Positions 1-64,000 of a stretch of DNA of 64,000 nt are shown piece by piece. This stretch comes from an uncultured Ignavibacteriales bacterium (GTDB taxonomy: Bacteria; Bacteroidota; Ignavibacteria; Ignavibacteriales; Ignavibacteriaceae). The notes beneath the pieces were generated by a model that did not search any database, was not told the DNA's origin, and saw nothing but the letters and a program-made list of their open reading frames with translations. The translations under genes and the position numbers were made by a program. How positions within the stretch are numbered: position 1 is the first letter of the stretch; every line of letters begins with the position of its first letter. Location: NCBI GenBank assembly GCA_903929035.1, contig CAIYTF010000084.1, positions 13,938 to 77,937 on the forward strand, read 5' to 3'.

Positions 1-1
1 A

Positions 2-451
2 CTTGTTACACTCGCGGTAAATGCAATGAGTGAACAGTTCGGTGTTCCGGCGGAAGCGATAGATAATTACAGTTATTATGAACAACACTCTGATATTTTT
101 ATCGTTTCAAAAAATTGGGATGGCGGAAATTTTACGCGGCAAAGCAAATTAGGATTGAAAATTGGCGCACTTGATAACTATGGAAACTTCATCTTTCATA
201 CCAATGGCGCGAAAATATTCGAGAAGCACATTACAAAAAACATTTATGAATGTTTATCGGCAGATGATATAAAAACATATTTGGACGGCGGAATAATACG
301 AACAGGAACAAGCGGGCATAATAAAGGGCAGGCAGTTTTCTGCTATCGGAACCGCAAGCTCGGAACAGGCGTATTTGTAGAAAGCGGATTTAAAAGCCGC
401 TTTCCCAGGGCGTTTCGAACCCAGTCAATTACAATGGCAAATGCCGAATAA
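2..451 (+). CDS. 3' end of a gene truncated by the window edge; C-terminal PUA-like domain resembling RsmF / NOL1-NOP2-Sun family rRNA m5C methyltransferases
   Basis: The frame is open from base 2, with no stop before the listed ATG at 26. The tail GQAVFCYRNRKLGTGVF..FKSRFPRAFR resembles the RsmF C-terminal domain pattern. Confidence 0.4.
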   Translation, partial: LVTLAVNAMSEQFGVPAEAIDNYSYYEQHSDIFIVSKNWDGGNFTRQSKLGLKIGALDNYGNFIFHTNGAKIFEKHITKNIYECLSADDIKTYLDGGIIRTGTSGHNKGQAVFCYRNRKLGTGVFVESGFKSRFPRAFRTQSITMANAE

Positions 452-459
452 TTCAACTT

Positions 460-492
460 GCGTGTATTTTGAGGCAAAATACGCATTTGTTT
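460..492 (+). terminator. Rho-independent terminator candidate
   Basis: Stem GCGTGTATTTTG / CAAAATACGC (one 2-nt bulge), 3-nt loop, followed by ATTTGTTT, directly after the stop at 451. Confidence 0.5.
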
Positions 493-656
493 CGGCTTGG
501 CTCTACTAAAATCCATAGTTCATCGCCGCATACAAACCGGCGCAAAAGTATTGATTTTCTCCATAAAAATGCATAATAAAAGCATTTGATAGCTAAACGA
601 GTTTAAACTTCAAAGTCACATTGATTAAAGTTTATTTTTGAACAACATTATGCCTG

Positions 657-1415
657 CTACTGCATATTTTCTTCTTGAATAAGATCAAGCATAGAAAGTA
701 CCTCCATCGTGAAAATTTCAACTTCCCGCCATTCATAAGAAGCCATACGAATCTTGAGTCTTTTCTCAAGATGTTCACCAAGCAAAGTTAGCCGCGGATA
801 TCCTATTGTTGAACCGGTTCCCCTTAGTTCGTGCATAATATTGCGAAGCATAACTTCATTTTTGGCTTCAAGGGCTGAAAAAATATCAGATTTCTTTTGA
901 TCAATTGTCTTTACAAAAAACCTCAATAAATCGCGTTTAATTTGTGATGTAGTTACAGGTCTTAGAAATTCCTTTTCTTGTTCTTTCTTTCTTTCTTTTT
1001 CACCGACATATTTTTTAAATTTTACACGCGAAAGAATTTGATCTCCAATAACTTCTTCGACCGCGTTAAATATAACTTTTCTGGTAAGCGGTTTGGTTAA
1101 TATTTTTTGCACCCCCAGCTCATTGCACTGGTCAATGAGATATGAATCATTGCTGCCTGTTATTACGATAACAGGTATATTTTTTGATTCATCAAACATT
1201 TTTATTACACGAAGAAGATCGATTCCATTTATGGTGGGTAAAAGTAAATCTAAAAATATTAATCCCGGTTTTGACTCGACAATTGCCTGAATACCCGATA
1301 CACCATCCACGGAAACAATAACATCACATTCATAATCTTCAAGAAATTTTTTTATAGCCTCACGAAGAAAATCGGAGTCATCTATTACTAATATTTTTAT
1401 TTTATCTTCGCTCAT
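657..1415 (-). CDS. Response regulator receiver domain fused to a C-terminal HPt-like phosphotransfer domain
   Basis: REC signature (ILVIDDSDF..., phospho-acceptor context IFLDLLLP, ...TKPL). C-terminal HELRGTGSTIGYP matches the HPt H-x-L-K/R-G-x-x-x-x-G motif. Confidence 0.7.
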   Translation of the reverse strand: MSEDKIKILVIDDSDFLREAIKKFLEDYECDVIVSVDGVSGIQAIVESKPGLIFLDLLLPTINGIDLLRVIKMFDESKNIPVIVITGSNDSYLIDQCNELGVQKILTKPLTRKVIFNAVEEVIGDQILSRVKFKKYVGEKERKKEQEKEFLRPVTTSQIKRDLLRFFVKTIDQKKSDIFSALEAKNEVMLRNIMHELRGTGSTIGYPRLTLLGEHLEKRLKIRMASYEWREVEIFTMEVLSMLDLIQEENMQ

Positions 1416-1610
1416 ACGAGTGATCTTATCAGCATTACTTTTAAATTTATTATTATATATGAAAAATTATTAAGTCAACATTGGAAAATAACAAAATACC
1501 AATAAATTACTTCCAAGTATTTGAAATAGTGCAAAAGAATCCTTCTTGAGATTACCTTGCCTCTAAAAACTTTCGTATTTTTGAATATAAATATCAAATA
1601 ACTATGAAGT

Positions 1611-2273
1611 ATGGATATAAATTCGCCGCTATCAAATGACAATAGAAATTATGATTACACTGCCTATGCTGAAGAGTATCGAAGGGAATATGGAGTTATA
1701 CTATCTTTGATTCCGGCAGGAGCAAAGGTTGTTGATCTTGCTTGTGGTAACGGTTCATTATTGAAGATATTACGTGACAATAAAAACACGAAAGGATGCG
1801 GGGTTGAACTTTCAAACAGCGGGGTTGCAGCTTCTCTTCACAAGGGATTACAAATCACGCGAGGACGAATTGATGATAAATTACCCTTTCTTGATAAGGA
1901 ATTTGATTACGCTATTTGTAACGTCACCATCCAGATGGTGATGTATCCGGAGATTCTATTGCAGGAAATGAAACGAATTGCCTCACGTCTTATTATTTCT
2001 TTCCCAAATTTTGGCTTTTATAGAAACAGGATCGATTTACTCTTATATGGGCGAATGCCTAAACCAATGATGTTCGGGTATTCCTGGTATTCCACCGGAC
2101 ACATTCATCAACTTTCAATAGCGGATTTTATGGAATTAGTTGAACAAGTTGGCAATCTAAAAATAGAGCAGCATATTTGCGCTGATTCCACAGCCGGAAT
2201 TAAGCGGTCTCTGCAGGAATTATTTCCTAATCTTTTCCAATTATTACCCGTTTTTTTACTTACATCCACTTAA
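1611..2273 (+). CDS. Class I SAM-dependent methyltransferase, MetW-like
   Basis: SAM-binding motif VVDLACGNGSLL; overall length and C-terminal HIH..S..DF pattern resemble the MetW family. Confidence 0.55.
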   Translation: MDINSPLSNDNRNYDYTAYAEEYRREYGVILSLIPAGAKVVDLACGNGSLLKILRDNKNTKGCGVELSNSGVAASLHKGLQITRGRIDDKLPFLDKEFDYAICNVTIQMVMYPEILLQEMKRIASRLIISFPNFGFYRNRIDLLLYGRMPKPMMFGYSWYSTGHIHQLSIADFMELVEQVGNLKIEQHICADSTAGIKRSLQELFPNLFQLLPVFLLTST

Positions 2274-2278
2274 ATATA

Positions 2279-3229
2279 ATGAAATCATTAATTCATAAAG
2301 TTTTAGAATCGCCCGAATTTGTTGAAAAACCGCCAGTGCTTATTGATGTCGGAGCATCCGGCGCGATACATAGTTATTGGCAAACGATAGCACGCCACTC
2401 TATTTGCCTCGCGTTTGACGCCGATGATCGCGAGTTACGCGTCGATGAAAAAGGCAGCTCTGCATTTAAAAAATTATTAGTTTTTAATTCACTTGTTCAT
2501 CCTGAAGTAGAAGGTGAATTAGATTTCTATCTGACAAAATCTCCTTTTTGCTCAGGTGCGTTGCCGCCTGACAATAAATCATTAAACGATTGGGCATTTG
2601 GAGATAAGTTTGATATTGTCAAAACCGTCAAATTAAAATCCATTACCCTCAACTCTGCATTGAATCGCGCGAATATAGAATATGTTGATTGGTTTAAAAC
2701 AGATTCACAAGGATTAGACCTGAATTTATATCTTTCGATGGCTGAAAATATTCGCCGTAATATTTTGTTGGCAGAATTTGAACCGGGAATAATTGATGCC
2801 TACCAAGGGGAAGATAAGATGTTTGTAACAATGCAATATATGGCAGCACAACCATACTGGTTAGCGGAATTAAAAATTAAAGGTTCTCAAAAAATATCGC
2901 GTGATGAGTTAGAGCTTATTGCTAATACCCCGCTCAGACGCAAATTACTTTCATACTCTCACAAAACTTCGCCCGGATGGGGTGAGATGCTTTATATTCA
3001 AAATATTTCAGCTATGGAAGATAGGCGTTCATTATTACTTGGATGGGTATTCGCTGCAGTTACCGGTCAATATGGCTTTGGAATTGAGATTGCTAAAAAA
3101 GGATGTATCCTCTCTAATAACTTACTTTTTCCCGAGTTACTGCAAGCCTCCCGTGAAGCAGTAACTAAACTATCGTTTAGAAGATTATTGCCCGTAATAA
3201 TTCAAAAAATTCAGTCGTTAATAAAATGA
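2279..3229 (+). CDS. FkbM-family methyltransferase-like protein
   Basis: VLIDVGASGA N-terminal motif and VDWFKTDSQGLDLNL (FkbM-like lK.D.EG.E pattern). Confidence 0.45.
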   Translation: MKSLIHKVLESPEFVEKPPVLIDVGASGAIHSYWQTIARHSICLAFDADDRELRVDEKGSSAFKKLLVFNSLVHPEVEGELDFYLTKSPFCSGALPPDNKSLNDWAFGDKFDIVKTVKLKSITLNSALNRANIEYVDWFKTDSQGLDLNLYLSMAENIRRNILLAEFEPGIIDAYQGEDKMFVTMQYMAAQPYWLAELKIKGSQKISRDELELIANTPLRRKLLSYSHKTSPGWGEMLYIQNISAMEDRRSLLLGWVFAAVTGQYGFGIEIAKKGCILSNNLLFPELLQASREAVTKLSFRRLLPVIIQKIQSLIK

Positions 3230-4215
3230 TGAAAAGAAATTACTGTACACTGTTTGATATAAACTATTTAAGCCGCGGAATCGCGATGTATAATTCGTTG
3301 AAACAATGGAGTAATGACTTCCATTTATATATTTTTGCATTTGATGACAAATCGCTCCAAATATTACGTGAGGAATGTCTTGAGCATACCACGGTCATTT
3401 CATTAAATGAATTTGAAGATGAGAAATTGCTTGCCGTAAAACCGAGCAGAAACCGTGCAGAGTATTGTTGGACTTGCACGTCATCAACCATTATTTACTG
3501 CATTAATAAATTTCACCTTGACAGCTGCACCTATTTAGATGCAGACCTTTTCTTCTATAGTTCACCTGAACCAATTTTCAAGGAACTTGGCACAAAATCT
3601 ATTTTACTGACCGAACACAAATACTCAGCTCAATATGCCCGCGATAATAAGAACGGTAAATATTGTGTGCAGTTTATTAGTTTTAAAAATGATTCTGCCG
3701 GAATGGAGGCTTTAGAATGGTGGCGGGAACGTTGTTTAGAATGGTGTTATGATCGTCACGAATCCGGTAAATTTGGCGACCAAGGGTATTTGAACGACTG
3801 GTCAGAAAGATTTGAAGGCGTTCACTCGCTCCAACACCTCGGCGGAGGCGTAGCAGCTTGGAATGTGCAGCAATACGAAATATTTTCAGAAAATGGAGAT
3901 ATTAAAGGAAAAGAATTCAATACAGGAAATGTTTTCCCTATAATATTTTATCATTATCACTACTTGAAATTTATTAATAATGGCACAATAGAGTTAGGAC
4001 GACGAAAATTAAGCCCAAATGTGTTTTCTTGTTTGTATATACCATATATTAAGGAGCTGCTAAAATTACAAGCATACATATCAGATAAATACCAAGGCAT
4101 TAACTCAAGTGGCTCTGCCCCTTATCGGCTAAAGTGGAAAACGCCCATCCTATATATTTTACGTAAACTTCGCGGTGTCTATCATATCTATAAAGTGAAA
4201 GAACTTTTAGAATAA
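3226..4215 (+). CDS. Nucleotide-diphospho-sugar glycosyltransferase (GT8-like fold)
   Basis: 4-nt overlap with the upstream gene. N-terminal CTLFDINYL..., DxD-type motif YLDADLFF. Confidence 0.45.
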   Translation: MMKRNYCTLFDINYLSRGIAMYNSLKQWSNDFHLYIFAFDDKSLQILREECLEHTTVISLNEFEDEKLLAVKPSRNRAEYCWTCTSSTIIYCINKFHLDSCTYLDADLFFYSSPEPIFKELGTKSILLTEHKYSAQYARDNKNGKYCVQFISFKNDSAGMEALEWWRERCLEWCYDRHESGKFGDQGYLNDWSERFEGVHSLQHLGGGVAAWNVQQYEIFSENGDIKGKEFNTGNVFPIIFYHYHYLKFINNGTIELGRRKLSPNVFSCLYIPYIKELLKLQAYISDKYQGINSSGSAPYRLKWKTPILYILRKLRGVYHIYKVKELLE

Positions 4216-4227
4216 ACTTGTACAAAA

Positions 4228-4252
4228 AAGGCTGCCCTTTTGAGGCAGCCTT
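4228..4252. terminator. Bidirectional hairpin terminator between convergent genes
   Basis: AAGGCTGCC-cttttga-GGCAGCCTT. The T-run is on the minus-strand side (ttttttgt), so it is strongest for the minus-strand OMP operon. Confidence 0.6.
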
Positions 4253-4271
4253 CTATATAAATAAAAACATT

Positions 4272-4367
4272 TAGTCCTTGTAAAAAAATAACCTTTACAA
4301 GTTCTAAATCTAACCTTTGCAGTCTTCGCGTGAGAAAGTGTTAATGTTATTTCTGAACAAGTCCTTA
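4272..4367 (-). mobile_element. MITE-like dispersed element, copy 1 (92 nt plus flanking TA/TA)
   Basis: The reverse complement aligns end to end with 53102..53200. The first 29 nt are identical, the shared core is TTTCTCAsGCGAAGACyGCrAAGG, and the shared end is TTATTTyTTTTACAAGGAC. It sits between the stop codon at 4371 and the terminator at 4228-4252. Confidence 0.6.
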
Positions 4368-4370
4368 AGT

Positions 4371-6008
4371 CTAAAGTTCGTAAGCTATTCCATATCTGAA
4401 AGCAAAATCAGGGAAGCTAAATACTAATATACCCACGTGGACCCTGTCATATATCGTGTATTCTCTTGAGATTGAAATACCTGTCGGGAATGGTATGCCC
4501 AAAACATCATTCATACTATTTTGTTGTACAGGATTTGTAAAGCCCTCCGCAATTGCCTTGCCGGTTACTATTCCTCCCTCTAAACGATAGTGCGGATTTT
4601 TATATTTCGTGAACTTTGAAAATATTTGGAAAAGTAACCCGTCTATGTCAAAAAATGGGAATAAACGGCTGGGAACTAACAGCCAACCCCATTTTTTTAC
4701 TTTGTCGGCAAGTTGAACATCAACACTGAATTTTGAACCTAAACTTAAATCTTTTCCAATTTTATATTTATCTATTTTTAAATAAATTGGAGATAAATAT
4801 TTTACTAAGTTTAGTCCAAAAGTAAATGAACCCGTTTTATAATCACCGCCAATAGTGAGCGTGGAAGGATAACTGGTTTCAGCTGTTTTTTCGAGACTAT
4901 TTTTAGTGGCAGCGGAGATGTTTGGTTTAGAAAGCGATAGCTTATTAATGTCGATATTCAGAGGATTATCTTTTCCAATCGGACTGCCTGTTAAAAATAT
5001 AGGTTGATAACTCTGATTGAACATATTATTATCAGTCATTACAAACTTTGGTACGATATCAAGCGAAAAAACAAGATTCCATTTCTCGTTCTTTTGAACC
5101 GCGCCTAATCTAAATCCCCATCCGGATGTTTTATAATTTCCCCGCGCGAGCCAGTAGAATGCATTAGTTTCACCGGCTGCCCAATCAATATTAGGATCAT
5201 TAGGATTATTAAAATGCGCTTCTTTGTTCTGTATTACCATCATACCATCAACACGAAGATTTATGTTTACAAACTCGGAAACTTCATAATGATTAAATGA
5301 TGCACCTACAATGGTAGTGCCGAAATCAGTTTTTGCCACTTCATACGCGCCGCCAAACATTAAAGAATTAACGCTAAAATTAAAATTCGCGGCAAAGTTA
5401 GTTTGCAGTGGTAAATCAACAATAATTGATTGACCGGATAATTCCTTAACTGATTTGAGTTTCGTCCTGAATCCTGTAATTGAAAAATCACTTGATATAT
5501 TGAAAGGATAATACACTCCAAAACCAAGCGTTAGTTTTTCATTTATCGGAAGTGCCAAAGCGAACGCGCTAAATTCCGCGGATTGCCCAAGATCAAAGTT
5601 GGTAACACGAGTGTATATAGGAGGAAATTTGCTCTTTGAAAAATCAAAAGTGGTAGTATCCTTTAAGAAAGTTGTTGTTGATGTTTTGAACAACTTATTT
5701 AGTTCCGATGATAAATCAAGACCAACAGTATTTGTTGATATAGTCATTTTTGTATCAAGATACACGACCGGTCTTTTTATTAACCCGAGTTCTGCAGGGC
5801 TTGTGAAGATTGATGCTGGGCCTGTACTGATTCCGGGCGCGAGAACTCTGCCAAATCCGCCCGAACCAAGTCCTCCGCCTTGAGTATTAGCACCAAAACT
5901 CATCTTGTAATTCATCAAACCGCCTACATAATATTCCATCTTGGGGGTTTGTGCGAAAGTAATAACCGAAAGAACTATCGAGAATAAAACGAGTAAAAAC
6001 TTATTCAT
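4371..6008 (-). CDS. Outer-membrane beta-barrel-like protein of unknown function (signal peptide)
   Basis: N-terminal signal peptide MNKFLLVLFSIVLSVITFAQ. Alternating beta-strand-like composition rich in G/S/T/N/F/Y. Lies 14 nt downstream of the PorV-like gene. Confidence 0.5.
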   Translation of the reverse strand: MNKFLLVLFSIVLSVITFAQTPKMEYYVGGLMNYKMSFGANTQGGGLGSGGFGRVLAPGISTGPASIFTSPAELGLIKRPVVYLDTKMTISTNTVGLDLSSELNKLFKTSTTTFLKDTTTFDFSKSKFPPIYTRVTNFDLGQSAEFSAFALALPINEKLTLGFGVYYPFNISSDFSITGFRTKLKSVKELSGQSIIVDLPLQTNFAANFNFSVNSLMFGGAYEVAKTDFGTTIVGASFNHYEVSEFVNINLRVDGMMVIQNKEAHFNNPNDPNIDWAAGETNAFYWLARGNYKTSGWGFRLGAVQKNEKWNLVFSLDIVPKFVMTDNNMFNQSYQPIFLTGSPIGKDNPLNIDINKLSLSKPNISAATKNSLEKTAETSYPSTLTIGGDYKTGSFTFGLNLVKYLSPIYLKIDKYKIGKDLSLGSKFSVDVQLADKVKKWGWLLVPSRLFPFFDIDGLLFQIFSKFTKYKNPHYRLEGGIVTGKAIAEGFTNPVQQNSMNDVLGIPFPTGISISREYTIYDRVHVGILVFSFPDFAFRYGIAYEL

Positions 6009-6022
6009 TTGAATCCTCCTTC

Positions 6023-7045
6023 CTAAAATGTAAAACTAAGTGTTAAGCGGTTTGATGAAGCTAACTGTTCAGATAAATATGTATAGTCAAACTTCAATGT
6101 AGATTTCTTTATACCATAGTTAAAGCCAAAACCAAAAACGTATTTTTCATCGTTTTCACTGTTCACAGAATTTTGCAATCCCGCGCGAACAAAAAGAAAT
6201 TTGAATAAACGCAATTCAGCTCCTCCTCGAATAGTAGTTGAAACATCTTTAGTAAATGCAGGCTTTAAATCTGCCGTCATAGTAAATTCATTGGAAATTT
6301 TGTAAGAAGTCCCAATTACGCTTTCAAAGGGCACGCTTTCCGTGTATTTGCCTTTTGCAAGTTTACTGTCAGATTGTGAGTTCCACATAACAGGAGCTAC
6401 CAAATCGCGAAGCATAAGACCAAACCTGAGGGTTGAATCAAACTGGTAAAGGAGACCAAGGTCTATTCCAAATCCATTTGCAGAACCTCGAACTTGATTA
6501 CTTTTTCCTAAGTCGATTTCTTCCTGCGAAAAAATGAAATTATAATCAGCCTCGTTGAATCCGTTATTGCCAAAAGAGGCATATCTATATTTAAGATTCG
6601 CACCGAGAGTAACAGGACCAACTTCCCGCCCAAAGCCTGCTGTTATGGTCATTTCACGAAGCATTTCATCACCCGAATATATAAGTGCTAAGCCTGCTCC
6701 CTGTTTTGGACCATCCGAAGGAATCGGCATACCAACTGATACCATATTATAGGTTATCAAACCAAATATTTTTGCAGTAGTGAAAGAAGCCTGTTTTTCT
6801 TTCAAGTTCGTTAGCCCCGCGGGATTCCAAAACAAAGCATTAATATCATCTGCAAGACCGGAATAAGCACTGCCCATAGCAACAGGGCGCGCACCGAGTC
6901 CCACATCAACAAAAGCTCCGGGAATAGAAGACTTTTGAGCAAATAAATTTGGCGTACCAATAAGCCAGCCAAAAACAAAGCATAATGAAAGTGTTTTCAT
7001 AAATTTAGGTATAAATTGATTCTTTATCGTTTTCATTGTTTTCAT
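6023..7045 (-). CDS. PorV/PorQ-family-like outer-membrane beta-barrel
   Basis: Signal peptide; motif VDVGLGARPVAMGSAYSGLADDINALFWNPAGL typical of PorV/PorQ-type barrels; C-terminal LTLSFTF. Confidence 0.55.
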   Translation of the reverse strand: MKTMKTIKNQFIPKFMKTLSLCFVFGWLIGTPNLFAQKSSIPGAFVDVGLGARPVAMGSAYSGLADDINALFWNPAGLTNLKEKQASFTTAKIFGLITYNMVSVGMPIPSDGPKQGAGLALIYSGDEMLREMTITAGFGREVGPVTLGANLKYRYASFGNNGFNEADYNFIFSQEEIDLGKSNQVRGSANGFGIDLGLLYQFDSTLRFGLMLRDLVAPVMWNSQSDSKLAKGKYTESVPFESVIGTSYKISNEFTMTADLKPAFTKDVSTTIRGGAELRLFKFLFVRAGLQNSVNSENDEKYVFGFGFNYGIKKSTLKFDYTYLSEQLASSNRLTLSFTF

Positions 7046-7052
7046 TCTTTCC

Positions 7053-10000
7053 TTATTTCACCAGTACGACAGGAATAAGTTTAGTAACCTCGCCGCTTGG
7101 GTCTTTAGCCGAAATTTGAATAATATAGCGGCCGTTATTGGCTTCATACCCGTCATTAGTTTTCCCATCCCACGCTAATGCACTTATAGTTGAAGGCTTA
7201 TAAACTCCCGGCATCTGCAAGTCATTTTGAATCACGTTTTTAACTAATTCCCCCCGCATATTGAAAATTTTTATGGTAACAGTAGCAGGCGGCTGCAGTG
7301 AATTTAACTTATAACCAATTTGCACAGGGGCAATTTTGGGAGAAAACGGAGTCGGTAATACTGCTGCATACTTTATCCCCAGAGGCTCATTTTCTGCTAA
7401 TATAGAATACTCTCCAAACGATATAATTTCCGCAGAAAATGATGCTGCGCCAAATGGATTAGTAGTACGAATCGTCCACTCATTTGAGGTGGTATTGTAA
7501 TAACCGATTGTCTTAGCTCCTTCAAATGCCCTCAATGAAGGATCAATCTGTATTTCAAGAGTCATTGGCTTAATAGTCGTATCACCGGCTATTTTTATAT
7601 CCGATAAATATGTAATAAAATATTGTTTATCGGACACAACATACGATGTTAAATCAGTTATATAATTCTTTTTAGCAGGCCCAAATTGTGCCTTCCCAAG
7701 CGTAACCTTAACAGGTATCATAACTGAACCAGGCACTATCTTGAGATTCATTCCGTCTTTATCTGTCAATGTCATATTAGACGTTGAATCGACATCAGCG
7801 TAAACGGTGAGGTCTGTTATTCCCTTTTTACCGCTTACTTTATCTAATGCAGTTACTTCAACATTACCTATAAATAAAGAATCAACCGGTTTAAAGAAAC
7901 CTGTAGAGTCAATTGTTCCGCCTCCAACCGGAACTATACTCCATTTTAGGTTTGTTCCAAGCATTACTGCTTTTGAAGCAGTATCAATACCTGAATACGA
8001 GAACTGCAGCCCGCTTGACTTATTACTCAATTGCTGAACAGACTTTGTTACATTAATTGATTTTAAAATCACGTTGCCAACCGTAACAGAAGCTTCTTGT
8101 GATACACTGAATCCGTTCAATGTCCCGCTTGCCGTGATTTTTGATGTAGTATCTTTTAGAGTAGTTAAAAGAATGACTGTGCTATCACCCGAAGTAGCTT
8201 TTGGATAGCTTATTTTAAAAACTGATGTATCAATATTCCAATTTATCGTACCCTTCGGTGCAGTACCTTGAAAAGAACTTAACAGACTATTGTTCTTTCC
8301 ATCTTTTACAAGCATAGATATTTCATAAGTATCATTTTTACGTAAGGTTGCTTTATCTATCAAAGGTTTGAATGAAATTGATGATAATATTCCTACAGCT
8401 TCAGGAGTTAAGGTATATTTGTCGCTGGTATAAACAACACCTGTTGAGGTCTCGCGAATCACAACATAATACGTTACCTTCACGAGCGAGTGCAATGCAG
8501 GGATTTGCCACGTTATTGTTGAATTTGCTAAATTCACACTATCCACACTATTCTCTGAACCCGTACCCAATTGATATTTCAGTTTTGCATCAAGGGCAGG
8601 TAAGGTCCCTTTATAGAAAACAGTTACTGTTGCCGGATTTGAAGCATCAATTGACGTAAGAGGAGTTAATTTATATCTCAATGACACATTTCTCGAAATT
8701 GTTGAATTATCATTTACAAGATTAAAAACTGTCAATGAGTCATTTGGTGATAGATAATTATCTCTCGAGATATTTAACTTATATTTACCTGCTGAAAGTT
8801 TTGGTTGCGTTTCGAACTTGCCGGTTTTATCAGTAACGGTCTGCGATTGATTACCATCGGGACGAACAAAAATCAAGTTCACATCAGATAAAGCAGTACT
8901 TTCACCATCATTAATGGTAACACTTATCTTTCCACTCGGAATACTAAAGTCCGGCAGTCTAACCGATTGCCCTTTCATAGAAGCAGGTACTGGAACAGAT
9001 GTATCGCGTGTTTGAAAATCAGTTCCTGAAATCGATACTCTATAAATTGTTGTGTCGCCGGTACCCGTTTTAATTGGCAATGCACTAAATGAATATTCAC
9101 CGCTTAAATCGGTAGTAGTACTAAACGAGTTTGACGATAGTGCAGTAACTGTTGTGTTCGCTAATCCTGCGCCTTTATATGTTACTTTGCCGGACAATTT
9201 AACAAAAGTCGGCGAAAGAGTAATATTCTTCTTAGTGTAATTCATACCCGTCACCAAATTATCTGTAAGTGTATCTGATTTATAACCGGTAAAAGATGCA
9301 CTTATAGTCGCAGCCCCGGCTGCTAAACTTCCAAATGTATAGTTCCCGTTAGACTCAGAAACAACTGAAAATGTTTGTCCTGTAGCGGTATTGCGATACT
9401 CAACATTTGCACCGGCAACACTAACGCCTGATGGATTAGAAAGTGTAGTATCTTTTACTACAGTACCTGAAAGAGAAACATTGTTTTTAATAAGAGTAAC
9501 ATTTTCAGTTGCAGTTACATTATTAGCAATTGTAACATTTTTCGGCGTTGACTGTGATGAATAGCCGGTTTTGTTAACTTGTAGAACAAATTCTTTTGTA
9601 GGAACGCCGTTTGTAGGAACGCCGGTAAACGTAAATGTCCCTGACTTACTAAGACCGGAGTATGAATATAAGGTATCAGTACTTGTAATATTTACAGAAA
9701 CAGAATCCAAAGAAACTCCGCTCTCGTCTTTAGTATTAACAGTTAGATTTCCTGAACTCTTTGTAGCTATAAAATCCATAATCCGACTGGCACCAACAGC
9801 GAGGTCTATATCTGCAACACTTGTGGGTGAGAACGTGAAACCCGTTTTACTTACTGTAACTGTATAAGATCCGTTCAAAAGGAAATTAACACTATAAGTT
9901 CCATCCGAATTTGAAACGCTGTTAAATGTTTCATTGGTTGTTTTGTTTTTTACACTTATCACCGCGGATGGAGTACCGACTGTTCCGGAAATAGAAGCAT

Positions 10001-13000
10001 TTCTTACTGAAACGAACAATTGAATTGGACCAACGCTTTGCGCAGAGGGCATTGTTGTAAAGGCAGTATCCGCGTTAACATATCCATCCTTGAAAATCTC
10101 GGTAAAAACATTATATGTTGCTCCCGGATTTCCATTGTTAAATGTAAAGTTTCCCGCCACATCTGTTGTTGTAGAAAGAATTGTTTGTCCTGAAGATGCT
10201 TTAACAGTTGTAGCAAATCCCAAGCCCGCTGGAGCTTGATTTTTAACCGTTCCTGTAATTTTCATTGTACTTGGTTTTAATTGAAATGAAAACGGAGTAC
10301 TATCCCTTTGTGTTAAGTCTTGGACATACCCTGTTTTTTCAAAGAATACCCAATTTGAGTCATTCTCTAAATCAGGAATCAAGAATTTACCATCTAATCC
10401 GGAGACTGCACTACCGGCACTTTTTGAACTACGAGCATTGATTGCTGCACCGCTAATAACAGCACCGGTCACTTTGTCAGTTAGTATACCCTTAACCTGC
10501 CCTTTATTTTTAGCAAAGTCATTAATATCAGCCGAGTCTTTCTGTGCAGATGACGTTAGAGTTTTAATAATCTGTTGTGACGAACTGTATTTTGCTTTAT
10601 CGGCAGTTATCATATAAGTAGAAAGGGGTAATCCTGACACTAAATATTTACCGGCAGGATCACTTATTGCAGTCACTGTTTTTGACGATTTTGTATCGTA
10701 CAAATATACTGTTGCTGATGGAATATTCTCTTTAATCTTTCCAGTAATCTTACCTGCTATTGTCCCATCCAATTTAGTCATTTTTATCGAGATTGACTTT
10801 GTTTCACCATCTTTAATATCATAGTTTTGAATTGTAGTATCAGCATAACGGGATTTAGAAATTGTAGTATCAGTTTTAGAAGCAGTGAAAGTAAAGGTAT
10901 TGCCGACAAGATTTGATATAACAAAAGAACCATCTGCTGCCGATTGGGACGTTCCGCCTGATGAAGCTGCAGTTAAAGATATGAAAGCACCTTCAATAGC
11001 TTTTCCGTCTTGATCTTTAATCGTCCCGCTCAATAACGCGTAGTTTGGAGAAATTTTGAAATTAATATTTGTAAGTGTCTGCCCTAAACTTACAGTTATA
11101 TTATCAACATTATCTCTCGTGTACCCCGGTAGAAATGCACTGAGCTTTGCTTTACCTACCGAAGAACCAATCTTATATTCTCCGGTTACTGAAGTAATGG
11201 TACTATCAATTAAAGCTGAATTGATAGTTAAATACACTTTTGCATTATTAACAGGCTGCAAATTATTATCGAGTACTTTCCCTGTTATAAGAGCCGGCAC
11301 CGGATTTACAGCTGCATTAACTACTTGCAAGGCACCTGCTGCTGATATAGGTACACTTGCATCATTATAAGTAGTATATCCTGTCAAAGCTGCTGATAAA
11401 GTGTAGTCTCTTTCCGCGGGAACAGAAAGTGAATAGGAACCCGAAATATTTGACAGAGTTGAAAATACATTTGCATTATTATTTTTGTCTTTAGCTGTAA
11501 CAGTAACATTTGCAAGAGGTGAACCGCCGGTAGTAATGTTTCCTTTTATCGTTCCAATATTTTCAACAAGAGAATAATTGTGGTTGGCACTTGTCTGACC
11601 GGCACCCACGAAAAAGGATTCTGGAAAGGATTCTGGAGGTGAATTTTTGAATCCCTGTTTTGCTGCATAAATTTTCCAAGTTCCGGGCTGTACACTTAAA
11701 ACAAAGCTTCCTGAAGACGATGACTTTGTCTCGAGCGTTTTTGAGCCTTTAGATGCATAGATTATCGCATTAGGAAGAGAATTACCAAGACTGCTTACTG
11801 AGCCGGTGATAGTTGCAGCATTTGCATCTAAGGAAAAGTTTATTCCTGATAAGGGCTGCCCCGGTGAAAGTGAAACGGCAATTGTATCCGGAGTGACATA
11901 TCCACTTTTTGTCACTGTGAGAGTGTGATTGCCCGATGCAAGACTCATCTGATAATTGCCTGTTGATAGAGATACAGTAGAAACTGTTCCGTCTGAAATT
12001 ACAGCATCTGCAACCGGAGTACCGCCTGTTTCGGAAATAATACCGGAAACACTGCTTTGATTTGGTGTCATTGTAAAATCAACAGCGGTAAGAGTTTGTC
12101 CAACGCCAAGAGTTACCTGTGTATTAGTGTTCGCTGTATAACCTCGCGCATCAACACTAATAATATAAGAACCAGACTTAAGGCTGAGTGAGAACTGTCC
12201 GTTTGATCCGGTAACTGCAGAAATAACCTGCCCGCTAATAGGAGTAGCAGTAACAACAACTTTAGAAAACGGAGAAAGTGAACTTTGCGTTCCTGTTTTA
12301 ATTACTTTATATACTGTTCCGGTAACTTGATTCGCGCGCGGGATAAGTACAAGATTTTGACCTTGAAAATTGTCATTTTTTGAAAGATTTAATGTTATTG
12401 GATTGGGACTCACGAAACCCTGCTTGGAAACTTCAACTATCCAAGCCCCTGAAGAAAGGTTGAATGAATAACTCCCTGTTCCACTTGAATTTGCCCATTG
12501 GACTGTCGCACCTTGAGTAGCTTTAATCTCGGCAAGCTGAACAGGCTGGTTATCATCATTCATAACTGTACCTGAAAGAGTTGCTTTATCAGGTATTAAT
12601 ACTAAAGAATTTGATAAAATAACCTGCGACTGGTTAACTGTCAGGTTCGTTTGAAGAGGTGAAAGATATCCGGGCTTATTAACATTCAGACGATACGATG
12701 CCTTCGGAATTGCACCTGAAAAACTACCGGAAGAACTTGTCTTTATTGTTGTAACCGCGTTCGTTAATACATTCGTCAAAAGTACTGCCGCGTCCTGCAC
12801 GCCTATACCGGAAGTATCAACAACTTTACCGCTCACGGATGATGGGAATTGAGTAAGGTAAAGGTTAACTTGTGTTGGTTTCTGCTTTGTACCATTAACC
12901 GCAAATGTGAATGTTGAATCAAAATAGCCGTTCTTTTTTGCAGTTATCTGGTAAACATCAGTTGGAATACTATCAGTGTAGGAGGAACTATTCGAAACTA

Positions 13001-14213
13001 TATATGGGACGGATGGCGAATAGCCGCCTGTAGTTGAACTTAGAGAAAAAGAATAGCTTATCAAGTCAGTACTATCGGCTGCATTCTTTAAATGAGCACT
13101 GAAAGTACTCATAGGAACATCGTATGAAAAAGTGTGCTTGATACTTTGGTTACCGGAGCCTGTGCCCGTTGTAGGCACCACGAACCAAACATATTTTCCG
13201 CCAAGGAGGTTCTGCCGCGCCGCAAAATCTAAGCTTGTATTAGTAGTTGAACCATTCCATACCGGAAGATCGATTTGCTGATTATTGCCGGCAAATTGAG
13301 TTACTCTATTCAAAAGATAGACTGTATAGCTATTTGCCCCTTGAACCGGATTCCACTGAAATCGAATAGTTTCATCTCCCGGAAAATGCAGGGTATCAGA
13401 CGGAGAAATTAGTTTTAGGGAATCAATTTGACTAACACTAGGTAAAAGGAAATCTGACATACCGCCAAATACCGAACTCGCGAAAGCCACGTCAATTGGA
13501 TCGTATAAATTAAGAATAGTATAGTAGTATCTATTTCCCGGGAATAACGGAATAGCAGATTTTGTGAAAGGAGAACTTGGACTAATATCGCCATAAGTAG
13601 CATTATTCGCTGTAGTAATATAGTCCCACATAATATTTGCACCTTGTATAGCGGGATTATTTCCTAAAGAATCTGTTTTCACCTTAAATTCCGTGCTTGA
13701 ACAAATAATCCAATAGGCGGAAACACCCGGTATAGCTCCCCACCTGAACTCAGGAGTTGAGATATTGATTGAACCAATAGGAGCTGTTGCTTTTGGTGCC
13801 TCTGGCGATTCCATCACAAACTGAATCTCGTTTGAATAAACCGCCGCCGCGTCAGCAGAAATATCGGAAAGATTTTGTTTTGTCGAGTTTGTGATTATTG
13901 CATAATATCGGCCAATTGTGAGAAGAGACAACTTTCCCGGTATAAAACTTTTTCGCACAGAATTTGCATCCAGAGAAATTGAGGTAATGTTATAATTACC
14001 GGGAGATGACCCTATCTTTATACTGCATCCGGCAGGAAGAGATTTATCCCAATCAAGAACTAAACTCTCAGTTGAAGAGTAAAATACTTTAATAAATGGT
14101 AATGGTTTAACTCCGTCATATCCCTTTGCAGGCTGCAATACAATAGTTTGAGCAAAAACCAGAGACGAAACAAGAACGAACACAAGGGCGAAAGATAAAG
14201 TAACTTTCTTCAT
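7053..14213 (-). CDS. Giant (2386 aa) secreted repeat protein with many CarboxypepD_reg/Cna-B-like Ig-fold repeats and a T9SS-type (FlgD-Ig-like) C-terminal sorting domain
   Basis: Signal peptide MKKVTLSFALVFVLVSSLVFAQ. Many ~85-95-aa repeats of the form SG.V.d..g.pv..A.v......t.s...G.Y.l.l..G.Y.v.vsk.GY. C-terminal ATVTIKIFNMRGELVK...NGRYIIQISAKDPSGEVTKLIPVVLVK. Confidence 0.8.
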   Translation of the reverse strand: MKKVTLSFALVFVLVSSLVFAQTIVLQPAKGYDGVKPLPFIKVFYSSTESLVLDWDKSLPAGCSIKIGSSPGNYNITSISLDANSVRKSFIPGKLSLLTIGRYYAIITNSTKQNLSDISADAAAVYSNEIQFVMESPEAPKATAPIGSINISTPEFRWGAIPGVSAYWIICSSTEFKVKTDSLGNNPAIQGANIMWDYITTANNATYGDISPSSPFTKSAIPLFPGNRYYYTILNLYDPIDVAFASSVFGGMSDFLLPSVSQIDSLKLISPSDTLHFPGDETIRFQWNPVQGANSYTVYLLNRVTQFAGNNQQIDLPVWNGSTTNTSLDFAARQNLLGGKYVWFVVPTTGTGSGNQSIKHTFSYDVPMSTFSAHLKNAADSTDLISYSFSLSSTTGGYSPSVPYIVSNSSSYTDSIPTDVYQITAKKNGYFDSTFTFAVNGTKQKPTQVNLYLTQFPSSVSGKVVDTSGIGVQDAAVLLTNVLTNAVTTIKTSSSGSFSGAIPKASYRLNVNKPGYLSPLQTNLTVNQSQVILSNSLVLIPDKATLSGTVMNDDNQPVQLAEIKATQGATVQWANSSGTGSYSFNLSSGAWIVEVSKQGFVSPNPITLNLSKNDNFQGQNLVLIPRANQVTGTVYKVIKTGTQSSLSPFSKVVVTATPISGQVISAVTGSNGQFSLSLKSGSYIISVDARGYTANTNTQVTLGVGQTLTAVDFTMTPNQSSVSGIISETGGTPVADAVISDGTVSTVSLSTGNYQMSLASGNHTLTVTKSGYVTPDTIAVSLSPGQPLSGINFSLDANAATITGSVSSLGNSLPNAIIYASKGSKTLETKSSSSGSFVLSVQPGTWKIYAAKQGFKNSPPESFPESFFVGAGQTSANHNYSLVENIGTIKGNITTGGSPLANVTVTAKDKNNNANVFSTLSNISGSYSLSVPAERDYTLSAALTGYTTYNDASVPISAAGALQVVNAAVNPVPALITGKVLDNNLQPVNNAKVYLTINSALIDSTITSVTGEYKIGSSVGKAKLSAFLPGYTRDNVDNITVSLGQTLTNINFKISPNYALLSGTIKDQDGKAIEGAFISLTAASSGGTSQSAADGSFVISNLVGNTFTFTASKTDTTISKSRYADTTIQNYDIKDGETKSISIKMTKLDGTIAGKITGKIKENIPSATVYLYDTKSSKTVTAISDPAGKYLVSGLPLSTYMITADKAKYSSSQQIIKTLTSSAQKDSADINDFAKNKGQVKGILTDKVTGAVISGAAINARSSKSAGSAVSGLDGKFLIPDLENDSNWVFFEKTGYVQDLTQRDSTPFSFQLKPSTMKITGTVKNQAPAGLGFATTVKASSGQTILSTTTDVAGNFTFNNGNPGATYNVFTEIFKDGYVNADTAFTTMPSAQSVGPIQLFVSVRNASISGTVGTPSAVISVKNKTTNETFNSVSNSDGTYSVNFLLNGSYTVTVSKTGFTFSPTSVADIDLAVGASRIMDFIATKSSGNLTVNTKDESGVSLDSVSVNITSTDTLYSYSGLSKSGTFTFTGVPTNGVPTKEFVLQVNKTGYSSQSTPKNVTIANNVTATENVTLIKNNVSLSGTVVKDTTLSNPSGVSVAGANVEYRNTATGQTFSVVSESNGNYTFGSLAAGAATISASFTGYKSDTLTDNLVTGMNYTKKNITLSPTFVKLSGKVTYKGAGLANTTVTALSSNSFSTTTDLSGEYSFSALPIKTGTGDTTIYRVSISGTDFQTRDTSVPVPASMKGQSVRLPDFSIPSGKISVTINDGESTALSDVNLIFVRPDGNQSQTVTDKTGKFETQPKLSAGKYKLNISRDNYLSPNDSLTVFNLVNDNSTISRNVSLRYKLTPLTSIDASNPATVTVFYKGTLPALDAKLKYQLGTGSENSVDSVNLANSTITWQIPALHSLVKVTYYVVIRETSTGVVYTSDKYTLTPEAVGILSSISFKPLIDKATLRKNDTYEISMLVKDGKNNSLLSSFQGTAPKGTINWNIDTSVFKISYPKATSGDSTVILLTTLKDTTSKITASGTLNGFSVSQEASVTVGNVILKSINVTKSVQQLSNKSSGLQFSYSGIDTASKAVMLGTNLKWSIVPVGGGTIDSTGFFKPVDSLFIGNVEVTALDKVSGKKGITDLTVYADVDSTSNMTLTDKDGMNLKIVPGSVMIPVKVTLGKAQFGPAKKNYITDLTSYVVSDKQYFITYLSDIKIAGDTTIKPMTLEIQIDPSLRAFEGAKTIGYYNTTSNEWTIRTTNPFGAASFSAEIISFGEYSILAENEPLGIKYAAVLPTPFSPKIAPVQIGYKLNSLQPPATVTIKIFNMRGELVKNVIQNDLQMPGVYKPSTISALAWDGKTNDGYEANNGRYIIQISAKDPSGEVTKLIPVVLVK

Positions 14214-14462
14214 ACTAATTCCTATATTTTTTGATAGTTGTGGTATGGAAAAACAATTTAACTAAACTATTTGGAAAACTTTCCTAACATTATCATATCT
14301 AAAGCAAATTGTAAGGCAATCAAAATTTGCCTTAGAACTAAGCCCTGACCGATTATTGGGAAAAAAACATTATGTTTACTTACTAATTGAAATATATATT
14401 CATAAAGATATAAATGAAAATTGATTAAAACAAATTAAAATATTAGAAAAATAAAAAAATGA

Positions 14463-14984
14463 TTATTTTTCTTTACGCGTGGATGCTAAAATCATATCAA
14501 CGAATTCCCTATAAGCACCTTTCCCGCCGCGCCGTTTGCACACGTACATAGCTGCTTTTTTTACCTCTTCTACCGCGTCACGGGGTGCAGCACTTACCCC
14601 AACCTCTTTCAATAACTCTAAATCATTAACATCATCACCCATAAATGCAACAGCTTCCAAAGTACAATTCTGCTCTTCACAAATTTTTTTCGCGGCAGCA
14701 AGTTTCTCGTATGTACCAATTACTGTATAATTAAATTGTAATTTTTCTCCGCGTATTTTACCTATCATAGAAGCATCTGAAGAAATTAAACCCGTTATAT
14801 AGCCTGAACTTTTTAATAGCACGGCACCCATCCCATCTTTTACATTATATTTTTTCATAGTTAATCCGTTTTCCGTATAATACATTCCCCCATCCGTCAA
14901 ACAACCGTCAACATCAGTTAACACTATTTTGATTTTTGCTAATTTTTTCCTGAAGTCTGTATGTTTTCCAATTTTTTTGCTCAT
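14463..14984 (-). CDS. kdsC: HAD-IIIA phosphatase, KdsC-like (3-deoxy-D-manno-octulosonate 8-phosphate phosphatase family)
   Basis: Motifs LTDVDGCLTDG, KDGMG, FMGDDVNDL. Confidence 0.65.
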   Translation of the reverse strand: MSKKIGKHTDFRKKLAKIKIVLTDVDGCLTDGGMYYTENGLTMKKYNVKDGMGAVLLKSSGYITGLISSDASMIGKIRGEKLQFNYTVIGTYEKLAAAKKICEEQNCTLEAVAFMGDDVNDLELLKEVGVSAAPRDAVEEVKKAAMYVCKRRGGKGAYREFVDMILASTRKEK

Positions 14985-15065
14985 TCTATTATGAAATTCC
15001 TATTGTTACTGCTATTATTAAAAAGAAATTATTATATTGCAAATATAGCTTATTAAAGGAATACA

Positions 15066-15578
15066 ATGGAAAATCCGCCTAATAAAACAAAAACAGTGAT
15101 ATTCAAACGTCCATCGTGGGATGAGTATTTCCTGAAATTGGCAATGCTTGTATCAGAACGGGCAACCTGCCCGCGTATGCATTGCGGATGTGTCCTCGTG
15201 AGAGACAGGCAAATACTTTCAACCGGTTATAATGGTTCAGTACCGGCACAGCCTCATTGCGAAGAGGCCGGCTGCAAAGTAATTGATAATCATTGCATCC
15301 GCACTATTCACGCCGAAATGAATGCTATTTTGCAATGCTCATCTCACGGTGTGAGTACACATAACGCGACTGCATATATCACGAATATGCCTTGCACTAA
15401 CTGCGCGAAAGCACTTATTGCAGCCGGAATTATTGAAGTGGTGGTTTTTTCCGATTTTCACGATACTCTTGCTGAAGAATTTTTCGGATTATCGAATGTC
15501 ACCCTTCGCCGCTTGGAAATGCCCGCGACGAAAATAAACTATGACTTAGATTCTTATCACTCGGCAAAGTTAAAGTAA
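15066..15578 (+). CDS. dCMP deaminase (cytidine/deoxycytidylate deaminase zinc-binding family)
   Basis: HAEMNAI and PCTNCAKALIAAGI zinc-binding motifs; WDEYF N-terminus. Confidence 0.8.
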   Translation: MENPPNKTKTVIFKRPSWDEYFLKLAMLVSERATCPRMHCGCVLVRDRQILSTGYNGSVPAQPHCEEAGCKVIDNHCIRTIHAEMNAILQCSSHGVSTHNATAYITNMPCTNCAKALIAAGIIEVVVFSDFHDTLAEEFFGLSNVTLRRLEMPATKINYDLDSYHSAKLK

Positions 15579-15670
15579 TGGCACTATTGAAAGAATTGAC
15601 TTAATATTTATACAATATTTAAGAACAATATACATATCGAAAATATTAATGAAAAAAATATGGAAATAAC

Positions 15671-15699
15671 TTGACTTTGAGGAATAATGCGTTTATTTT
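15671..15699 (+). promoter_or_regulatory. Sigma70-like promoter candidate for the ilv-leu leader
   Basis: TTGACT - 17 nt - TATTTT, about 40 nt upstream of the leader ORF ATG. Confidence 0.35.
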
Positions 15700-15736
15700 G
15701 CATTAAATTTTTTTGTAACTTATTTTATATTAAAAA

Positions 15737-15889
15737 ATGACAAGTGCATACATACATAATGTTTTTGATTTAGTCGCTTCAGGCGGTGGAAATGTGCCTT
15801 GTCTTTCTATTAACTTATCTTCGCTTACTCTTCTTCTAGGAATTAACTTTCTTGGTCTATTAATCGGTATTCTTACCGTTATTAGATAA
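15737..15889 (+). CDS. Candidate ilv-leu leader peptide (50 aa, 21 Leu/Ile/Val)
   Basis: My translation: MTSAYIHNVFDLVASGGGNVPCLSINLSSLTLLLGINFLGLLIGILTVIR*. Not in the ORF track because it is under 60 aa. Lies between the promoter candidate and ilvD. The alternative reading is a small membrane peptide. Confidence 0.4.
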   Translation: MTSAYIHNVFDLVASGGGNVPCLSINLSSLTLLLGINFLGLLIGILTVIR

Positions 15890-15996
15890 AGAACAGCTCA
15901 ATCCCAAATCTCGCAAAACACTTATTTATAAAGATTCAGAGTTAGGGGTTGACCTAAAAGGAAGACTTTGCTGAATATCTTTGAATTGAGGATCTC

Positions 15997-17676
15997 GTGC
16001 GTTCTGACTTAATAAAAAAAGGTTTTGATAAAGCTCCGCATAGGAGTTTGCTGAAAGCTACCGGCGTAATCAAAAGCGATGATGATTTCAAAAAACCGTT
16101 TATCGGAGTTTGCAATTCTTATATCGATTTAATACCCGGACACGTTCATTTGCAGGAATTTGGAAAAGTTGTAAAAGATGCAGTCCGTGCCGCCGGCGGT
16201 GTTCCGTTTGAATTTAATACTATTGGTGTTGATGATGGTATTGCTATGGGACACCTTGGAATGCGGTATTCTCTCGCGAGCCGCGAATTAATTGCCGACT
16301 GTGTTGAAACCGTAGTTGAAGCACATCGCCTTGACGGTATTATATGCATTCCGAATTGCGATAAGATTGTCCCGGGTATGTTAATGGCGGCGATGCGTAT
16401 GAATATTCCCGTGATATTTGTTTCCGGCGGACCAATGAAAGCAGGCCGTTTGCCGGATGGAGAAAAGGTGGATTTAATTTCGGTGTTTGAAGGCGTTGGC
16501 AAATTTTCATCAGGATTAATAGATGAAGCGCGCCTGAAGCAGTATGAGGATTATGGTTGTCCAACGTGCGGTTCTTGTTCCGGTATGTTCACCGCGAACT
16601 CTATGAACTGCTTAATGGAAGCCCTCGGCTTAGCCCTCCCCGGCAACGGAACAATCCTCGCGATATCGCCTGAAAGAACAACACTCGCGCAGCAAGCTGC
16701 AAAAAAAATAGTTGAATTAGTTATTATGGACATTAAACCAAGTGATTTATTAACGCTCAATTCATTTAAGAACGCGTTTATCCTCGACTTGGCGATGGGC
16801 GGCAGCACTAACACAATTTTGCATACGCTCGCGATTGCCAATGAATTTGGTATTCAGCTTGATTTAAATATGCTGAATGAACTCTCGGCAGTAACACCAT
16901 ATTTATGTAAAGTTAGTCCTGCTACAAAAGATGTGCATATTGAAGATGTGCATAATGCCGGCGGTATATCAGCTATCTTGAAAGAAGTGAGCAAACTTGG
17001 TATATTAGATACTTCCGCGAAAACAGTGACAGGTAAAACTCTTGGTGAAAATATTGCCGATGCCCTGATACTTGACACGAAAGTAATACGTACCGTGGAA
17101 GACCCTTATTCTAAAACAGGCGGACTTGCAGTATTGTATGGAAATATAGCACCCGAAGGCGCGATAGTAAAGACTGCCGCTGTAGCACCCGGAATGCTCG
17201 TGTTCTCAGGTCCTGCAAAAATTTATGAGTCACAGGAAGAAGCTGTTGAAAAAATATTACAGAACGATGTTAAAGCAGGAGATGTAGTTTTAATCCGTTA
17301 TGAAGGTCCTAAAGGCGGACCGGGAATGCCCGAAATGCTTTCGCCTACTGCCGCTATAATGGGACAGGGGTTAGGAGATAAAGTCGCGCTCCTTACTGAT
17401 GGAAGATTTTCAGGAGGTACGAGAGGTGCCTGCATTGGACATATATCACCTGAAGCAGCGGAGCGGGGACCAATTGCCGCGGTTATTAACGGTGATATAA
17501 TCTCTATAAATATTAACGAGAGAACGTTAAATGTTGAACTATCTCAAGAAAAAATTTCTATGAGATTACAAGCGTTGCCAAAATTTGAACCCAAAATAAA
17601 GAAGGGTTATCTTGGACGCTATGCCCGGATGGTGACATCCGCGAGTAAAGGTGCTATTTTAAAAATGAATGATTAG
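15997..17676 (+). CDS. ilvD: Dihydroxy-acid dehydratase
   Basis: Canonical IlvD N-terminus ([31 protein letters not shown]) and CDKIVPGM; GTG start with GAGGA RBS. Confidence 0.95.
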
Positions 17677-17684
17677 GAGACACT

Positions 17685-19400
17685 ATGAAGCAGCATAAGC
17701 CGATAATGAGTGGTGCCGACATTTTCTTTGAATGTTTGCGACTTGAAAATGTTGAGTATATTTTCGGATACCCGGGTGGTTCCGTGTTAAAACTATATGA
17801 ACACCTATATGATGTGGATTTTTTGAAACATATTTTGGTCAGGCACGAACAAGGAGCAGTTCATATGGCTGAAGGATATGCAAAAGCCTCCGGTAAAGTT
17901 GGCGTTGTACTGGTGACATCGGGACCAGGTGCAACGAATACTGTAACCGGTATTGCAGATGCTTATATGGATTCAGTTCCACTTGTTGTTTTTACCGGAC
18001 AGGTAGCTTCCCATTTAATTGGCAAAGATGCTTTTCAGGAGGCTGATATTGTCGGTATCACGAGACCGATAACCAAACATAATTTTTTGGTGCGTGATGT
18101 GAAAGACCTTGCTTCAAACATTAAGAAGGCTTTCTATATTGCCTCATCGGGTAAGCCTGGTCCTGTTCTTGTCGATTTGCCAAAAGATATAATCGCTGCT
18201 AAGTGTGAATTTGAATATCCTGACACTGTTGAATTGCGCGGATATAAGCCGACCATTTTCGGGCACTCCAGCCAAATAAAGAAAGCGGCAGAAAAAATTC
18301 ATAAAGCTAAACGGCCCTTGCTGTATGTTGGCGGCGGCGTGATTATGTCAGGTGCCACGGATGAATTGAAATTGCTCGCGAAAGAAAATAAACTTCCGGT
18401 TGCTATGACATTGCAGGGATTAGGTGCATATCCCGGTTCTGATGAACTTTCATTAGGTATGATTGGAATGCACGGAACTTATTGGGCAAATCAGGCAATC
18501 ACAAATTGCGATGTGCTGGTTTCGCTTGGTGCCAGATTTGATGATCGCGTGACGGGACGTATAGATAAGTTTTCGTTGAAATCTTATAAGATACATATTG
18601 ACATAGATCCCGCCGCTATCGATAAAAATGTTCTTGTCGATTTGCCAATCGTTGGTGACGCGAAGCATATACTTGCTGAACTCGCGAGCGAACTAACCGA
18701 ACCGCCCGCGACTGATGAATGGTGGGAGGAGATAAACGCCTGGCGTGAGGAATGCCCGATGGAATATGAGAAAAGTGACGGATTGCTTCGTACCGAATAT
18801 ATTATTGAGCGAATCTCGGAAAAGACCAAAGGCAACGCGATAATTGTTTCCGATGTTGGGCAGCATCAAATGTGGATTGCCCAGCACTATAAGTATGAAA
18901 ACCCGCGCAGTAACCTGACAAGCGGTGGATTAGGTACTATGGGTTTTTCAGTTCCTGCAGCCATTGGTGCTTATTTTGCCCGACCTGATAAGCCAATTAT
19001 CTCGATAAGCGGCGATGGCGGCTTTCAGATGAATATGCAGGAATTAATCACAGCGGCAGCGAATAAATTGCCAATCAAGTTTTTTATTATTAACAATAAC
19101 TTTCTTGGTATGGTGCGGCAGTGGCAGGAACTGTTTCACGCGGAAAAATATAGTTTTACCGATCTTTCGCAGAGCAATCCCGATTTCGTGAAAGTAGCGG
19201 AAGCGTTTGGCTGTGTTGGAATGTCCACTAGCTCGGTGGAAGAAGTCGATAAATTGATTGACAAAGCATTCGCGATTACCGACAGACCCGTTGTCGTGGA
19301 ATTTAAAGTTGTAAGGGAAGATATGGTTTTCCCGATGGTGCCGGCAGGGGCATCTATTAACGATATGATCGTGAAACGATTAAGTCCCAAATTGATGTAA
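17685..19400 (+). CDS. ilvB: Acetolactate synthase large subunit
   Basis: ThDP enzyme motifs GYPGGS, TSGPGATN, GLGTMGF, GDGGFQMN. Confidence 0.95.
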   Translation: MKQHKPIMSGADIFFECLRLENVEYIFGYPGGSVLKLYEHLYDVDFLKHILVRHEQGAVHMAEGYAKASGKVGVVLVTSGPGATNTVTGIADAYMDSVPLVVFTGQVASHLIGKDAFQEADIVGITRPITKHNFLVRDVKDLASNIKKAFYIASSGKPGPVLVDLPKDIIAAKCEFEYPDTVELRGYKPTIFGHSSQIKKAAEKIHKAKRPLLYVGGGVIMSGATDELKLLAKENKLPVAMTLQGLGAYPGSDELSLGMIGMHGTYWANQAITNCDVLVSLGARFDDRVTGRIDKFSLKSYKIHIDIDPAAIDKNVLVDLPIVGDAKHILAELASELTEPPATDEWWEEINAWREECPMEYEKSDGLLRTEYIIERISEKTKGNAIIVSDVGQHQMWIAQHYKYENPRSNLTSGGLGTMGFSVPAAIGAYFARPDKPIISISGDGGFQMNMQELITAAANKLPIKFFIINNNFLGMVRQWQELFHAEKYSFTDLSQSNPDFVKVAEAFGCVGMSTSSVEEVDKLIDKAFAITDRPVVVEFKVVREDMVFPMVPAGASINDMIVKRLSPKLM

Positions 19401-19414
19401 TTATAGAAGGAATT

Positions 19415-19933
19415 ATGAAACGAATAGTATCAGTATTAGTTGAAAATAGATTTGGCGCGTTCAATCGAATAACAACGCTTTTTAGCGGCAAGGGATTCAA
19501 TTTGCACAGCATTTCCATTGGCGGAACAGAAATTCCCGGGCTTTCACGAATGACCCTCGTGACATCCGGAGACGATAAAATGTTGGATCAGATTATCAAG
19601 CAGCTCAACAGGCTTATTGATACAGTGAAAGTGGTTGATCTTTCAAAAGAGCCTTTATCGGTACGTGAACTTGCTTTGATTACCGTCCAGTATATTAAAG
19701 GAAACAGAACTGAAATATCAAGTCTGTGCAGCATCTTTGGAGGAAAAGTAGTTGATATAACAAGTAAAACATTAACTATAGAAATAACCGGTCCGCCGGA
19801 TAAAATCAACGCGGCAGTAAACACGTTTCTCCCCTACGGGATTAAAGAAATGGCACGCACCGGTGTTGTCGCCTTGAAACGCGGCGAGCAGGTTCGCGCG
19901 AATGAACAAGAATTTTTACCAAACAATTCATAA
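19415..19933 (+). CDS. ilvN: Acetolactate synthase small (regulatory) subunit
   Basis: ACT domain VSVLVENRFGAFNRITTLFSGKGFNLHSISIG; position after ilvB. Confidence 0.9.
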   Translation: MKRIVSVLVENRFGAFNRITTLFSGKGFNLHSISIGGTEIPGLSRMTLVTSGDDKMLDQIIKQLNRLIDTVKVVDLSKEPLSVRELALITVQYIKGNRTEISSLCSIFGGKVVDITSKTLTIEITGPPDKINAAVNTFLPYGIKEMARTGVVALKRGEQVRANEQEFLPNNS

Positions 19934-19943
19934 GGAATGACGA

Positions 19944-20939
19944 ATGAAAGTATATTATGAAGCAGATGCAAATTTAGATTTGCTCAAAGATAAAAAAATC
20001 GCGGTACTTGGCTATGGAAGCCAAGGGCACGCGCATAGTTTGAATTTAAAAGACAGCGGCATTCCTGTAGTTGTCGGATTAAGAAAAGATTCACTTTCTT
20101 GGAAAAAAGCTGAAGACGCGGGTCTGACCGTGAAAACAGTTGCCGAGGCTTCTGAATGGGCGAACGTGATAATGCTCTTACTGCCTGACCAGAATCAGAA
20201 ATCTATTTATGATGCTGAAGTTGCGCCATATTTGAAATCGGGAGATACACTCGCTTTCGGTCACGGGTTCAATATTCACTATAAACAAATTATTCCTCCA
20301 GCGGATGTTAACGTGATGATGATCGCGCCTAAAAGCCCCGGGCATTTAGTGCGAAGAACATATCAGCAGGGAAGCGGTGTCCCTTGTTTGATTGCAATAA
20401 ATCAAGACCCTTCAGGCGCAACTAAAGATTTAGCTCTCGCTTGGGCAAAAGGCATTGGCGGTGCAAAAGCAGGTGTTATTGAAACAAACTTTAAAGATGA
20501 AACTGAAACCGATTTATTCGGTGAGCAGGCTGTTTTATGCGGCGGCTCTGCCGAGCTTATTAAGATGGGTTTCGAGACTTTGGTTGAAGCTGGCTATCCA
20601 CCTGAATTAGCGTATTTCGAGTGTATGCACGAGATGAAACTTATTGTTGATTTATATTATGAAGGCGGACTCTCACGTATGAATTATTCTGTAAGCGATA
20701 CTGCAGAATACGGCGGAATGACACGCGGACCAAGAGTTGTAACGCAAGCAGCAAAACAGGAAATGAAAAAAATTCTGACTGAAGTTCAAGATGGAACTTT
20801 CGCGAGAGAATGGCTTGCTGAATATAACGCGGGACAGCCTAATATGAACCAATTGCGCAAAGCAAACAAAGAACACCCGATCGAAGTCGTTGGAGCAAAA
20901 CTCCGCGGTATGATGAGCTGGCTGTTCAAGAAAGATTAA
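19944..20939 (+). CDS. ilvC: Ketol-acid reductoisomerase
   Basis: [17 protein letters not shown] Rossmann motif; class I length. Confidence 0.95.
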
Positions 20940-20950
20940 CCGCGATAACT

Positions 20951-22021
20951 ATGGAACATAAAAAAATTACACTTCTGCCCGGTGACGGAATCGGGCAGGA
21001 GGTGACCCGCTCTGCAGTTCAGGTAATGAAAGCTGCTGCACAATTTAGCGGTATTGAATTTGAATTTCAGGAATGTTTAATGGGCGGCTGTTCTTATGAT
21101 GCACACGGCATACCATTAACAGATGAAACTCTGCAAGTTTGTTTCAATTCCGATGCCGTATTTTTAGGTGCAGTCGGCGGATACAAATGGGAAACACTTC
21201 CTCATCATCTTAAACCAGAAGCCGCGTTGCTGAAGCTGAGAAAAGAATTAGGGCTTTATACAAACATACGTCCCGCGAAAGTCTATGAACCTTTAATAGA
21301 TGCTTCCACTTTAAAGAGAAGCGTTGTCGCGGGAGTTGATTTTGTCGTTCTTCGCGAATTAACCGGCGGTATATATTTTGGTACACCGCGCGGGATGACT
21401 GCCGAAAGCGGATGGAATACTATGGTATATGCCAAAGAAGAAGTCGAACGAATTGCCCGTATGGGCTTTGAAATTGCCCGTAAAAGGAATGGACGCGTAA
21501 CTTCCGTGGACAAAGCAAATGTGCTGGAAGTATCTCAATTTTGGCGTAATGTTGTTCACGAAGTTCATAAAGATTACCAAGATGTGCAGCTCTCTGATAT
21601 GTATGTTGATAATGCGGCAATGCAGATAGTCCGCGATCCAAAACAGTTTGATGTTTTGTTAACTTCAAATTTATTTGGTGATATTCTCAGTGATATAGCC
21701 GGTATGATTACCGGCAGTCTCGGTATGTTACCCTCTGCAAGCATAGGAGCAAAATATTCACTCTATGAGCCGGTACACGGAAGTGCCCCTGACATTGCCG
21801 GACAGAAGAAAGCAAATCCGCTCGCGGCAATATCTTCTGTAGCGATGATGTTTGCATATACTTTTAATTTAAAGAAAACATCTGATTTGATTGAATCGGC
21901 AATAGATAAAACACTTGCTGACGGACTAAGAACGCCTGATATATTTTCTGAAGGCTGTAAATTGGTTACAACGGATGAAATGACGGATGCGGTTATAGGT
22001 AATTTGAACAAGGTACTCTGA
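20951..22021 (+). CDS. leuB: 3-isopropylmalate dehydrogenase
   Basis: LLPGDGIGQEV and NLFGDILSD motifs. Confidence 0.95.
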   Translation: MEHKKITLLPGDGIGQEVTRSAVQVMKAAAQFSGIEFEFQECLMGGCSYDAHGIPLTDETLQVCFNSDAVFLGAVGGYKWETLPHHLKPEAALLKLRKELGLYTNIRPAKVYEPLIDASTLKRSVVAGVDFVVLRELTGGIYFGTPRGMTAESGWNTMVYAKEEVERIARMGFEIARKRNGRVTSVDKANVLEVSQFWRNVVHEVHKDYQDVQLSDMYVDNAAMQIVRDPKQFDVLLTSNLFGDILSDIAGMITGSLGMLPSASIGAKYSLYEPVHGSAPDIAGQKKANPLAAISSVAMMFAYTFNLKKTSDLIESAIDKTLADGLRTPDIFSEGCKLVTTDEMTDAVIGNLNKVL

Positions 22022-22148
22022 GAATTCTTAAAGAGTTCAATACTGAATAACCCCGGTTTTACCCACGGTTATTTAGATTTAGCCCTACGGGCAATATGAA
22101 TTGATAGAAAAAGTAATGACAATAATATTTATACAGTAAAGGCGCGAA

Positions 22149-23741
22149 ATGAAAGACAAGATTTATATATTTGATACAACATTGCGTGACGGCGAGCAGT
22201 CGCCGGGCGCATCATTGAATGTTTATGAAAAATTGGAAATCGCGCGGCAGCTATCGAAACTTAATGTTGATATTATTGAAGCAGGATTTCCTGTTTCATC
22301 GCCAACGCAATTTGAGGCGGTGCAGCGCATCGCGGATGAGTCCGATAAAATAATTGCCGGACTTTCACGCGCGAAGGAAGTTGATATAAAGAGTGCTTAC
22401 GAAGCGTTGCGAAATGCGAAGCACCCGCGTATTCACACCTTTTCAAGCACTTCCGATATTCATATTCTCGGCAAGTTCGGCGATGCCAAATATGGCGTGT
22501 CGCTTGCAGATAAACGTAAAACGATTTTGGAGATGTCATATCAAGCGGTTGCTTATGCCCGTACTTTGGTTGAGGATGTTGAATTTTCCGCTGAAGATGC
22601 TGGAAGGACCGATATAGGATATCTTTCGGATGTCATAGAGACTGCAATCTCCGCAGGTGCGCGAACAGTGAATATTCCCGATACAACAGGTTATACTCAT
22701 CCTACTGAATATGGAAATTTAATTGCCGAATTAAAAAAACGTGTCAAAAATATTGATCAGGCTATTATCAGCGTGCATTGTCACAACGATTTGGGATTGG
22801 CAATCGCTAACTCTCTCTTCGCGGTACATCAAGGAGCGCGTCAGGTAGAATGCACAATTAACGGTATCGGTGAGCGCGCGGGCAACGCGTCACTTGAAGA
22901 ATTTGTGATGGCATTAAAAACCAGACAAGATATATGTGATTTCTATACAGATATTGAAATCAGCGAAATATTTAACACAAGCCGTATGGTGTCCGGGTTT
23001 ACCGGAGTTGTGGTGCAGCCGAACAAAGCCATTGTCGGTGAGAACGCTTTTGCTCACGAATCAGGCATTCATCAGGATGGAATGTTAAAGAATAAGCAAA
23101 CGTATGAAATAATGACTCCCGAATCTGTCGGTGTGACGAAAACAAAAATGGTTTTGGGAAGACACTCGGGACGGCACGGGCTGAAAGAGCGGTTGAAAGA
23201 ATTGGGATATCACCCTGAAGAAAGCGAACTGCAAAAAATATATGAATCATTTCTTTTACTTGCCGATAAGAAAAAAGAAATATTCGATGATGACTTGCGT
23301 ATGCTGATGGGTGATGAAATCCATAAACAACGTGAGTTGTTTGAATTGCAATATTTGAGTGTCAATTCGGGAACGGATGCAATCCCAACAGCAACAATTG
23401 CACTTAAATACGATGGAAAACTTATAAAAGAATCTTCTACCGGTGATGGTCCTGTTGACGCGTGTTTCAACGCGATAGAAAGAGTACTGCAAATTAAACC
23501 CGCGGTTGAATCGTACCTTGTCCGATCGGTAACATCAGGCAGGCAAGCAATGGGAGAGGCAATAGTACGTATCCGTCCCAACGGTGACTTGTCTTTCACA
23601 GGGCGCGGGCTTTCTACTGATATTATTGAAGCAAGCGCGAAAGCATATTTGCAGGCAATTAATCAGTACCACGTGTATCGTCACGCGGAAATAAAAATTG
23701 AAGACGATAAATTAGTAATTAGCGAATTGAAAGGAATATAA
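22149..23741 (+). CDS. leuA: 2-isopropylmalate synthase
   Basis: IFDTTLRDGEQSPG, HCHNDLGLA and the C-terminal LeuA dimerisation/regulatory region. Confidence 0.9.
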   Translation: MKDKIYIFDTTLRDGEQSPGASLNVYEKLEIARQLSKLNVDIIEAGFPVSSPTQFEAVQRIADESDKIIAGLSRAKEVDIKSAYEALRNAKHPRIHTFSSTSDIHILGKFGDAKYGVSLADKRKTILEMSYQAVAYARTLVEDVEFSAEDAGRTDIGYLSDVIETAISAGARTVNIPDTTGYTHPTEYGNLIAELKKRVKNIDQAIISVHCHNDLGLAIANSLFAVHQGARQVECTINGIGERAGNASLEEFVMALKTRQDICDFYTDIEISEIFNTSRMVSGFTGVVVQPNKAIVGENAFAHESGIHQDGMLKNKQTYEIMTPESVGVTKTKMVLGRHSGRHGLKERLKELGYHPEESELQKIYESFLLLADKKKEIFDDDLRMLMGDEIHKQRELFELQYLSVNSGTDAIPTATIALKYDGKLIKESSTGDGPVDACFNAIERVLQIKPAVESYLVRSVTSGRQAMGEAIVRIRPNGDLSFTGRGLSTDIIEASAKAYLQAINQYHVYRHAEIKIEDDKLVISELKGI

Positions 23742-25037
23742 ATGGGACTTACCATAACTGAAAAAATATTGGCTAAAGCGTCCGGTAAAAAAGGTTTAAT
23801 ACCGGGCGAAAGTATTTGGGTTAATGTTGATATATTGATGACACACGATGTATGCGGACCGCCTACAATAGCGATTTGGAAAAAAGAATTTGCCGATAAA
23901 GCTAAAGTTTGGGATAAAGACAAATTAGTCATTTTCCCTGATCACTATATTTTCACGAGCAATGTTCACGCGAACAGAAACGTGGATTTACTTCGTCAGT
24001 TTGCTAAGGAGCAGAACCTGCCGAATTATTATGATGTCGGTACTGAAAGATATAAAGGCGTTTGTCATATTGCATTGGCTGAAGAAGGCTATAACGTGCC
24101 GGGTACGGTCTTGTTTGGCACAGATTCGCATACTTGCACTTCGGGTGCGTTCGGAATGTTTTCCACGGGAGTTGGTAATACCGATGCCGCGTACATTTTG
24201 GGCACGGGTACAATCTGGGAAAAAGTTCCCGAGTCTATGAAATTTACTTTCAATGGTAAAATGCCTGAATATCTGACAGCAAAAGATTTGATACTGCATA
24301 TACTTGGCGATATCACTACAGATGGAGCTACATATCGGGCGATGGAGTTTGACGGAGAAGCTATCTCCAGAATGAATATGTATGAACGAATGACATTGAC
24401 AAATATGGCGATTGAAGCTGGCGGAATGAACGGTGTTATTGCAGTCGATGATGTAACCCGCGAATATCTGCGTGATATAGGAGTCACTGAATATGATGAG
24501 TTTACGAGTGATACGGATGCGAATTACATCTCATCATATTCTTATGATGTCACAAAAATGGAGCCGACTGTTGCGAAGCCTCATAGTCCGGATAATCGTG
24601 ATACCGTTCGTAATGTTGAAAGAACAAAATTAACGAAATGTTATATAGGTTCCTGCACAGGCGGCAAAATCACGGATTTCCAATTTGCGGCGAAAATATT
24701 GTATGGCAATAAAGTGCAGGTTCCCACGTTTATTGTACCTGCAAGTCCTTCCGTTGCAAAGCAATTGGAAAAAGAAACATTTTCAGGCAGAACACTTAAA
24801 GAAATTTTCGTGAACGCGGGCTGCATAGTAGCAGAATCCTCTTGTGCAGCCTGCCTTGGCGGACCATCTGATACTGTGGGAAGAAGCTCCGATGGCGATG
24901 TCGTGATTTCCACCACGAACAGAAATTTTCCGGGCAGAATGGGCAGCAAACAATCGGAAGTGTATCTTGCTTCACCATTAACTGTAGCGGCATCCGCGAT
25001 AACAGGTGTTATCACGGACCCGAGAAAATTTATATAA
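23742..25037 (+). CDS. leuC: 3-isopropylmalate dehydratase large subunit (short, archaeal-type LeuC/HacA-like)
   Basis: Aconitase-family motifs GTDSHT, GSCTGG, CAACLG; about 430 aa. Confidence 0.9.
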   Translation: MGLTITEKILAKASGKKGLIPGESIWVNVDILMTHDVCGPPTIAIWKKEFADKAKVWDKDKLVIFPDHYIFTSNVHANRNVDLLRQFAKEQNLPNYYDVGTERYKGVCHIALAEEGYNVPGTVLFGTDSHTCTSGAFGMFSTGVGNTDAAYILGTGTIWEKVPESMKFTFNGKMPEYLTAKDLILHILGDITTDGATYRAMEFDGEAISRMNMYERMTLTNMAIEAGGMNGVIAVDDVTREYLRDIGVTEYDEFTSDTDANYISSYSYDVTKMEPTVAKPHSPDNRDTVRNVERTKLTKCYIGSCTGGKITDFQFAAKILYGNKVQVPTFIVPASPSVAKQLEKETFSGRTLKEIFVNAGCIVAESSCAACLGGPSDTVGRSSDGDVVISTTNRNFPGRMGSKQSEVYLASPLTVAASAITGVITDPRKFI

Positions 25038-25099
25038 TAATTGTTAGGGTGTACTACAATTTTTTTTGGAAATAAAGAATTATAAGAAAGTAAATATTA

Positions 25100-25657
25100 A
25101 TGGTAGATAAAATAATCGGTAAAGCGTATGTGCTTGGTGATAATATTGACACGGATCAGATTATTCCCGCGGAACATTTAGTTTATAGCACGAGCGACCC
25201 TGAAGAATTAAAGAAATACGGGCACTTTGCTCTTTCCAGTGTTCCTCAGGATAAAGCCGGATTGCCTCAAGGCAACACGCCTTTTATTATAGGCGACAAC
25301 CATCTTTCTGAATATTCCGTGATAATCGGCGGTTCAAATTTTGGGTGCGGTTCATCAAGAGAACACGCCCCTTTAGCACTTCAAGTTGCAGGTGTGAAAG
25401 TAGTAATTGCAGAATCTTACGCGCGGATTTTCTTCCGTAATTCGGTTGACGGCGGATTTTTAGTTCCGTTTGATTCAATAGACAAACTTAATTTGGTAAT
25501 CAAGACAGGCGATACAGTAGAAGTTGATTTGACTACAAACAGTATCACGAATAAAACCACCGGTGTTGAATACAAACTTAAACCGTTGGGCAGTGTCTAT
25601 GATATAGTTAAAAGCGGCGGTTTATTTAACTACGCCCGCGAGAATAAACTTATCTGA
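25100..25657 (+). CDS. leuD: 3-isopropylmalate dehydratase small subunit
   Basis: GSNFGCGSSREHAP swivel-domain motif. Confidence 0.9.
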   Translation: MVDKIIGKAYVLGDNIDTDQIIPAEHLVYSTSDPEELKKYGHFALSSVPQDKAGLPQGNTPFIIGDNHLSEYSVIIGGSNFGCGSSREHAPLALQVAGVKVVIAESYARIFFRNSVDGGFLVPFDSIDKLNLVIKTGDTVEVDLTTNSITNKTTGVEYKLKPLGSVYDIVKSGGLFNYARENKLI

Positions 25658-25695
25658 TGACTACTAACACGAAGGGCGCGTTCATATAGAAACTT

Positions 25696-25716
25696 TTTCA
25701 CGCGAAGACCGCGATG
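25696..25716 (+). repeat. Copy of the short GC-rich palindromic core TTTCACGCGAAGACCGCGATG
   Basis: The same core occurs at 35334..35354 and inside both MITE-like copies (4272..4367, 53102..53200). This copy is in the leuD-cimA spacer. Confidence 0.6.
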
Positions 25717-25760
25717 ATTTTTGCTAAGACTTAATTAACTTCTAAAATGAATGGACTAAG

Positions 25761-27347
25761 ATGGAACAGAGAGTGATTGAATTATTCGATACGACATTGC
25801 GCGATGGCACGCAGGGCGAGGCTGTCACTTTGACGGTACGCGACAAACTTATGATTGCTCACAGGTTAGATGAATTTGGTATTGATATAATCGAAGGCGG
25901 CTGGCCAGGCAGTAATCCACGCGATGAAGATTTTTTTCGTGAAATTAGAAAGACATCGCTTTCTCGTGCCCGAATGTGCGCGTTTGGTTCAACCGCGAGA
26001 TTTCCTGACAAAGTTGAGAGTGACGGCAATTTAAACGCTCTGTTAAAATCGGAAACTCCTATCGTGTCAATATTCGGGAAAACCTGGAAATTTCACGCGA
26101 TAACAGGATTAGGATTAACACTTGAGGAAAATGAATCATTAATATATCAATCGGTTAAGTTCTTAAAAGATCGCGGACGAATGGTGGTATTTGACGCGGA
26201 ACATTTTTTTGATGGCTACAGGGACGATTCTAAATTTGCAATACAAATGCTGATGGCAGCACAATCAGCGGGCGCGGATATAATTACATTATGCGATACG
26301 AACGGCGGTTCGCTTCCAAATCAAATTAGGGACGCGGTGCTTGAAGTAAAATCGGTTATTAGTAAGCCTATCGGTATTCACGCTCATAACGATGGCGATT
26401 TGGCAGTAGCCAATTCTATTACCGCGATTGAAGCCGGAGCCTCGCACGTGCAAGGAACTATTAACGGGATAGGGGAGCGTTGCGGAAATGCAAATCTTAT
26501 AAGCATTATTCCGAATTTGCTGTTGAAGTTAGGAATGAAAACCGCCCAAGAAATTCAGCTTGAAAATCTGACATCGCTTGCCAATTTTGTTTACGAGATG
26601 ATAAACATAGTACCCAACACGCGGGCAGCTTTTGTCGGCAAATCCGCTTTCGCGCATAAGGGCGGCATTCACGTGAGCGCGGTACTCAAAGACAGTATGA
26701 TGTATGAACATATTACTCCTGAATCAGTCGGCAATGCACAGCGGGTTTTGGTTTCGGATTTGTCCGGTCAGAGTAATATAAGATATAAAGCCCGCGAGCT
26801 TGGAGTTGAAGTGTCGGAAAACCCTGATTTTAATAAAAAGTTAGTTGAGCATATTAAATCGTTGGAGTTTGAAGGCTATCAGTTTGACGGAGCGGAAGCA
26901 TCATTTGAATTGATACTGCGTTCGGAGAATGAAGAATTTGCACCATTCTTTAGGACCTTAGATTCAAAAGTATATGTTTTTTTTAATCTTCAGAAACACG
27001 AAAAATCAGAAGCTGTATTAAAAATTGAAGTAAATGGCGAGATTGAGCATACCGCGGCTGAAGGAAACGGACCTGTCAACGCCTTGGACAACGCGCTGCG
27101 GAAAGCTTTACAGAGATTTTATCCTGAAATAGCGACAATAAAGTTAGTTGATTACAAAGTGCGAGTTCTAGATGAGCAAGATGGGACAACCGCGAAAGTT
27201 CGGGTACTAATATCCTCGAGTGCCGGTGCCGATACTTGGACAACGGTTGGTGTTTCAGAAAATATTATCGAAGCAAGCTGGCAGGCATTGAGTGACAGTA
27301 TTAATTATCGTTTGTTTAAAGTGAGAAACGATAAAGTTTCGCGATGA
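25761..27347 (+). CDS. cimA: (R)-citramalate synthase (LeuA paralog, long CimA type)
   Basis: LFDTTLRDGTQGEAV..., GGWPGSNPRD and HAHNDGDLAVANS are characteristic of the CimA clade rather than LeuA. It is the last gene of the ilv-leu operon. Confidence 0.75.
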   Translation: MEQRVIELFDTTLRDGTQGEAVTLTVRDKLMIAHRLDEFGIDIIEGGWPGSNPRDEDFFREIRKTSLSRARMCAFGSTARFPDKVESDGNLNALLKSETPIVSIFGKTWKFHAITGLGLTLEENESLIYQSVKFLKDRGRMVVFDAEHFFDGYRDDSKFAIQMLMAAQSAGADIITLCDTNGGSLPNQIRDAVLEVKSVISKPIGIHAHNDGDLAVANSITAIEAGASHVQGTINGIGERCGNANLISIIPNLLLKLGMKTAQEIQLENLTSLANFVYEMINIVPNTRAAFVGKSAFAHKGGIHVSAVLKDSMMYEHITPESVGNAQRVLVSDLSGQSNIRYKARELGVEVSENPDFNKKLVEHIKSLEFEGYQFDGAEASFELILRSENEEFAPFFRTLDSKVYVFFNLQKHEKSEAVLKIEVNGEIEHTAAEGNGPVNALDNALRKALQRFYPEIATIKLVDYKVRVLDEQDGTTAKVRVLISSSAGADTWTTVGVSENIIEASWQALSDSINYRLFKVRNDKVSR

Positions 27348-27450
27348 TGCGGAAGACTTTTATTGTTTTCTATAAATCTAATGTAGCGATTATATCTTGC
27401 AATCACCGGTAATAAAATATTTCAGATAGACCCGTTAAAGTAGATGTAGT

Positions 27451-27705
27451 ATGAACCCGCGAGTAAATAATGTTGAACCGCTTCCGGATTATAGACTGAA
27501 ATTATTCTTTTCTAACGGGGAGATTAAAATTATGGATGTATCGAGGTATCTTGGGATGGGTGACTTTAGCGAATTAAAGGATACATTTGTTTTTAATATA
27601 GTCAAACCGTTTCAGGGCAGCATTCAGTGGAAAAACGGTTTAGACCTTTGCCCCGACTGTTTGTATCTTGAAAGTGTACCGGTGATTGACATAAATTTCG
27701 AATAA
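27451..27705 (+). CDS. DUF2442-family small protein
   Basis: N-terminal V.NVEPLPDYRLKLFFSNGE... pattern typical of DUF2442. Confidence 0.6.
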   Translation: MNPRVNNVEPLPDYRLKLFFSNGEIKIMDVSRYLGMGDFSELKDTFVFNIVKPFQGSIQWKNGLDLCPDCLYLESVPVIDINFE

Positions 27706-27789
27706 GTCCATACATTTGGCCGGAATAGATAGCCGTGGATACATATCAATACAACGGGTTATTTCTTATCAACCCCCGAATATAAAAAA

Positions 27790-27827
27790 CCCCGATCGCT
27801 ACAAGTGCTCTCGGGGTTCGTTTTTTA
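27790..27827. terminator. Bidirectional rho-independent terminator
   Basis: CCCCGA-13 nt-TCGGGG, flanked by an A-run upstream and a T-run (TTCGTTTTTT) downstream. Lies between the convergent DUF2442 gene and glnK. Confidence 0.65.
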
Positions 27828-27879
27828 TTATTATTTGGCTAAAAAGAGTCTCCTTTTTCAGGGATGACTCGACAAATTA

Positions 27880-28224
27880 CTATAGCTTAACTGCTTCGAT
27901 GCCGGTTTCGCCCGTTCGGATTCGATAGCTTTGTTCAACATCGAACACGAATACTTTTCCATCACCGATTTCGCCGGTTCTCGCGGAAGCTATGATTGCT
28001 TTTACCGCTTTATCGACCATTTCATCGTTACACACGACTTCTATGCGCCATTTCGACCAGTAGTTAATCATATGCTTTGTTCCGCGATACACTTCTTCGT
28101 GACCTTTTTGTCTGCCGTAGCCGCGTGTTTCGGAAACGCTATGACCTTTTAGACCGAGATCGTATAGCGAGTGCAGAACCTCATCGAGCTTGTATAGTCT
28201 TATAATCGCTTCTATTTTTTTCAT
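27880..28224 (-). CDS. glnK: P-II nitrogen regulatory protein
   Basis: MKKIEAII..., T-loop GYGRQKGHEEVYRG, GDGKVFVFDV, IRIRTGE; downstream of amt. Confidence 0.9.
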   Translation of the reverse strand: MKKIEAIIRLYKLDEVLHSLYDLGLKGHSVSETRGYGRQKGHEEVYRGTKHMINYWSKWRIEVVCNDEMVDKAVKAIIASARTGEIGDGKVFVFDVEQSYRIRTGETGIEAVKL

Positions 28225-28252
28225 TGAGATTGCCTTTATTTATTATTCTGAT

Positions 28253-28981
28253 TTATAAACTAATACCAACTACATAGAATAGTTTTTCAGATGCGGGATT
28301 CAAGATAATCTGGCTGAAAATCGGGAAACTGAAACTATCTGTTATTTTGACGGTTTTTGAAGCTTTAAATCCGACATTGATAAAACCGAAATTATCAATG
28401 CCATAGCTATTACCTTTATCACCGGCAGTTGCTCCGGCAAATACGCTCAAGTCAGTTGACTTACATTTTGCAGTATAGCCGGCTTCAAAGTAATTCCCGC
28501 TATATAGGACATTGTAAACGTATATGTTTGCTGTGACATAAATAGGTAAACTTTCCGTTCCTGTATATCCAAGATTCAGTTCAACTGTATGTGCTCCGTT
28601 TGGTTTATTCCAGTTATTAAAGTTTCCGTATCTATTATTTAGCGGTTTACTTGGGTATGTATAATCAGTGAGCCCAATTGAAACTGAAGATGAATTTGCA
28701 AAGGAATATGAGTAACTTGCAAATATATCGATTTCATTTATAGCGGTATCGACCGGATTGGAAATTGGAGTTGAACCCCAGAGTCCAAATGTAAAACCGC
28801 CGTTAGTATATTTAACAGTAGGTTGAAATGCCGGAGCATTCGAACCTGATTCAATGCCGCGCCAGACATACTTGCTGACGATATCGACACTTGTGGAAAT
28901 ATCTTGAGCCATTGCTGATTTAGATAATAGTAAAATCAGAGATACAAGAACAAACAAAGAGAACATTTTTATTGATTTCAT
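28253..28981 (-). CDS. Small outer-membrane beta-barrel, TorF/Gcw_chp-family putative porin
   Basis: Signal peptide ...SKSAMAQ. SKYVWRGIESGSNAPAFQPTVKYTNGGFTFGLWGS matches the SDYvfRGisq..PAvQ...G.y.G.W.S pattern of that family. Confidence 0.5.
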   Translation of the reverse strand: MKSIKMFSLFVLVSLILLLSKSAMAQDISTSVDIVSKYVWRGIESGSNAPAFQPTVKYTNGGFTFGLWGSTPISNPVDTAINEIDIFASYSYSFANSSSVSIGLTDYTYPSKPLNNRYGNFNNWNKPNGAHTVELNLGYTGTESLPIYVTANIYVYNVLYSGNYFEAGYTAKCKSTDLSVFAGATAGDKGNSYGIDNFGFINVGFKASKTVKITDSFSFPIFSQIILNPASEKLFYVVGISL

Positions 28982-29049
28982 AAAGAATCACTTTCTATAT
29001 TGATTTAAAAAAAATTATAATTAAGTTACAAAATATTTTTCGGTAAATA

Positions 29050-30588
29050 CTACCTATTTTCAGGACCAAAGGAATTATCATAACCGATAACGCCCATTTC
29101 AGGCATATCCAATCCGTCCATTTCGTCTTGAGCCGGTGTTCTGATACCTCCGAAGAATTTATCTTGGATCTTGAAGAATCCGTACATCATAACAAATACA
29201 AATACGATACAGGTCGCGATACCGATAATTTGAGCAAAGAATTGTCCTGAATCACCGTAGAAAAGTCCTTTAACTGTTCCAGGCACACCATTCCATCCAT
29301 CGCCATAAGCACCATCTGCAAAGAGACCTAATGAAAGAACACCCCAGGCACCATTTACACCGTGTACTGCTATTGCTCCCACCGGATCATCGATCCGCAA
29401 TTTTTGGTCGATGAAAAATACAGCCAAAATTACTAATACTCCGGAGACAGCACCAATAAAGAAAGCTGATTGTGCATTCACGAAAGCGCAAGGAGCAGTG
29501 ATTGCCACCAAGCCTGCAAGCATTCCGTTTGCCATCATACTTGGATCAGGTTTCTTGAATTTCCACATCATATATAGTGTTGCTGTGAATGCTCCTCCGG
29601 CGGATGCAATCATAGTATTCACTGCCACCACGCTAATTCGTAAATCGGTTCCGGCGAGTGTTGAGCCGGGGTTAAACCCGAACCAGCCGAATGCCAAGAT
29701 GAAAGTTCCAACTATTGCCAACGGAATATTGTGACCGGGAATTACATTAGCACTTCCGTCTTTATTGTATTTACCGATACGAGGTCCGATAACAAGTGCT
29801 CCTGCAAGTGCCGCTACACCGCCAACCAAGTGAACTACCGAGGAACCGGCAAAGTCAACCAGACCGTGTCCTAATCCAAAATTTGTTCCTAAACCTGCAA
29901 GCCATCCTCCGCCCCATACCCAGTTGCCAAAAATAGGATATACGAACATCGAAATGAAGAATGCATAGAAAAGAAACGATGTAAATTTCCATCTTTCAGC
30001 CATCGCGCCGGTAGGAATTGTCGCGGTAGTATCCATAAACACCATTTGAAATAAGAATAGGGTGAACACACCAACATCATATACAGATGGGTTGAGGAAA
30101 TATCCGCCATTGCCAATGATACCAAACACTTTCCCAAACAAAGGAATGGTGATTTCGTTGGTTAAGCCCGGGGTTCCGCCTAAAGCGGCAACCGCTCCAA
30201 CTCCGCCAAACATAAAGGCAAAGCCGCAAATCCAGAAGCCAAGTACGCCAATCGCGTAAACCAAGAAGTTCATACCCATTGTATGAGCCACGTTTTTTGC
30301 GCGGGTGAACCCTGTTTCAACGGCGGCAAAACCAGCCTGCATAAACATAACCAAGAATCCGGCAAGAAGCGTCCAGACAAAGTTTATTGATATTTTATTG
30401 TGTCCGACAGCGTTTCCCAACTCTGTCAGTGTTATTGCTCCTTTGGTGGTATCTTTAATGTCCAGAATTGTACCTGTGTTTGCGCCTGTGGGGTCGGTAC
30501 CAGCAAACACATTAGACGGGACAAGAACCATTATTCCCAAAGCGAATAGAGCAAGTAAGAGAATGTACCTTGTTTTTGCGCGTTTCAT
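29050..30588 (-). CDS. amt: Ammonium transporter (Amt family) with signal peptide
   Basis: Amt motifs AMAERWKF, DFAGSSVVHLVGG, HGVNGAWG; about 11 TM segments. Confidence 0.9.
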   Translation of the reverse strand: MKRAKTRYILLLALFALGIMVLVPSNVFAGTDPTGANTGTILDIKDTTKGAITLTELGNAVGHNKISINFVWTLLAGFLVMFMQAGFAAVETGFTRAKNVAHTMGMNFLVYAIGVLGFWICGFAFMFGGVGAVAALGGTPGLTNEITIPLFGKVFGIIGNGGYFLNPSVYDVGVFTLFLFQMVFMDTTATIPTGAMAERWKFTSFLFYAFFISMFVYPIFGNWVWGGGWLAGLGTNFGLGHGLVDFAGSSVVHLVGGVAALAGALVIGPRIGKYNKDGSANVIPGHNIPLAIVGTFILAFGWFGFNPGSTLAGTDLRISVVAVNTMIASAGGAFTATLYMMWKFKKPDPSMMANGMLAGLVAITAPCAFVNAQSAFFIGAVSGVLVILAVFFIDQKLRIDDPVGAIAVHGVNGAWGVLSLGLFADGAYGDGWNGVPGTVKGLFYGDSGQFFAQIIGIATCIVFVFVMMYGFFKIQDKFFGGIRTPAQDEMDGLDMPEMGVIGYDNSFGPENR

Positions 30589-30624
30589 ATTTATCCTTTT
30601 CTTTTATGATAGATTTATTAGTTT

Positions 30625-30661
30625 GAATGATTTCAAATCGTTCATACCCACGCGAGGGTAT
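30625..30661. promoter_or_regulatory. Two adjacent palindromes in the amt 5' region (candidate operator or leader hairpins)
   Basis: GAATGATTT-C-AAATCGTTC (8/9 symmetric) is immediately followed by ATACCC-acgcga-GGGTAT. Both lie 37-73 nt upstream of the amt start. Confidence 0.35.
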
Positions 30662-30918
30662 AAATCGTTTCATTTATTTTTTACCTTATTTATTAAGTGA
30701 ATTATAATGTAATTCATTAAATAATTAGGATTACTGACTGCAATATATAAATAATTAAGTAACAGTGCAAGTATTTTGATAATAAATTAGTAAAAAAATC
30801 TATTCCGCCTTAGTTTATTAGGTGTGGTTACTTTGAATAGTAATCCATTATGTTAAAAAGCAATTGCTAAAGATTGGAAAATATATGATTATTGCAGAAA
30901 CATTACTTTTAAATATCA

Positions 30919-31896
30919 ATGAACATAATAGACAGAATAACCGCTAAAACACGGATCAATCAATTCGCATCAAACAGAATACCTTTTATTGTTATTATCA
31001 ATTTCGAGGTTGATGAAATATATGTTGAGCGGCTTAGTACATTGAACAGCGTGAATATATTATATGATTTTAAAGGGAAAACTAATTTCACTGTTCAATC
31101 GGCTATCACGGAAATACAATTACAGTCTTATCCTGAATCGTTCGCGGTTTATTATGAAAAATTTGCTAAAGTTAAAGAGGCATTAAATGAAGGGGATACA
31201 TATCTATTAAACCTGACTTCTAAAACACGGGTAAAAACGCATTCTTCATTGCAGAATATTTTTTTCGCGGCAAAAGCAAAGTATAAGTTGTGGGTGGAGG
31301 ATAAGTTCGCGGTTTTTTCACCGGAAACATTTATTGAAATAAAAGATAATAAAATATTCACGTATCCGATGAAGGGTACTATTAATGCAGCTATTCCGGA
31401 TGCAGAAAAAGTAATACTTGATAACTTAAAAGAAACCGCGGAACAAGTAACTATAGTGGATTTATTAAGAAATGATTTGAGTATTGTTTCGCGTAACGCG
31501 CGCGTTCATCGTTTCAGGTTTATTGATAAAATCATAACCCGAGAAAAAGAAATTATTCAGGTAAGCTCTGAAATTGCCGGTGATCTTACCGCTGATTATC
31601 GACAGCATCTGGGTGACATATTGTTTAGTCTCTTACCGGCAGGAAGCATCTCAGGGGCACCTAAAAAACGTACTGTTGAATTGATTCGAGAAATAGAAGG
31701 TATAGAGCGAGGTTTCTATACAGGTATTTGCGGTATCTTTGATGGTGAAAATTTTGACAGCTGCGTGCTTATACGATTTATTGAAAAAACCCAAAGCGGA
31801 TTGTTTTTCAGGAGCGGCGGCGGTATTACACATTTGAGTAATGCCGAGGAAGAATACAAAGAAATGATCGAGAAGATATATGTCCCTGTTACTTGA
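30919..31896 (+). CDS. pabB: Aminodeoxychorismate synthase component I, short form (chorismate-binding domain only)
   Basis: Chorismate-binding motifs PAGSISGAPKKRT and ERGFYTGICGIF; only 325 aa. Confidence 0.7.
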   Translation: MNIIDRITAKTRINQFASNRIPFIVIINFEVDEIYVERLSTLNSVNILYDFKGKTNFTVQSAITEIQLQSYPESFAVYYEKFAKVKEALNEGDTYLLNLTSKTRVKTHSSLQNIFFAAKAKYKLWVEDKFAVFSPETFIEIKDNKIFTYPMKGTINAAIPDAEKVILDNLKETAEQVTIVDLLRNDLSIVSRNARVHRFRFIDKIITREKEIIQVSSEIAGDLTADYRQHLGDILFSLLPAGSISGAPKKRTVELIREIEGIERGFYTGICGIFDGENFDSCVLIRFIEKTQSGLFFRSGGGITHLSNAEEEYKEMIEKIYVPVT

Positions 31897-32500
31897 AACT
31901 ATTAGATGCCGGAACGGGGTGCTTGAAAATCTAAAATATCACGAAGAAAGATTGAACAAAAGTAGAGAGATATTATTTAATTCAACAGACAGACTTTCTA
32001 TTATGTCATTTCTTTCCCACTATGAAATTCCAAAGCAAGGTCTGTATAAGTGCCGAATAATTTATGAACAACAATTTTTTAATGTTGAATTTGATCAATA
32101 TCAGCGCAAAGAAATATCTTCAATTGGGATTGTATATTCAGATTCAATTGAATACCATCATAAATTCGCGGATAGAAGCAAGCTGCAATCACTGCTGGAA
32201 TATTCCGGCAAAGATGAAATAATTATTGTAAAAAACGAATTAATTACAGATACATCGTATTCAAATATAGTGTTTGTTTTAGGAACTGCCGACTCTTGTG
32301 ATGCAAATTCCCTCATAACTCCCCGCGCTCCGCTCTTGCAAGGAACACAACGGCAAAAGCTGCTTGATGAAAAAAAGATTATATTAGGTGATGTTGGTGT
32401 TAAAGATTTAGTTAATTTTAGGGGAATGATTTTGATTAACTCAATGCTCGCTATTGGTGAAAGTCCTATTTTGCCAATAAGCATTGTGCAATTATATTGA
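31880..32500 (+). CDS. pabC: Aminodeoxychorismate lyase-like (class IV aminotransferase fold)
   Basis: 17-nt overlap with pabB; size and position fit; sequence recognition is weak. Confidence 0.5.
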   Translation: MSLLLETIRCRNGVLENLKYHEERLNKSREILFNSTDRLSIMSFLSHYEIPKQGLYKCRIIYEQQFFNVEFDQYQRKEISSIGIVYSDSIEYHHKFADRSKLQSLLEYSGKDEIIIVKNELITDTSYSNIVFVLGTADSCDANSLITPRAPLLQGTQRQKLLDEKKIILGDVGVKDLVNFRGMILINSMLAIGESPILPISIVQLY

Positions 32501-32679
32501 TTTTATAACAAAATTCTAAATATTTGTATGAGGCAGTATATGAGACCGGTACTATTTCCTTTGTTTGTAAACTTATTAGTAACATTACCATCAAAGCGGA
32601 ATACATCTGCAGCAGGGGATGAGGATCCTTTTCGCGGATATATTAAAATATAGATAAATGATTTTTCTTAAATATATGA

Positions 32680-33972
32680 TTGAGAAGCAACGGAATGATT
32701 GACCTACTGATTCTCTGTATATTATTGGTTTTTCACGGAGTATTTGCACTAATTGAGATTTCATTTATTTCGTCAAAAAAAATTAGACTGCAGGAACGCT
32801 TAAGAAAAGGGAATAAGTCAGCGGGCATTGTTTTGCGTTTACTTACTACTCCTGAAAGATTACTTTCCACAATTCAGTTTTGGATAACTGTTTTAGGTAT
32901 TGTCGCGGGTGTCTATGGCGGCGCGAGTTTTGCAAATAAAATTGAACCGTTTATCGCGCTAATACCGTTTGTCTCTGCTTATGCGATGCAGGTATCTTAT
33001 ATTTTGGTTGCATCTTTCCTGACATACCTTTCGGTAATTATCGGGGATCTCGTACCAAAATCTATTGGTTTGACTAATCCTGAAAAATTTGCAATATTCT
33101 TTGCGCGGTTTATGGTTATAGCCGAAAAAATAAGCCTGCCTGTTGTTCATATATTCAGTCTTTCGACTCGAACAATTTTAAAATTGCTAATTGTTCGCGG
33201 TAAAGATGAACCTCCGGTCACCGCGGATGAATTAAAACTGCTAATATATGAGGCAAATCAACACGGGGTATTAGAAAGCAGGGAAACAGAATATATTCAG
33301 AGTTTACTTCGATTACATAGTTTGACAGCAGCGGAAATAATGAAGCCTTTGGAGCAGATAAGCTGGATAAATTATTCTGATTCTTTTGAGACCATTCATC
33401 AAATAATTTTAAGCCGTTTGCACGCGAGATATCCTGTATATGAAGCCAATTATGACAATGTAGTTGGTATTATTTCAGCAAATGAATTTATGTCAAAATA
33501 TCACAAAAGCGGTGAATTTAAATTAGAAGAAATTCTGGATGATCCTCTAATAGTATCTTCTGAAATTGATGCAATTAAATTACTTGATCAATTTAGAATG
33601 ATGCGGAGGTATTTGGCTATTGTCGCTGATGATAACAGAGTAACTAAAGGTATTATCACGCTTCACGATCTAATTGAAACTATTGTTGGTAAACTTCCTG
33701 ATTTTTATGAAACTGAAGATGATCGATTTTATGTCAGAGATGATGGTTCGGTTCTGTTGGATGCAGATGTTACAATAGAAGAAGTAAAAAAATTATTAAC
33801 TATGGAGCCTGCTATAACCGATAACAAAACTCTAAACGTAGCAATGTATGATTACGCGGGACGTATTCCAAGAGTTGGCGATAAATTTACAATGAGCGGG
33901 TATGAGTTTGAAATTGTTGATATGGATGGGGCACGGGTTGATAAAGTGATGGCGAAAAAAATACAAGGATAG
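32680..33972 (+). CDS. CNNM/TlyC-family hemolysin-like protein (DUF21-CBS pair-CorC_HlyC)
   Basis: N-terminal 4-TM DUF21, central CBS pair and C-terminal CorC_HlyC-like GYEFEIVDMDGARVDKV. The true start is probably the ATG at 32695. Confidence 0.8.
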   Translation: MRSNGMIDLLILCILLVFHGVFALIEISFISSKKIRLQERLRKGNKSAGIVLRLLTTPERLLSTIQFWITVLGIVAGVYGGASFANKIEPFIALIPFVSAYAMQVSYILVASFLTYLSVIIGDLVPKSIGLTNPEKFAIFFARFMVIAEKISLPVVHIFSLSTRTILKLLIVRGKDEPPVTADELKLLIYEANQHGVLESRETEYIQSLLRLHSLTAAEIMKPLEQISWINYSDSFETIHQIILSRLHARYPVYEANYDNVVGIISANEFMSKYHKSGEFKLEEILDDPLIVSSEIDAIKLLDQFRMMRRYLAIVADDNRVTKGIITLHDLIETIVGKLPDFYETEDDRFYVRDDGSVLLDADVTIEEVKKLLTMEPAITDNKTLNVAMYDYAGRIPRVGDKFTMSGYEFEIVDMDGARVDKVMAKKIQG

Positions 33973-33975
33973 AAA

Positions 33976-34008
33976 GAAAAGGGTACTATGAAAATAAGTC
34001 CCCTTTTC
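33976..34008. terminator. Hairpin between convergent genes (weak terminator candidate)
   Basis: GAAAAGGG-17 nt loop-CCCTTTTC. Confidence 0.35.
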
Positions 34009-34025
34009 AATTTAATATAGCTGAC

Positions 34026-34346
34026 CTAGAAAAACTTTTGAATTCTTTGTACGATATTTTGTTTTTGGGTGTTGCCCATAATTCTGTCAACTTCTTGACC
34101 GCCTTTAAATATAATCAATGTAGGAATCGCGCGAACGCCGTATTTCATAGCTACTTGATTATTTTCATCCACATCAACTTTACCGACAAGCACTTTGCCA
34201 TCGTATTCATTCGCGATTTCTTCAATAATAGGGGCAATTGCCTTGCACGGTCCGCACCAGACAGCCCAAAAGTCTATTAACGATAATTTACCTGATAAAA
34301 GTATATCCTTTTCAAACGAATCATCGGTTACAGTGATAGGTTTCAT
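34026..34346 (-). CDS. trxA: Thioredoxin
   Basis: WAVWCGPCK active site; 106 aa. Confidence 0.95.
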   Translation of the reverse strand: MKPITVTDDSFEKDILLSGKLSLIDFWAVWCGPCKAIAPIIEEIANEYDGKVLVGKVDVDENNQVAMKYGVRAIPTLIIFKGGQEVDRIMGNTQKQNIVQRIQKFF

Positions 34347-34374
34347 ATTTTATTTCCTTAACTATTTTTTATTT

Positions 34375-35211
34375 TTATTCTTCAAAATTTAAGTTGCCGT
34401 TTTGACCAACGAAATTAACAACATCTTCACCGCCATCGGCATTAATAAGTCCGCCGGAAATCCATTCACCGCCATCACGGCAAATTAGGGATATAACTTT
34501 CGCGACATCTTCCGGAGTAGTCAATCTATTGCGTGGATTCTTTCTTCGTGCAACAGAAATCATTGATGCATTTCCGGGAATTTTTCTAAGTGCAGCGGTA
34601 TCTGTTACGCCTGCCATAATAGCAAGTACTGCAGTCTCTAAATAGCCAAGCTCTGTTGAAAGCTGGCGCACGTGTGATTCCAAAGCAGCTTTTGCCGCGG
34701 AAACAGCACCATAATAGGGAATTGCCGAGTGCCCGCCTGATGAAGTCATCGCGAAAATTCTTGATTTTTCCACGAGCATTCCGTTTGTCACTAAATCCTG
34801 AGTCCAATATACAAGTGAGTGCGCCATTACGTCAAGCGTCATTTCCATTTGAGCTTTGGATAGAGCAACCTCTCCCTCTCGCGGGATGAATGCTTTAAGT
34901 GAGCCAAACGCGAGGGAGTGGATGAGAACTTTCACTTTTGGTTTACCCCCTGTATGTGATAAGAACGCTTTTAGCACTTCTTTTCTTTTCACTTCATCGG
35001 CTGCATTGATATTATAAAACAGTGCCTCTACGCCGTGAGATTTTATATCAGTTATTATAGCTTCAACATTAGGAAGTGTTGCGGCACGGTCAAGGTGTAC
35101 ACCGAGAATGTTATATCCATCCGCGGCAAGCTGCTTTGCAGCTGCTCCGCCGAATCCGGAAGATGCACCGAGAACCAATGCCCAATATTGACTATTGTTC
35201 GAATTATCCAT
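34375..35211 (-). CDS. SDR-family oxidoreductase with enoyl-ACP-reductase-type Y-x6-K signature (FabL/FabI-like)
   Basis: LVLGASSGFGGAAA Rossmann motif. YYGAVSAAK gives Y-x6-K rather than the classical SDR Y-x3-K. Confidence 0.45.
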   Translation of the reverse strand: MDNSNNSQYWALVLGASSGFGGAAAKQLAADGYNILGVHLDRAATLPNVEAIITDIKSHGVEALFYNINAADEVKRKEVLKAFLSHTGGKPKVKVLIHSLAFGSLKAFIPREGEVALSKAQMEMTLDVMAHSLVYWTQDLVTNGMLVEKSRIFAMTSSGGHSAIPYYGAVSAAKAALESHVRQLSTELGYLETAVLAIMAGVTDTAALRKIPGNASMISVARRKNPRNRLTTPEDVAKVISLICRDGGEWISGGLINADGGEDVVNFVGQNGNLNFEE

Positions 35212-35333
35212 TGAGTTGATAGTTTCCTTAATTAATTCTTTGATTATAACTTTCGATAATACAAAATTGTGAGGTTTCTTGCAAAAATGTTTGATGTTGT
35301 TACGCGTATATCTTGGAATTTAATTTAGAACCA

Positions 35334-35354
35334 TTCTCACGCGAAAACCGCGAA
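35334..35354 (+). repeat. Copy of the short GC-rich palindromic core TTCTCACGCGAAAACCGCGAA
   Basis: Matches 25696..25716 and the cores of the MITE-like copies; intergenic. Confidence 0.55.
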
Positions 35355-35494
35355 TATTTTTGGTGAAAACCAAATTATACCAAACCGACAACAAGATAAT
35401 CAGAAAACTAAAAGCAACGGGATACATATAAATTGGTTCTCCCCTTGGAGATTGGCGTTTGTTATGACTTATTTTTATTCACTCCTTATCTTTA

Positions 35495-36040
35495 TCAGTG
35501 AACTCTATGCTCTTTCTCTTTAAGTTCGTCTTTCGGCGGTTTGCGACCAAATATCTCGACCAAAATCGGTTTGAACTTTTCTTTTTGTTCGGGAGTGCAT
35601 ATTGATAGAATATCAGTGAAATGCTTAAAGCGTATCATTTCCACCATTGATTGCAATTCACCAATTTCCTTGCTTTTTGCAGCCACGAGAGCAGTATCCG
35701 GATTTTGATTGAATATCTCTTCAGCTATTTCTTTCTTTAAGATAGTTAAACGATCATTATACTCCCGAGACTGCTCAAGTTGATTATCCCGCGTTTTTCC
35801 GATCCAAACAGCCTGTGAATCAGTTAGATTTAGAACCTCTTTCATTAAATTAACCGATTCGGACATTCGATAACCACTGTTATTTTGCCGCGGTTCATCT
35901 TTCGTAAATGTCTGCATCCACAAAATTGAAAGGGCAACAATATTAATAAAAAATAAAATCACTATCATCCAGTTTTTGAATCTGTTTTGATTTACAATGT
36001 CCATTTTGCTCTTTCTAAAAAATACTTGGCGAATGCTCAA
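35495..36040 (-). CDS. Membrane-anchored Spy/CpxP-family periplasmic protein (LTxxQ motifs)
   Basis: N-terminal TM helix, LNLTDSQ and CTPEQKEKF motifs; third gene of the ECF sigma unit. Confidence 0.55.
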   Translation of the reverse strand: MSIRQVFFRKSKMDIVNQNRFKNWMIVILFFINIVALSILWMQTFTKDEPRQNNSGYRMSESVNLMKEVLNLTDSQAVWIGKTRDNQLEQSREYNDRLTILKKEIAEEIFNQNPDTALVAAKSKEIGELQSMVEMIRFKHFTDILSICTPEQKEKFKPILVEIFGRKPPKDELKEKEHRVH

Positions 36041-36335
36041 ACTGAAAATCCGCTTTCATTTCTCTGACAAGTTTTTCCCGCGTATTGTGTTTTGCATTCC
36101 ATTCAAAATAATAAACCATAGTTACTAGATTAATTATAATAATGGCAAATAATAACGCTTGATTCAGACCTAATATCGCCTGCAAGCCTTTTTTTCGCCC
36201 ATTTGATAATTTTTTTCTCTCTTCTTCTATTCTCGTGAGCAAAAAAGGATTTTCCTCGAGAATGAAATCGTTATCAAACGATAGAAGTGTTTTTTCAACT
36301 TCTTCGGCTATTTGGTATTCTTTTTTCATATTCAT
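36015..36335 (-). CDS. Small single-pass membrane protein (possible anti-sigma component)
   Basis: Directly downstream of the ECF sigma gene; one TM helix (LLFAIIIINLVTMVYYF). No recognisable zinc-finger anti-sigma motif. Confidence 0.35.
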   Translation of the reverse strand: MNMKKEYQIAEEVEKTLLSFDNDFILEENPFLLTRIEEERKKLSNGRKKGLQAILGLNQALLFAIIIINLVTMVYYFEWNAKHNTREKLVREMKADFQFEHSPSIF

Positions 36336-36347
36336 ACTATGCCATTT

Positions 36348-36923
36348 TTACAAATGATTTTTATAATAGTTAAAAAGCTTCTTTCTCAGGTTTGTTTTTG
36401 CCCTATGAATTAGGGACTCAACCGATGATATGGTAGTATCCATTATTAAGGATATTTCTTCATAATTCATTTCGTCATACTTGCTGAGCGTAAAAGCTAT
36501 TCTCTGATTTTCCGGTAGTTTTTCAAGTGCCCTGCTCAATATTTCAGCTCTATCGCGATTCTCAAAATCTTTTTCAGGACTCATACTTATCGGCGCGGGG
36601 ATTTGTTTTTCAACTCCGCTATCGTCAAATAAACTCGTAAGTATCGCGAAACGCTTTTTTCTTTTTTGACTCTTCAATTGATTTAAGGATTTTGAAATTG
36701 CGATCCTGTAAATCCAAGTTGATAACTTAGAGTCCGCTCTAAATGTAAGTATTGATTTAAATACTTCTAAAAAGACTTCCTGAGTAACATCTTCCGCGGA
36801 CTCCCTGTTTCGTAAAAACTTATATGAACAATTCAGAACAAGTTTTTGATACTTTCCCACGACAAAACGAAAAGCAGCAGCATCTCCGCTTTTAAGTTTT
36901 TCGATTATTTCCGGATCATCCAT
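36348..36923 (-). CDS. ECF-type RNA polymerase sigma factor
   Basis: Region 2 (AEDVTQEVFLEVF, WIYRIA) and region 4 (YEEISLIMDTTISSVESLIHRAKTNLRKKL). Confidence 0.85.
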   Translation of the reverse strand: MDDPEIIEKLKSGDAAAFRFVVGKYQKLVLNCSYKFLRNRESAEDVTQEVFLEVFKSILTFRADSKLSTWIYRIAISKSLNQLKSQKRKKRFAILTSLFDDSGVEKQIPAPISMSPEKDFENRDRAEILSRALEKLPENQRIAFTLSKYDEMNYEEISLIMDTTISSVESLIHRAKTNLRKKLFNYYKNHL

Positions 36924-37021
36924 TAAAGATTGTTTCAGTACTAATTATATTTGACAACAAATTTAACAAAAACTTGCGTTACCGGAATATTACACCGAAA
37001 GAATCGTTACTTTCATTCCCC

Positions 37022-39289
37022 CTAAAATTCAAACGAAACTCCGATAGACGGCAATAGTCCTATGGATTTCGCTTCTTCCGCTCGGTTTTCTCTTTTATTC
37101 CATCGCATCCCGCTTAAATTTTTGTGATTGTATATATTTTGCAAATCCAAATACGTGATTAAAGTGTATTTTTCATAGAACCATCGCTTGTCAACGCGAA
37201 TATCCAAGCTATGTGCTGCTTCTAAACGAAGGGTATTATATTTTGCAGGTGATTGTGTTCCATCGATTTCAAATGGCGTGTACGGGCGGCCTGAAGCGAA
37301 ACGGAATTTCATACTTGCTTCGAGAGATTTATCAAACTGATATCCGCCGCTAATATTGAAAATAATATTCTGATCATACGAGCCGGAGCGTTCAATATTA
37401 TCAAGAGCGATAAATTTTGTAGAGCCGTAAGTGATACTTAGCAGTCCATAGCAGGGAATTTCGGAAAGTTTCTTTTGTGCCGAGAATTCAATTCCTTGGG
37501 AATAGCCGCTTCCTCCTGAAGTGAGCGATTCAAATCCAAAAGAAGCATAATTATCTTCCGCACCGCCAAAGCCCGCGCCGGTGTTTGCCAAAGTCAAATA
37601 AGGATGCGAAACACTCACGGGATAATCAGCGTAATTTTTCCTGTATAACTCCACTTTAATTTGGGCATCACTCCGAAAACGATATTCTGTTCCAAGCACA
37701 AATTGCCTCACCGTGACCGGATTTAATCCTGTGTTACCTGCAACAAGCCAGATATAAGAAGGTGTCTGATGATAGATTCCCGCACTTCCGCTCACGGAAA
37801 ATAAATCACTAAGATCATAAGATGCGGACACACGCGGACTAACCGTGTATTTTTCTTTGATTGCATCGAAGTAATCAATTCTGATTCCGGCACCGGTTGT
37901 TATTCTTTGAGTCAGTTGATATGAAAGGTTCAAATATGCCGCGTATTTCAAGAAATTATTGCTGATAATCAATGAGTTAATAAGTAACGTATCGTTAAAA
38001 GATGTAATAAATGAAGGCAATTTCACATCCGAATCAAAGTGAATATATTTAACATCTGCACCGATAGAAGCCTCCAAGGCAGGCGCAAACTGATAACTCA
38101 ATTCCACTTTTAGCTTGTCTTCATTTTCCAATGACTTGTTTCTGAAAATAGGCTGAAGTAAAGAATCGTTTTGCATACTGTTATAGTCAACTGAATTTCT
38201 GCTTAGATACACTTTGATGAATCCCAGCGGCAATAAATAACGGTAAGACATTCCCGCGGTATATTGTAATTGGTCACTGCCAAGAACGCGCGAATTATTG
38301 AATTTTTGATCCGGCGTTGTATTGAAATATCTGACATTGTCAATCGCGCTGATGCCAAATACCGAGAACATACTTTTTTGCGAAAAATTATAGTCATATT
38401 TTGCCAGAAAGTCATAATATTCAGGTACAAATCCGAAACCTGCTGCCTTAAAAATAAAATCGAGATAACTTCTGCGTGCCGAAAATAAAAATGTGGAGTT
38501 ATCAGAAACAGGACCTTCGAGATTAAGACCGAACTGAGTTGCTGAAATGGTGGCTTTCCCGCCAAATCTATCGACTCTGCCGTCACGTAAATTAATGCGA
38601 AGAGCGGAAGACAGTTTATCCCCATAAAGTACCGGAAAACCGCCTGTCGAGAAAGTCACATCCTTTACAAAATCAAGATTAATAAAACTAAGCGGTCCGC
38701 CTGTTGCCCCTTGGGTCCCAAAATGATTAATGTTGGGAATCTCGAAACCATCGAGCAGATAAAGATTTTCGGAAGGTGCCCCGCCGCGAACAACCAGATC
38801 ATTTCTGCCTTCATCTGCTTGGGCAACACCGGGGATAATGGACAAGGCTCGTACCACATCTTCAAACCCGCCCGGCGCACGCCTGATTTCTTCATAGCCA
38901 AATGACCGCGTACTCGTTGGTTCAATATTATCTTTTGAAAAATAGTCGGCGGTGATAACTACATTTGATAGCTTGATGGTTTCTTCTTTCAAATAAAAAT
39001 CTATTTGAGCGGGCTTGCTATTGGAAACGGTAATATCCGTTTTTGTTGATGTTGTATAACCAACAGCACTAACCCTTACCTGATAGGTTCCTGGAAGTAA
39101 GTTTTTGATTGTATAACGTCCGTTTTCATCAGTAGCAACACCACTTTGGGTGGTAAGAACCACGACATTGGCAAACGGTATTCCCTTGCCGGTTTGATGA
39201 TCGGTAACCGTTCCCGTGACAGAGCCATTATTGCTCTGCATAAAAACAAGTTTCGAGAGAAGAATAATTATTAAAGCAATATTTTTCAT
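37022..39289 (-). CDS. TonB-dependent receptor with N-terminal CarboxypepD_reg domain
   Basis: Signal peptide; GSVTGTVTD..G.GIPFANVVV...GRYTIKNLLPGTYQVRVSAVGY; plug motifs (RAPGGFEDVVRALSIIPGV, DLVVRGG); barrel ending IGVSFEF. Confidence 0.85.
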   Translation of the reverse strand: MKNIALIIILLSKLVFMQSNNGSVTGTVTDHQTGKGIPFANVVVLTTQSGVATDENGRYTIKNLLPGTYQVRVSAVGYTTSTKTDITVSNSKPAQIDFYLKEETIKLSNVVITADYFSKDNIEPTSTRSFGYEEIRRAPGGFEDVVRALSIIPGVAQADEGRNDLVVRGGAPSENLYLLDGFEIPNINHFGTQGATGGPLSFINLDFVKDVTFSTGGFPVLYGDKLSSALRINLRDGRVDRFGGKATISATQFGLNLEGPVSDNSTFLFSARRSYLDFIFKAAGFGFVPEYYDFLAKYDYNFSQKSMFSVFGISAIDNVRYFNTTPDQKFNNSRVLGSDQLQYTAGMSYRYLLPLGFIKVYLSRNSVDYNSMQNDSLLQPIFRNKSLENEDKLKVELSYQFAPALEASIGADVKYIHFDSDVKLPSFITSFNDTLLINSLIISNNFLKYAAYLNLSYQLTQRITTGAGIRIDYFDAIKEKYTVSPRVSASYDLSDLFSVSGSAGIYHQTPSYIWLVAGNTGLNPVTVRQFVLGTEYRFRSDAQIKVELYRKNYADYPVSVSHPYLTLANTGAGFGGAEDNYASFGFESLTSGGSGYSQGIEFSAQKKLSEIPCYGLLSITYGSTKFIALDNIERSGSYDQNIIFNISGGYQFDKSLEASMKFRFASGRPYTPFEIDGTQSPAKYNTLRLEAAHSLDIRVDKRWFYEKYTLITYLDLQNIYNHKNLSGMRWNKRENRAEEAKSIGLLPSIGVSFEF

Positions 39290-39426
39290 TCGTGTTTTCC
39301 GTTGTTTAAATTATATGACAAGTAAAAAATAAAGATAATTCAATTCAAATACCTCAAAAAAAAATTATCCTCTTTACTTTTACACAATTTTAATTATATT
39401 TAAGAAATGAAAAAGAAATTTATTCG

Positions 39427-39582
39427 ATGTTTGGATTAATAAATAACAATAACGAGTACTCTGAACTTGGTGGAGAAATTCATCAAGACAAAAAGCGGCG
39501 TGAACGAAATGCCCTCATCATTTTTGTTGTGGCTGCTGTAATATTATTAAATGTGATACTATACTTAATAACTTCGGATTAG
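39427..39582 (+). CDS. Possible 51-aa single-pass membrane peptide (unsupported beyond ORF and TM character)
   Basis: My translation: MFGLINNNNEYSELGGEIHQDKKRRERNALIIFVVAAVILLNVILYLITSD*. Lies in the largest non-coding gap of the window. Confidence 0.2.
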   Translation: MFGLINNNNEYSELGGEIHQDKKRRERNALIIFVVAAVILLNVILYLITSD

Positions 39583-39886
39583 GCAATAAAATCAATTCTT
39601 TGCTGCTTTGAAATATGAAATAACCGGAGAGATAAATATATTATGCCGATGCAAGTAAAAGGATTTACGTCTTTAGAGTTTCCAAAAAAAAATCAATAAG
39701 ATATAAATGGAGCTAAATCAAAGGAAATAGACTCCCCTGCCGCAAGCTGCAATCCTCTCAGATTTAAAGATATAATTTTGTCTATTCGTAACGATTTAGC
39801 TTCTCTAACTACTTGTAAATCAAACAGTTATAAATATCCAAAATCTAGCATACAAATACTATTACTCTGTATCTAAATTTTAGTTT

Positions 39887-39980
39887 GTTGAGCGGATCCG
39901 AAAACGGCAGCATAGCACGGGTGGGTTTTGGCTCTGCTATGTGAACAATGCTTGTTAAGGCAAATTTGTCGCATACTCAA
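39887..39980 (+). repeat. Paralogous ~95-nt intergenic element, copy C1 (upstream of prs)
   Basis: By manual comparison, most positions match between GTTGAGCGGATCCGAAAACGGCAGCATAGCACGGGTGGGTTTTGGCTCTGCT...CTTGTTAAGGCAAATTTGTCG and 53044..53224, once the nested insertion in the latter is removed. Confidence 0.7.
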
Positions 39981-40060
39981 ATCTCTCAAAATTATTGTTT
40001 TTTCTCTAAATATTAAGTATCTTTTGAGTATGTATTTTTTGGCAATTAACAGCAGGCTTT

Positions 40061-41002
40061 ATGGCAGGATTTAAAATATTCTCAGGAAACTCGAACAGGG
40101 CACTTGTTCTAAAAATTGCAAAGTATCTGAATGTAGAACTTGGGTTATTAGAAATCAGAAAATTCAGCGATGGTGAATTGTGGCTTAAATATGGTGAAAA
40201 TATACGCGGTTCTGAAGTCTTCTTGATTCAAACAACTATTCCGCCTGCTGAAAATTTAATGGAATTGCTTATGATGATTGATGCAGCTAAGCGTGCTTCG
40301 GCTAAAAGCATTACAGCAGTGATTCCGTATTTCGGATATTCGCGGCAAGATAGAAAAGATCAGCCGCGCGTTGCTATATCCGCTAAATTGGTGGCGAACT
40401 TGTTAACCGTTGCCGGTGCAGACAGGGTGGTGTCTATGGATTTGCACGCTTCACAAATTCAAGGTTTTTTTGATATACCGTTTGACCATCTTTATGGATC
40501 ATCGGTTTTTGTAAATAGATTTGTAAATATGATTGATAATCTCGCGGTAGTTTCGCCAGATGTTGGCGGGATTAAAGTAGCGAGAGCTTATGCAAAAAGG
40601 CTTAAAGCGAGCCTTGTTGTTATTGACAAACGCCGCCCGCGGCCAAATGTTACCGAAGTGGTAAGTATTATTGGCGATGTTAAAGGTAAAAATGTTTTGT
40701 TGGTTGATGATTTAATCGATACCGGCGGAACTATGGTGAATGCAGTTAAAGCGTTAAAATCTTATGGAGCCGAGAAAATATATATTGCCGCTACACACGG
40801 AGTTTTATCCGGCGAGGCAATAGAAAGATTAAAAGGTTCTGATGTGGAGAAAGTATTTATTTCTGACACGGTAGCTATTCCAAGCGAAAGAATTTTTGAT
40901 AAACTTGAAATTATTTCTGCAGCTCCCATTTTTGCGGAAGCAATTCACCGGATACATAAGAATGAATCAATCAGTTCGTTATTTGATAATGATAAATCGT
41001 AA
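40061..41002 (+). CDS. prs: Ribose-phosphate pyrophosphokinase
   Basis: DLHASQIQGFFDIP and the PRPP-binding loop VLLVDDLIDTGGT. Confidence 0.95.
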   Translation: MAGFKIFSGNSNRALVLKIAKYLNVELGLLEIRKFSDGELWLKYGENIRGSEVFLIQTTIPPAENLMELLMMIDAAKRASAKSITAVIPYFGYSRQDRKDQPRVAISAKLVANLLTVAGADRVVSMDLHASQIQGFFDIPFDHLYGSSVFVNRFVNMIDNLAVVSPDVGGIKVARAYAKRLKASLVVIDKRRPRPNVTEVVSIIGDVKGKNVLLVDDLIDTGGTMVNAVKALKSYGAEKIYIAATHGVLSGEAIERLKGSDVEKVFISDTVAIPSERIFDKLEIISAAPIFAEAIHRIHKNESISSLFDNDKS

Positions 41003-41031
41003 ACAGTTACTTGTTAGGAGTACTAAATAAA

Positions 41032-41664
41032 ATGGAAAAAAAAGTTCTAGAAGCTGTTGCCAGAGATCAAATCTCAAAATCGGGACGCAGCACGTTACGT
41101 AAAACGGGGAAAGTACCGGGCATTTTGTATGCCAAGTCTTTGAAACCGGTCCCGTTTTCAGTTCTTGAAAATGCAATTAAGCCTTTCGTGTTTACCTCGG
41201 ATGCGCACATAATTAACCTGAAATTAGACAATCAGCAAGAATATGATTGTGTTCTTAAAGATGTCCAGTTCCACCCTGTCACCGATCGCGTTATTCACTT
41301 TGACCTGCAAGTGCTAGTGAGCGGCGAAAAAATCGAAATTGAAGTTCCTGTAACCTTGAAAGGCACTTCTGTCGGCGTTCGCGATGGCGGTCTGTTACAA
41401 CAATTCTACCATAAAATTTCTATCGAATGTTTACCTGCGAATATTCCTGAACACATTGAATTAGACATTACTAATTTAAAATTAGGAGATTCAATTCACG
41501 CCGGTGATATTAATATCGAAGGCATTGATATTTTGATTGGTGCTGAGAATGTTCTCGTTGCCGTAACTCATCCGCGTGCCAGTTCCGATGAGGCTCTTGA
41601 TGGTTCTGCAAGGACTGAACCTGAAGTGATTTCTAAAGGTAAAGATAAACAAACGGAAGAATAA
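41032..41664 (+). CDS. rplY: 50S ribosomal protein L25 / general stress protein Ctc
   Basis: The ATG at 41032 follows TAGGAG; the track ORF starts at an upstream TTG (41011). Long Ctc form, classic prs-ctc-pth order. Confidence 0.8.
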   Translation: MEKKVLEAVARDQISKSGRSTLRKTGKVPGILYAKSLKPVPFSVLENAIKPFVFTSDAHIINLKLDNQQEYDCVLKDVQFHPVTDRVIHFDLQVLVSGEKIEIEVPVTLKGTSVGVRDGGLLQQFYHKISIECLPANIPEHIELDITNLKLGDSIHAGDINIEGIDILIGAENVLVAVTHPRASSDEALDGSARTEPEVISKGKDKQTEE

Positions 41665-41666
41665 AA

Positions 41667-42362
41667 GTGAGAGCGATAGTCGGAATCGGAAATCCGGGTG
41701 GCAGATACCAGCTCACAAGGCACAATGTAGGGTTTATGTTCTTAGATCATCTCGCGGAGAAATATAATATCTCTCTAATACCTTCGAGATCTGATTATTA
41801 CTATGCAGAGGGCACACAGGCGGGTCACAAGTTTGTATTGGTAAAACCAACTACATTTGTTAACAACTCCGGAAGTTCAATTGCACAATTTCTCCAGCAA
41901 TATAAGATCAAAACTGAAGATATGCTGGTGGTATATGATGATTTGAATATCCCGCTTTCTGAAATAAGAATTCGGTTTGGCGGCAGCCACGGTGGTCATA
42001 ATGGTATATATTCTTTAATTTATCATTTAAACTCCAACCAGTTTCCAAGAATCAGGATTGGTATCGGATCAGTTTATGACAAGGGAAAAATGGCGCAGTT
42101 TGTTCTCGGTAAGCTCACTTTTGAGGAGTACCAAGATGCGTTGACCGCGTTCGGCTACGCGGAACTTTTAATGGAAGCATTTGTCGAAGGGGGTATGAAG
42201 CAAATGTTAGACGAAAATAGCCAGATGCAAGACCCCGGACCTACAACCGGGCCAAATGCACGTATTATTGATCAGCCAAGTGCTGAAAATCAATCTCCTA
42301 AAGGTTCTGCTCCTCTTCCGGGAGTTTTTGAATCTTCATCTGGAGATGTACATTCTTTATAA
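41667..42362 (+). CDS. pth: Peptidyl-tRNA hydrolase with a ~45-aa low-complexity C-terminal extension
   Basis: GIGNPGGRYQLTRHNVGF and GGHNG motifs. The tail DENSQMQDPGPTTGPN...SSSGDVHSL lies beyond the normal ~190 aa. Confidence 0.9.
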   Translation: MRAIVGIGNPGGRYQLTRHNVGFMFLDHLAEKYNISLIPSRSDYYYAEGTQAGHKFVLVKPTTFVNNSGSSIAQFLQQYKIKTEDMLVVYDDLNIPLSEIRIRFGGSHGGHNGIYSLIYHLNSNQFPRIRIGIGSVYDKGKMAQFVLGKLTFEEYQDALTAFGYAELLMEAFVEGGMKQMLDENSQMQDPGPTTGPNARIIDQPSAENQSPKGSAPLPGVFESSSGDVHSL

Positions 42363-42446
42363 AGAAGAATAAAATTTAATTAACTACTTTATTTAATCCT
42401 GTTCCCCTTACGCAACGGCGGAACCAATTTGTCCAAAGGAGAAAAA

Positions 42447-42863
42447 ATGCGAACTCATAGCTATGAAAGTGCTGTACTAATTAATGCGGCACTTGAAGAC
42501 GATATAATCGAGCAGATTATTACTAAACTGCAAGATTCCATCACGCAATATGGCGGTACCGTAAAACTTGTCGATAAATGGGGGCGGAAACGTCTTGCTT
42601 ATCCTATAAAGAAAAACAAAATCGGTTACTATGTTATCTTTCAATTCGATGCACCCGTTACAGCGATTGCTCAAATTGAAAGAATTTATCGCCTTGAGGA
42701 GTCAATCATTCGTTTCCTCAATCTTAAACTTAGCAAATTTGCACTTGAACACTTTGCCGATCAAAAAGCAAAAGAAGCAGCTGCAAAAGTTCTTGAAGTA
42801 GCCCCTGTTACTTCTACCACCGTACAAGAAGCTGCTGTTGCTGTTCCGAAAACGGAAAAATAG
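42447..42863 (+). CDS. rpsF: 30S ribosomal protein S6
   Basis: The ATG at 42447 is preceded by AAAGGAG. MRTHSYESAVLINA... and KWGRKRLAYPI motif. Confidence 0.9.
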   Translation: MRTHSYESAVLINAALEDDIIEQIITKLQDSITQYGGTVKLVDKWGRKRLAYPIKKNKIGYYVIFQFDAPVTAIAQIERIYRLEESIIRFLNLKLSKFALEHFADQKAKEAAAKVLEVAPVTSTTVQEAAVAVPKTEK

Positions 42864-42941
42864 TGATATTTATAAGTTTGGCGGCACGAGCTATTATTTT
42901 ATTAAACAAGTAAATAAAAGAAGAAATAAGAAAGATTGAAA

Positions 42942-43172
42942 ATGAAACCATTGATGAAAACAAAGAAAGTATGCCGGTTTACCGAGATTGGTGTAAAGTA
43001 TATTGATTATAAGGATATTAAACTCTTGCAACGGTTTGTTTCCGAGCAGGGAAGAATAATTCCAAAACGCATTACCGGAACAAAAGCCGGGTATCACCGT
43101 GAATTAACACTTGCCATCAAGCGTGCGCGTCATATGGCGTTACTCCCTTACGTTTCCGATAGCGTCCGTTAA
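42942..43172 (+). CDS. rpsR: 30S ribosomal protein S18
   Basis: KKVCRF...[26 protein letters not shown]...[13 protein letters not shown]. The start is ambiguous among 42936, 42942 and 42954. Confidence 0.9.
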
Positions 43173-43192
43173 TCGGCAGAAAGGATATATAA

Positions 43193-43639
43193 ATGAAAGT
43201 TATTTTAAGAAAATCTATTGAATCGCTGGGAAAACTTGGAGATATTATCACCGTGGCAGATGGTTACGCGCTTAATTATCTAATTCCCCGCAGCTATGCT
43301 TTTCAGGCATCAAAAGGAAATATTCTCGCTTTTACCGAAGAGAAGAAACATATCGAAAAACTTCACAGGAAAGAGGTAAGTGCTTCCAAAAGTATTGCAG
43401 ATAAATTGAACGATGAAAAAGTTCAAATTATGGTGCAGGTAGGTGAAGAGGATAAACTCTTTGGTGCTGTAACATCGCAAAACATTGTTGATGCTCTGGC
43501 TGAAAAAGGATACGACATTGATAAACGCAAAATTCAACTTGATGAGCCTATCAAAGCCTTGGGCATTTTCGATGTTGCTATTAAGCTGCATCCTGAAGTC
43601 ATAGCGAAAGTGAAAGTCTGGGTTGTCAGAGAAAACTGA
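43193..43639 (+). CDS. rplI: 50S ribosomal protein L9
   Basis: MKVILRKSIESLGKLGDIITVADGYALNYLIP N-terminus. Confidence 0.95.
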   Translation: MKVILRKSIESLGKLGDIITVADGYALNYLIPRSYAFQASKGNILAFTEEKKHIEKLHRKEVSASKSIADKLNDEKVQIMVQVGEEDKLFGAVTSQNIVDALAEKGYDIDKRKIQLDEPIKALGIFDVAIKLHPEVIAKVKVWVVREN

Positions 43640-43670
43640 TTTATTCTAAATAATTTCCCTCTCTTTAAAG

Positions 43671-43701
43671 AAAAAGGCTGCCATAATGGGCAGCCTTTTT
43701 C
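43671..43701 (+). terminator. Rho-independent terminator after rplI
   Basis: AAGGCTGCC-ataatg-GGCAGCCTT followed by TTTT. Confidence 0.75.
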
Positions 43702-43887
43702 AGTTGAGCATATCTGTTATAACAGATTGATAAATTTATATTTGAGAACAGAAACGAATGAATAATAGACACGAAGTCAAGAAAGAGTGAAAATAGTGTA
43801 TAGAATAAAACAAAAATTTATCGCGGGATGATAAAAAGCCTGAAGCGTGAATACCACGAAAAATAGATCGCTTCATAAAATTTCATC

Positions 43888-44013
43888 TATAGTATTATCT
43901 TTGTTTTTTATGTCAAGATATTTTGTAGTGTTCGTATAACTTACAGTATAATAGTTAGTTACAGGCACAAAAAAACATTCCGACTTTTAAACTTTTTTGA
44001 CCGCGGTTTACCG
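43888..44013 (+). repeat. Inverted-repeat element, copy A (126 nt)
   Basis: The reverse complement of 55439..55573 matches with about 4 mismatches plus one 8-nt indel. Contains TTGTAG-18 nt-TATAAT. Confidence 0.85.
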
Positions 44014-44137
44014 CCCTATGGATACCTTTTTTGAGTGAACTCATAAATGCCATTATTTTTTGCCGCGCACGTTAAAAACCCATTTCTAATACTTGCATAT
44101 AATTTTGGTTTAAGATATTTTTAGACTTTAGATATTT

Positions 44138-44596
44138 ATGAATGAGCAAACCAAGATTTCAACAATCGCGGTAAACCGCAAAGCCCGCTATGATTATGCA
44201 GTTCTTCAAACTTATGAAGCAGGTATAGTTTTGACCGGAACTGAAGTTAAATCTCTGCGGCAAAATAAGCTTAATATGACCGATGGATATGGGGTTATCA
44301 GAAAAGGTGAAATCTGGCTGATAAGCGTACATATTCCGGAATACACTCAAGGTAATATAAATAATCACGATCCTTGGCGCGATAAAAAGCTGCTTTTACA
44401 TAAGAACGAGATTAGAAAAATAAAATTCCGAGTGGAAGAAAAAGGGTTGACTCTTGTCCCGCTTTCATTCTATTTGAAGAACGGGAAAGTGAAAGTTGAA
44501 ATTGGTCTCGCGCAAGGAAAAAAATCTTATGACAAAAGAGAAGCAATAGCTAAAAAAGATTTTCAACGATCTGAAGACAGAAAAGTTAAGTTGTAG
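44138..44596 (+). CDS. smpB: SsrA-binding protein
   Basis: NRKARYDY, GTEVKSLR and KLLLHKNEI motifs. Confidence 0.95.
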   Translation: MNEQTKISTIAVNRKARYDYAVLQTYEAGIVLTGTEVKSLRQNKLNMTDGYGVIRKGEIWLISVHIPEYTQGNINNHDPWRDKKLLLHKNEIRKIKFRVEEKGLTLVPLSFYLKNGKVKVEIGLAQGKKSYDKREAIAKKDFQRSEDRKVKL

Positions 44597-44645
44597 TTAT
44601 GTATAAGTTATTCTTTAAAGATTATTAAAGTTAGGAGCAGGATTT

Positions 44646-45872
44646 TTGCACCCAATATTCCCCCCGCTCAATGAGCAAATGGATATCATCCGTAGAGGAG
44701 CCTCTGAAATTATTCCGGAAGGAGAATTAGTAAAAAAACTTGAAAAGTCAATTAATCAAAACAAACCGCTTATTATTAAATTAGGCTGCGACCCAAGCAG
44801 ACCGGACTTACATATTGGGCACTCTGTTGTATTGAGAAAACTCGCTCAATTTCAAGAGCTTGGACATCAGGCGGTTCTTATCATTGGTGATTTCACCGGT
44901 ATGATTGGCGACCCAACCGGAAGAAATGAGACACGCCCGGCTCTTTCCTTAGAACAAGCCAGAGAAAACGGACAAAGCTATTTCGAACAAGCCTCAAAGA
45001 TATTACATCCCGAGAAAACGCGGATGATAAATAATTCCACTTGGCTTGCCAAAATGAGTTTTGAGGATGTAATTAAACTTGCTTCAAAATATACTGTTGC
45101 CAGAATGCTTGAGCGGGATGACTTTACCAAACGATTCAAAGGCGGTGAACCCATTTCTATCCACGAATTCCTATACCCTCTCGCGCAGGCAATGGATTCA
45201 GTGGCAATTAATAGCGATGTTGAACTTGGCGGAACGGATCAAAAGTTCAATCTACTTGTCGGACGTGATATGCAAAGAGAATTTGAACAAGAACCGCAGG
45301 TGATTTTAACTATGCCTTTGCTGGTTGGAACTGACGGTATTGAGAAAATGAGCAAATCGTATAACAACTACATCGGTATCTCTGATCTGCCTTCCGAGAT
45401 ATACGGGAAAACTCTTTCAATTGCAGATAATCTTATTTATACGTATTACGAATTAGCAACTAATATTTCAAATTCTGAGCTTACTACAGTGAAAGAACAT
45501 CTAAGTGATTCTTCTATAAATCCCAGAAACATTAAACGTGCTCTCGCGAGAAAATTAGTTGAGATGTATCACAGCATAGATGCTGCTGCACAAGCTGAAG
45601 TAGCCTTCGATAAACTTTTCATAAAAAAAGAAATCCCTGATGATATTGAAACAGTTACATTCAATAATCTGAATAGCACTATTAGCATAATTGATTTATT
45701 ACTGCAATACAATCTTGTAACATCAAAATCAGAGGCACGCCGAATGATTCAGCAAGGCGGAACAACTATTGACGGATTAAAGATAACTGACCCAAATTCA
45801 GCATTAGAATTTAAAGCCGAGCATATAATAAAAGTCGGTAAACGTAAATTTTTGAAATTAATTAAACAATAA
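44646..45872 (+). CDS. tyrS: Tyrosyl-tRNA synthetase (type 2)
   Basis: HIGH-type LHIGH, KMSKS, C-terminal S4-like domain; TTG start 10 nt after AGGAG. Confidence 0.9.
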   Translation: MHPIFPPLNEQMDIIRRGASEIIPEGELVKKLEKSINQNKPLIIKLGCDPSRPDLHIGHSVVLRKLAQFQELGHQAVLIIGDFTGMIGDPTGRNETRPALSLEQARENGQSYFEQASKILHPEKTRMINNSTWLAKMSFEDVIKLASKYTVARMLERDDFTKRFKGGEPISIHEFLYPLAQAMDSVAINSDVELGGTDQKFNLLVGRDMQREFEQEPQVILTMPLLVGTDGIEKMSKSYNNYIGISDLPSEIYGKTLSIADNLIYTYYELATNISNSELTTVKEHLSDSSINPRNIKRALARKLVEMYHSIDAAAQAEVAFDKLFIKKEIPDDIETVTFNNLNSTISIIDLLLQYNLVTSKSEARRMIQQGGTTIDGLKITDPNSALEFKAEHIIKVGKRKFLKLIKQ

Positions 45873-45896
45873 AAGAAAAAGAAAGGAGATGATAAT

Positions 45897-46442
45897 TTGT
45901 ATGTACCCTCTAAAATATTCTTCACCAAAGGTGTCGGTAAACACAAAGAGTATCTGACCTCATTTGAGTTAGCACTTCGCAATGCCGGTATTGAAAAGTG
46001 TAATCTTGTAACAGTTAGCAGTATATTTCCTGTTGGATGTAAAAGAATTTCTAAAGAAGAAGGTTTGAAATTACTATCAGCAGGCCAAATTACTTTCTGC
46101 GTTATGGCAAGAAATTCAACTAATGAACCGAACCGATTAATTGCTTCATCTATTGGCGTAGCCATTCCTGCCGATCCGGATCAATATGGTTATCTTTCTG
46201 AGCACCATCCTTACGGCGAAACCGAGAAAATTGCAGGTGACTATGCAGAAGATTTAGCTGCTACTATGCTGGCAACAACTCTGGGAGTTGAATTCAATCC
46301 TGATATAGACTGGAGTGAACGCGAAAATATATATAAAATGAGCGGCAAAATAGTTCGTTCGTTTAATATTACTCAGTCTGCCGAGGGCGATAGAGTTGGG
46401 TTATGGACAACGGTCATTGCAGTTGGTGTTTTGTTACCTTAA
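45897..46442 (+). CDS. pdaD: Pyruvoyl-dependent arginine decarboxylase
   Basis: [10 protein letters not shown]..., self-cleavage context LVTVSSIFP; TTG start after AAAGGAG. Confidence 0.8.
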
Positions 46443-46463
46443 CCATTTGTATTCAATTTTAAG

Positions 46464-46493
46464 AAAGCGGTGTTATTTGATACCGCTTTTTTT
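46464..46493 (+). terminator. Rho-independent terminator after pdaD
   Basis: AAAGCGGT-gttatttgat-ACCGCTTT followed by TTTT. Confidence 0.75.
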
Positions 46494-46695
46494 ATCTCCG
46501 TCCCGGCAATTTCATTCGTCCGAAAATTGTTTCGGGAATCGCAATTTCAGAAAGTCTAAAAGCTTATTTATCGTAGTGTAATTTTAAATGATTATTTGCA
46601 ATAACTATCAATTCTTTCATTTTTTATATTTATTTTTTAGAATATGAAAAAAAATTATTATTCACTAACTTAGATACTGAAAATAAATAATATTC

Positions 46696-46768
46696 GGGGC
46701 TGTAGCTTAATTGGTATAGCACCTCGTTCGCAACGAGGAGGTTGGCGGTTCGAGTCCGCTCAGCTCCA
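46696..46768 (+). tRNA. tRNA-Ala (anticodon CGC)
   Basis: Cloverleaf read by eye: acceptor GGGGCTG/CAGCTCC with a G3:U70 pair, anticodon stem CCTCG/CGAGG with loop TTCGCAA, T-arm GGCGGTTCGAGTCCGCT. CCA is not encoded. Confidence 0.9.
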
Positions 46769-46814
46769 CAACTATTTTTTGTAACTTTACATTATTATTT
46801 AGAAACGAATTGAA

Positions 46815-47183
46815 ATGATTGAATCTTATATACCAATTTTCCTCGTGTTTGGATTTGCTATACTCTTTTCACTCGCGGTTGTGTTTTCTTCGAGTCTGTT
46901 CGGGCCGCAGCGTCCCAATGCCGAAAAAATGACAACTTACGAAAGCGGGGTCAAACCTATTGGTTTGGCAAACGAAAGGGTGTCAGTTAAGTATTATCTT
47001 GTAGCGATGCTTTTTATTATTTTCGATCTTGAAGTAATTTTCGTGTATCCGTGGGCTGTAAAGTTCAAATCACTTTATGCACAGCAAGGCATTCAGGTAT
47101 TTTGGGCAATGATTGTATTTCTTACAGTTTTTGAAGTTGGATTTCTTTATGCATTTAAAAAGGGAGGTTTCAAATGGGATTAG
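46815..47183 (+). CDS. nuoA: NADH-quinone oxidoreductase subunit A
   Basis: 3-TM protein with YESG.. and [10 protein letters not shown] motifs. Confidence 0.9.
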
Positions 47184-47686
47184 AAGCTGTTTTAACACGG
47201 GATGGTTACTTAACCACAACCATAGATGTGCTGGCTGCTTGGGCAAGAAAAGGTTCTGTGTGGCCTATGCCTATGGGTATTTCCTGCTGTGCAATTGAAA
47301 TGATGGCTGCCGGCGACCCAAAATATGATATAGCGCGTTTCGGTTCTGAAGTGATGCGTTTTACTCCACGCCAATGCGACCTTATGATTGTTGCAGGGAC
47401 TGTGACATATAAAATGGCGAAAGTCGTCCGCAAAATTTATGACCAGATGCCGGAGCCAAAATGGGTTATCGCTATGGGTGCCTGTACATCTACAGGCGGA
47501 ATGTATCGTTCGTACAACGTGGTACAAGGAATCGATCAATTTCTTCCGGTGGATGTGTATGCCGGCGGCTGTCCACCGAGACCTGATAATTTACTGAATG
47601 CCTTGATTCAGATTCAAGATAAGATAAACCACTCGCGCGCGCGCGATTTTCAAAACATTACAGAAGAGGAAGCGGCATTACTCTAA
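47174..47686 (+). CDS. nuoB: NADH-quinone oxidoreductase subunit B
   Basis: N2 cluster motifs [15 protein letters not shown] and GCPPRP. Confidence 0.95.
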
Positions 47687-48174
47687 TGGAACTACTAAAT
47701 AAAATTCTTGAAATTGTTAACACGGCAATTCTTTCCGCGAACGGAACAATATCAGAGTTCCGCGGTGATTTTGTTCTTACGGTAAAGAGTTCCCAAATTA
47801 TACAAATTGCAGAGTTGTTAAAGAATCATCCCGAATTGCAGTTTAAGTTGTGCGAAGATATTACAGCGGTGGATTGGGCAACACGCGAAAACAGATTCTC
47901 GGTTGTGTATCACCTGTTCAGCCTGCTCCATTCATTCAGGCTGCGCGTAGTTACGGTGCTTGAAGGCAGCGGGACAGCGATTGACACTGTTACATCTATA
48001 TGGAAAACTGCAAACTGGCAGGAGCGCGAGGCTTACGATATGTATGGCATTGAATTTAAAAATCACCCCGATTTACGCCGTATGTATATGCCCGAAGAAT
48101 TTGAGTATTATCCTTTGAGAAAGGAATTTCCCTTACTCGGTATCCCCGGCTCCCTTCCACTCCCGAAGAAATAG
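47686..48174 (+). CDS. nuoC: NADH-quinone oxidoreductase subunit C
   Basis: ANWQEREAYDMYGIEF motif. Confidence 0.9.
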   Translation: MELLNKILEIVNTAILSANGTISEFRGDFVLTVKSSQIIQIAELLKNHPELQFKLCEDITAVDWATRENRFSVVYHLFSLLHSFRLRVVTVLEGSGTAIDTVTSIWKTANWQEREAYDMYGIEFKNHPDLRRMYMPEEFEYYPLRKEFPLLGIPGSLPLPKK

Positions 48175-48180
48175 GCAAAT

Positions 48181-49434
48181 ATGGAAAAATTAACTAAGAA
48201 CGATGTTCACCCGAAAATTGTACAAGCACTTCTTGATATCAATTCTGATATCACGGTAGAAGATGTGCTTGACAATGAAATGATTTTGAATATGGGACCT
48301 CAGCACCCTGCAACCCACGGTGTTTTGCGTCTCCTGTTAAGATTAGACGGCGAAACCGTGGTTGCCTGTGTTCCGGAGCTGGGATATTTACATCGCGGTT
48401 ACGAGAAAATGGCAGAGAATATGAACTATCTCGATTTCATTCCTCATACCGACCGTTTAGACTATCTTTCCCCTCCCGCGAACAACGTGGCTTACGCGCT
48501 TGCAGTTGAAAAACTTATCGGCATTGAAGCCCCCAAACGCGCTCAATATATTCGTATGATTGTCACAGAGCTTGCCCGTATGGGTTCCCATCTCGTGGCT
48601 ATTGGTGCGCTCGCGATGGATGTTGGCGCGCTGACAGTGTTCCTCTGGACATTGCGTGAGCGGGAAAAAATAATGGATTTATTTGACTTAGTTTGCGGTG
48701 CAAGATTCACCACAAGTTATACCCGCATTGGCGGTGTCGCGCAGGATCTATCACCGGATGCTATCAGTAAAATCAAGGATTTTATTGGTCAGTTCAACAA
48801 AAAATTGAACGAAGTGGAAAACCTGCTCAACGGCAACAGGATATTCATCGAGCGGCTTGAAGGCATTGGTGTTATCTCGGCTGAAGATGCACTAAGTTAT
48901 GGACTCACGGGACCAAGTTTGCGCGGCAGCGGAGTTAAGCACGATTTACGCAAAGCTACTCCGTACCTTTTTTATAATGAAATTGATTTTGATGTTCCGG
49001 TATTTACTGAAGGTGACTGCCTCGCGCGGTATTTTGTTCGCGCGGATGAATTGCGCGAAAGCGCGAAAATTATTTCGCAATGCCTCGTGCAGATTCCGGA
49101 AGGCGAGGTTATGCTGAACAGCCCGAAAAAAGTATTGCCGAGGAAAACCGAGATTTATTCACGGATGGAAGAACTGATTCACGATTTTATGATTGTGAAT
49201 TTTGGTGTAAATCCTCCTGTCGGAGAAATTTATTCCGCGGTAGAAAACCCGAAAGGTGAACTTGGGTTCTATATTGTCAGTAAAGGCGAAGGACACCCTT
49301 GGAAAATGAAAATCCGCTCCCCTTCTTTCATTAACTTGCAGGCAATTCCGCATTTAGTTAAAGGACATTTAGTATCGGATGTTGTTGCCATCATCGGCAG
49401 CTTGGACCCTGTTATGGGTGAAGCAGACAAGTAA
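48181..49434 (+). CDS. nuoD: NADH-quinone oxidoreductase subunit D
   Basis: NMGPQHPATHGVLRL and LGYLHRGYEK motifs. Confidence 0.95.
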   Translation: MEKLTKNDVHPKIVQALLDINSDITVEDVLDNEMILNMGPQHPATHGVLRLLLRLDGETVVACVPELGYLHRGYEKMAENMNYLDFIPHTDRLDYLSPPANNVAYALAVEKLIGIEAPKRAQYIRMIVTELARMGSHLVAIGALAMDVGALTVFLWTLREREKIMDLFDLVCGARFTTSYTRIGGVAQDLSPDAISKIKDFIGQFNKKLNEVENLLNGNRIFIERLEGIGVISAEDALSYGLTGPSLRGSGVKHDLRKATPYLFYNEIDFDVPVFTEGDCLARYFVRADELRESAKIISQCLVQIPEGEVMLNSPKKVLPRKTEIYSRMEELIHDFMIVNFGVNPPVGEIYSAVENPKGELGFYIVSKGEGHPWKMKIRSPSFINLQAIPHLVKGHLVSDVVAIIGSLDPVMGEADK

Positions 49435-49560
49435 GTTAATGGTGAATTATTAATTGTTAATGGTAAATTGGCAGCTATTTGCTGAAATTCAAACCGAGTA
49501 CCTAAACAATCACGTAAATTAACCATTAGAATTAATCATTAATAACTAATAATTAAGATT

Positions 49561-50034
49561 ATGAATTTTTCTTTTACTCAGGAAAACTTAGATAAAATAG
49601 AGAAGGTATTGGCGAAATACCCTGATAAACAGTCAGCTGTAATGCCTGTTCTCTATATCGCGCAGGAACAAAACGGATACGTTTCCATTGAAGTAACGCG
49701 TGAGGTTGCACGCGTTCTCGAGATGGATGAAACAGATGTTCTTGGTGTTGCCACGTTCTATTCAATGTATCACGAAAACGAACCTGGGAAATATCATATT
49801 CAAGTGTGTACAAGTGTGTCCTGTATGCTGCACGGCGGAAATGATATTTTCAATGCAGTAAAAGCCAAACTTGGTGTTAAGCGCGGCGGAACAACGCCAG
49901 ACAAGAAATTTTCACTTGAAGAAGTTGAATGTATGGGCAGCTGCGGCACTTCACCTATGATGGTGATAAATGAAGATTACTATGAAAATCTTACGCCTGA
50001 AAAGGCTCTACAAATTATTGAATCGTTGAAGTAA
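49561..50034 (+). CDS. nuoE: NADH-quinone oxidoreductase subunit E (2Fe-2S)
   Basis: CTSVSC and CMGSCGTSP cluster motifs. Confidence 0.9.
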   Translation: MNFSFTQENLDKIEKVLAKYPDKQSAVMPVLYIAQEQNGYVSIEVTREVARVLEMDETDVLGVATFYSMYHENEPGKYHIQVCTSVSCMLHGGNDIFNAVKAKLGVKRGGTTPDKKFSLEEVECMGSCGTSPMMVINEDYYENLTPEKALQIIESLK

Positions 50035-50047
50035 CCGGAATCTGAAA

Positions 50048-51370
50048 ATGGAAAAAATAGTTCTTCCTGATATTGAAAACTTGCACAAACTTGATGTATA
50101 TATTGCCAATGACGGTTATTCCTCAGCTAAATTAGCATTCACTCAATCACCCGATGAAATTATTGACCAAGTTAAAAAATCAGGTCTTCGCGGGCGCGGC
50201 GGCGCGGCTTTTTCGGCGGGACTCAAGTGGAGCTTTATGCCGAAATCAACTGCAAAACCCAAATATCTATGCATTAATGGCGATGAAAGCGAGCCGGGAT
50301 CATTCAAGGACAGGCAAATTTTTGAATATAACCCGCATCAATTGATTGAAGGCATTCTAATAGCCGCCTACGCGATTCAGGCAAAAAAGTGTTACATATA
50401 TATCCGCGGTGAATATCACAAATGGGTAAAGCTGATGCAGGATGCTTTGGATGCGGCTTATAATGCCGGTTTTATTGGTGAAAAGATGAAAGAAACATTC
50501 GGTACAGAGTTTGTTTGTGATATTTATATTCACAAAGGAGCAGGCGCGTACGTATGCGGTGAAGAATCATCCTTAATGAATTCCATTGAAGGAAAGCGCG
50601 GATATCCAAGGGTAAAGCCTCCTTTTCCTGCTCACGTTGGCTTATGGGGCTGCCCAACCACGATTAACAATGTTGAAACACTTACGAATGTCCCGCCTAT
50701 CATCAAAAAAGGCTGGGAATGGTTCTCTAAAATCGGCGAGCCGAAACACCCGGGCACATTGCTCTTTGGGGTAAGCGGGCACGTCAATAAACCAGGCGTG
50801 TATGAATTGCCATCCGGAACACTATTGACGGACATTATTTACAACTATGCAGGCGGCATTCCGGGTGATAAGAAAATTAAATGTGTAATTCCCGGCGGTT
50901 CCTCGATGCCGGCTCTGCGGGGAGACAGTCTCGAAGGAATTAAAATGGACGCGGAATCACTGCGTGCGGCAGGTTCAGCAATCGGTACCGGCGGTATTAT
51001 GGTAATGGATGAAGACACCGATTTGGTGAAAGTTCTCGCGAGAATCGCGAAATTCTACCATCACGAAAGCTGCGGGCAATGCACCCCTTGCCGTGAAGGT
51101 ACCGGATGGATGGTTAAAGTCCTCAACAGAATCGCGATCGGTGAAGGCTCAAAAAAGGATATAGATTTACTCATATCAATTGCCGGAAACATAGAAGGCA
51201 ATACAGTATGCGCGTTAGGCGAAGCAGCAGCGTGGCCCGTGAGATTTATGATAACCCGCTTCCGTGACGAATTCGAAGCGCGAGTATCCGGGCACATAGC
51301 GCGGGATGTAAGCAACAAGGTTCACTCAATGCGAAACACTAAAAATCCACTCGTGCCGGTGGAACATTAG
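50048..51370 (+). CDS. nuoF: NADH-quinone oxidoreductase subunit F (FMN, 4Fe-4S)
   Basis: GLRGRGGAAF, GAGAYVCGEES and ESCGQCTPCREG motifs. Confidence 0.95.
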   Translation: MEKIVLPDIENLHKLDVYIANDGYSSAKLAFTQSPDEIIDQVKKSGLRGRGGAAFSAGLKWSFMPKSTAKPKYLCINGDESEPGSFKDRQIFEYNPHQLIEGILIAAYAIQAKKCYIYIRGEYHKWVKLMQDALDAAYNAGFIGEKMKETFGTEFVCDIYIHKGAGAYVCGEESSLMNSIEGKRGYPRVKPPFPAHVGLWGCPTTINNVETLTNVPPIIKKGWEWFSKIGEPKHPGTLLFGVSGHVNKPGVYELPSGTLLTDIIYNYAGGIPGDKKIKCVIPGGSSMPALRGDSLEGIKMDAESLRAAGSAIGTGGIMVMDEDTDLVKVLARIAKFYHHESCGQCTPCREGTGWMVKVLNRIAIGEGSKKDIDLLISIAGNIEGNTVCALGEAAAWPVRFMITRFRDEFEARVSGHIARDVSNKVHSMRNTKNPLVPVEH

Positions 51371-51553
51371 TTTGAAGTGCATATTTACGAGTGAAATATT
51401 TGTATGTTATAGAAAGGCACAAGCTGCATCTATCTGCCCGCTTGAATATGTAGGCAGCAAATGGTAAAATTTAGGTGTTGTAGCAGCACTTTTCGGTTTT
51501 GATTAGCACAATTCAATTATTATTTTCATTTTCCTCAAACAATAAAGGTTATT

Positions 51554-52894
51554 ATGACAGATTATTCACGTAAATTTATTTTAGATGTAAAAGCAAAAAA
51601 CCCAAACGAATTAGAGTTTTTGCAGGCAGTTGAAGAAGTTGTCGAATCATTGGATGTTGTTTTACACAAGCACCCTGAATATCGATCGGCAAAAATACTT
51701 GAGAGAATGGTTGAACCGGAGCGTGTTCTAATGTTCCGAGTTCCCTGGACAGATGATAAAGGAGAAATTCATATCAACCGCGGTTACAGAATTCAAATGA
51801 ACAGTGCCATAGGACCTTATAAAGGCGGACTTCGTTTTCACCCTACTGTTACGCTGAGCATATTGAAATTTTTGGCTTTTGAGCAGGTAATTAAAAACAG
51901 CTTAACAACATTGCCAATGGGAGGTGGAAAAGGTGGTTCCGATTTTGATCCTAAGCACAAGAGCGATGCGGAAGTAATGCGTTTTTGTCAAAGTTTTATG
52001 AGCGAACTTTATCGTCATATCGGCCCAAATACAGACGTTCCCGCTGGTGATATTGGCGTTGGAGAACGTGAAATCGGATTCTTGTTTGGACAATATAAAA
52101 GATTGAAGAACGAGTATGGCGGTGTATTAACAGGTAAAGGTATGAATTGGGGCGGTTCATTTGTGCGTCCGGAAGCTACTGGTTTTGGAGCCACTTATTT
52201 TGCTCAAGAAATGTTAAAAGCCAAAGGCAGGGACATTGAAGGAAAAGTTTTCTCCCTATCCGGCTATGGAAATGTCGCTTGGGGTGCCGCGTTAAAAATC
52301 ACCGAACTTGGCGGCAAAGTGGTCACTCTTTCAGGACACGATGGTTTTATCTATGATAAACACGGTGTCAAAGGCGAAAAAATAGAATATTTGCTCAAAC
52401 TTCGATCAAGTGCAGATGGCAACATAAAAGATTATGCCAATAAATATAAAGTAGATTACTTCCCGGGCAAACGTCCTTGGGGTGTGAAAGTTGATGTTGC
52501 TATGCCTTGTGCCACTCAAAATGAAATTGAAACGGAAGACGCGAAAGAACTCGTGAAAAACGGTTGTATGTGCGTTGTCGAAGCATCAAATATGCCTACA
52601 AGTTTGGAGGCTTATCATATTTTAAGAGAAGCGGAAATTTTATTCGCTCCCGGCAAAGCTTCCAACGCGGGGGGTGTCGCGACAAGTGGTTTGGAAATGT
52701 CACAAAATAGTATGCGCCTTCATTGGTCGCGGGAGGAAGTTGACAAAAAATTGAGGGAGATAATGCAAAGTATTCACAATACTTGTTTAACAACTGCTGA
52801 AAGATTCGGTGTTCCCGGAGACTACGTTGCCGGCGCAAACATTGCAGGATTCCTCAAAGTAGCAGACTCAATGCTTGATCAAGGATTGGTATAA
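51554..52894 (+). CDS. gdhA: NADP-type glutamate dehydrogenase
   Basis: KGGLRFHP and LPMGGGKGGSDFDPK motifs; 446 aa. Confidence 0.95.
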   Translation: MTDYSRKFILDVKAKNPNELEFLQAVEEVVESLDVVLHKHPEYRSAKILERMVEPERVLMFRVPWTDDKGEIHINRGYRIQMNSAIGPYKGGLRFHPTVTLSILKFLAFEQVIKNSLTTLPMGGGKGGSDFDPKHKSDAEVMRFCQSFMSELYRHIGPNTDVPAGDIGVGEREIGFLFGQYKRLKNEYGGVLTGKGMNWGGSFVRPEATGFGATYFAQEMLKAKGRDIEGKVFSLSGYGNVAWGAALKITELGGKVVTLSGHDGFIYDKHGVKGEKIEYLLKLRSSADGNIKDYANKYKVDYFPGKRPWGVKVDVAMPCATQNEIETEDAKELVKNGCMCVVEASNMPTSLEAYHILREAEILFAPGKASNAGGVATSGLEMSQNSMRLHWSREEVDKKLREIMQSIHNTCLTTAERFGVPGDYVAGANIAGFLKVADSMLDQGLV

Positions 52895-53043
52895 TTATTT
52901 GTACCCGATATATTAGCGTGTGATATTTTTTTCCTAATAGCAAAATATTACATTAACTATAAAGTAGATAAATTTGGAAAGCCGCCAACAAATGCGGTGT
53001 ACGACTAATTGTCCCGAATTTTGATTGCCGTTCGTTGAGCGGA

Positions 53044-53224
53044 TCCTAAACGGCTGCATAGCGCGGGAGGGTTTTGGTTCTGCTCAACAAACAATACTTG
53101 TTAAGGACTTGTTCAGAAATAACATTAACAATTTCTCAGGCGAAGACCGCGAAGGGTTTTATGTTGGAAGAATTAAAGATTATTTCTTTTACAAGGACTA
53201 AGGCAAATTTGTCGTACACCCAAA
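53044..53224 (+). repeat. Paralogous intergenic element, copy C2 (upstream of the chemoreceptor), interrupted by MITE-like copy 2
   Basis: Aligns with 39887..39980 on both sides of the 53104..53198 insertion. Confidence 0.7.
53102..53200 (+). mobile_element. MITE-like dispersed element, copy 2 (95 nt plus flanking TA/TA), nested in repeat C2
   Basis: The paralogous uninterrupted site in C1 reads CTTGT-TA-AGGCAAA (TA at 39956-39957). Here it reads CTTGT-TA-[95 nt]-TA-AGGCAAA. Imperfect terminal inverted repeats are CTTGT..AAATAA / TTATTT..ACAAG. Confidence 0.6.
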
Positions 53225-53378
53225 GGGTGCTGTTCTATTGTTCGCGTGATAACAAAAACAATAGAAAAAGTATTCCCAAAAACTAAACAATTTGTTTTAT
53301 ATTTCGATAATGAAGTTTAAATCTATTAATTTTTCATAATATGCTATTTTAATTTTAATAATCAATAGGAATAGAGAA

Positions 53379-55379
53379 ATGGGACAATTTTCAATTGCAA
53401 GACGAATAAATTATTTACTTGGTTTAGTCCTATTTTGTTCGCTTGGAATAATTTTTTTTCTCCTTCTAACAAAGGAAGAGACATTAAAAGTAGAAGTAAC
53501 TAAAGAGAATGTCCACGAACTTTCTGAGATATTGAGAGAATCAATAATGTTTTCAATGGCAGGGGGGGTTCCTGATGTGACTCCATTGATTCGGCAAATA
53601 CAAAAAATAAAGAATATCCGCGAATTAAGGGTAACTCCAACCAACCTTATTCGTCCAAACAGTGAATTAAAACTTGACGGGCAAGAAATTGAAGTTCTTA
53701 ATTCGCGAAAACTAAAATTTTTTAATGAAATCTACAAGGGTGAAGAAGTTTTAACTTCTATTGAGTTGCTCTCATCAAATGAAACCTGCACATCCTGCCA
53801 CGAATCAGTAACAGGTGATCCACTTGCAGTTGTAAGCATCCGCTATACTATGGCAGAAACCTACGCGACAATTGCCTCGCAGCGTCTTGAAGCAATTCTA
53901 CTGGGTATAATTGCTCTATTGGTTGTCTTCTTCCTGATTAAATATTTTATTAAAAAATATATCCTGCACGATCTTGATCGAACGGTTGCGGCACTTGATA
54001 AACTTTCTGTCGGAGACATTTCCGAAGAGATTACAACTGACCGTAATGATGAAATGGGCAAACTTCTAAACTCGCTCCAGTCCCTTCAACGCGGGTTGAA
54101 AAATCAGGCTGACGCCATTTTAAGAATAGCAAATGGAGACCTCACTTCTGATATTCAGCTGCTTTCTCAAAAGGATGTTTTAGGCAAAGCAATGCAAACC
54201 GTGAAGCATAATCTTTCGAAATTGGTGGATGATACAGCTATGCTGTGTGCCGCGGCTATTAACGGCGATTTAGGGAAGCGTGCCGATGTCAGCAGACAGA
54301 AGGGTGATTACCAAAAAATCGTACACGGTATAAATGACATTTTGGAAGCAGTTATAAATCCGATTAAGGACGGTGCGACAGTACTCGCGTTTATGGCTGA
54401 TGGTGATTTTACTCAAAATATATCCGGCGAATATAAGGGGGATCATAAACTTATAATAAATAGTATTAATAAACTGCATAGCTCACTTTCTAAATTAATA
54501 GCTAACGTGCAGGATGCCGTTGATGCTACTGCAAGTGCCAGCGCGCAAATATCTTCAAGTGCCGAGGAAATGGCTTCCGGTGCTCAATTGCAATCAACAC
54601 AAGCATCAGAGGTTGCAGCAGCAGTCGAAGAGATGACCAAAACCATCTTTGAAACTACAAAAAGTACTTCTGTTGCATCAGAAACTGCCAAAAAATCCGG
54701 TAAAATGGCTAAAGAAGGAGTTGGTGTAGTTACTCAAACTATTACCGGAATGAACAGGATTGCTGACGTGGTATCTAAATCTGCTGATACTGTTTTTGCT
54801 TTGGGTCAAAGCAGCGACAAAATCGGTGAAATTGTTCAGGTTATTGATGATATTGCCGATCAAACTAATCTTCTGGCTTTAAATGCCGCTATTGAAGCTG
54901 CCCGCGCAGGTGAACAAGGAAGGGGTTTTGCCGTGGTTGCTGATGAAGTGAGGAAACTTGCAGAGCGAACAACCAAAGCAACCAAAGAAATTGCCTCGAT
55001 GATAAAACAAATTCAGAAAGATACTGATAGTGCTGTTGAGTCAATAAGAGAAGGTAAGGATGAAGTTGAGGCTGGAAAAAAACTTGCTACCGAAGCCGGA
55101 AAAGCCCTTGAAGAAATCGCTTCTGGAACACAAAAGGTTACCGATATTATTGTCCAGGTAGCCGCAACCGGTGAAGAACAGTCTGCAACCTCCGAACAAA
55201 TTAGCAAAAGCATTGATGGTATCAGCAATGTTACCAGAGAAACAGCCGGGGGAATTGAGCAAATGGCAAGGTCTGCCGAAGACTTGAACCGATTAACTAC
55301 AAATTTACAGGATTTACTGAGTACATTTATCATAAAAAAACAAGATACCAAATATCTCAAAATAGATCTGGGGCGGTAA
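53379..55379 (+). CDS. Methyl-accepting chemotaxis protein with a CxxCH-containing periplasmic domain and multiple HAMP-like repeats
   Basis: TM1 (aa ~12-30), periplasmic region with CTSCH (aa 137-141, nt 53787..53801), TM2 (aa ~170-190), HAMP. Signalling hairpin [37 protein letters not shown]. Confidence 0.9.
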
Positions 55380-55438
55380 CTCTTTGATTTAGCCTTTGAA
55401 AGCAGTCCTAAATTAGAGTTTGTCTGCAATTCATAGCA

Positions 55439-55573
55439 CGGTAAACCGCGATCAAAAAAGTTTAAAAGTCGGAATGTTTTTTTGTGCCTGTAACTAACTA
55501 TTATACTGTAAGTTATACGAACACCACAAAATATATTGACATAAAAAATAAAGATTTACATTGTAATACTATA
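55439..55573 (-). repeat. Inverted-repeat element, copy B (135 nt)
   Basis: Reverse complement of copy A (43888..44013), with an extra CAATGTAA. Confidence 0.85.
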
Positions 55574-55723
55574 ATATCGAATTTCCATTGATTGCAAGCC
55601 GGCAAATAGAGTTTATCTTTTTCAGATAAATTATTAAAGAAAAGTATGATGGACTTTTCAATTGTTATGACTTATTTTTAATTCATTTATTACCGGTTAG
55701 GATACCAAAACAGGTACATAATT

Positions 55724-56599
55724 CTAATGATTAATATCGGTTAGCATATCGTATGTTTCAGGGCGGCGGTCTCTATAGAACTGCCATATATTACGCACTT
55801 CCAATATTTCATCAAGGTTCAAATCGGCGGTTACTATTTCATCTTTATCCCGGCTTGCTTCCGCGATAATTTTTCCGCGCGGAGAACAGAAATAACTTTG
55901 TCCAAAAAATTCTCCTATGTTCCAAGGGGCTTCTATTCCAACACGGTTAATTGCACCGACAAAATACCCGTTAGCAACCGCGTGTGCAGGCTGCTCCAGC
56001 TTCCAGAGGTATTCAGCGAGGCCCGCGACAGTTGCGGATGGATTAAAAACTATTTCAGCACCGTTTAAGCCAAGTACGCGGGCACCTTCAGGAAAGTGGC
56101 GGTCATAGCAAATATATACGCCTATATCCGCGTAAGCAGTTTTGAACACAGGGTATCCGAGAGTACCCGGTTTAAAATAGAACTTTTCCCAGAAACCCGG
56201 CTCACAATGAGGAAGGTGATGCTTGCGGTATTTGCCAAGATATTTGCCGTCAGCATCGATAACTGCCGCGGTATTGTAATTTACTCCGGTAATTTCTTCT
56301 TCATAGATAGGGACAATAATAACCATACTATGTTTTTTGGCAAGTTCCTGCATTAATTTAATGGTTGGCCCATCAGGGATTCGTTCAACAAGCGAGTACC
56401 ATTTTGTTTTTTGTTCCGCGCAAAAATAGGGACCAAAAAATAATTCCTGCAGACATAAAATTTGAACCCCTTTTTTTGCAGCTTCTTCAATCATTATGAT
56501 ATGCTTATCAATCATCGATTGTTTCACTTCCATAATTGGTCTTTCGGAAGATATTGAAAGGTTTGCCTGAATCAATCCGCCTTTAACTATTCGAGACAT
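55724..56599 (-). CDS. Carbon-nitrogen hydrolase (nitrilase superfamily; beta-ureidopropionase / N-carbamoylputrescine amidase-like)
   Basis: Glu-Lys-Cys triad contexts LCLQELF, YRKHHLP and GVYICYDRHFPE. Confidence 0.75.
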   Translation of the reverse strand: MSRIVKGGLIQANLSISSERPIMEVKQSMIDKHIIMIEEAAKKGVQILCLQELFFGPYFCAEQKTKWYSLVERIPDGPTIKLMQELAKKHSMVIIVPIYEEEITGVNYNTAAVIDADGKYLGKYRKHHLPHCEPGFWEKFYFKPGTLGYPVFKTAYADIGVYICYDRHFPEGARVLGLNGAEIVFNPSATVAGLAEYLWKLEQPAHAVANGYFVGAINRVGIEAPWNIGEFFGQSYFCSPRGKIIAEASRDKDEIVTADLNLDEILEVRNIWQFYRDRRPETYDMLTDINH

Positions 56600-56652
56600 A
56601 ATAACTCCATTTTAATACTGAAAACACGGCTATTCCGCTCAAAATTTCCCAT

Positions 56653-57384
56653 CTATTTAATTTCAAACGACGCGTTCACCACCGCTGTTATTTCTTTTTC
56701 AACAGATGAGACATCATTAATTCCGGAGTCTGAAATCGCGTTGGAGTTTTTGGGAGTTATCTGCAGCACTCCCATTCGCGCATTTCTCAATACACCAATC
56801 TTCGAGTTGGATGCTTCTGCAATTTTTGTTGCTCTAATATAGGCATCTTTTGCTGCCTCTGCCTGAATTTCAATTTTTAATTTAGCTATTTTTGTAAAAT
56901 AATATTCAGGTTGATCAACAGTAAAATTTACTCCTTTTTCAACAATTGATGAAATATCCAAAGAGATATTTTTGATTTTTTGGCAGTCTTCCGATTGAAT
57001 TTCAAATCGCTGAGAATAATTATATCCGACCACATTATTTGTCATCGCGCCTGAAGGAGTGAGTTCATAAACACTATTGCTTACCACTGCATTGAGTACA
57101 ACTTTATCCTTTGGGAAACCTTGTTTTGCAAGATAGTCATACAGAGCAGGCTTTTGTGCTTCTAATTTGCGAAAAGCATCGGCAGCCCCCGATGATGTAG
57201 AGTTTATAGTTCCGCGTAAAATTGCAAAGTCCGAAATGATGTCGCGTTTAGCCGAGCCTGTTACCGTGATTGTTTCATTGGAACTCGTGTGATTTCGCCA
57301 CGCGCTATTCATAATTATGCCGACAATGATAAAACCGGCTGCAATAATACTTGCAGAAATAATAAGAGGATTTTTTTCTTGCAT
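56653..57384 (-). CDS. SIMPL / DUF541-domain periplasmic protein with N-terminal membrane anchor
   Basis: N-terminal TM, ITVTGSAKRDI.SDFA start and overall SIMPL-like length and pattern. Confidence 0.6.
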   Translation of the reverse strand: MQEKNPLIISASIIAAGFIIVGIIMNSAWRNHTSSNETITVTGSAKRDIISDFAILRGTINSTSSGAADAFRKLEAQKPALYDYLAKQGFPKDKVVLNAVVSNSVYELTPSGAMTNNVVGYNYSQRFEIQSEDCQKIKNISLDISSIVEKGVNFTVDQPEYYFTKIAKLKIEIQAEAAKDAYIRATKIAEASNSKIGVLRNARMGVLQITPKNSNAISDSGINDVSSVEKEITAVVNASFEIK

Positions 57385-57446
57385 ATAAATCTTTTCTAAA
57401 TTGTTAAGTATAAAATTATAAAATTATCAGTAATTTTTAAAATGGT

Positions 57447-57686
57447 GTAACTGTTTAGGTCAAAAAAACCGTGTATATTTTTTCCCGTTAGAGCCTGTCC
57501 CGTTTCGCGGGAGAATTTATGTTTGTAGAAAACAGCCCCGTACGGCACGATTTCCCGTATGGGAATATATGTTGCATTGATACCAAACAACATATATTTC
57601 CATACGGAAAAACGAAATACAGGGGGCTATGTGTTTTCTACAAACATTTTTCTCCTAACGGAGAATTAGAGAACCTAAACAGTTAC
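57447..57686. repeat. 240-nt imperfect foldback (long inverted repeat) element
   Basis: The termini GTAACTGTTTAGGT / ACCTAAACAGTTAC are perfect. Internal matched blocks are ATGTTTGTAGAAAACA / TGTTTTCTACAAACAT and TTCCCGTATGG(G)AATATATGTTG / CAACATATATTTCCATACGGAA. The left arm carries about 35 extra nt. Confidence 0.8.
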
Positions 57687-57791
57687 GAGATGGTTTAGAA
57701 AATCGGACATAATTCACTTAAATATCCGGAGAAAAAACATTTGCAAGTATCAGTATACTCATTTATTATACTGTTAAGACCTTAAAAGCAT

Positions 57792-58991
57792 CTAACACCC
57801 TCCCAAAACTCTGTTTTTGGCTTTCTTAACGCCGCTTCCCGCCTGCTTTTGCTTAAATTCCTTAATCAGCAGCGGCAATGCAATACTTGCCTGTGTCCTG
57901 AATCGGTGAGTATCTATTTCCTGCCTGTCTTGTCCCTCTATCGATTTTGGAACTTCAAACATATCTTTTTTAAATTGGTTTAATCCGCCCTTTAATACCA
58001 ACAATCCTTTAAAGCCTAACTGCTCGGCAATCAAGGCTCCTTTTGCTGCAGTCTGTTCATCATCTGCAATAAAAACATTTCTTGTATTCTTCAGCAATAG
58101 TAATTTATTCGCGTCTTTTTCAAAGAGGCTTTCCTTCGTAACACGTATAGACCGCGGCAGCGGCATTGCATCAAAAGATTTCTGGTCGCGAAGATCAAAT
58201 ATTTGTAAATCCTTGTCGTTATCCATTAATCTGAAAGCCAGTTCATCGCTTGTTATGAATTCAACTTTTCGCGATGCCGCGATTTCACTATCAGATGATT
58301 TCTTGATAATGGACTCTTTTCTATCAGGCATAATAAATGCGGATAAACCAATTACCATTGCAATAGCAGTTAATCCGGCATAGAGCGGCTTAGCGTTAAG
58401 TTCAGGGTTAGGCTTGCCGTTTACTTTATTTTCGATCAATGTCACAGCCCAAAAAGCTCCGACTGCAAAAGCGATTAAAAGAAATGCAAACAGTGACTGC
58501 GATACACCCATCACATCGAATATTTTCACGCTGCCCCAATTTGCCGCTTTATATAAACCTTCGAAAAGCGGATATCCTTCTGCAAATATCAGCACGCCAA
58601 TAAAAGAGCCGGCAATGAAAATCATCGCGTCAATTTTACCGATTGCAGCTGCACAAACACTCGTGCCGGGACAATAACCGCCGACAACAAACCCGATTCC
58701 CATTATTAACCCGCCAACCAAAGCAGACCATAAGAATGTAGGGTTTACATAGACTAACGATATATCAATTAATCCGAAATGATTCAGCGCGACAACGCCA
58801 ATCATAGCAGTAACTCCGGCTGTGAAGAACACCCGTAACACGGTAAAATCGTAGCCATAAAACAAACCAACTAACTTTTTAGAAGTCGAAAATCCGGCTT
58901 GTTCAAGTATAAATCCAAAGGCAATTCCGATAAAAAGCGCGGCAACAAAATTCAGTTCATTGCCGATAATTTCAGGTACTAACGGTCCCAT
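57792..58991 (-). CDS. YeeE/YedE-family (sulfur-compound transport) membrane protein fused to a Cys-less rhodanese-like domain
   Basis: Likely start is the ATG at 58991 (AAGGAAA RBS), giving MGPLVPEII...; the track ORF runs upstream to 59129 and overlaps the next gene. Conserved GGYCPGTSVCAAA motif. The C-terminal ~100 aa have a rhodanese-like pattern (...LVLKGGLNQF). Confidence 0.7.
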   Translation of the reverse strand: MGPLVPEIIGNELNFVAALFIGIAFGFILEQAGFSTSKKLVGLFYGYDFTVLRVFFTAGVTAMIGVVALNHFGLIDISLVYVNPTFLWSALVGGLIMGIGFVVGGYCPGTSVCAAAIGKIDAMIFIAGSFIGVLIFAEGYPLFEGLYKAANWGSVKIFDVMGVSQSLFAFLLIAFAVGAFWAVTLIENKVNGKPNPELNAKPLYAGLTAIAMVIGLSAFIMPDRKESIIKKSSDSEIAASRKVEFITSDELAFRLMDNDKDLQIFDLRDQKSFDAMPLPRSIRVTKESLFEKDANKLLLLKNTRNVFIADDEQTAAKGALIAEQLGFKGLLVLKGGLNQFKKDMFEVPKSIEGQDRQEIDTHRFRTQASIALPLLIKEFKQKQAGSGVKKAKNRVLGGC

Positions 58992-59005
58992 AATAATTTC
59001 CTTTC

Positions 59006-59521
59006 TTATATCCACAGTTTTCTGAAAAAATAGGCAAAGGCATACGCACCGCCAAAAATAGCCAGCATAGTAATAATTCCGCCAAAGGAGAGAACTGCCA
59101 TACCGCTCAATGCAGCTCCGCTGGTACATCCTCTGCCGAGCTGCGCGCCAAACCCAAATAACAAACCGCCTATTGCAGCCCCTGCAATCCGAGTTCCATT
59201 CATAATCTTCGGTGATTTTTCCATTGTAAACTTCAATCGGTTTGAAATCAAACCGGAAACAAACGCCCCAATTACAACGCCAATAACTTCAAACACTAAC
59301 CAGTTTTTCAGCGGGTTGCCGGGGTGTTCTTCAGTATATTCCGTATAAAACTTTGTATTGTTTGTATGGGCGGGGGCAACCGTTTCAACCGCGGCAACAA
59401 CAGCACTTTTAACCGCGCCGCTCGCGCCTAAACCTCTTCCTGTAATAAAAATTGTTGCCAATAATATTAAGCCGAGGAAAAATCCGGCTAAATATGGATT
59501 CATATATTTTGTTTCATTCAT
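59006..59521 (-). CDS. YeeE/YedE-family membrane protein (first half of a split transporter)
   Basis: GRGCTSGAALSG motif; 4 TM segments; 4-nt overlap with the cytochrome b gene. Confidence 0.7.
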   Translation of the reverse strand: MNETKYMNPYLAGFFLGLILLATIFITGRGLGASGAVKSAVVAAVETVAPAHTNNTKFYTEYTEEHPGNPLKNWLVFEVIGVVIGAFVSGLISNRLKFTMEKSPKIMNGTRIAGAAIGGLLFGFGAQLGRGCTSGAALSGMAVLSFGGIITMLAIFGGAYAFAYFFRKLWI

Positions 59522-60195
59522 TTGGAAACCTCAATTCCGGAATTTTGTGTTTTGCTGCTGTTAGAATTATTCGTTTTCTCGTTATCGGCATCTTCAAATT
59601 CTTCGTAACCCGTAATCATTGCTTTCAAATTAGAGGTTATGTCCGCACCTGTTGTAACCAGATACAAGTGTACAACAATAAACGAAAGCAGCATAAATGC
59701 CCCTGCTGTATGAAAAACTGCAATCCCTTCTATTGAATCAATATTCAACCCGACAATGGCTCCTTTTTGCGGATAGCGATAAAACATATACAGCAAACCG
59801 GAAATTACCATTGCAGGAATAACAAGAATCTTCAGTGAAAAATAAACTAATTTTTGCAGCGGATTAAGTTTACTCAGCACTGTCTTTTTTGTCGGATGGG
59901 GTTCATTCCTGAACATCCCGATTAAATAATAATTTATCTGTGCCATCATATTTTCCCCTGTTGGTAAATACTGCCGCCATTCGCCTGTGGCAAAGTGCCA
60001 AAAGATTGCAAATACTATTAATATCATAAACGCGTAAGCCGCGGCATTATGATATTTCACCGCGTTAGCATATCCGAAAAAAGTGATAGAACCGTGAATT
60101 TCAAATCCTGTCACCGCCATAAAAAATATGATTATTGCCTGCATCCAATGCCAGAAGCGTTCAAAAGCTCTATAGATATATACTTTATGTTTCAT
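59518..60195 (-). CDS. Membrane di-heme cytochrome b (Ni/Fe-hydrogenase / PhsC-type cytochrome b family)
   Basis: RFWHWMQA N-terminus, conserved His in TM helices (HG, YHNAA, WHFATGEW, FHTAGAF, VVHLY). Confidence 0.7.
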   Translation of the reverse strand: MKHKVYIYRAFERFWHWMQAIIIFFMAVTGFEIHGSITFFGYANAVKYHNAAAYAFMILIVFAIFWHFATGEWRQYLPTGENMMAQINYYLIGMFRNEPHPTKKTVLSKLNPLQKLVYFSLKILVIPAMVISGLLYMFYRYPQKGAIVGLNIDSIEGIAVFHTAGAFMLLSFIVVHLYLVTTGADITSNLKAMITGYEEFEDADNEKTNNSNSSKTQNSGIEVSK

Positions 60196-61772
60196 TATAA
60201 TCCTCTTGTTTTCATTTTACGTGAAGTCATTATTCTCATTGTTCCGTGCAGCAAAATACCAAGCAGCGAAAGCAGCAAAGCACCTATACCTGCATATTCT
60301 ACTATCGGGTTATTATCTCTCGCGGGCATATAAAAATCTTTAAGGTTTGCCAGCCGGCTTCCCTGACTTGTATGACATTCGATACACTTCACAGAGTTTT
60401 CTTTTGATGAAACCATATGGTTCACGGGCCAATACATATTTGTTTGAATAAAAGCAATCTGCCCGCTAAATGGAAGATTTACATCACGCATACCTACTTC
60501 AGCAGCGCGTTTCCAGTTAAAATCCTTCCACAAAGCTCCTTCTCCTTTTTTATCGGAATAGAGTTTGGGCTGAATTAACATTTTTGTAACAGGGTCAAAC
60601 GGCTGACGTGCCCGATGAATTTTAACGGGAATTATTTTTGAATCTTTATCATTATACGCGCCGTTCAATTTATTTATTGTTAGCGGCTTAGAAGTATCAG
60701 ATACCGTATCGCCCAGCAGATAGTGATTTGCAGTGCCGTTAAACCAGATATATTCCGGCTTAAGATTCTTTCCCCACTTAAAACTGCCTTTTATTGAAAG
60801 ATAAGTATGATTTCCATCCTTGTCATCTTCTTCGTAAGGTTCACCGTTTTTTAACTTGCCGGCAGTGGACCAGTCCCACTCTGTTTTTGTTGCATTAACT
60901 TTCGCGTAGGTTGGAATGTGACAAGTCTGACACGCTACTTTCAAAGTATGTCTATTAAGCACGGCATCCTCGTGCGGGTTTTCTGAATGGCACTGCTCGC
61001 AAGTTGCGCGATTACGATTCATTGAAGAGAGAGAATACATCTTACCGCTGATATTATGATTTTCAGTTTTGTGACAATCAACACATTGCAGATTCACTCC
61101 ATCCACTCCCATATGAACATCCACATCTTTTGCCGGTTCAAACATCGACTTTTCCAAATCGCCGTGCTTCACGTTATTGCCGCCGCCGCCAAAGAAATGG
61201 CACACACCGCAATTCGAACGCTTTGGTTTACCAACGTGCCGCGCGATGTTGGCAAGGTCTAAATTGCCCATTGGTGCGCCACCCTTTTCAGGTGCCTTCG
61301 TGTATGTTTCAGTGTTATCGTGGCAGATAAGGCAGTCAATGTTGGTTGAATCAGTAAACGAAAATGTTTTTGCATCGGTCATACCAAATCCAATGTGGCA
61401 CTTGGCACAGCTTGTTTCGTTACCCTCTGTGCCAATACAAAAATTGTTAATAGCATTTTTCTTCCCGAGATACACGACACCGCGTCCCTGAATATACTCC
61501 GGTTTTTCCCAATTCCAGTGATTGGACTTCATTACTTCTTTGTGCCGTTCCGTGTGGCACGAAATACAGGCAGCTGTTACCTGTCGCGGATCGGAAAATA
61601 CTTTTTGCAAAACCGCGAATTTAGTATGGTCCACAACCGGTACTTTTTTGGAGGTTAACTTTGCTCTCAGCAAAGAGAGAGGAGGTTTCTCTGTTTCTTT
61701 CGGGATAAGTATCCCAATTGAAATTATTAGCACTAATCCTATTAGCAAAAGAGCGATAACTATTCTTTTCAA
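60195..61772 (-). CDS. Octaheme c-type cytochrome, tetrathionate-reductase (Otr) family-like, with N- and C-terminal hydrophobic helices
   Basis: Eight CxxCH motifs: CISCH, CAKCH, CLICH, CGVCH, CVDCH, CEQCH, CQTCH, CIECH. The stretch NCGVCHFFGGGGNNVKHGDL recalls Shewanella Otr-type proteins. Confidence 0.7.
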   Translation of the reverse strand: MKRIVIALLLIGLVLIISIGILIPKETEKPPLSLLRAKLTSKKVPVVDHTKFAVLQKVFSDPRQVTAACISCHTERHKEVMKSNHWNWEKPEYIQGRGVVYLGKKNAINNFCIGTEGNETSCAKCHIGFGMTDAKTFSFTDSTNIDCLICHDNTETYTKAPEKGGAPMGNLDLANIARHVGKPKRSNCGVCHFFGGGGNNVKHGDLEKSMFEPAKDVDVHMGVDGVNLQCVDCHKTENHNISGKMYSLSSMNRNRATCEQCHSENPHEDAVLNRHTLKVACQTCHIPTYAKVNATKTEWDWSTAGKLKNGEPYEEDDKDGNHTYLSIKGSFKWGKNLKPEYIWFNGTANHYLLGDTVSDTSKPLTINKLNGAYNDKDSKIIPVKIHRARQPFDPVTKMLIQPKLYSDKKGEGALWKDFNWKRAAEVGMRDVNLPFSGQIAFIQTNMYWPVNHMVSSKENSVKCIECHTSQGSRLANLKDFYMPARDNNPIVEYAGIGALLLSLLGILLHGTMRIMTSRKMKTRGL

Positions 61773-61875
61773 ATTTATTTTCCTATGTTGTTAATTGTTA
61801 ATTGGTACTTGTCAGCCCAAAATATTCAAATTGAGTGCCTAAATAATAGCTTTACTTTGATAATTTACCATTATT

Positions 61876-62307
61876 TTACATTTTACCATTATTATTTGTA
61901 TGTTCGATGATTGCAGATTTTACGTGATTGCAGTCAGTAAAATCTCGATACACCGGACATTCGCTGCAGGGGCTTGTCTCACATACATTATCGAAGTGTT
62001 TATATGACCAGCAAGGCTTTTCGGAAGATGTATATGCTTCGCACTTTTCCCTATCAGCCTTGGAACAGCCTTTTATTTTCCAGCAGGGTATCATAGCGAA
62101 GGCCATTTTTACACCGGCAATTCCAATTTTCCTTTCGGTAATTGCTTTGCGCACGCAGGCAAGACGGTCAATATCCAATTGGGAATATAGTCTCTGTTTC
62201 GATTCCTTTTTATATGGCAGCACAAAACCCTCTATTTCATAAAGCCGCAACAATGGAATTGAAATTCCCAATAACTTTGCCGCTACCCTAATTGGGTATA
62301 GCGGCAT
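61876..62307 (-). CDS. MerR-family transcriptional regulator with a C-terminal Cys-rich double PCW domain
   Basis: Likely start is the ATG at 62307 (MPLYPIRVAAKLLGISIPLLRLYE, MerR HTH). The C-terminus is PCW-x4-GC-x7-C-x9-PCW-x8-C-x4-C-x2-C-x9-C. Confidence 0.7.
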   Translation of the reverse strand: MPLYPIRVAAKLLGISIPLLRLYEIEGFVLPYKKESKQRLYSQLDIDRLACVRKAITERKIGIAGVKMAFAMIPCWKIKGCSKADREKCEAYTSSEKPCWSYKHFDNVCETSPCSECPVYRDFTDCNHVKSAIIEHTNNNGKM

Positions 62308-62530
62308 ATCCGCCGAAATATTTTTTATGCCGCCTGCATCCTTATTTTGCAATTTACTTTCTTTGTAATGAACTTGATAATTATAGCTATCAACTTTCTT
62401 GCCAATTTAGATTATCTGTTTTTGACACAATTTTGATGAGCGAATATCGAATTTTTTCATAAATGAGAATGCTATATTTGTCAAAAGTGAGAGGACTTTC
62501 ATAAATGAGCAGGTTGTATAAAAGTAATCA

Positions 62531-62565
62531 ACAAAAAAAAGGCTGCCTTGTGAAAGACAGCCTTT
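62531..62565 (-). terminator. Rho-independent terminator after groEL
   Basis: Minus strand: AAAGGCTG(T)C-loop-G(G)CAGCCTTT followed by TTTTTTTT. Confidence 0.75.
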
Positions 62566-62589
62566 GTAAAACAGGAGAGGGAAAAGATA

Positions 62590-64000
62590 TTAATACATAT
62601 CGCCCATACCCTGCGGAGATGCAGGCATCATAGGGGCTTTGTTTTCATCTTTTTTCTCGAAAACGACAGCTTCAGTTGTTATCAATAATGATGACACTGA
62701 TGCGGCATTTTGAAGAGCAGTTCTGGCAACCTTGGTTGGGTCAATAACGCCGGCTTTCAGCAAGTTTTCATAAACTTCTGTAGCAGCATTGAATCCAAAG
62801 TCATTCTTGCCCTCTTTAACTTTTGCAAGAATTACCGAGCCTTCAAGTCCGGCATTGCTGACTATCTGACGAAGTGGTTCTTCAAGAGCTTTGACGATGA
62901 TTTGAATACCGGTTGTCTGGTCATCGTTATCACCTTTCAAATTAGCAAGTTTTTCAATCGCGCGGACGAAAGCAACACCGCCACCGGGGATGATACCTTC
63001 TTCAACTGCAGCGCGGGTCGCGTGCAAAGCATCTTCAACGCGTGCTTTCTTTTCTTTCATTTCAATTTCTGTGGATGCACCGATTTTTAATACAGCAACA
63101 CCGCCAGAAAGTTTTGCAAGACGTTCCTGCAATTTTTCGCGATCGTAATCTGAAGTTGTTTTGTCAATTTGCGCTTTAATTTCATTAATGCGTTTCTTGA
63201 TTTCATCAGCAACTCCGGCACCTTCAACAATTGTAGTGTTATCTTTATCGATAGAAACTCTCATTGCAGTGCCAAGTTTTGAAATGTCCGCGTTTTCGAG
63301 TTTGAATCCGCGTTCTTCGGAGATAACGGTACCGTTAGTAAGAACAGCTATATCTTCAAGCATTGCTTTTCTTCTGTCGCCAAAGCCAGGGGCTTTTACC
63401 GCGGCAACTTTCAAAGTTCCGCGAAGTTTGTTCACTACTAAAGTAGCAAGTGCTTCACCTTCAAGGTCTTCAGCAATTATGAGAAGTGAGCGTCCGCCTT
63501 GAGCAACTTTCTCAAGTACAGGGAGCAAATCTTTCATAGCAGAAATTTTCTTGTCGTGGATTAGAATGAACGGATTCTCTAATACTGATTCCATTCTCTC
63601 TGCATCTGTGACAAAATAAGGGGAGAGATAGCCACGATCAAACTGCATACCTTCAACAACGGCTAAGGTTGTTTCGGTGCCTTTTGCTTCTTCAACGGTG
63701 ATAACGCCGTCTTTGCCGACTTTTTCCATTGCATCAGCAATTAATTCGCCAATGAATTTTTCGTTGTTAGCAGAGATAGAACCAACCTGAGCAATTTCTT
63801 CTCTTCCTTCAACTTCTTTGCTCATCGATTTGAGAACCGCGACAACTTCGTTAACTGCAATGTCAATACCGCGTTTGAGGTCCATCGGGTTTGCACCGGC
63901 AGTTACATTCTTCAAGCCTTCACGATAGATAGCCTGAGCTAAAACAGTCGCCGTTGTTGTTCCGTCACCCGCGGCATCGCTGGTTTTGGAAGCAACTTCG
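62590..64000 (-). CDS. groEL: Chaperonin GroEL, N-terminus truncated by the window edge
   Basis: The frame stays open to base 64000 and encodes ...[39 protein letters not shown]. The M at 63915 in the track is an internal TTG (Leu). Confidence 0.95.

Follow-up and report, generated by a model that had tools for sequence, protein, structure and literature searches.

Related systems

The octaheme tetrathionate reductase Otr of Shewanella oneidensis (PDB 1SP3; TIGR04315) belongs to the same family as the cytochrome examined here. Its natural substrate has long been debated, and the purified Shewanella enzyme also reduces nitrite and hydroxylamine (cited in PMC7509429 and PMC11879220). Shewanella-type Otrs are 455-470 aa, and their neighbors are a monoheme cytochrome c and a DUF3373 protein, or nothing relevant. 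A cluster of Otr with cytochrome b561 has already been noted in an Ignavibacteriae genome (PMC7509429), yet full-text searches found no paper linking Otr with YeeE/YedE. Split transporters of the YeeE family, named PmpA/PmpB or YedE1/YedE2, are known from Serratia and Cupriavidus. They are encoded by two adjacent genes, the first matching the C-terminal half of YeeE and the second the N-terminal half (PMC11582611). YedE1E2 imports zero-valent sulfur directionally and needs one Cys in each subunit (PMC10812762). Within PsrABC/PhsABC systems a quinol-linked periplasmic reductase of sulfur compounds may be accompanied by a periplasmic rhodanese-fold sulfur-binding helper, of which Sud of Wolinella would be an example. 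SoxY appears to carry sulfur on a flexible C-terminal GGCGG arm, and formate dehydrogenase-N and [NiFe]-hydrogenase seem to be held to a four-helix cytochrome b by a single C-terminal transmembrane (TM) helix on the electron-transfer subunit.

The locus described here was found in an uncultured Ignavibacteriales bacterium, within a window of 64,000 nucleotides of contig CAIYTF010000084.1 (GCA_903929035.1). It joins an Otr-family cytochrome, a cytochrome b, and a PmpA/PmpB-like pair whose second half is fused to a rhodanese-fold domain ending in Gly-Gly-Cys (Table 1). With respect to the Shewanella-type Otrs, it differs in having a C-terminal TM helix, a cytochrome b, PmpAB and a rhodanese domain. 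In contrast to PmpA/PmpB of Serratia and Cupriavidus, the subunits are longer (171 aa, and about 220 aa of membrane part), the PmpB half carries two extra TM helices and the fused domain, and the pair is linked to a respiratory-type reductase instead of to persulfide dioxygenase and ArsR-type regulators. Compared with PsrABC/PhsABC, the reductase is a multiheme cytochrome c with a cytochrome b anchor and not a molybdoenzyme with an NrfD anchor, while the helper lacks the rhodanese active-site Cys and uses a C-terminal Cys instead. As in SoxY, the Gly-Gly-Cys probably lies on a flexible periplasmic peptide and is preceded by basic and aliphatic residues, although the fold is rhodanese-like rather than the beta-sandwich expected of SoxY, there is no SoxZ partner, and the context is reductive. 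The cytochrome b belongs to the same Pfam family (PF01292) as that of formate dehydrogenase-N and [NiFe]-hydrogenase and likewise has four conserved His, but its partner is an octaheme cytochrome c and not an Fe-S subunit.

Table 1. Features of the locus, numbered by position in the window.
Feature	Position	Strand	Size	Remarks
Intrinsic terminator	62538..62565	-	12-bp stem	Followed by a T run; ends the upstream groES-groEL operon; upstream boundary of the unit
Palindrome	62374..62393	-	20 bp	TTGATAGCTATAATTATCAA; upstream of merR; candidate operator and promoter region
MerR-family regulator	61876..62307	-		ATG start; a TTG at 62352, used by the public gene call, would give 158 aa
Otr-family octaheme cytochrome c	60195..61772	-	525 aa	N-terminal signal or anchor and C-terminal TM anchor
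Otr C-terminal TM helix	60234..60308	-		Invariant His509 and Arg513; followed by a basic tail
Cytochrome b	59518..60195	-	225 aa	Four-helix, di-heme; Ni_hydr_CYTB / PhsC-like; presumed quinol oxidase and membrane anchor
PmpA/YedE1-like half transporter	59006..59521	-	171 aa	Matches the C-terminal half of YeeE
PmpB/YedE2-like half plus rhodanese (whole gene)	57792..58991	-	399 aa	
PmpB/YedE2-like membrane part	58437..58991	-		N-terminal half of YeeE (helices H1-H6) plus an H7-like fifth TM helix
Sixth TM helix	58329..58385	-		Equivalent to the signal-anchor of free-standing RhdGGC proteins
Rhodanese-fold domain	57957..58265	-		No catalytic cysteine
C-terminal extension	57795..57956	-		Helix, Lys-rich variable linker and terminal K-R-x-x-G-G-C (GGC codons 57795-57803)

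Organization and conservation of the locus

A first-pass annotation of the sequence had described five co-directional genes, their overlaps, eight CxxCH motifs and a C-terminal hydrophobic helix in the cytochrome, and the open reading frames and the sequence itself confirm all of these. The stop codon of otr and the start codon of the cytochrome b gene share base 60195 (TAATG), cytochrome b and the first YeeE half overlap by 4 nt (ATGA, 59518-59521), and the two YeeE halves are 14 nt apart. However, contrary to that annotation, merR is not tightly coupled to the other genes. It lies 103 nt upstream of otr and is separated from groEL by a strong terminator. GroEL is not a conserved neighbor.

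The core of Otr, cytochrome b, PmpA-like and PmpB-like::rhodanese is colinear in 80 of 80 related loci from different species, as far as each contig reaches, which is far beyond chance. The same core also appears in divergent relatives whose rhodanese parts are only 27-35% identical. Pfam and NCBIfam searches confirmed every domain assignment of the first-pass annotation.

Octaheme cytochrome and cytochrome b

The cytochrome is a true member of the Otr family, as the first-pass annotation proposed, and does not fall with HAO/ONR/MtrA. It scores 581 bits with TIGR04315 against a cut-off of 375, and 424 bits against the solved structure 1SP3 over 421 residues (residues 54-474). It contains exactly eight CxxCH motifs (CISCH, CAKCH, CLICH, CGVCH, CVDCH, CEQCH, CQTCH, CIECH) as well as the stretch CHFFGGGGNNVKHGD. 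Both it and the Shewanella protein have the CHF(F/Y)GGGG..VKHGD stretch and the GKKN...C residues. K104 and C112, the equivalents of K56 and C64 of 1SP3, are invariant in 79 orthologues. Every Ignavibacteria-type orthologue has DFYMPxRD, then a hydrophobic helix (...HGxxR), then SSRKxKK, while 1SP3 and the Shewanella-type Otrs lack this helix. Docking of the helix to cytochrome b is inferred, and the invariant His and Arg within it have no assigned role.

The cytochrome b scores 91.8 bits with PF01292 against a cut-off of 30.1. Its best NCBIfam hit is thiosulfate reductase PhsC, yet at 96 bits this is below the cut-off of 204, and no solved homologue was found by sequence. H16, H67, H162 and H176 (plus H34, H49 and H100) are invariant in 72 orthologues, the first four lying in the expected helices.

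Split transporter and rhodanese-like domain

The first-pass annotation had described a split YeeE/YedE importer of thiosulfate or other sulfur compounds. We found that the halves are of the PmpA/PmpB (YedE1E2) type, which has been linked to zero-valent sulfur import, and not of the type of the thiosulfate transporter TsuA. The first half matches PF04143 profile positions 175-309 of 310 and the second half positions 4-161, and both gene order and half assignment agree with the description of PmpA/PmpB (PMC11582611). Cys132 in the GRGCTSG motif of the first half and Cys107 in GG(Y/F)CPGT of the second are invariant, corresponding to the one Cys required in each subunit of YedE1E2.

The rhodanese-fold domain scores 35-37 bits with PF00581 against a cut-off of 22.2. 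It is modelled by AlphaFold with pLDDT 80-89, and Foldseek gives target-normalised TM-scores of about 0.77 to single-domain rhodaneses. No Cys lies near the active-site column in 117 of 119 family members. Instead, the conserved feature is the C-terminal arm, which was not noticed in the first-pass annotation. All full-length orthologues end in (K/R/S)-R-x-x-GGC, mostly KR[VIA][VIL]GGC. The helix at residues 356-385 is modelled confidently, while residues 387-399 are disordered. Of 150 family representatives, 118 carry a C-terminal Cys tail, and some members even end in GGCG(V/A/S).

Three lines of evidence place this domain most likely in the periplasm. First, in the YeeE crystal structure the N terminus is outside and the H7-H8 loop is cytoplasmic (PMC7449682), and one extra TM helix would then carry the C-terminal domain to the periplasmic side. 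Second, across 71 orthologues the sixth TM helix has a mean hydropathy of 2.06, with a net charge of +2.0 in the loop before it and -1.0 in the segment after it. Third, free-standing homologues of the domain carry an N-terminal signal-anchor (51 of 59) or a lipoprotein signal (4). However, AlphaFold could not model the membrane half (pLDDT below 50), so the placement rests on homology, charge bias and the signals of homologues, and the tail is strongly basic (net +6.5), which is unusual for a translocated segment.

Of note, the free-standing homologues lie in PsrA-PsrB-PsrC-PmpA-PmpB-Rhd clusters. Where the contig reaches far enough, PmpB is present in 62/62, PmpA in 47/48, PsrC in 33/33 and PsrA in 23/23, while Otr and CytB are present in 0. 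The best hit of the molybdoenzyme is thiosulfate reductase PhsA, although the Psr-like partners could equally be polysulfide, thiosulfate or selenite reductases. One carrier-and-channel trio therefore serves two unrelated sulfur-type reductases.

Regulatory region

A regulator lies directly upstream of the core in 57 of 79 loci. It is either the MerR with eight conserved cysteines (30 loci) or a two-cysteine MarR (27 loci), so that the Cys-rich MerR, which the first-pass annotation took to be a dedicated regulator, is the upstream regulator in only about 40% of species and is replaced by a MarR-type regulator in about 35%. A MerR orthologue lies directly upstream on the same strand in 28 loci. 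The protein has an N-terminal HTH and scores 34 bits with PF13411 against a cut-off of 21.6, while the HspR, SoxR and CueR equivalogs all fall below their cut-offs. C75, C81, C89, C99, C109, C114, C117 and C126 are conserved in 33 sequences, yet the C-terminal domain that contains them has no Pfam or NCBIfam hit. Additionally, a palindrome of the form TTGATA-N8-TATCAA, often as TTGATATTTATAAATATCAA, recurs 54-68 nt upstream of the merR orthologue in at least 9 of 30 loci from different species. Binding of the regulator to this site is inferred only.

Proposed function

We suggest, with a probability of roughly 0.55, that the locus encodes two physically and functionally coupled units under one regulator. 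In the first, a di-heme cytochrome b would take electrons from menaquinol and pass them to the periplasmic Otr, held on the membrane by its C-terminal helix, which would reduce an oxidised sulfur species at its Lys-ligated heme. Tetrathionate is the most likely substrate, while polysulfide, or sulfur bound to the carrier, is also possible. In the second, the PmpA/PmpB-like heterodimer would act as a cysteine-relay channel, with the non-catalytic rhodanese-fold domain and its Lys-rich arm tethered to it. The arm cysteine is proposed to bind sulfur covalently as a persulfide or thiosulfonate, as the SoxY arm and Sud may do, and to shuttle it between the reductase and the periplasmic cysteine of the channel, which relays sulfur into the cytoplasm. 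The MerR (or the MarR in other species) would switch the operon on in response to a redox or sulfane-sulfur signal. Family memberships, conserved residues and gene linkage are established by the sequences and the topology is strongly inferred. However, in the absence of any expression or biochemical data, the quinol input, the substrate, covalent carriage on the arm, the direction of transport and the regulatory signal are inferences only. The in vitro activities of the Shewanella enzyme mean that the fold does not fix the substrate, and the role of an importer next to a respiratory reductase is not obvious. Nonetheless, the linkage of Otr to the channel and its cysteine arm points to a sulfur compound as the natural substrate of this enzyme.

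Alternative interpretations

It is possible, though less likely, that the module serves mainly for sulfur acquisition and does not conserve energy. Otr-CytB would then reductively cleave external tetrathionate or polysulfide only to load the arm and the PmpAB channel, supplying sulfane sulfur or thiosulfate for biosynthesis in anaerobes that cannot assimilate sulfate. YedE1E2 is an importer that raises cellular sulfane sulfur (PMC10812762), the PmpA-PmpB-Rhd trio also occurs with no reductase within about 5 kb upstream, and one divergent locus has a cysteine-desulfurase-type aminotransferase (PF00266) directly downstream. However, the trio is almost always attached to a full quinol-linked respiratory-type reductase. 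This reading differs from the proposed function in emphasis more than in mechanism, and the two roles can coexist.

A role of Otr as a nitrite/hydroxylamine reductase in ammonification or detoxification, next to transporter genes of unrelated purpose, is improbable. Otr reduces both compounds in vitro and is often counted as a DNRA marker (PMC11879220, PMC7509429). Against this, linkage to the PmpAB-Rhd trio is 80 of 80 with translational coupling, the same trio accompanies Psr/Phs-type sulfur reductases elsewhere, and no nitrogen-metabolism gene recurs in the neighborhood.

Equally doubtful is a selenium oxyanion as the substrate, in which case Otr-CytB (and the Psr-like enzymes elsewhere) would reduce selenite while the Cys arm and channel would handle selenium. 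YedE-family proteins are implicated in selenium transport (PMC11582611), weak NCBIfam hits to YedE/FdhT and to rhodanese-type selenoproteins were obtained, and the only known respiratory selenite reductase (Srr) is a Psr-like operon with two rhodanese-domain proteins (PMC12481199). However, all selenium-family hits fall far below their cut-offs (25-35 bits against 200-350), no selD/selA or other selenium-utilisation genes recur nearby, and sulfur compounds are far more abundant in the source habitats.

Lastly, operation in the oxidative direction, with thiosulfate or sulfide bound to the arm as in the Sox system and electrons passing from Otr into the quinone pool, is very unlikely despite the resemblance of the arm to SoxY of an oxidative pathway and the frequent reversibility of multiheme enzymes, as no sox, dsr or sHdr genes recur nearby, the tetrathionate/thiosulfate couple (about +198 mV) probably lies well above menaquinone and would make such oxidation uphill, and the equivalent partner elsewhere is a Psr/Phs-type reductase.

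Gene content and family assignments

Listing of the open reading frames and inspection of the minus-strand sequence confirmed five co-directional genes, as the first-pass annotation had described (see the table of features). The junctions are also as it described: the cytochrome and cytochrome b genes share base 60195 within TAATG, an ATGA overlap covers 59518-59521 between the cytochrome b and first YeeE genes, and a 14-nt gap separates the two YeeE halves. The merR gene lies 103 nt upstream of otr and is separated from groEL by a terminator, while about 400 nt of non-coding DNA follows the last gene.

Positions of the features of the locus and of additional genes noted in other loci
Sequence	Feature	Position	Strand	Details
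Window	MerR-like gene	61876-62307	-	TTG at 62352 is an alternative start, used in the public gene call
Window	Otr-family octaheme cytochrome c gene	60195-61772	-	525 aa
Window	Cytochrome b gene	59518-60195	-	225 aa
Window	YeeE half (PmpA-like) gene	59006-59521	-	171 aa
Window	YeeE half plus rhodanese (PmpB-like::rhodanese) gene	57792-58991	-	399 aa
Window	Terminator between merR and groEL	62538-62565		12-bp stem
Window	Palindrome upstream of merR	62374-62393		20 bp, TTGATA-N8-TATCAA
Window	Direct copies upstream of merR	62455-62477 and 62497-62519		TTTCATAAATGAG..., 42 nt apart
Window	Nested imperfect palindrome, intergenic	57447-57686		roughly 240 nt; arm pairs 57447-57460/57673-57686 (14 nt), 57519-57534/57632-57647 (16 nt) and 57548-57574/57588-57614 (27 nt)
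Window	Methyl-accepting chemotaxis protein gene	53379-55379	+	666 aa
Locus L052	Second, divergent Otr-like gene	9233-9871		
Locus L059	Second, divergent Otr-like gene	14840-15553		
Locus L064	Second, divergent Otr-like gene	14968-15537		
Locus L171	Class-V aminotransferase gene	2454-3617		PF00266, cysteine-desulfurase type

The cytochrome scores 581.2 bits on TIGR04315, the tetrathionate reductase family of octaheme cytochromes, against a cut-off of 375 and covering model positions 1-440 of 440. Against the Shewanella Otr structure 1SP3 it scores 424 bits over residues 54-474. Exactly eight CxxCH haem-binding motifs are present in the translation. The stretch GKKNAINNFC aligns with GKKNSINNFC at residues 55-64 of 1SP3, in which Lys56 is probably the unusual ligand of haem 2 (Mowat et al. 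2004). K104 and C112, which correspond to Lys56 and the neighbouring Cys64, are invariant in 79 orthologues. The cytochrome b matches PF01292 at 91.8 bits against a cut-off of 30.1, and its four expected histidines in TM1, TM2 and TM4 (two), H16, H67, H162 and H176, are invariant in 72 orthologues. Its best NCBIfam hit is the thiosulfate reductase subunit PhsC (NF011582). However, this hit reaches only 96 bits against a cut-off of 204, so that identity with PhsC at the equivalog level is not supported, and a PDB sequence search with the cytochrome b gave only spurious light-harvesting hits.

The first small membrane protein matches the C-terminal half of the Sulf_transp profile (positions 175-309) and the second matches the N-terminal half (positions 4-161) and carries a PF00581 rhodanese domain. 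This order and split are exactly those described for PmpA/PmpB (PMC11582611). The homologous YedE1E2 pair imports zero-valent sulfur in one direction and needs one cysteine in each subunit (PMC10812762), and both of those cysteines, Cys132 in GRGCTSG and Cys107 in GGYCPGT, are invariant here. The subunits do differ from the small PmpA and PmpB proteins of about 130-140 aa with four TM helices, as one of the present proteins has 171 aa and the other comprises a six-TM membrane part fused to a 180-aa soluble region. The pair does not conform to the TsuA/YeeE thiosulfate transporter, a single polypeptide of about 330-350 aa with nine TM helices, since it is split into two genes and scores only 51 bits against 400 on NF052577 and 26 bits against 645 on NF041049.

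The regulator has an N-terminal MerR-type HTH (PF13411, 34.2 bits against a cut-off of 21.6), yet it does not fall within a characterised subfamily (HspR, SoxR, CueR, CadR); HspR scores 46 bits against 105 and SoxR 19.5 against 117. Pfam and NCBIfam scans of the C-terminal eight-cysteine domain alone, up to E=10, found nothing. Because HspR is the best NCBIfam hit, a role as a heat-shock repressor of the adjacent groESL was considered. This was rejected, as the score is below cut-off, a strong terminator separates the MerR gene from groEL, GroEL is not a conserved neighbour and MerR sits directly upstream of otr in 28 other species.

Conservation of the gene arrangement

A scan of one genome per GTDB species returned 429 Otr-encoding stretches, of which the best 80 were kept. 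These are 64-76% identical to the window protein, and almost all are from Ignavibacteria, Ignavibacteriales or Melioribacteraceae MAGs. In every one, otr is followed in the same order and on the same strand by the cytochrome b, PmpA-like and PmpB-like::rhodanese genes, as far as the contig reaches, and the fusion is intact in 73 of 74 loci. GroEL and the SIMPL and CN-hydrolase genes located downstream in the window are not conserved neighbours, and the latter two were left out of the unit. In a few Ignavibacteria genomes a second, divergent Otr-like gene (40-44% identical) lies 4-5 kb downstream of the operon.

Directly upstream on the same strand lies one of two regulators. One is the MerR with eight conserved cysteines, found in 30 loci, in 28 of which it is immediately adjacent, usually 19-57 nt away. 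The other is a 146-aa MarR-like protein with a conserved C-x5-C near its N terminus, found in 27 loci. A regulator is therefore dedicated to the unit, but its type is interchangeable. Of note, in 11-12 of the MarR loci hrcA-grpE-dnaJ lie divergently just upstream, whereas in the window groES-groEL lie upstream; the repeated neighbourhood with heat-shock operons is unexplained. The palindrome upstream of merR in the window is also found upstream of merR in at least nine other species.

Differences from characterised Otr proteins

Shewanella-type Otrs are 455-470 aa in length, and 1SP3 ends shortly after the last haem motif. The Ignavibacteria proteins add a DFYMPxRD motif, a hydrophobic helix with invariant His509 and Arg513, and a basic tail. 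In Shewanella and Marinobacter the neighbours are a monohaem cytochrome c and a DUF3373 protein, while in Malonomonas the gene stands alone; cytochrome b, PmpAB and rhodanese are all absent there. In both Shewanella rhizosphaerae and Marinobacter the classical Otr gene is preceded by the monohaem cytochrome c and the DUF3373 protein (566-570 aa), which looks like a conserved three-gene unit of its own. One genome paper has already noted an "Otr and cytochrome b561" cluster in an Ignavibacteriae MAG and suggested quinone-pool input (PMC7509429). However, full-text searches found no paper that links Otr to YeeE/YedE genes.

The rhodanese-like domain and its C-terminal arm

The rhodanese fold is supported by PF00581, at 35-37 bits against a cut-off of 22.2, and by Foldseek, with a target-normalised TM-score of about 0.77, although this search returned only generic rhodaneses. 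The domain is not, however, a conventional sulfurtransferase. The active-site loop reads FIADDEQTAAKG, with the position of the catalytic cysteine occupied by FIADDEQ, and no Cys lies within the loop region in 117 of 119 family members. The domain as a whole is weakly conserved. In contrast, every full-length orthologue ends in (K/R/S)-R-x-x-G-G-C, mostly K-R-[VIA]-[VIL]-G-G-C, after a variable Lys-rich linker. This terminal cysteine is the only conserved one, and in 59 of 71 orthologues it is the only cysteine in the C-terminal 164 residues. Selenocysteine read-through at the C terminus was rejected because the stop codon is TAG. An AlphaFold2 model of the PmpB::rhodanese protein, built with 58 homologues, predicted the rhodanese fold with confidence (pLDDT 80-89), followed by a long helix (356-385) and a disordered tail. 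The membrane half was not modelled (pLDDT below 50), probably because the PmpA partner was absent, so the model could not settle the topology and only the rhodanese domain and the following helix were usable.

Three lines of evidence point to a periplasmic location of the domain. In the YeeE crystal structure the N terminus is outside and the H7-H8 loop is cytoplasmic (PMC7449682); the PmpB-like part aligns colinearly with H1-H7 and is followed by one further hydrophobic helix, which would cross back to the outside. Across 71 orthologues the loop before that helix has a net charge of +2.0, and the segment after it -1.0. Lastly, a search of 1.8 billion representative proteins with the domain plus tail found only 240 clusters, many of which are free-standing proteins of 200-230 aa. 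These have an N-terminal "MKK plus hydrophobic" signal-anchor (51 of 59) or a lipoprotein signal such as ...FLLGC|NQ (4 of 59), and they share the same Cys-less rhodanese fold and a C-terminal GGC, EGGC or GGCG(x). The sixth helix of the window protein is thus the equivalent of their signal-anchor. Taken together the periplasmic location of the arm is strongly inferred.

Genomic context of free-standing homologues

Of the free-standing proteins, one lies in PmpA-PmpB-Rhd with no reductase nearby, while three others follow a molybdopterin subunit, a four-cluster Fe-S subunit and an NrfD-type anchor. The best NCBIfam hit of the catalytic subunit is thiosulfate reductase PhsA, at 476 bits and below its cut-off. 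A metagenome scan with an 8-sequence alignment gave 80 further loci. Where the contig reaches far enough, PmpB is upstream in 62/62, PmpA in 47/48, PsrC-like in 33/33 and PsrA-like in 23/23, and Otr and the cytochrome b are present in none. The highly conserved six-gene cluster PsrA-like-PsrB-PsrC-PmpA-PmpB-Rhd(GGC), the sister arrangement to the operon of the window, is often followed by one or two further rhodanese genes and occurs in Bacteroidetes-labelled MAGs, for example Bacteroidetes bacterium GWF2_33_38. Conversely, divergent fused PmpB::Rhd proteins (27-35% identical in the rhodanese part) again follow cytochrome b, and Otr where the contig extends that far. In one divergent CytB-PmpA-PmpB::Rhd locus (L171) the next gene is a class-V aminotransferase, which hints at a link to cytoplasmic sulfur trafficking.

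The PmpA-PmpB-Rhd(GGC) trio therefore accompanies two unrelated, membrane-anchored periplasmic reductases, both from families known for oxidised sulfur substrates. This is the strongest available argument that the Ignavibacteria Otr acts on a sulfur compound. The natural substrate of Otr has been uncertain since its structure was solved, as it reduces tetrathionate, nitrite and hydroxylamine in vitro, and it is often scored as a nitrogen-cycle marker in metagenomes. The ties of Otr to a cysteine-relay sulfur channel in Ignavibacteriota, and of the same channel-and-carrier trio to Psr/Phs-type reductases in other bacteria, together give a concrete, testable argument that this large Otr clade belongs to the sulfur cycle.

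Proposed mechanism and alternatives

The first-pass annotation proposed a quinol-linked respiratory and transport module for sulfur compounds, and this interpretation is supported and sharpened by the present analysis. Each part belongs to a known family, while the combination, the anchored Otr and the Cys-less rhodanese with a terminal GGC arm appear to be undescribed. In the mechanism, which is inferred, menaquinol would be oxidised by the cytochrome b and electrons would pass through the eight haems of Otr, docked by its C-terminal helix, to an oxidised sulfur species. The terminal cysteine of the flexible arm would bind sulfur covalently, much as the SoxY GGCGG arm or the Sud protein of Wolinella is likely to do. 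The resemblance to SoxY is an analogy of mechanism only, since just the GGC(-G-x) arm is similar, the fold is rhodanese-like and no soxZ recurs nearby. The arm would move the sulfur between the reductase and Cys132 of PmpA at the periplasmic mouth of the channel, from which Cys107 of PmpB would relay it inward. The Cys-rich MerR, or the two-Cys MarR, would sense a redox or sulfane-sulfur signal. Tetrathionate is the simplest substrate, as it reacts with thiols to give a thiosulfonate adduct and thiosulfate and is the substrate for which the family is named, yet polysulfide is equally compatible with the Psr parallel.

The analysis also brings out a widespread, unannotated protein family, a probably periplasmic rhodanese fold with no catalytic Cys and a terminal GGC arm, which may be the missing extracytoplasmic partner of PmpAB/YedE1E2 transporters and a reductive analogue of the SoxY swinging arm. 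These proteins are a candidate new class of periplasmic sulfur carrier. A further possibility, which we consider rather unlikely although it would be of considerable interest, is that these proteins are membrane-tethered sulfur carriers that form a reductive-side counterpart of SoxYZ, and that the true substrate of the Ignavibacteria Otr, and of the Psr-like enzymes in the sister clusters, is sulfur bound covalently to the terminal cysteine of the carrier (persulfide, polysulfide or thiosulfonate) and not a free ion. The same arm would then feed the PmpAB cysteine relay, which would both define the physiological substrate of an Otr clade and give PmpAB its missing periplasmic partner.

Among the alternatives, a mainly assimilatory role differs from the proposed mechanism in emphasis and not in parts. 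Reduction of nitrite or hydroxylamine is supported only by in vitro data on the Shewanella enzyme, and is argued against by the linkage pattern. A selenium substrate is kept open by the YedE relatives and by the Psr-like selenite reductase operon with rhodanese proteins (PMC12481199), but all selenium-specific profile scores are far below their cut-offs. Operation in the oxidative direction is probably thermodynamically unfavourable with menaquinone.

Other features of the locus

The nested imperfect palindrome between the PmpB::rhodanese and SIMPL genes folds at -104.9 kcal/mol against -52.8 for shuffles (z = -10.9) and occurs only once in the window. It has no Rfam match, and an Rfam scan of 55000-64000 found nothing credible. 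It could be a long terminator, a MITE-like element or a structured RNA. The two direct copies upstream of merR lie between the groEL terminator and the merR promoter region. Of note, the methyl-accepting chemotaxis protein, encoded 2.4 kb from the Otr operon, has a CTSCH (CxxCH) motif between its two N-terminal hydrophobic segments, which suggests a periplasmic c-type-haem sensor domain.
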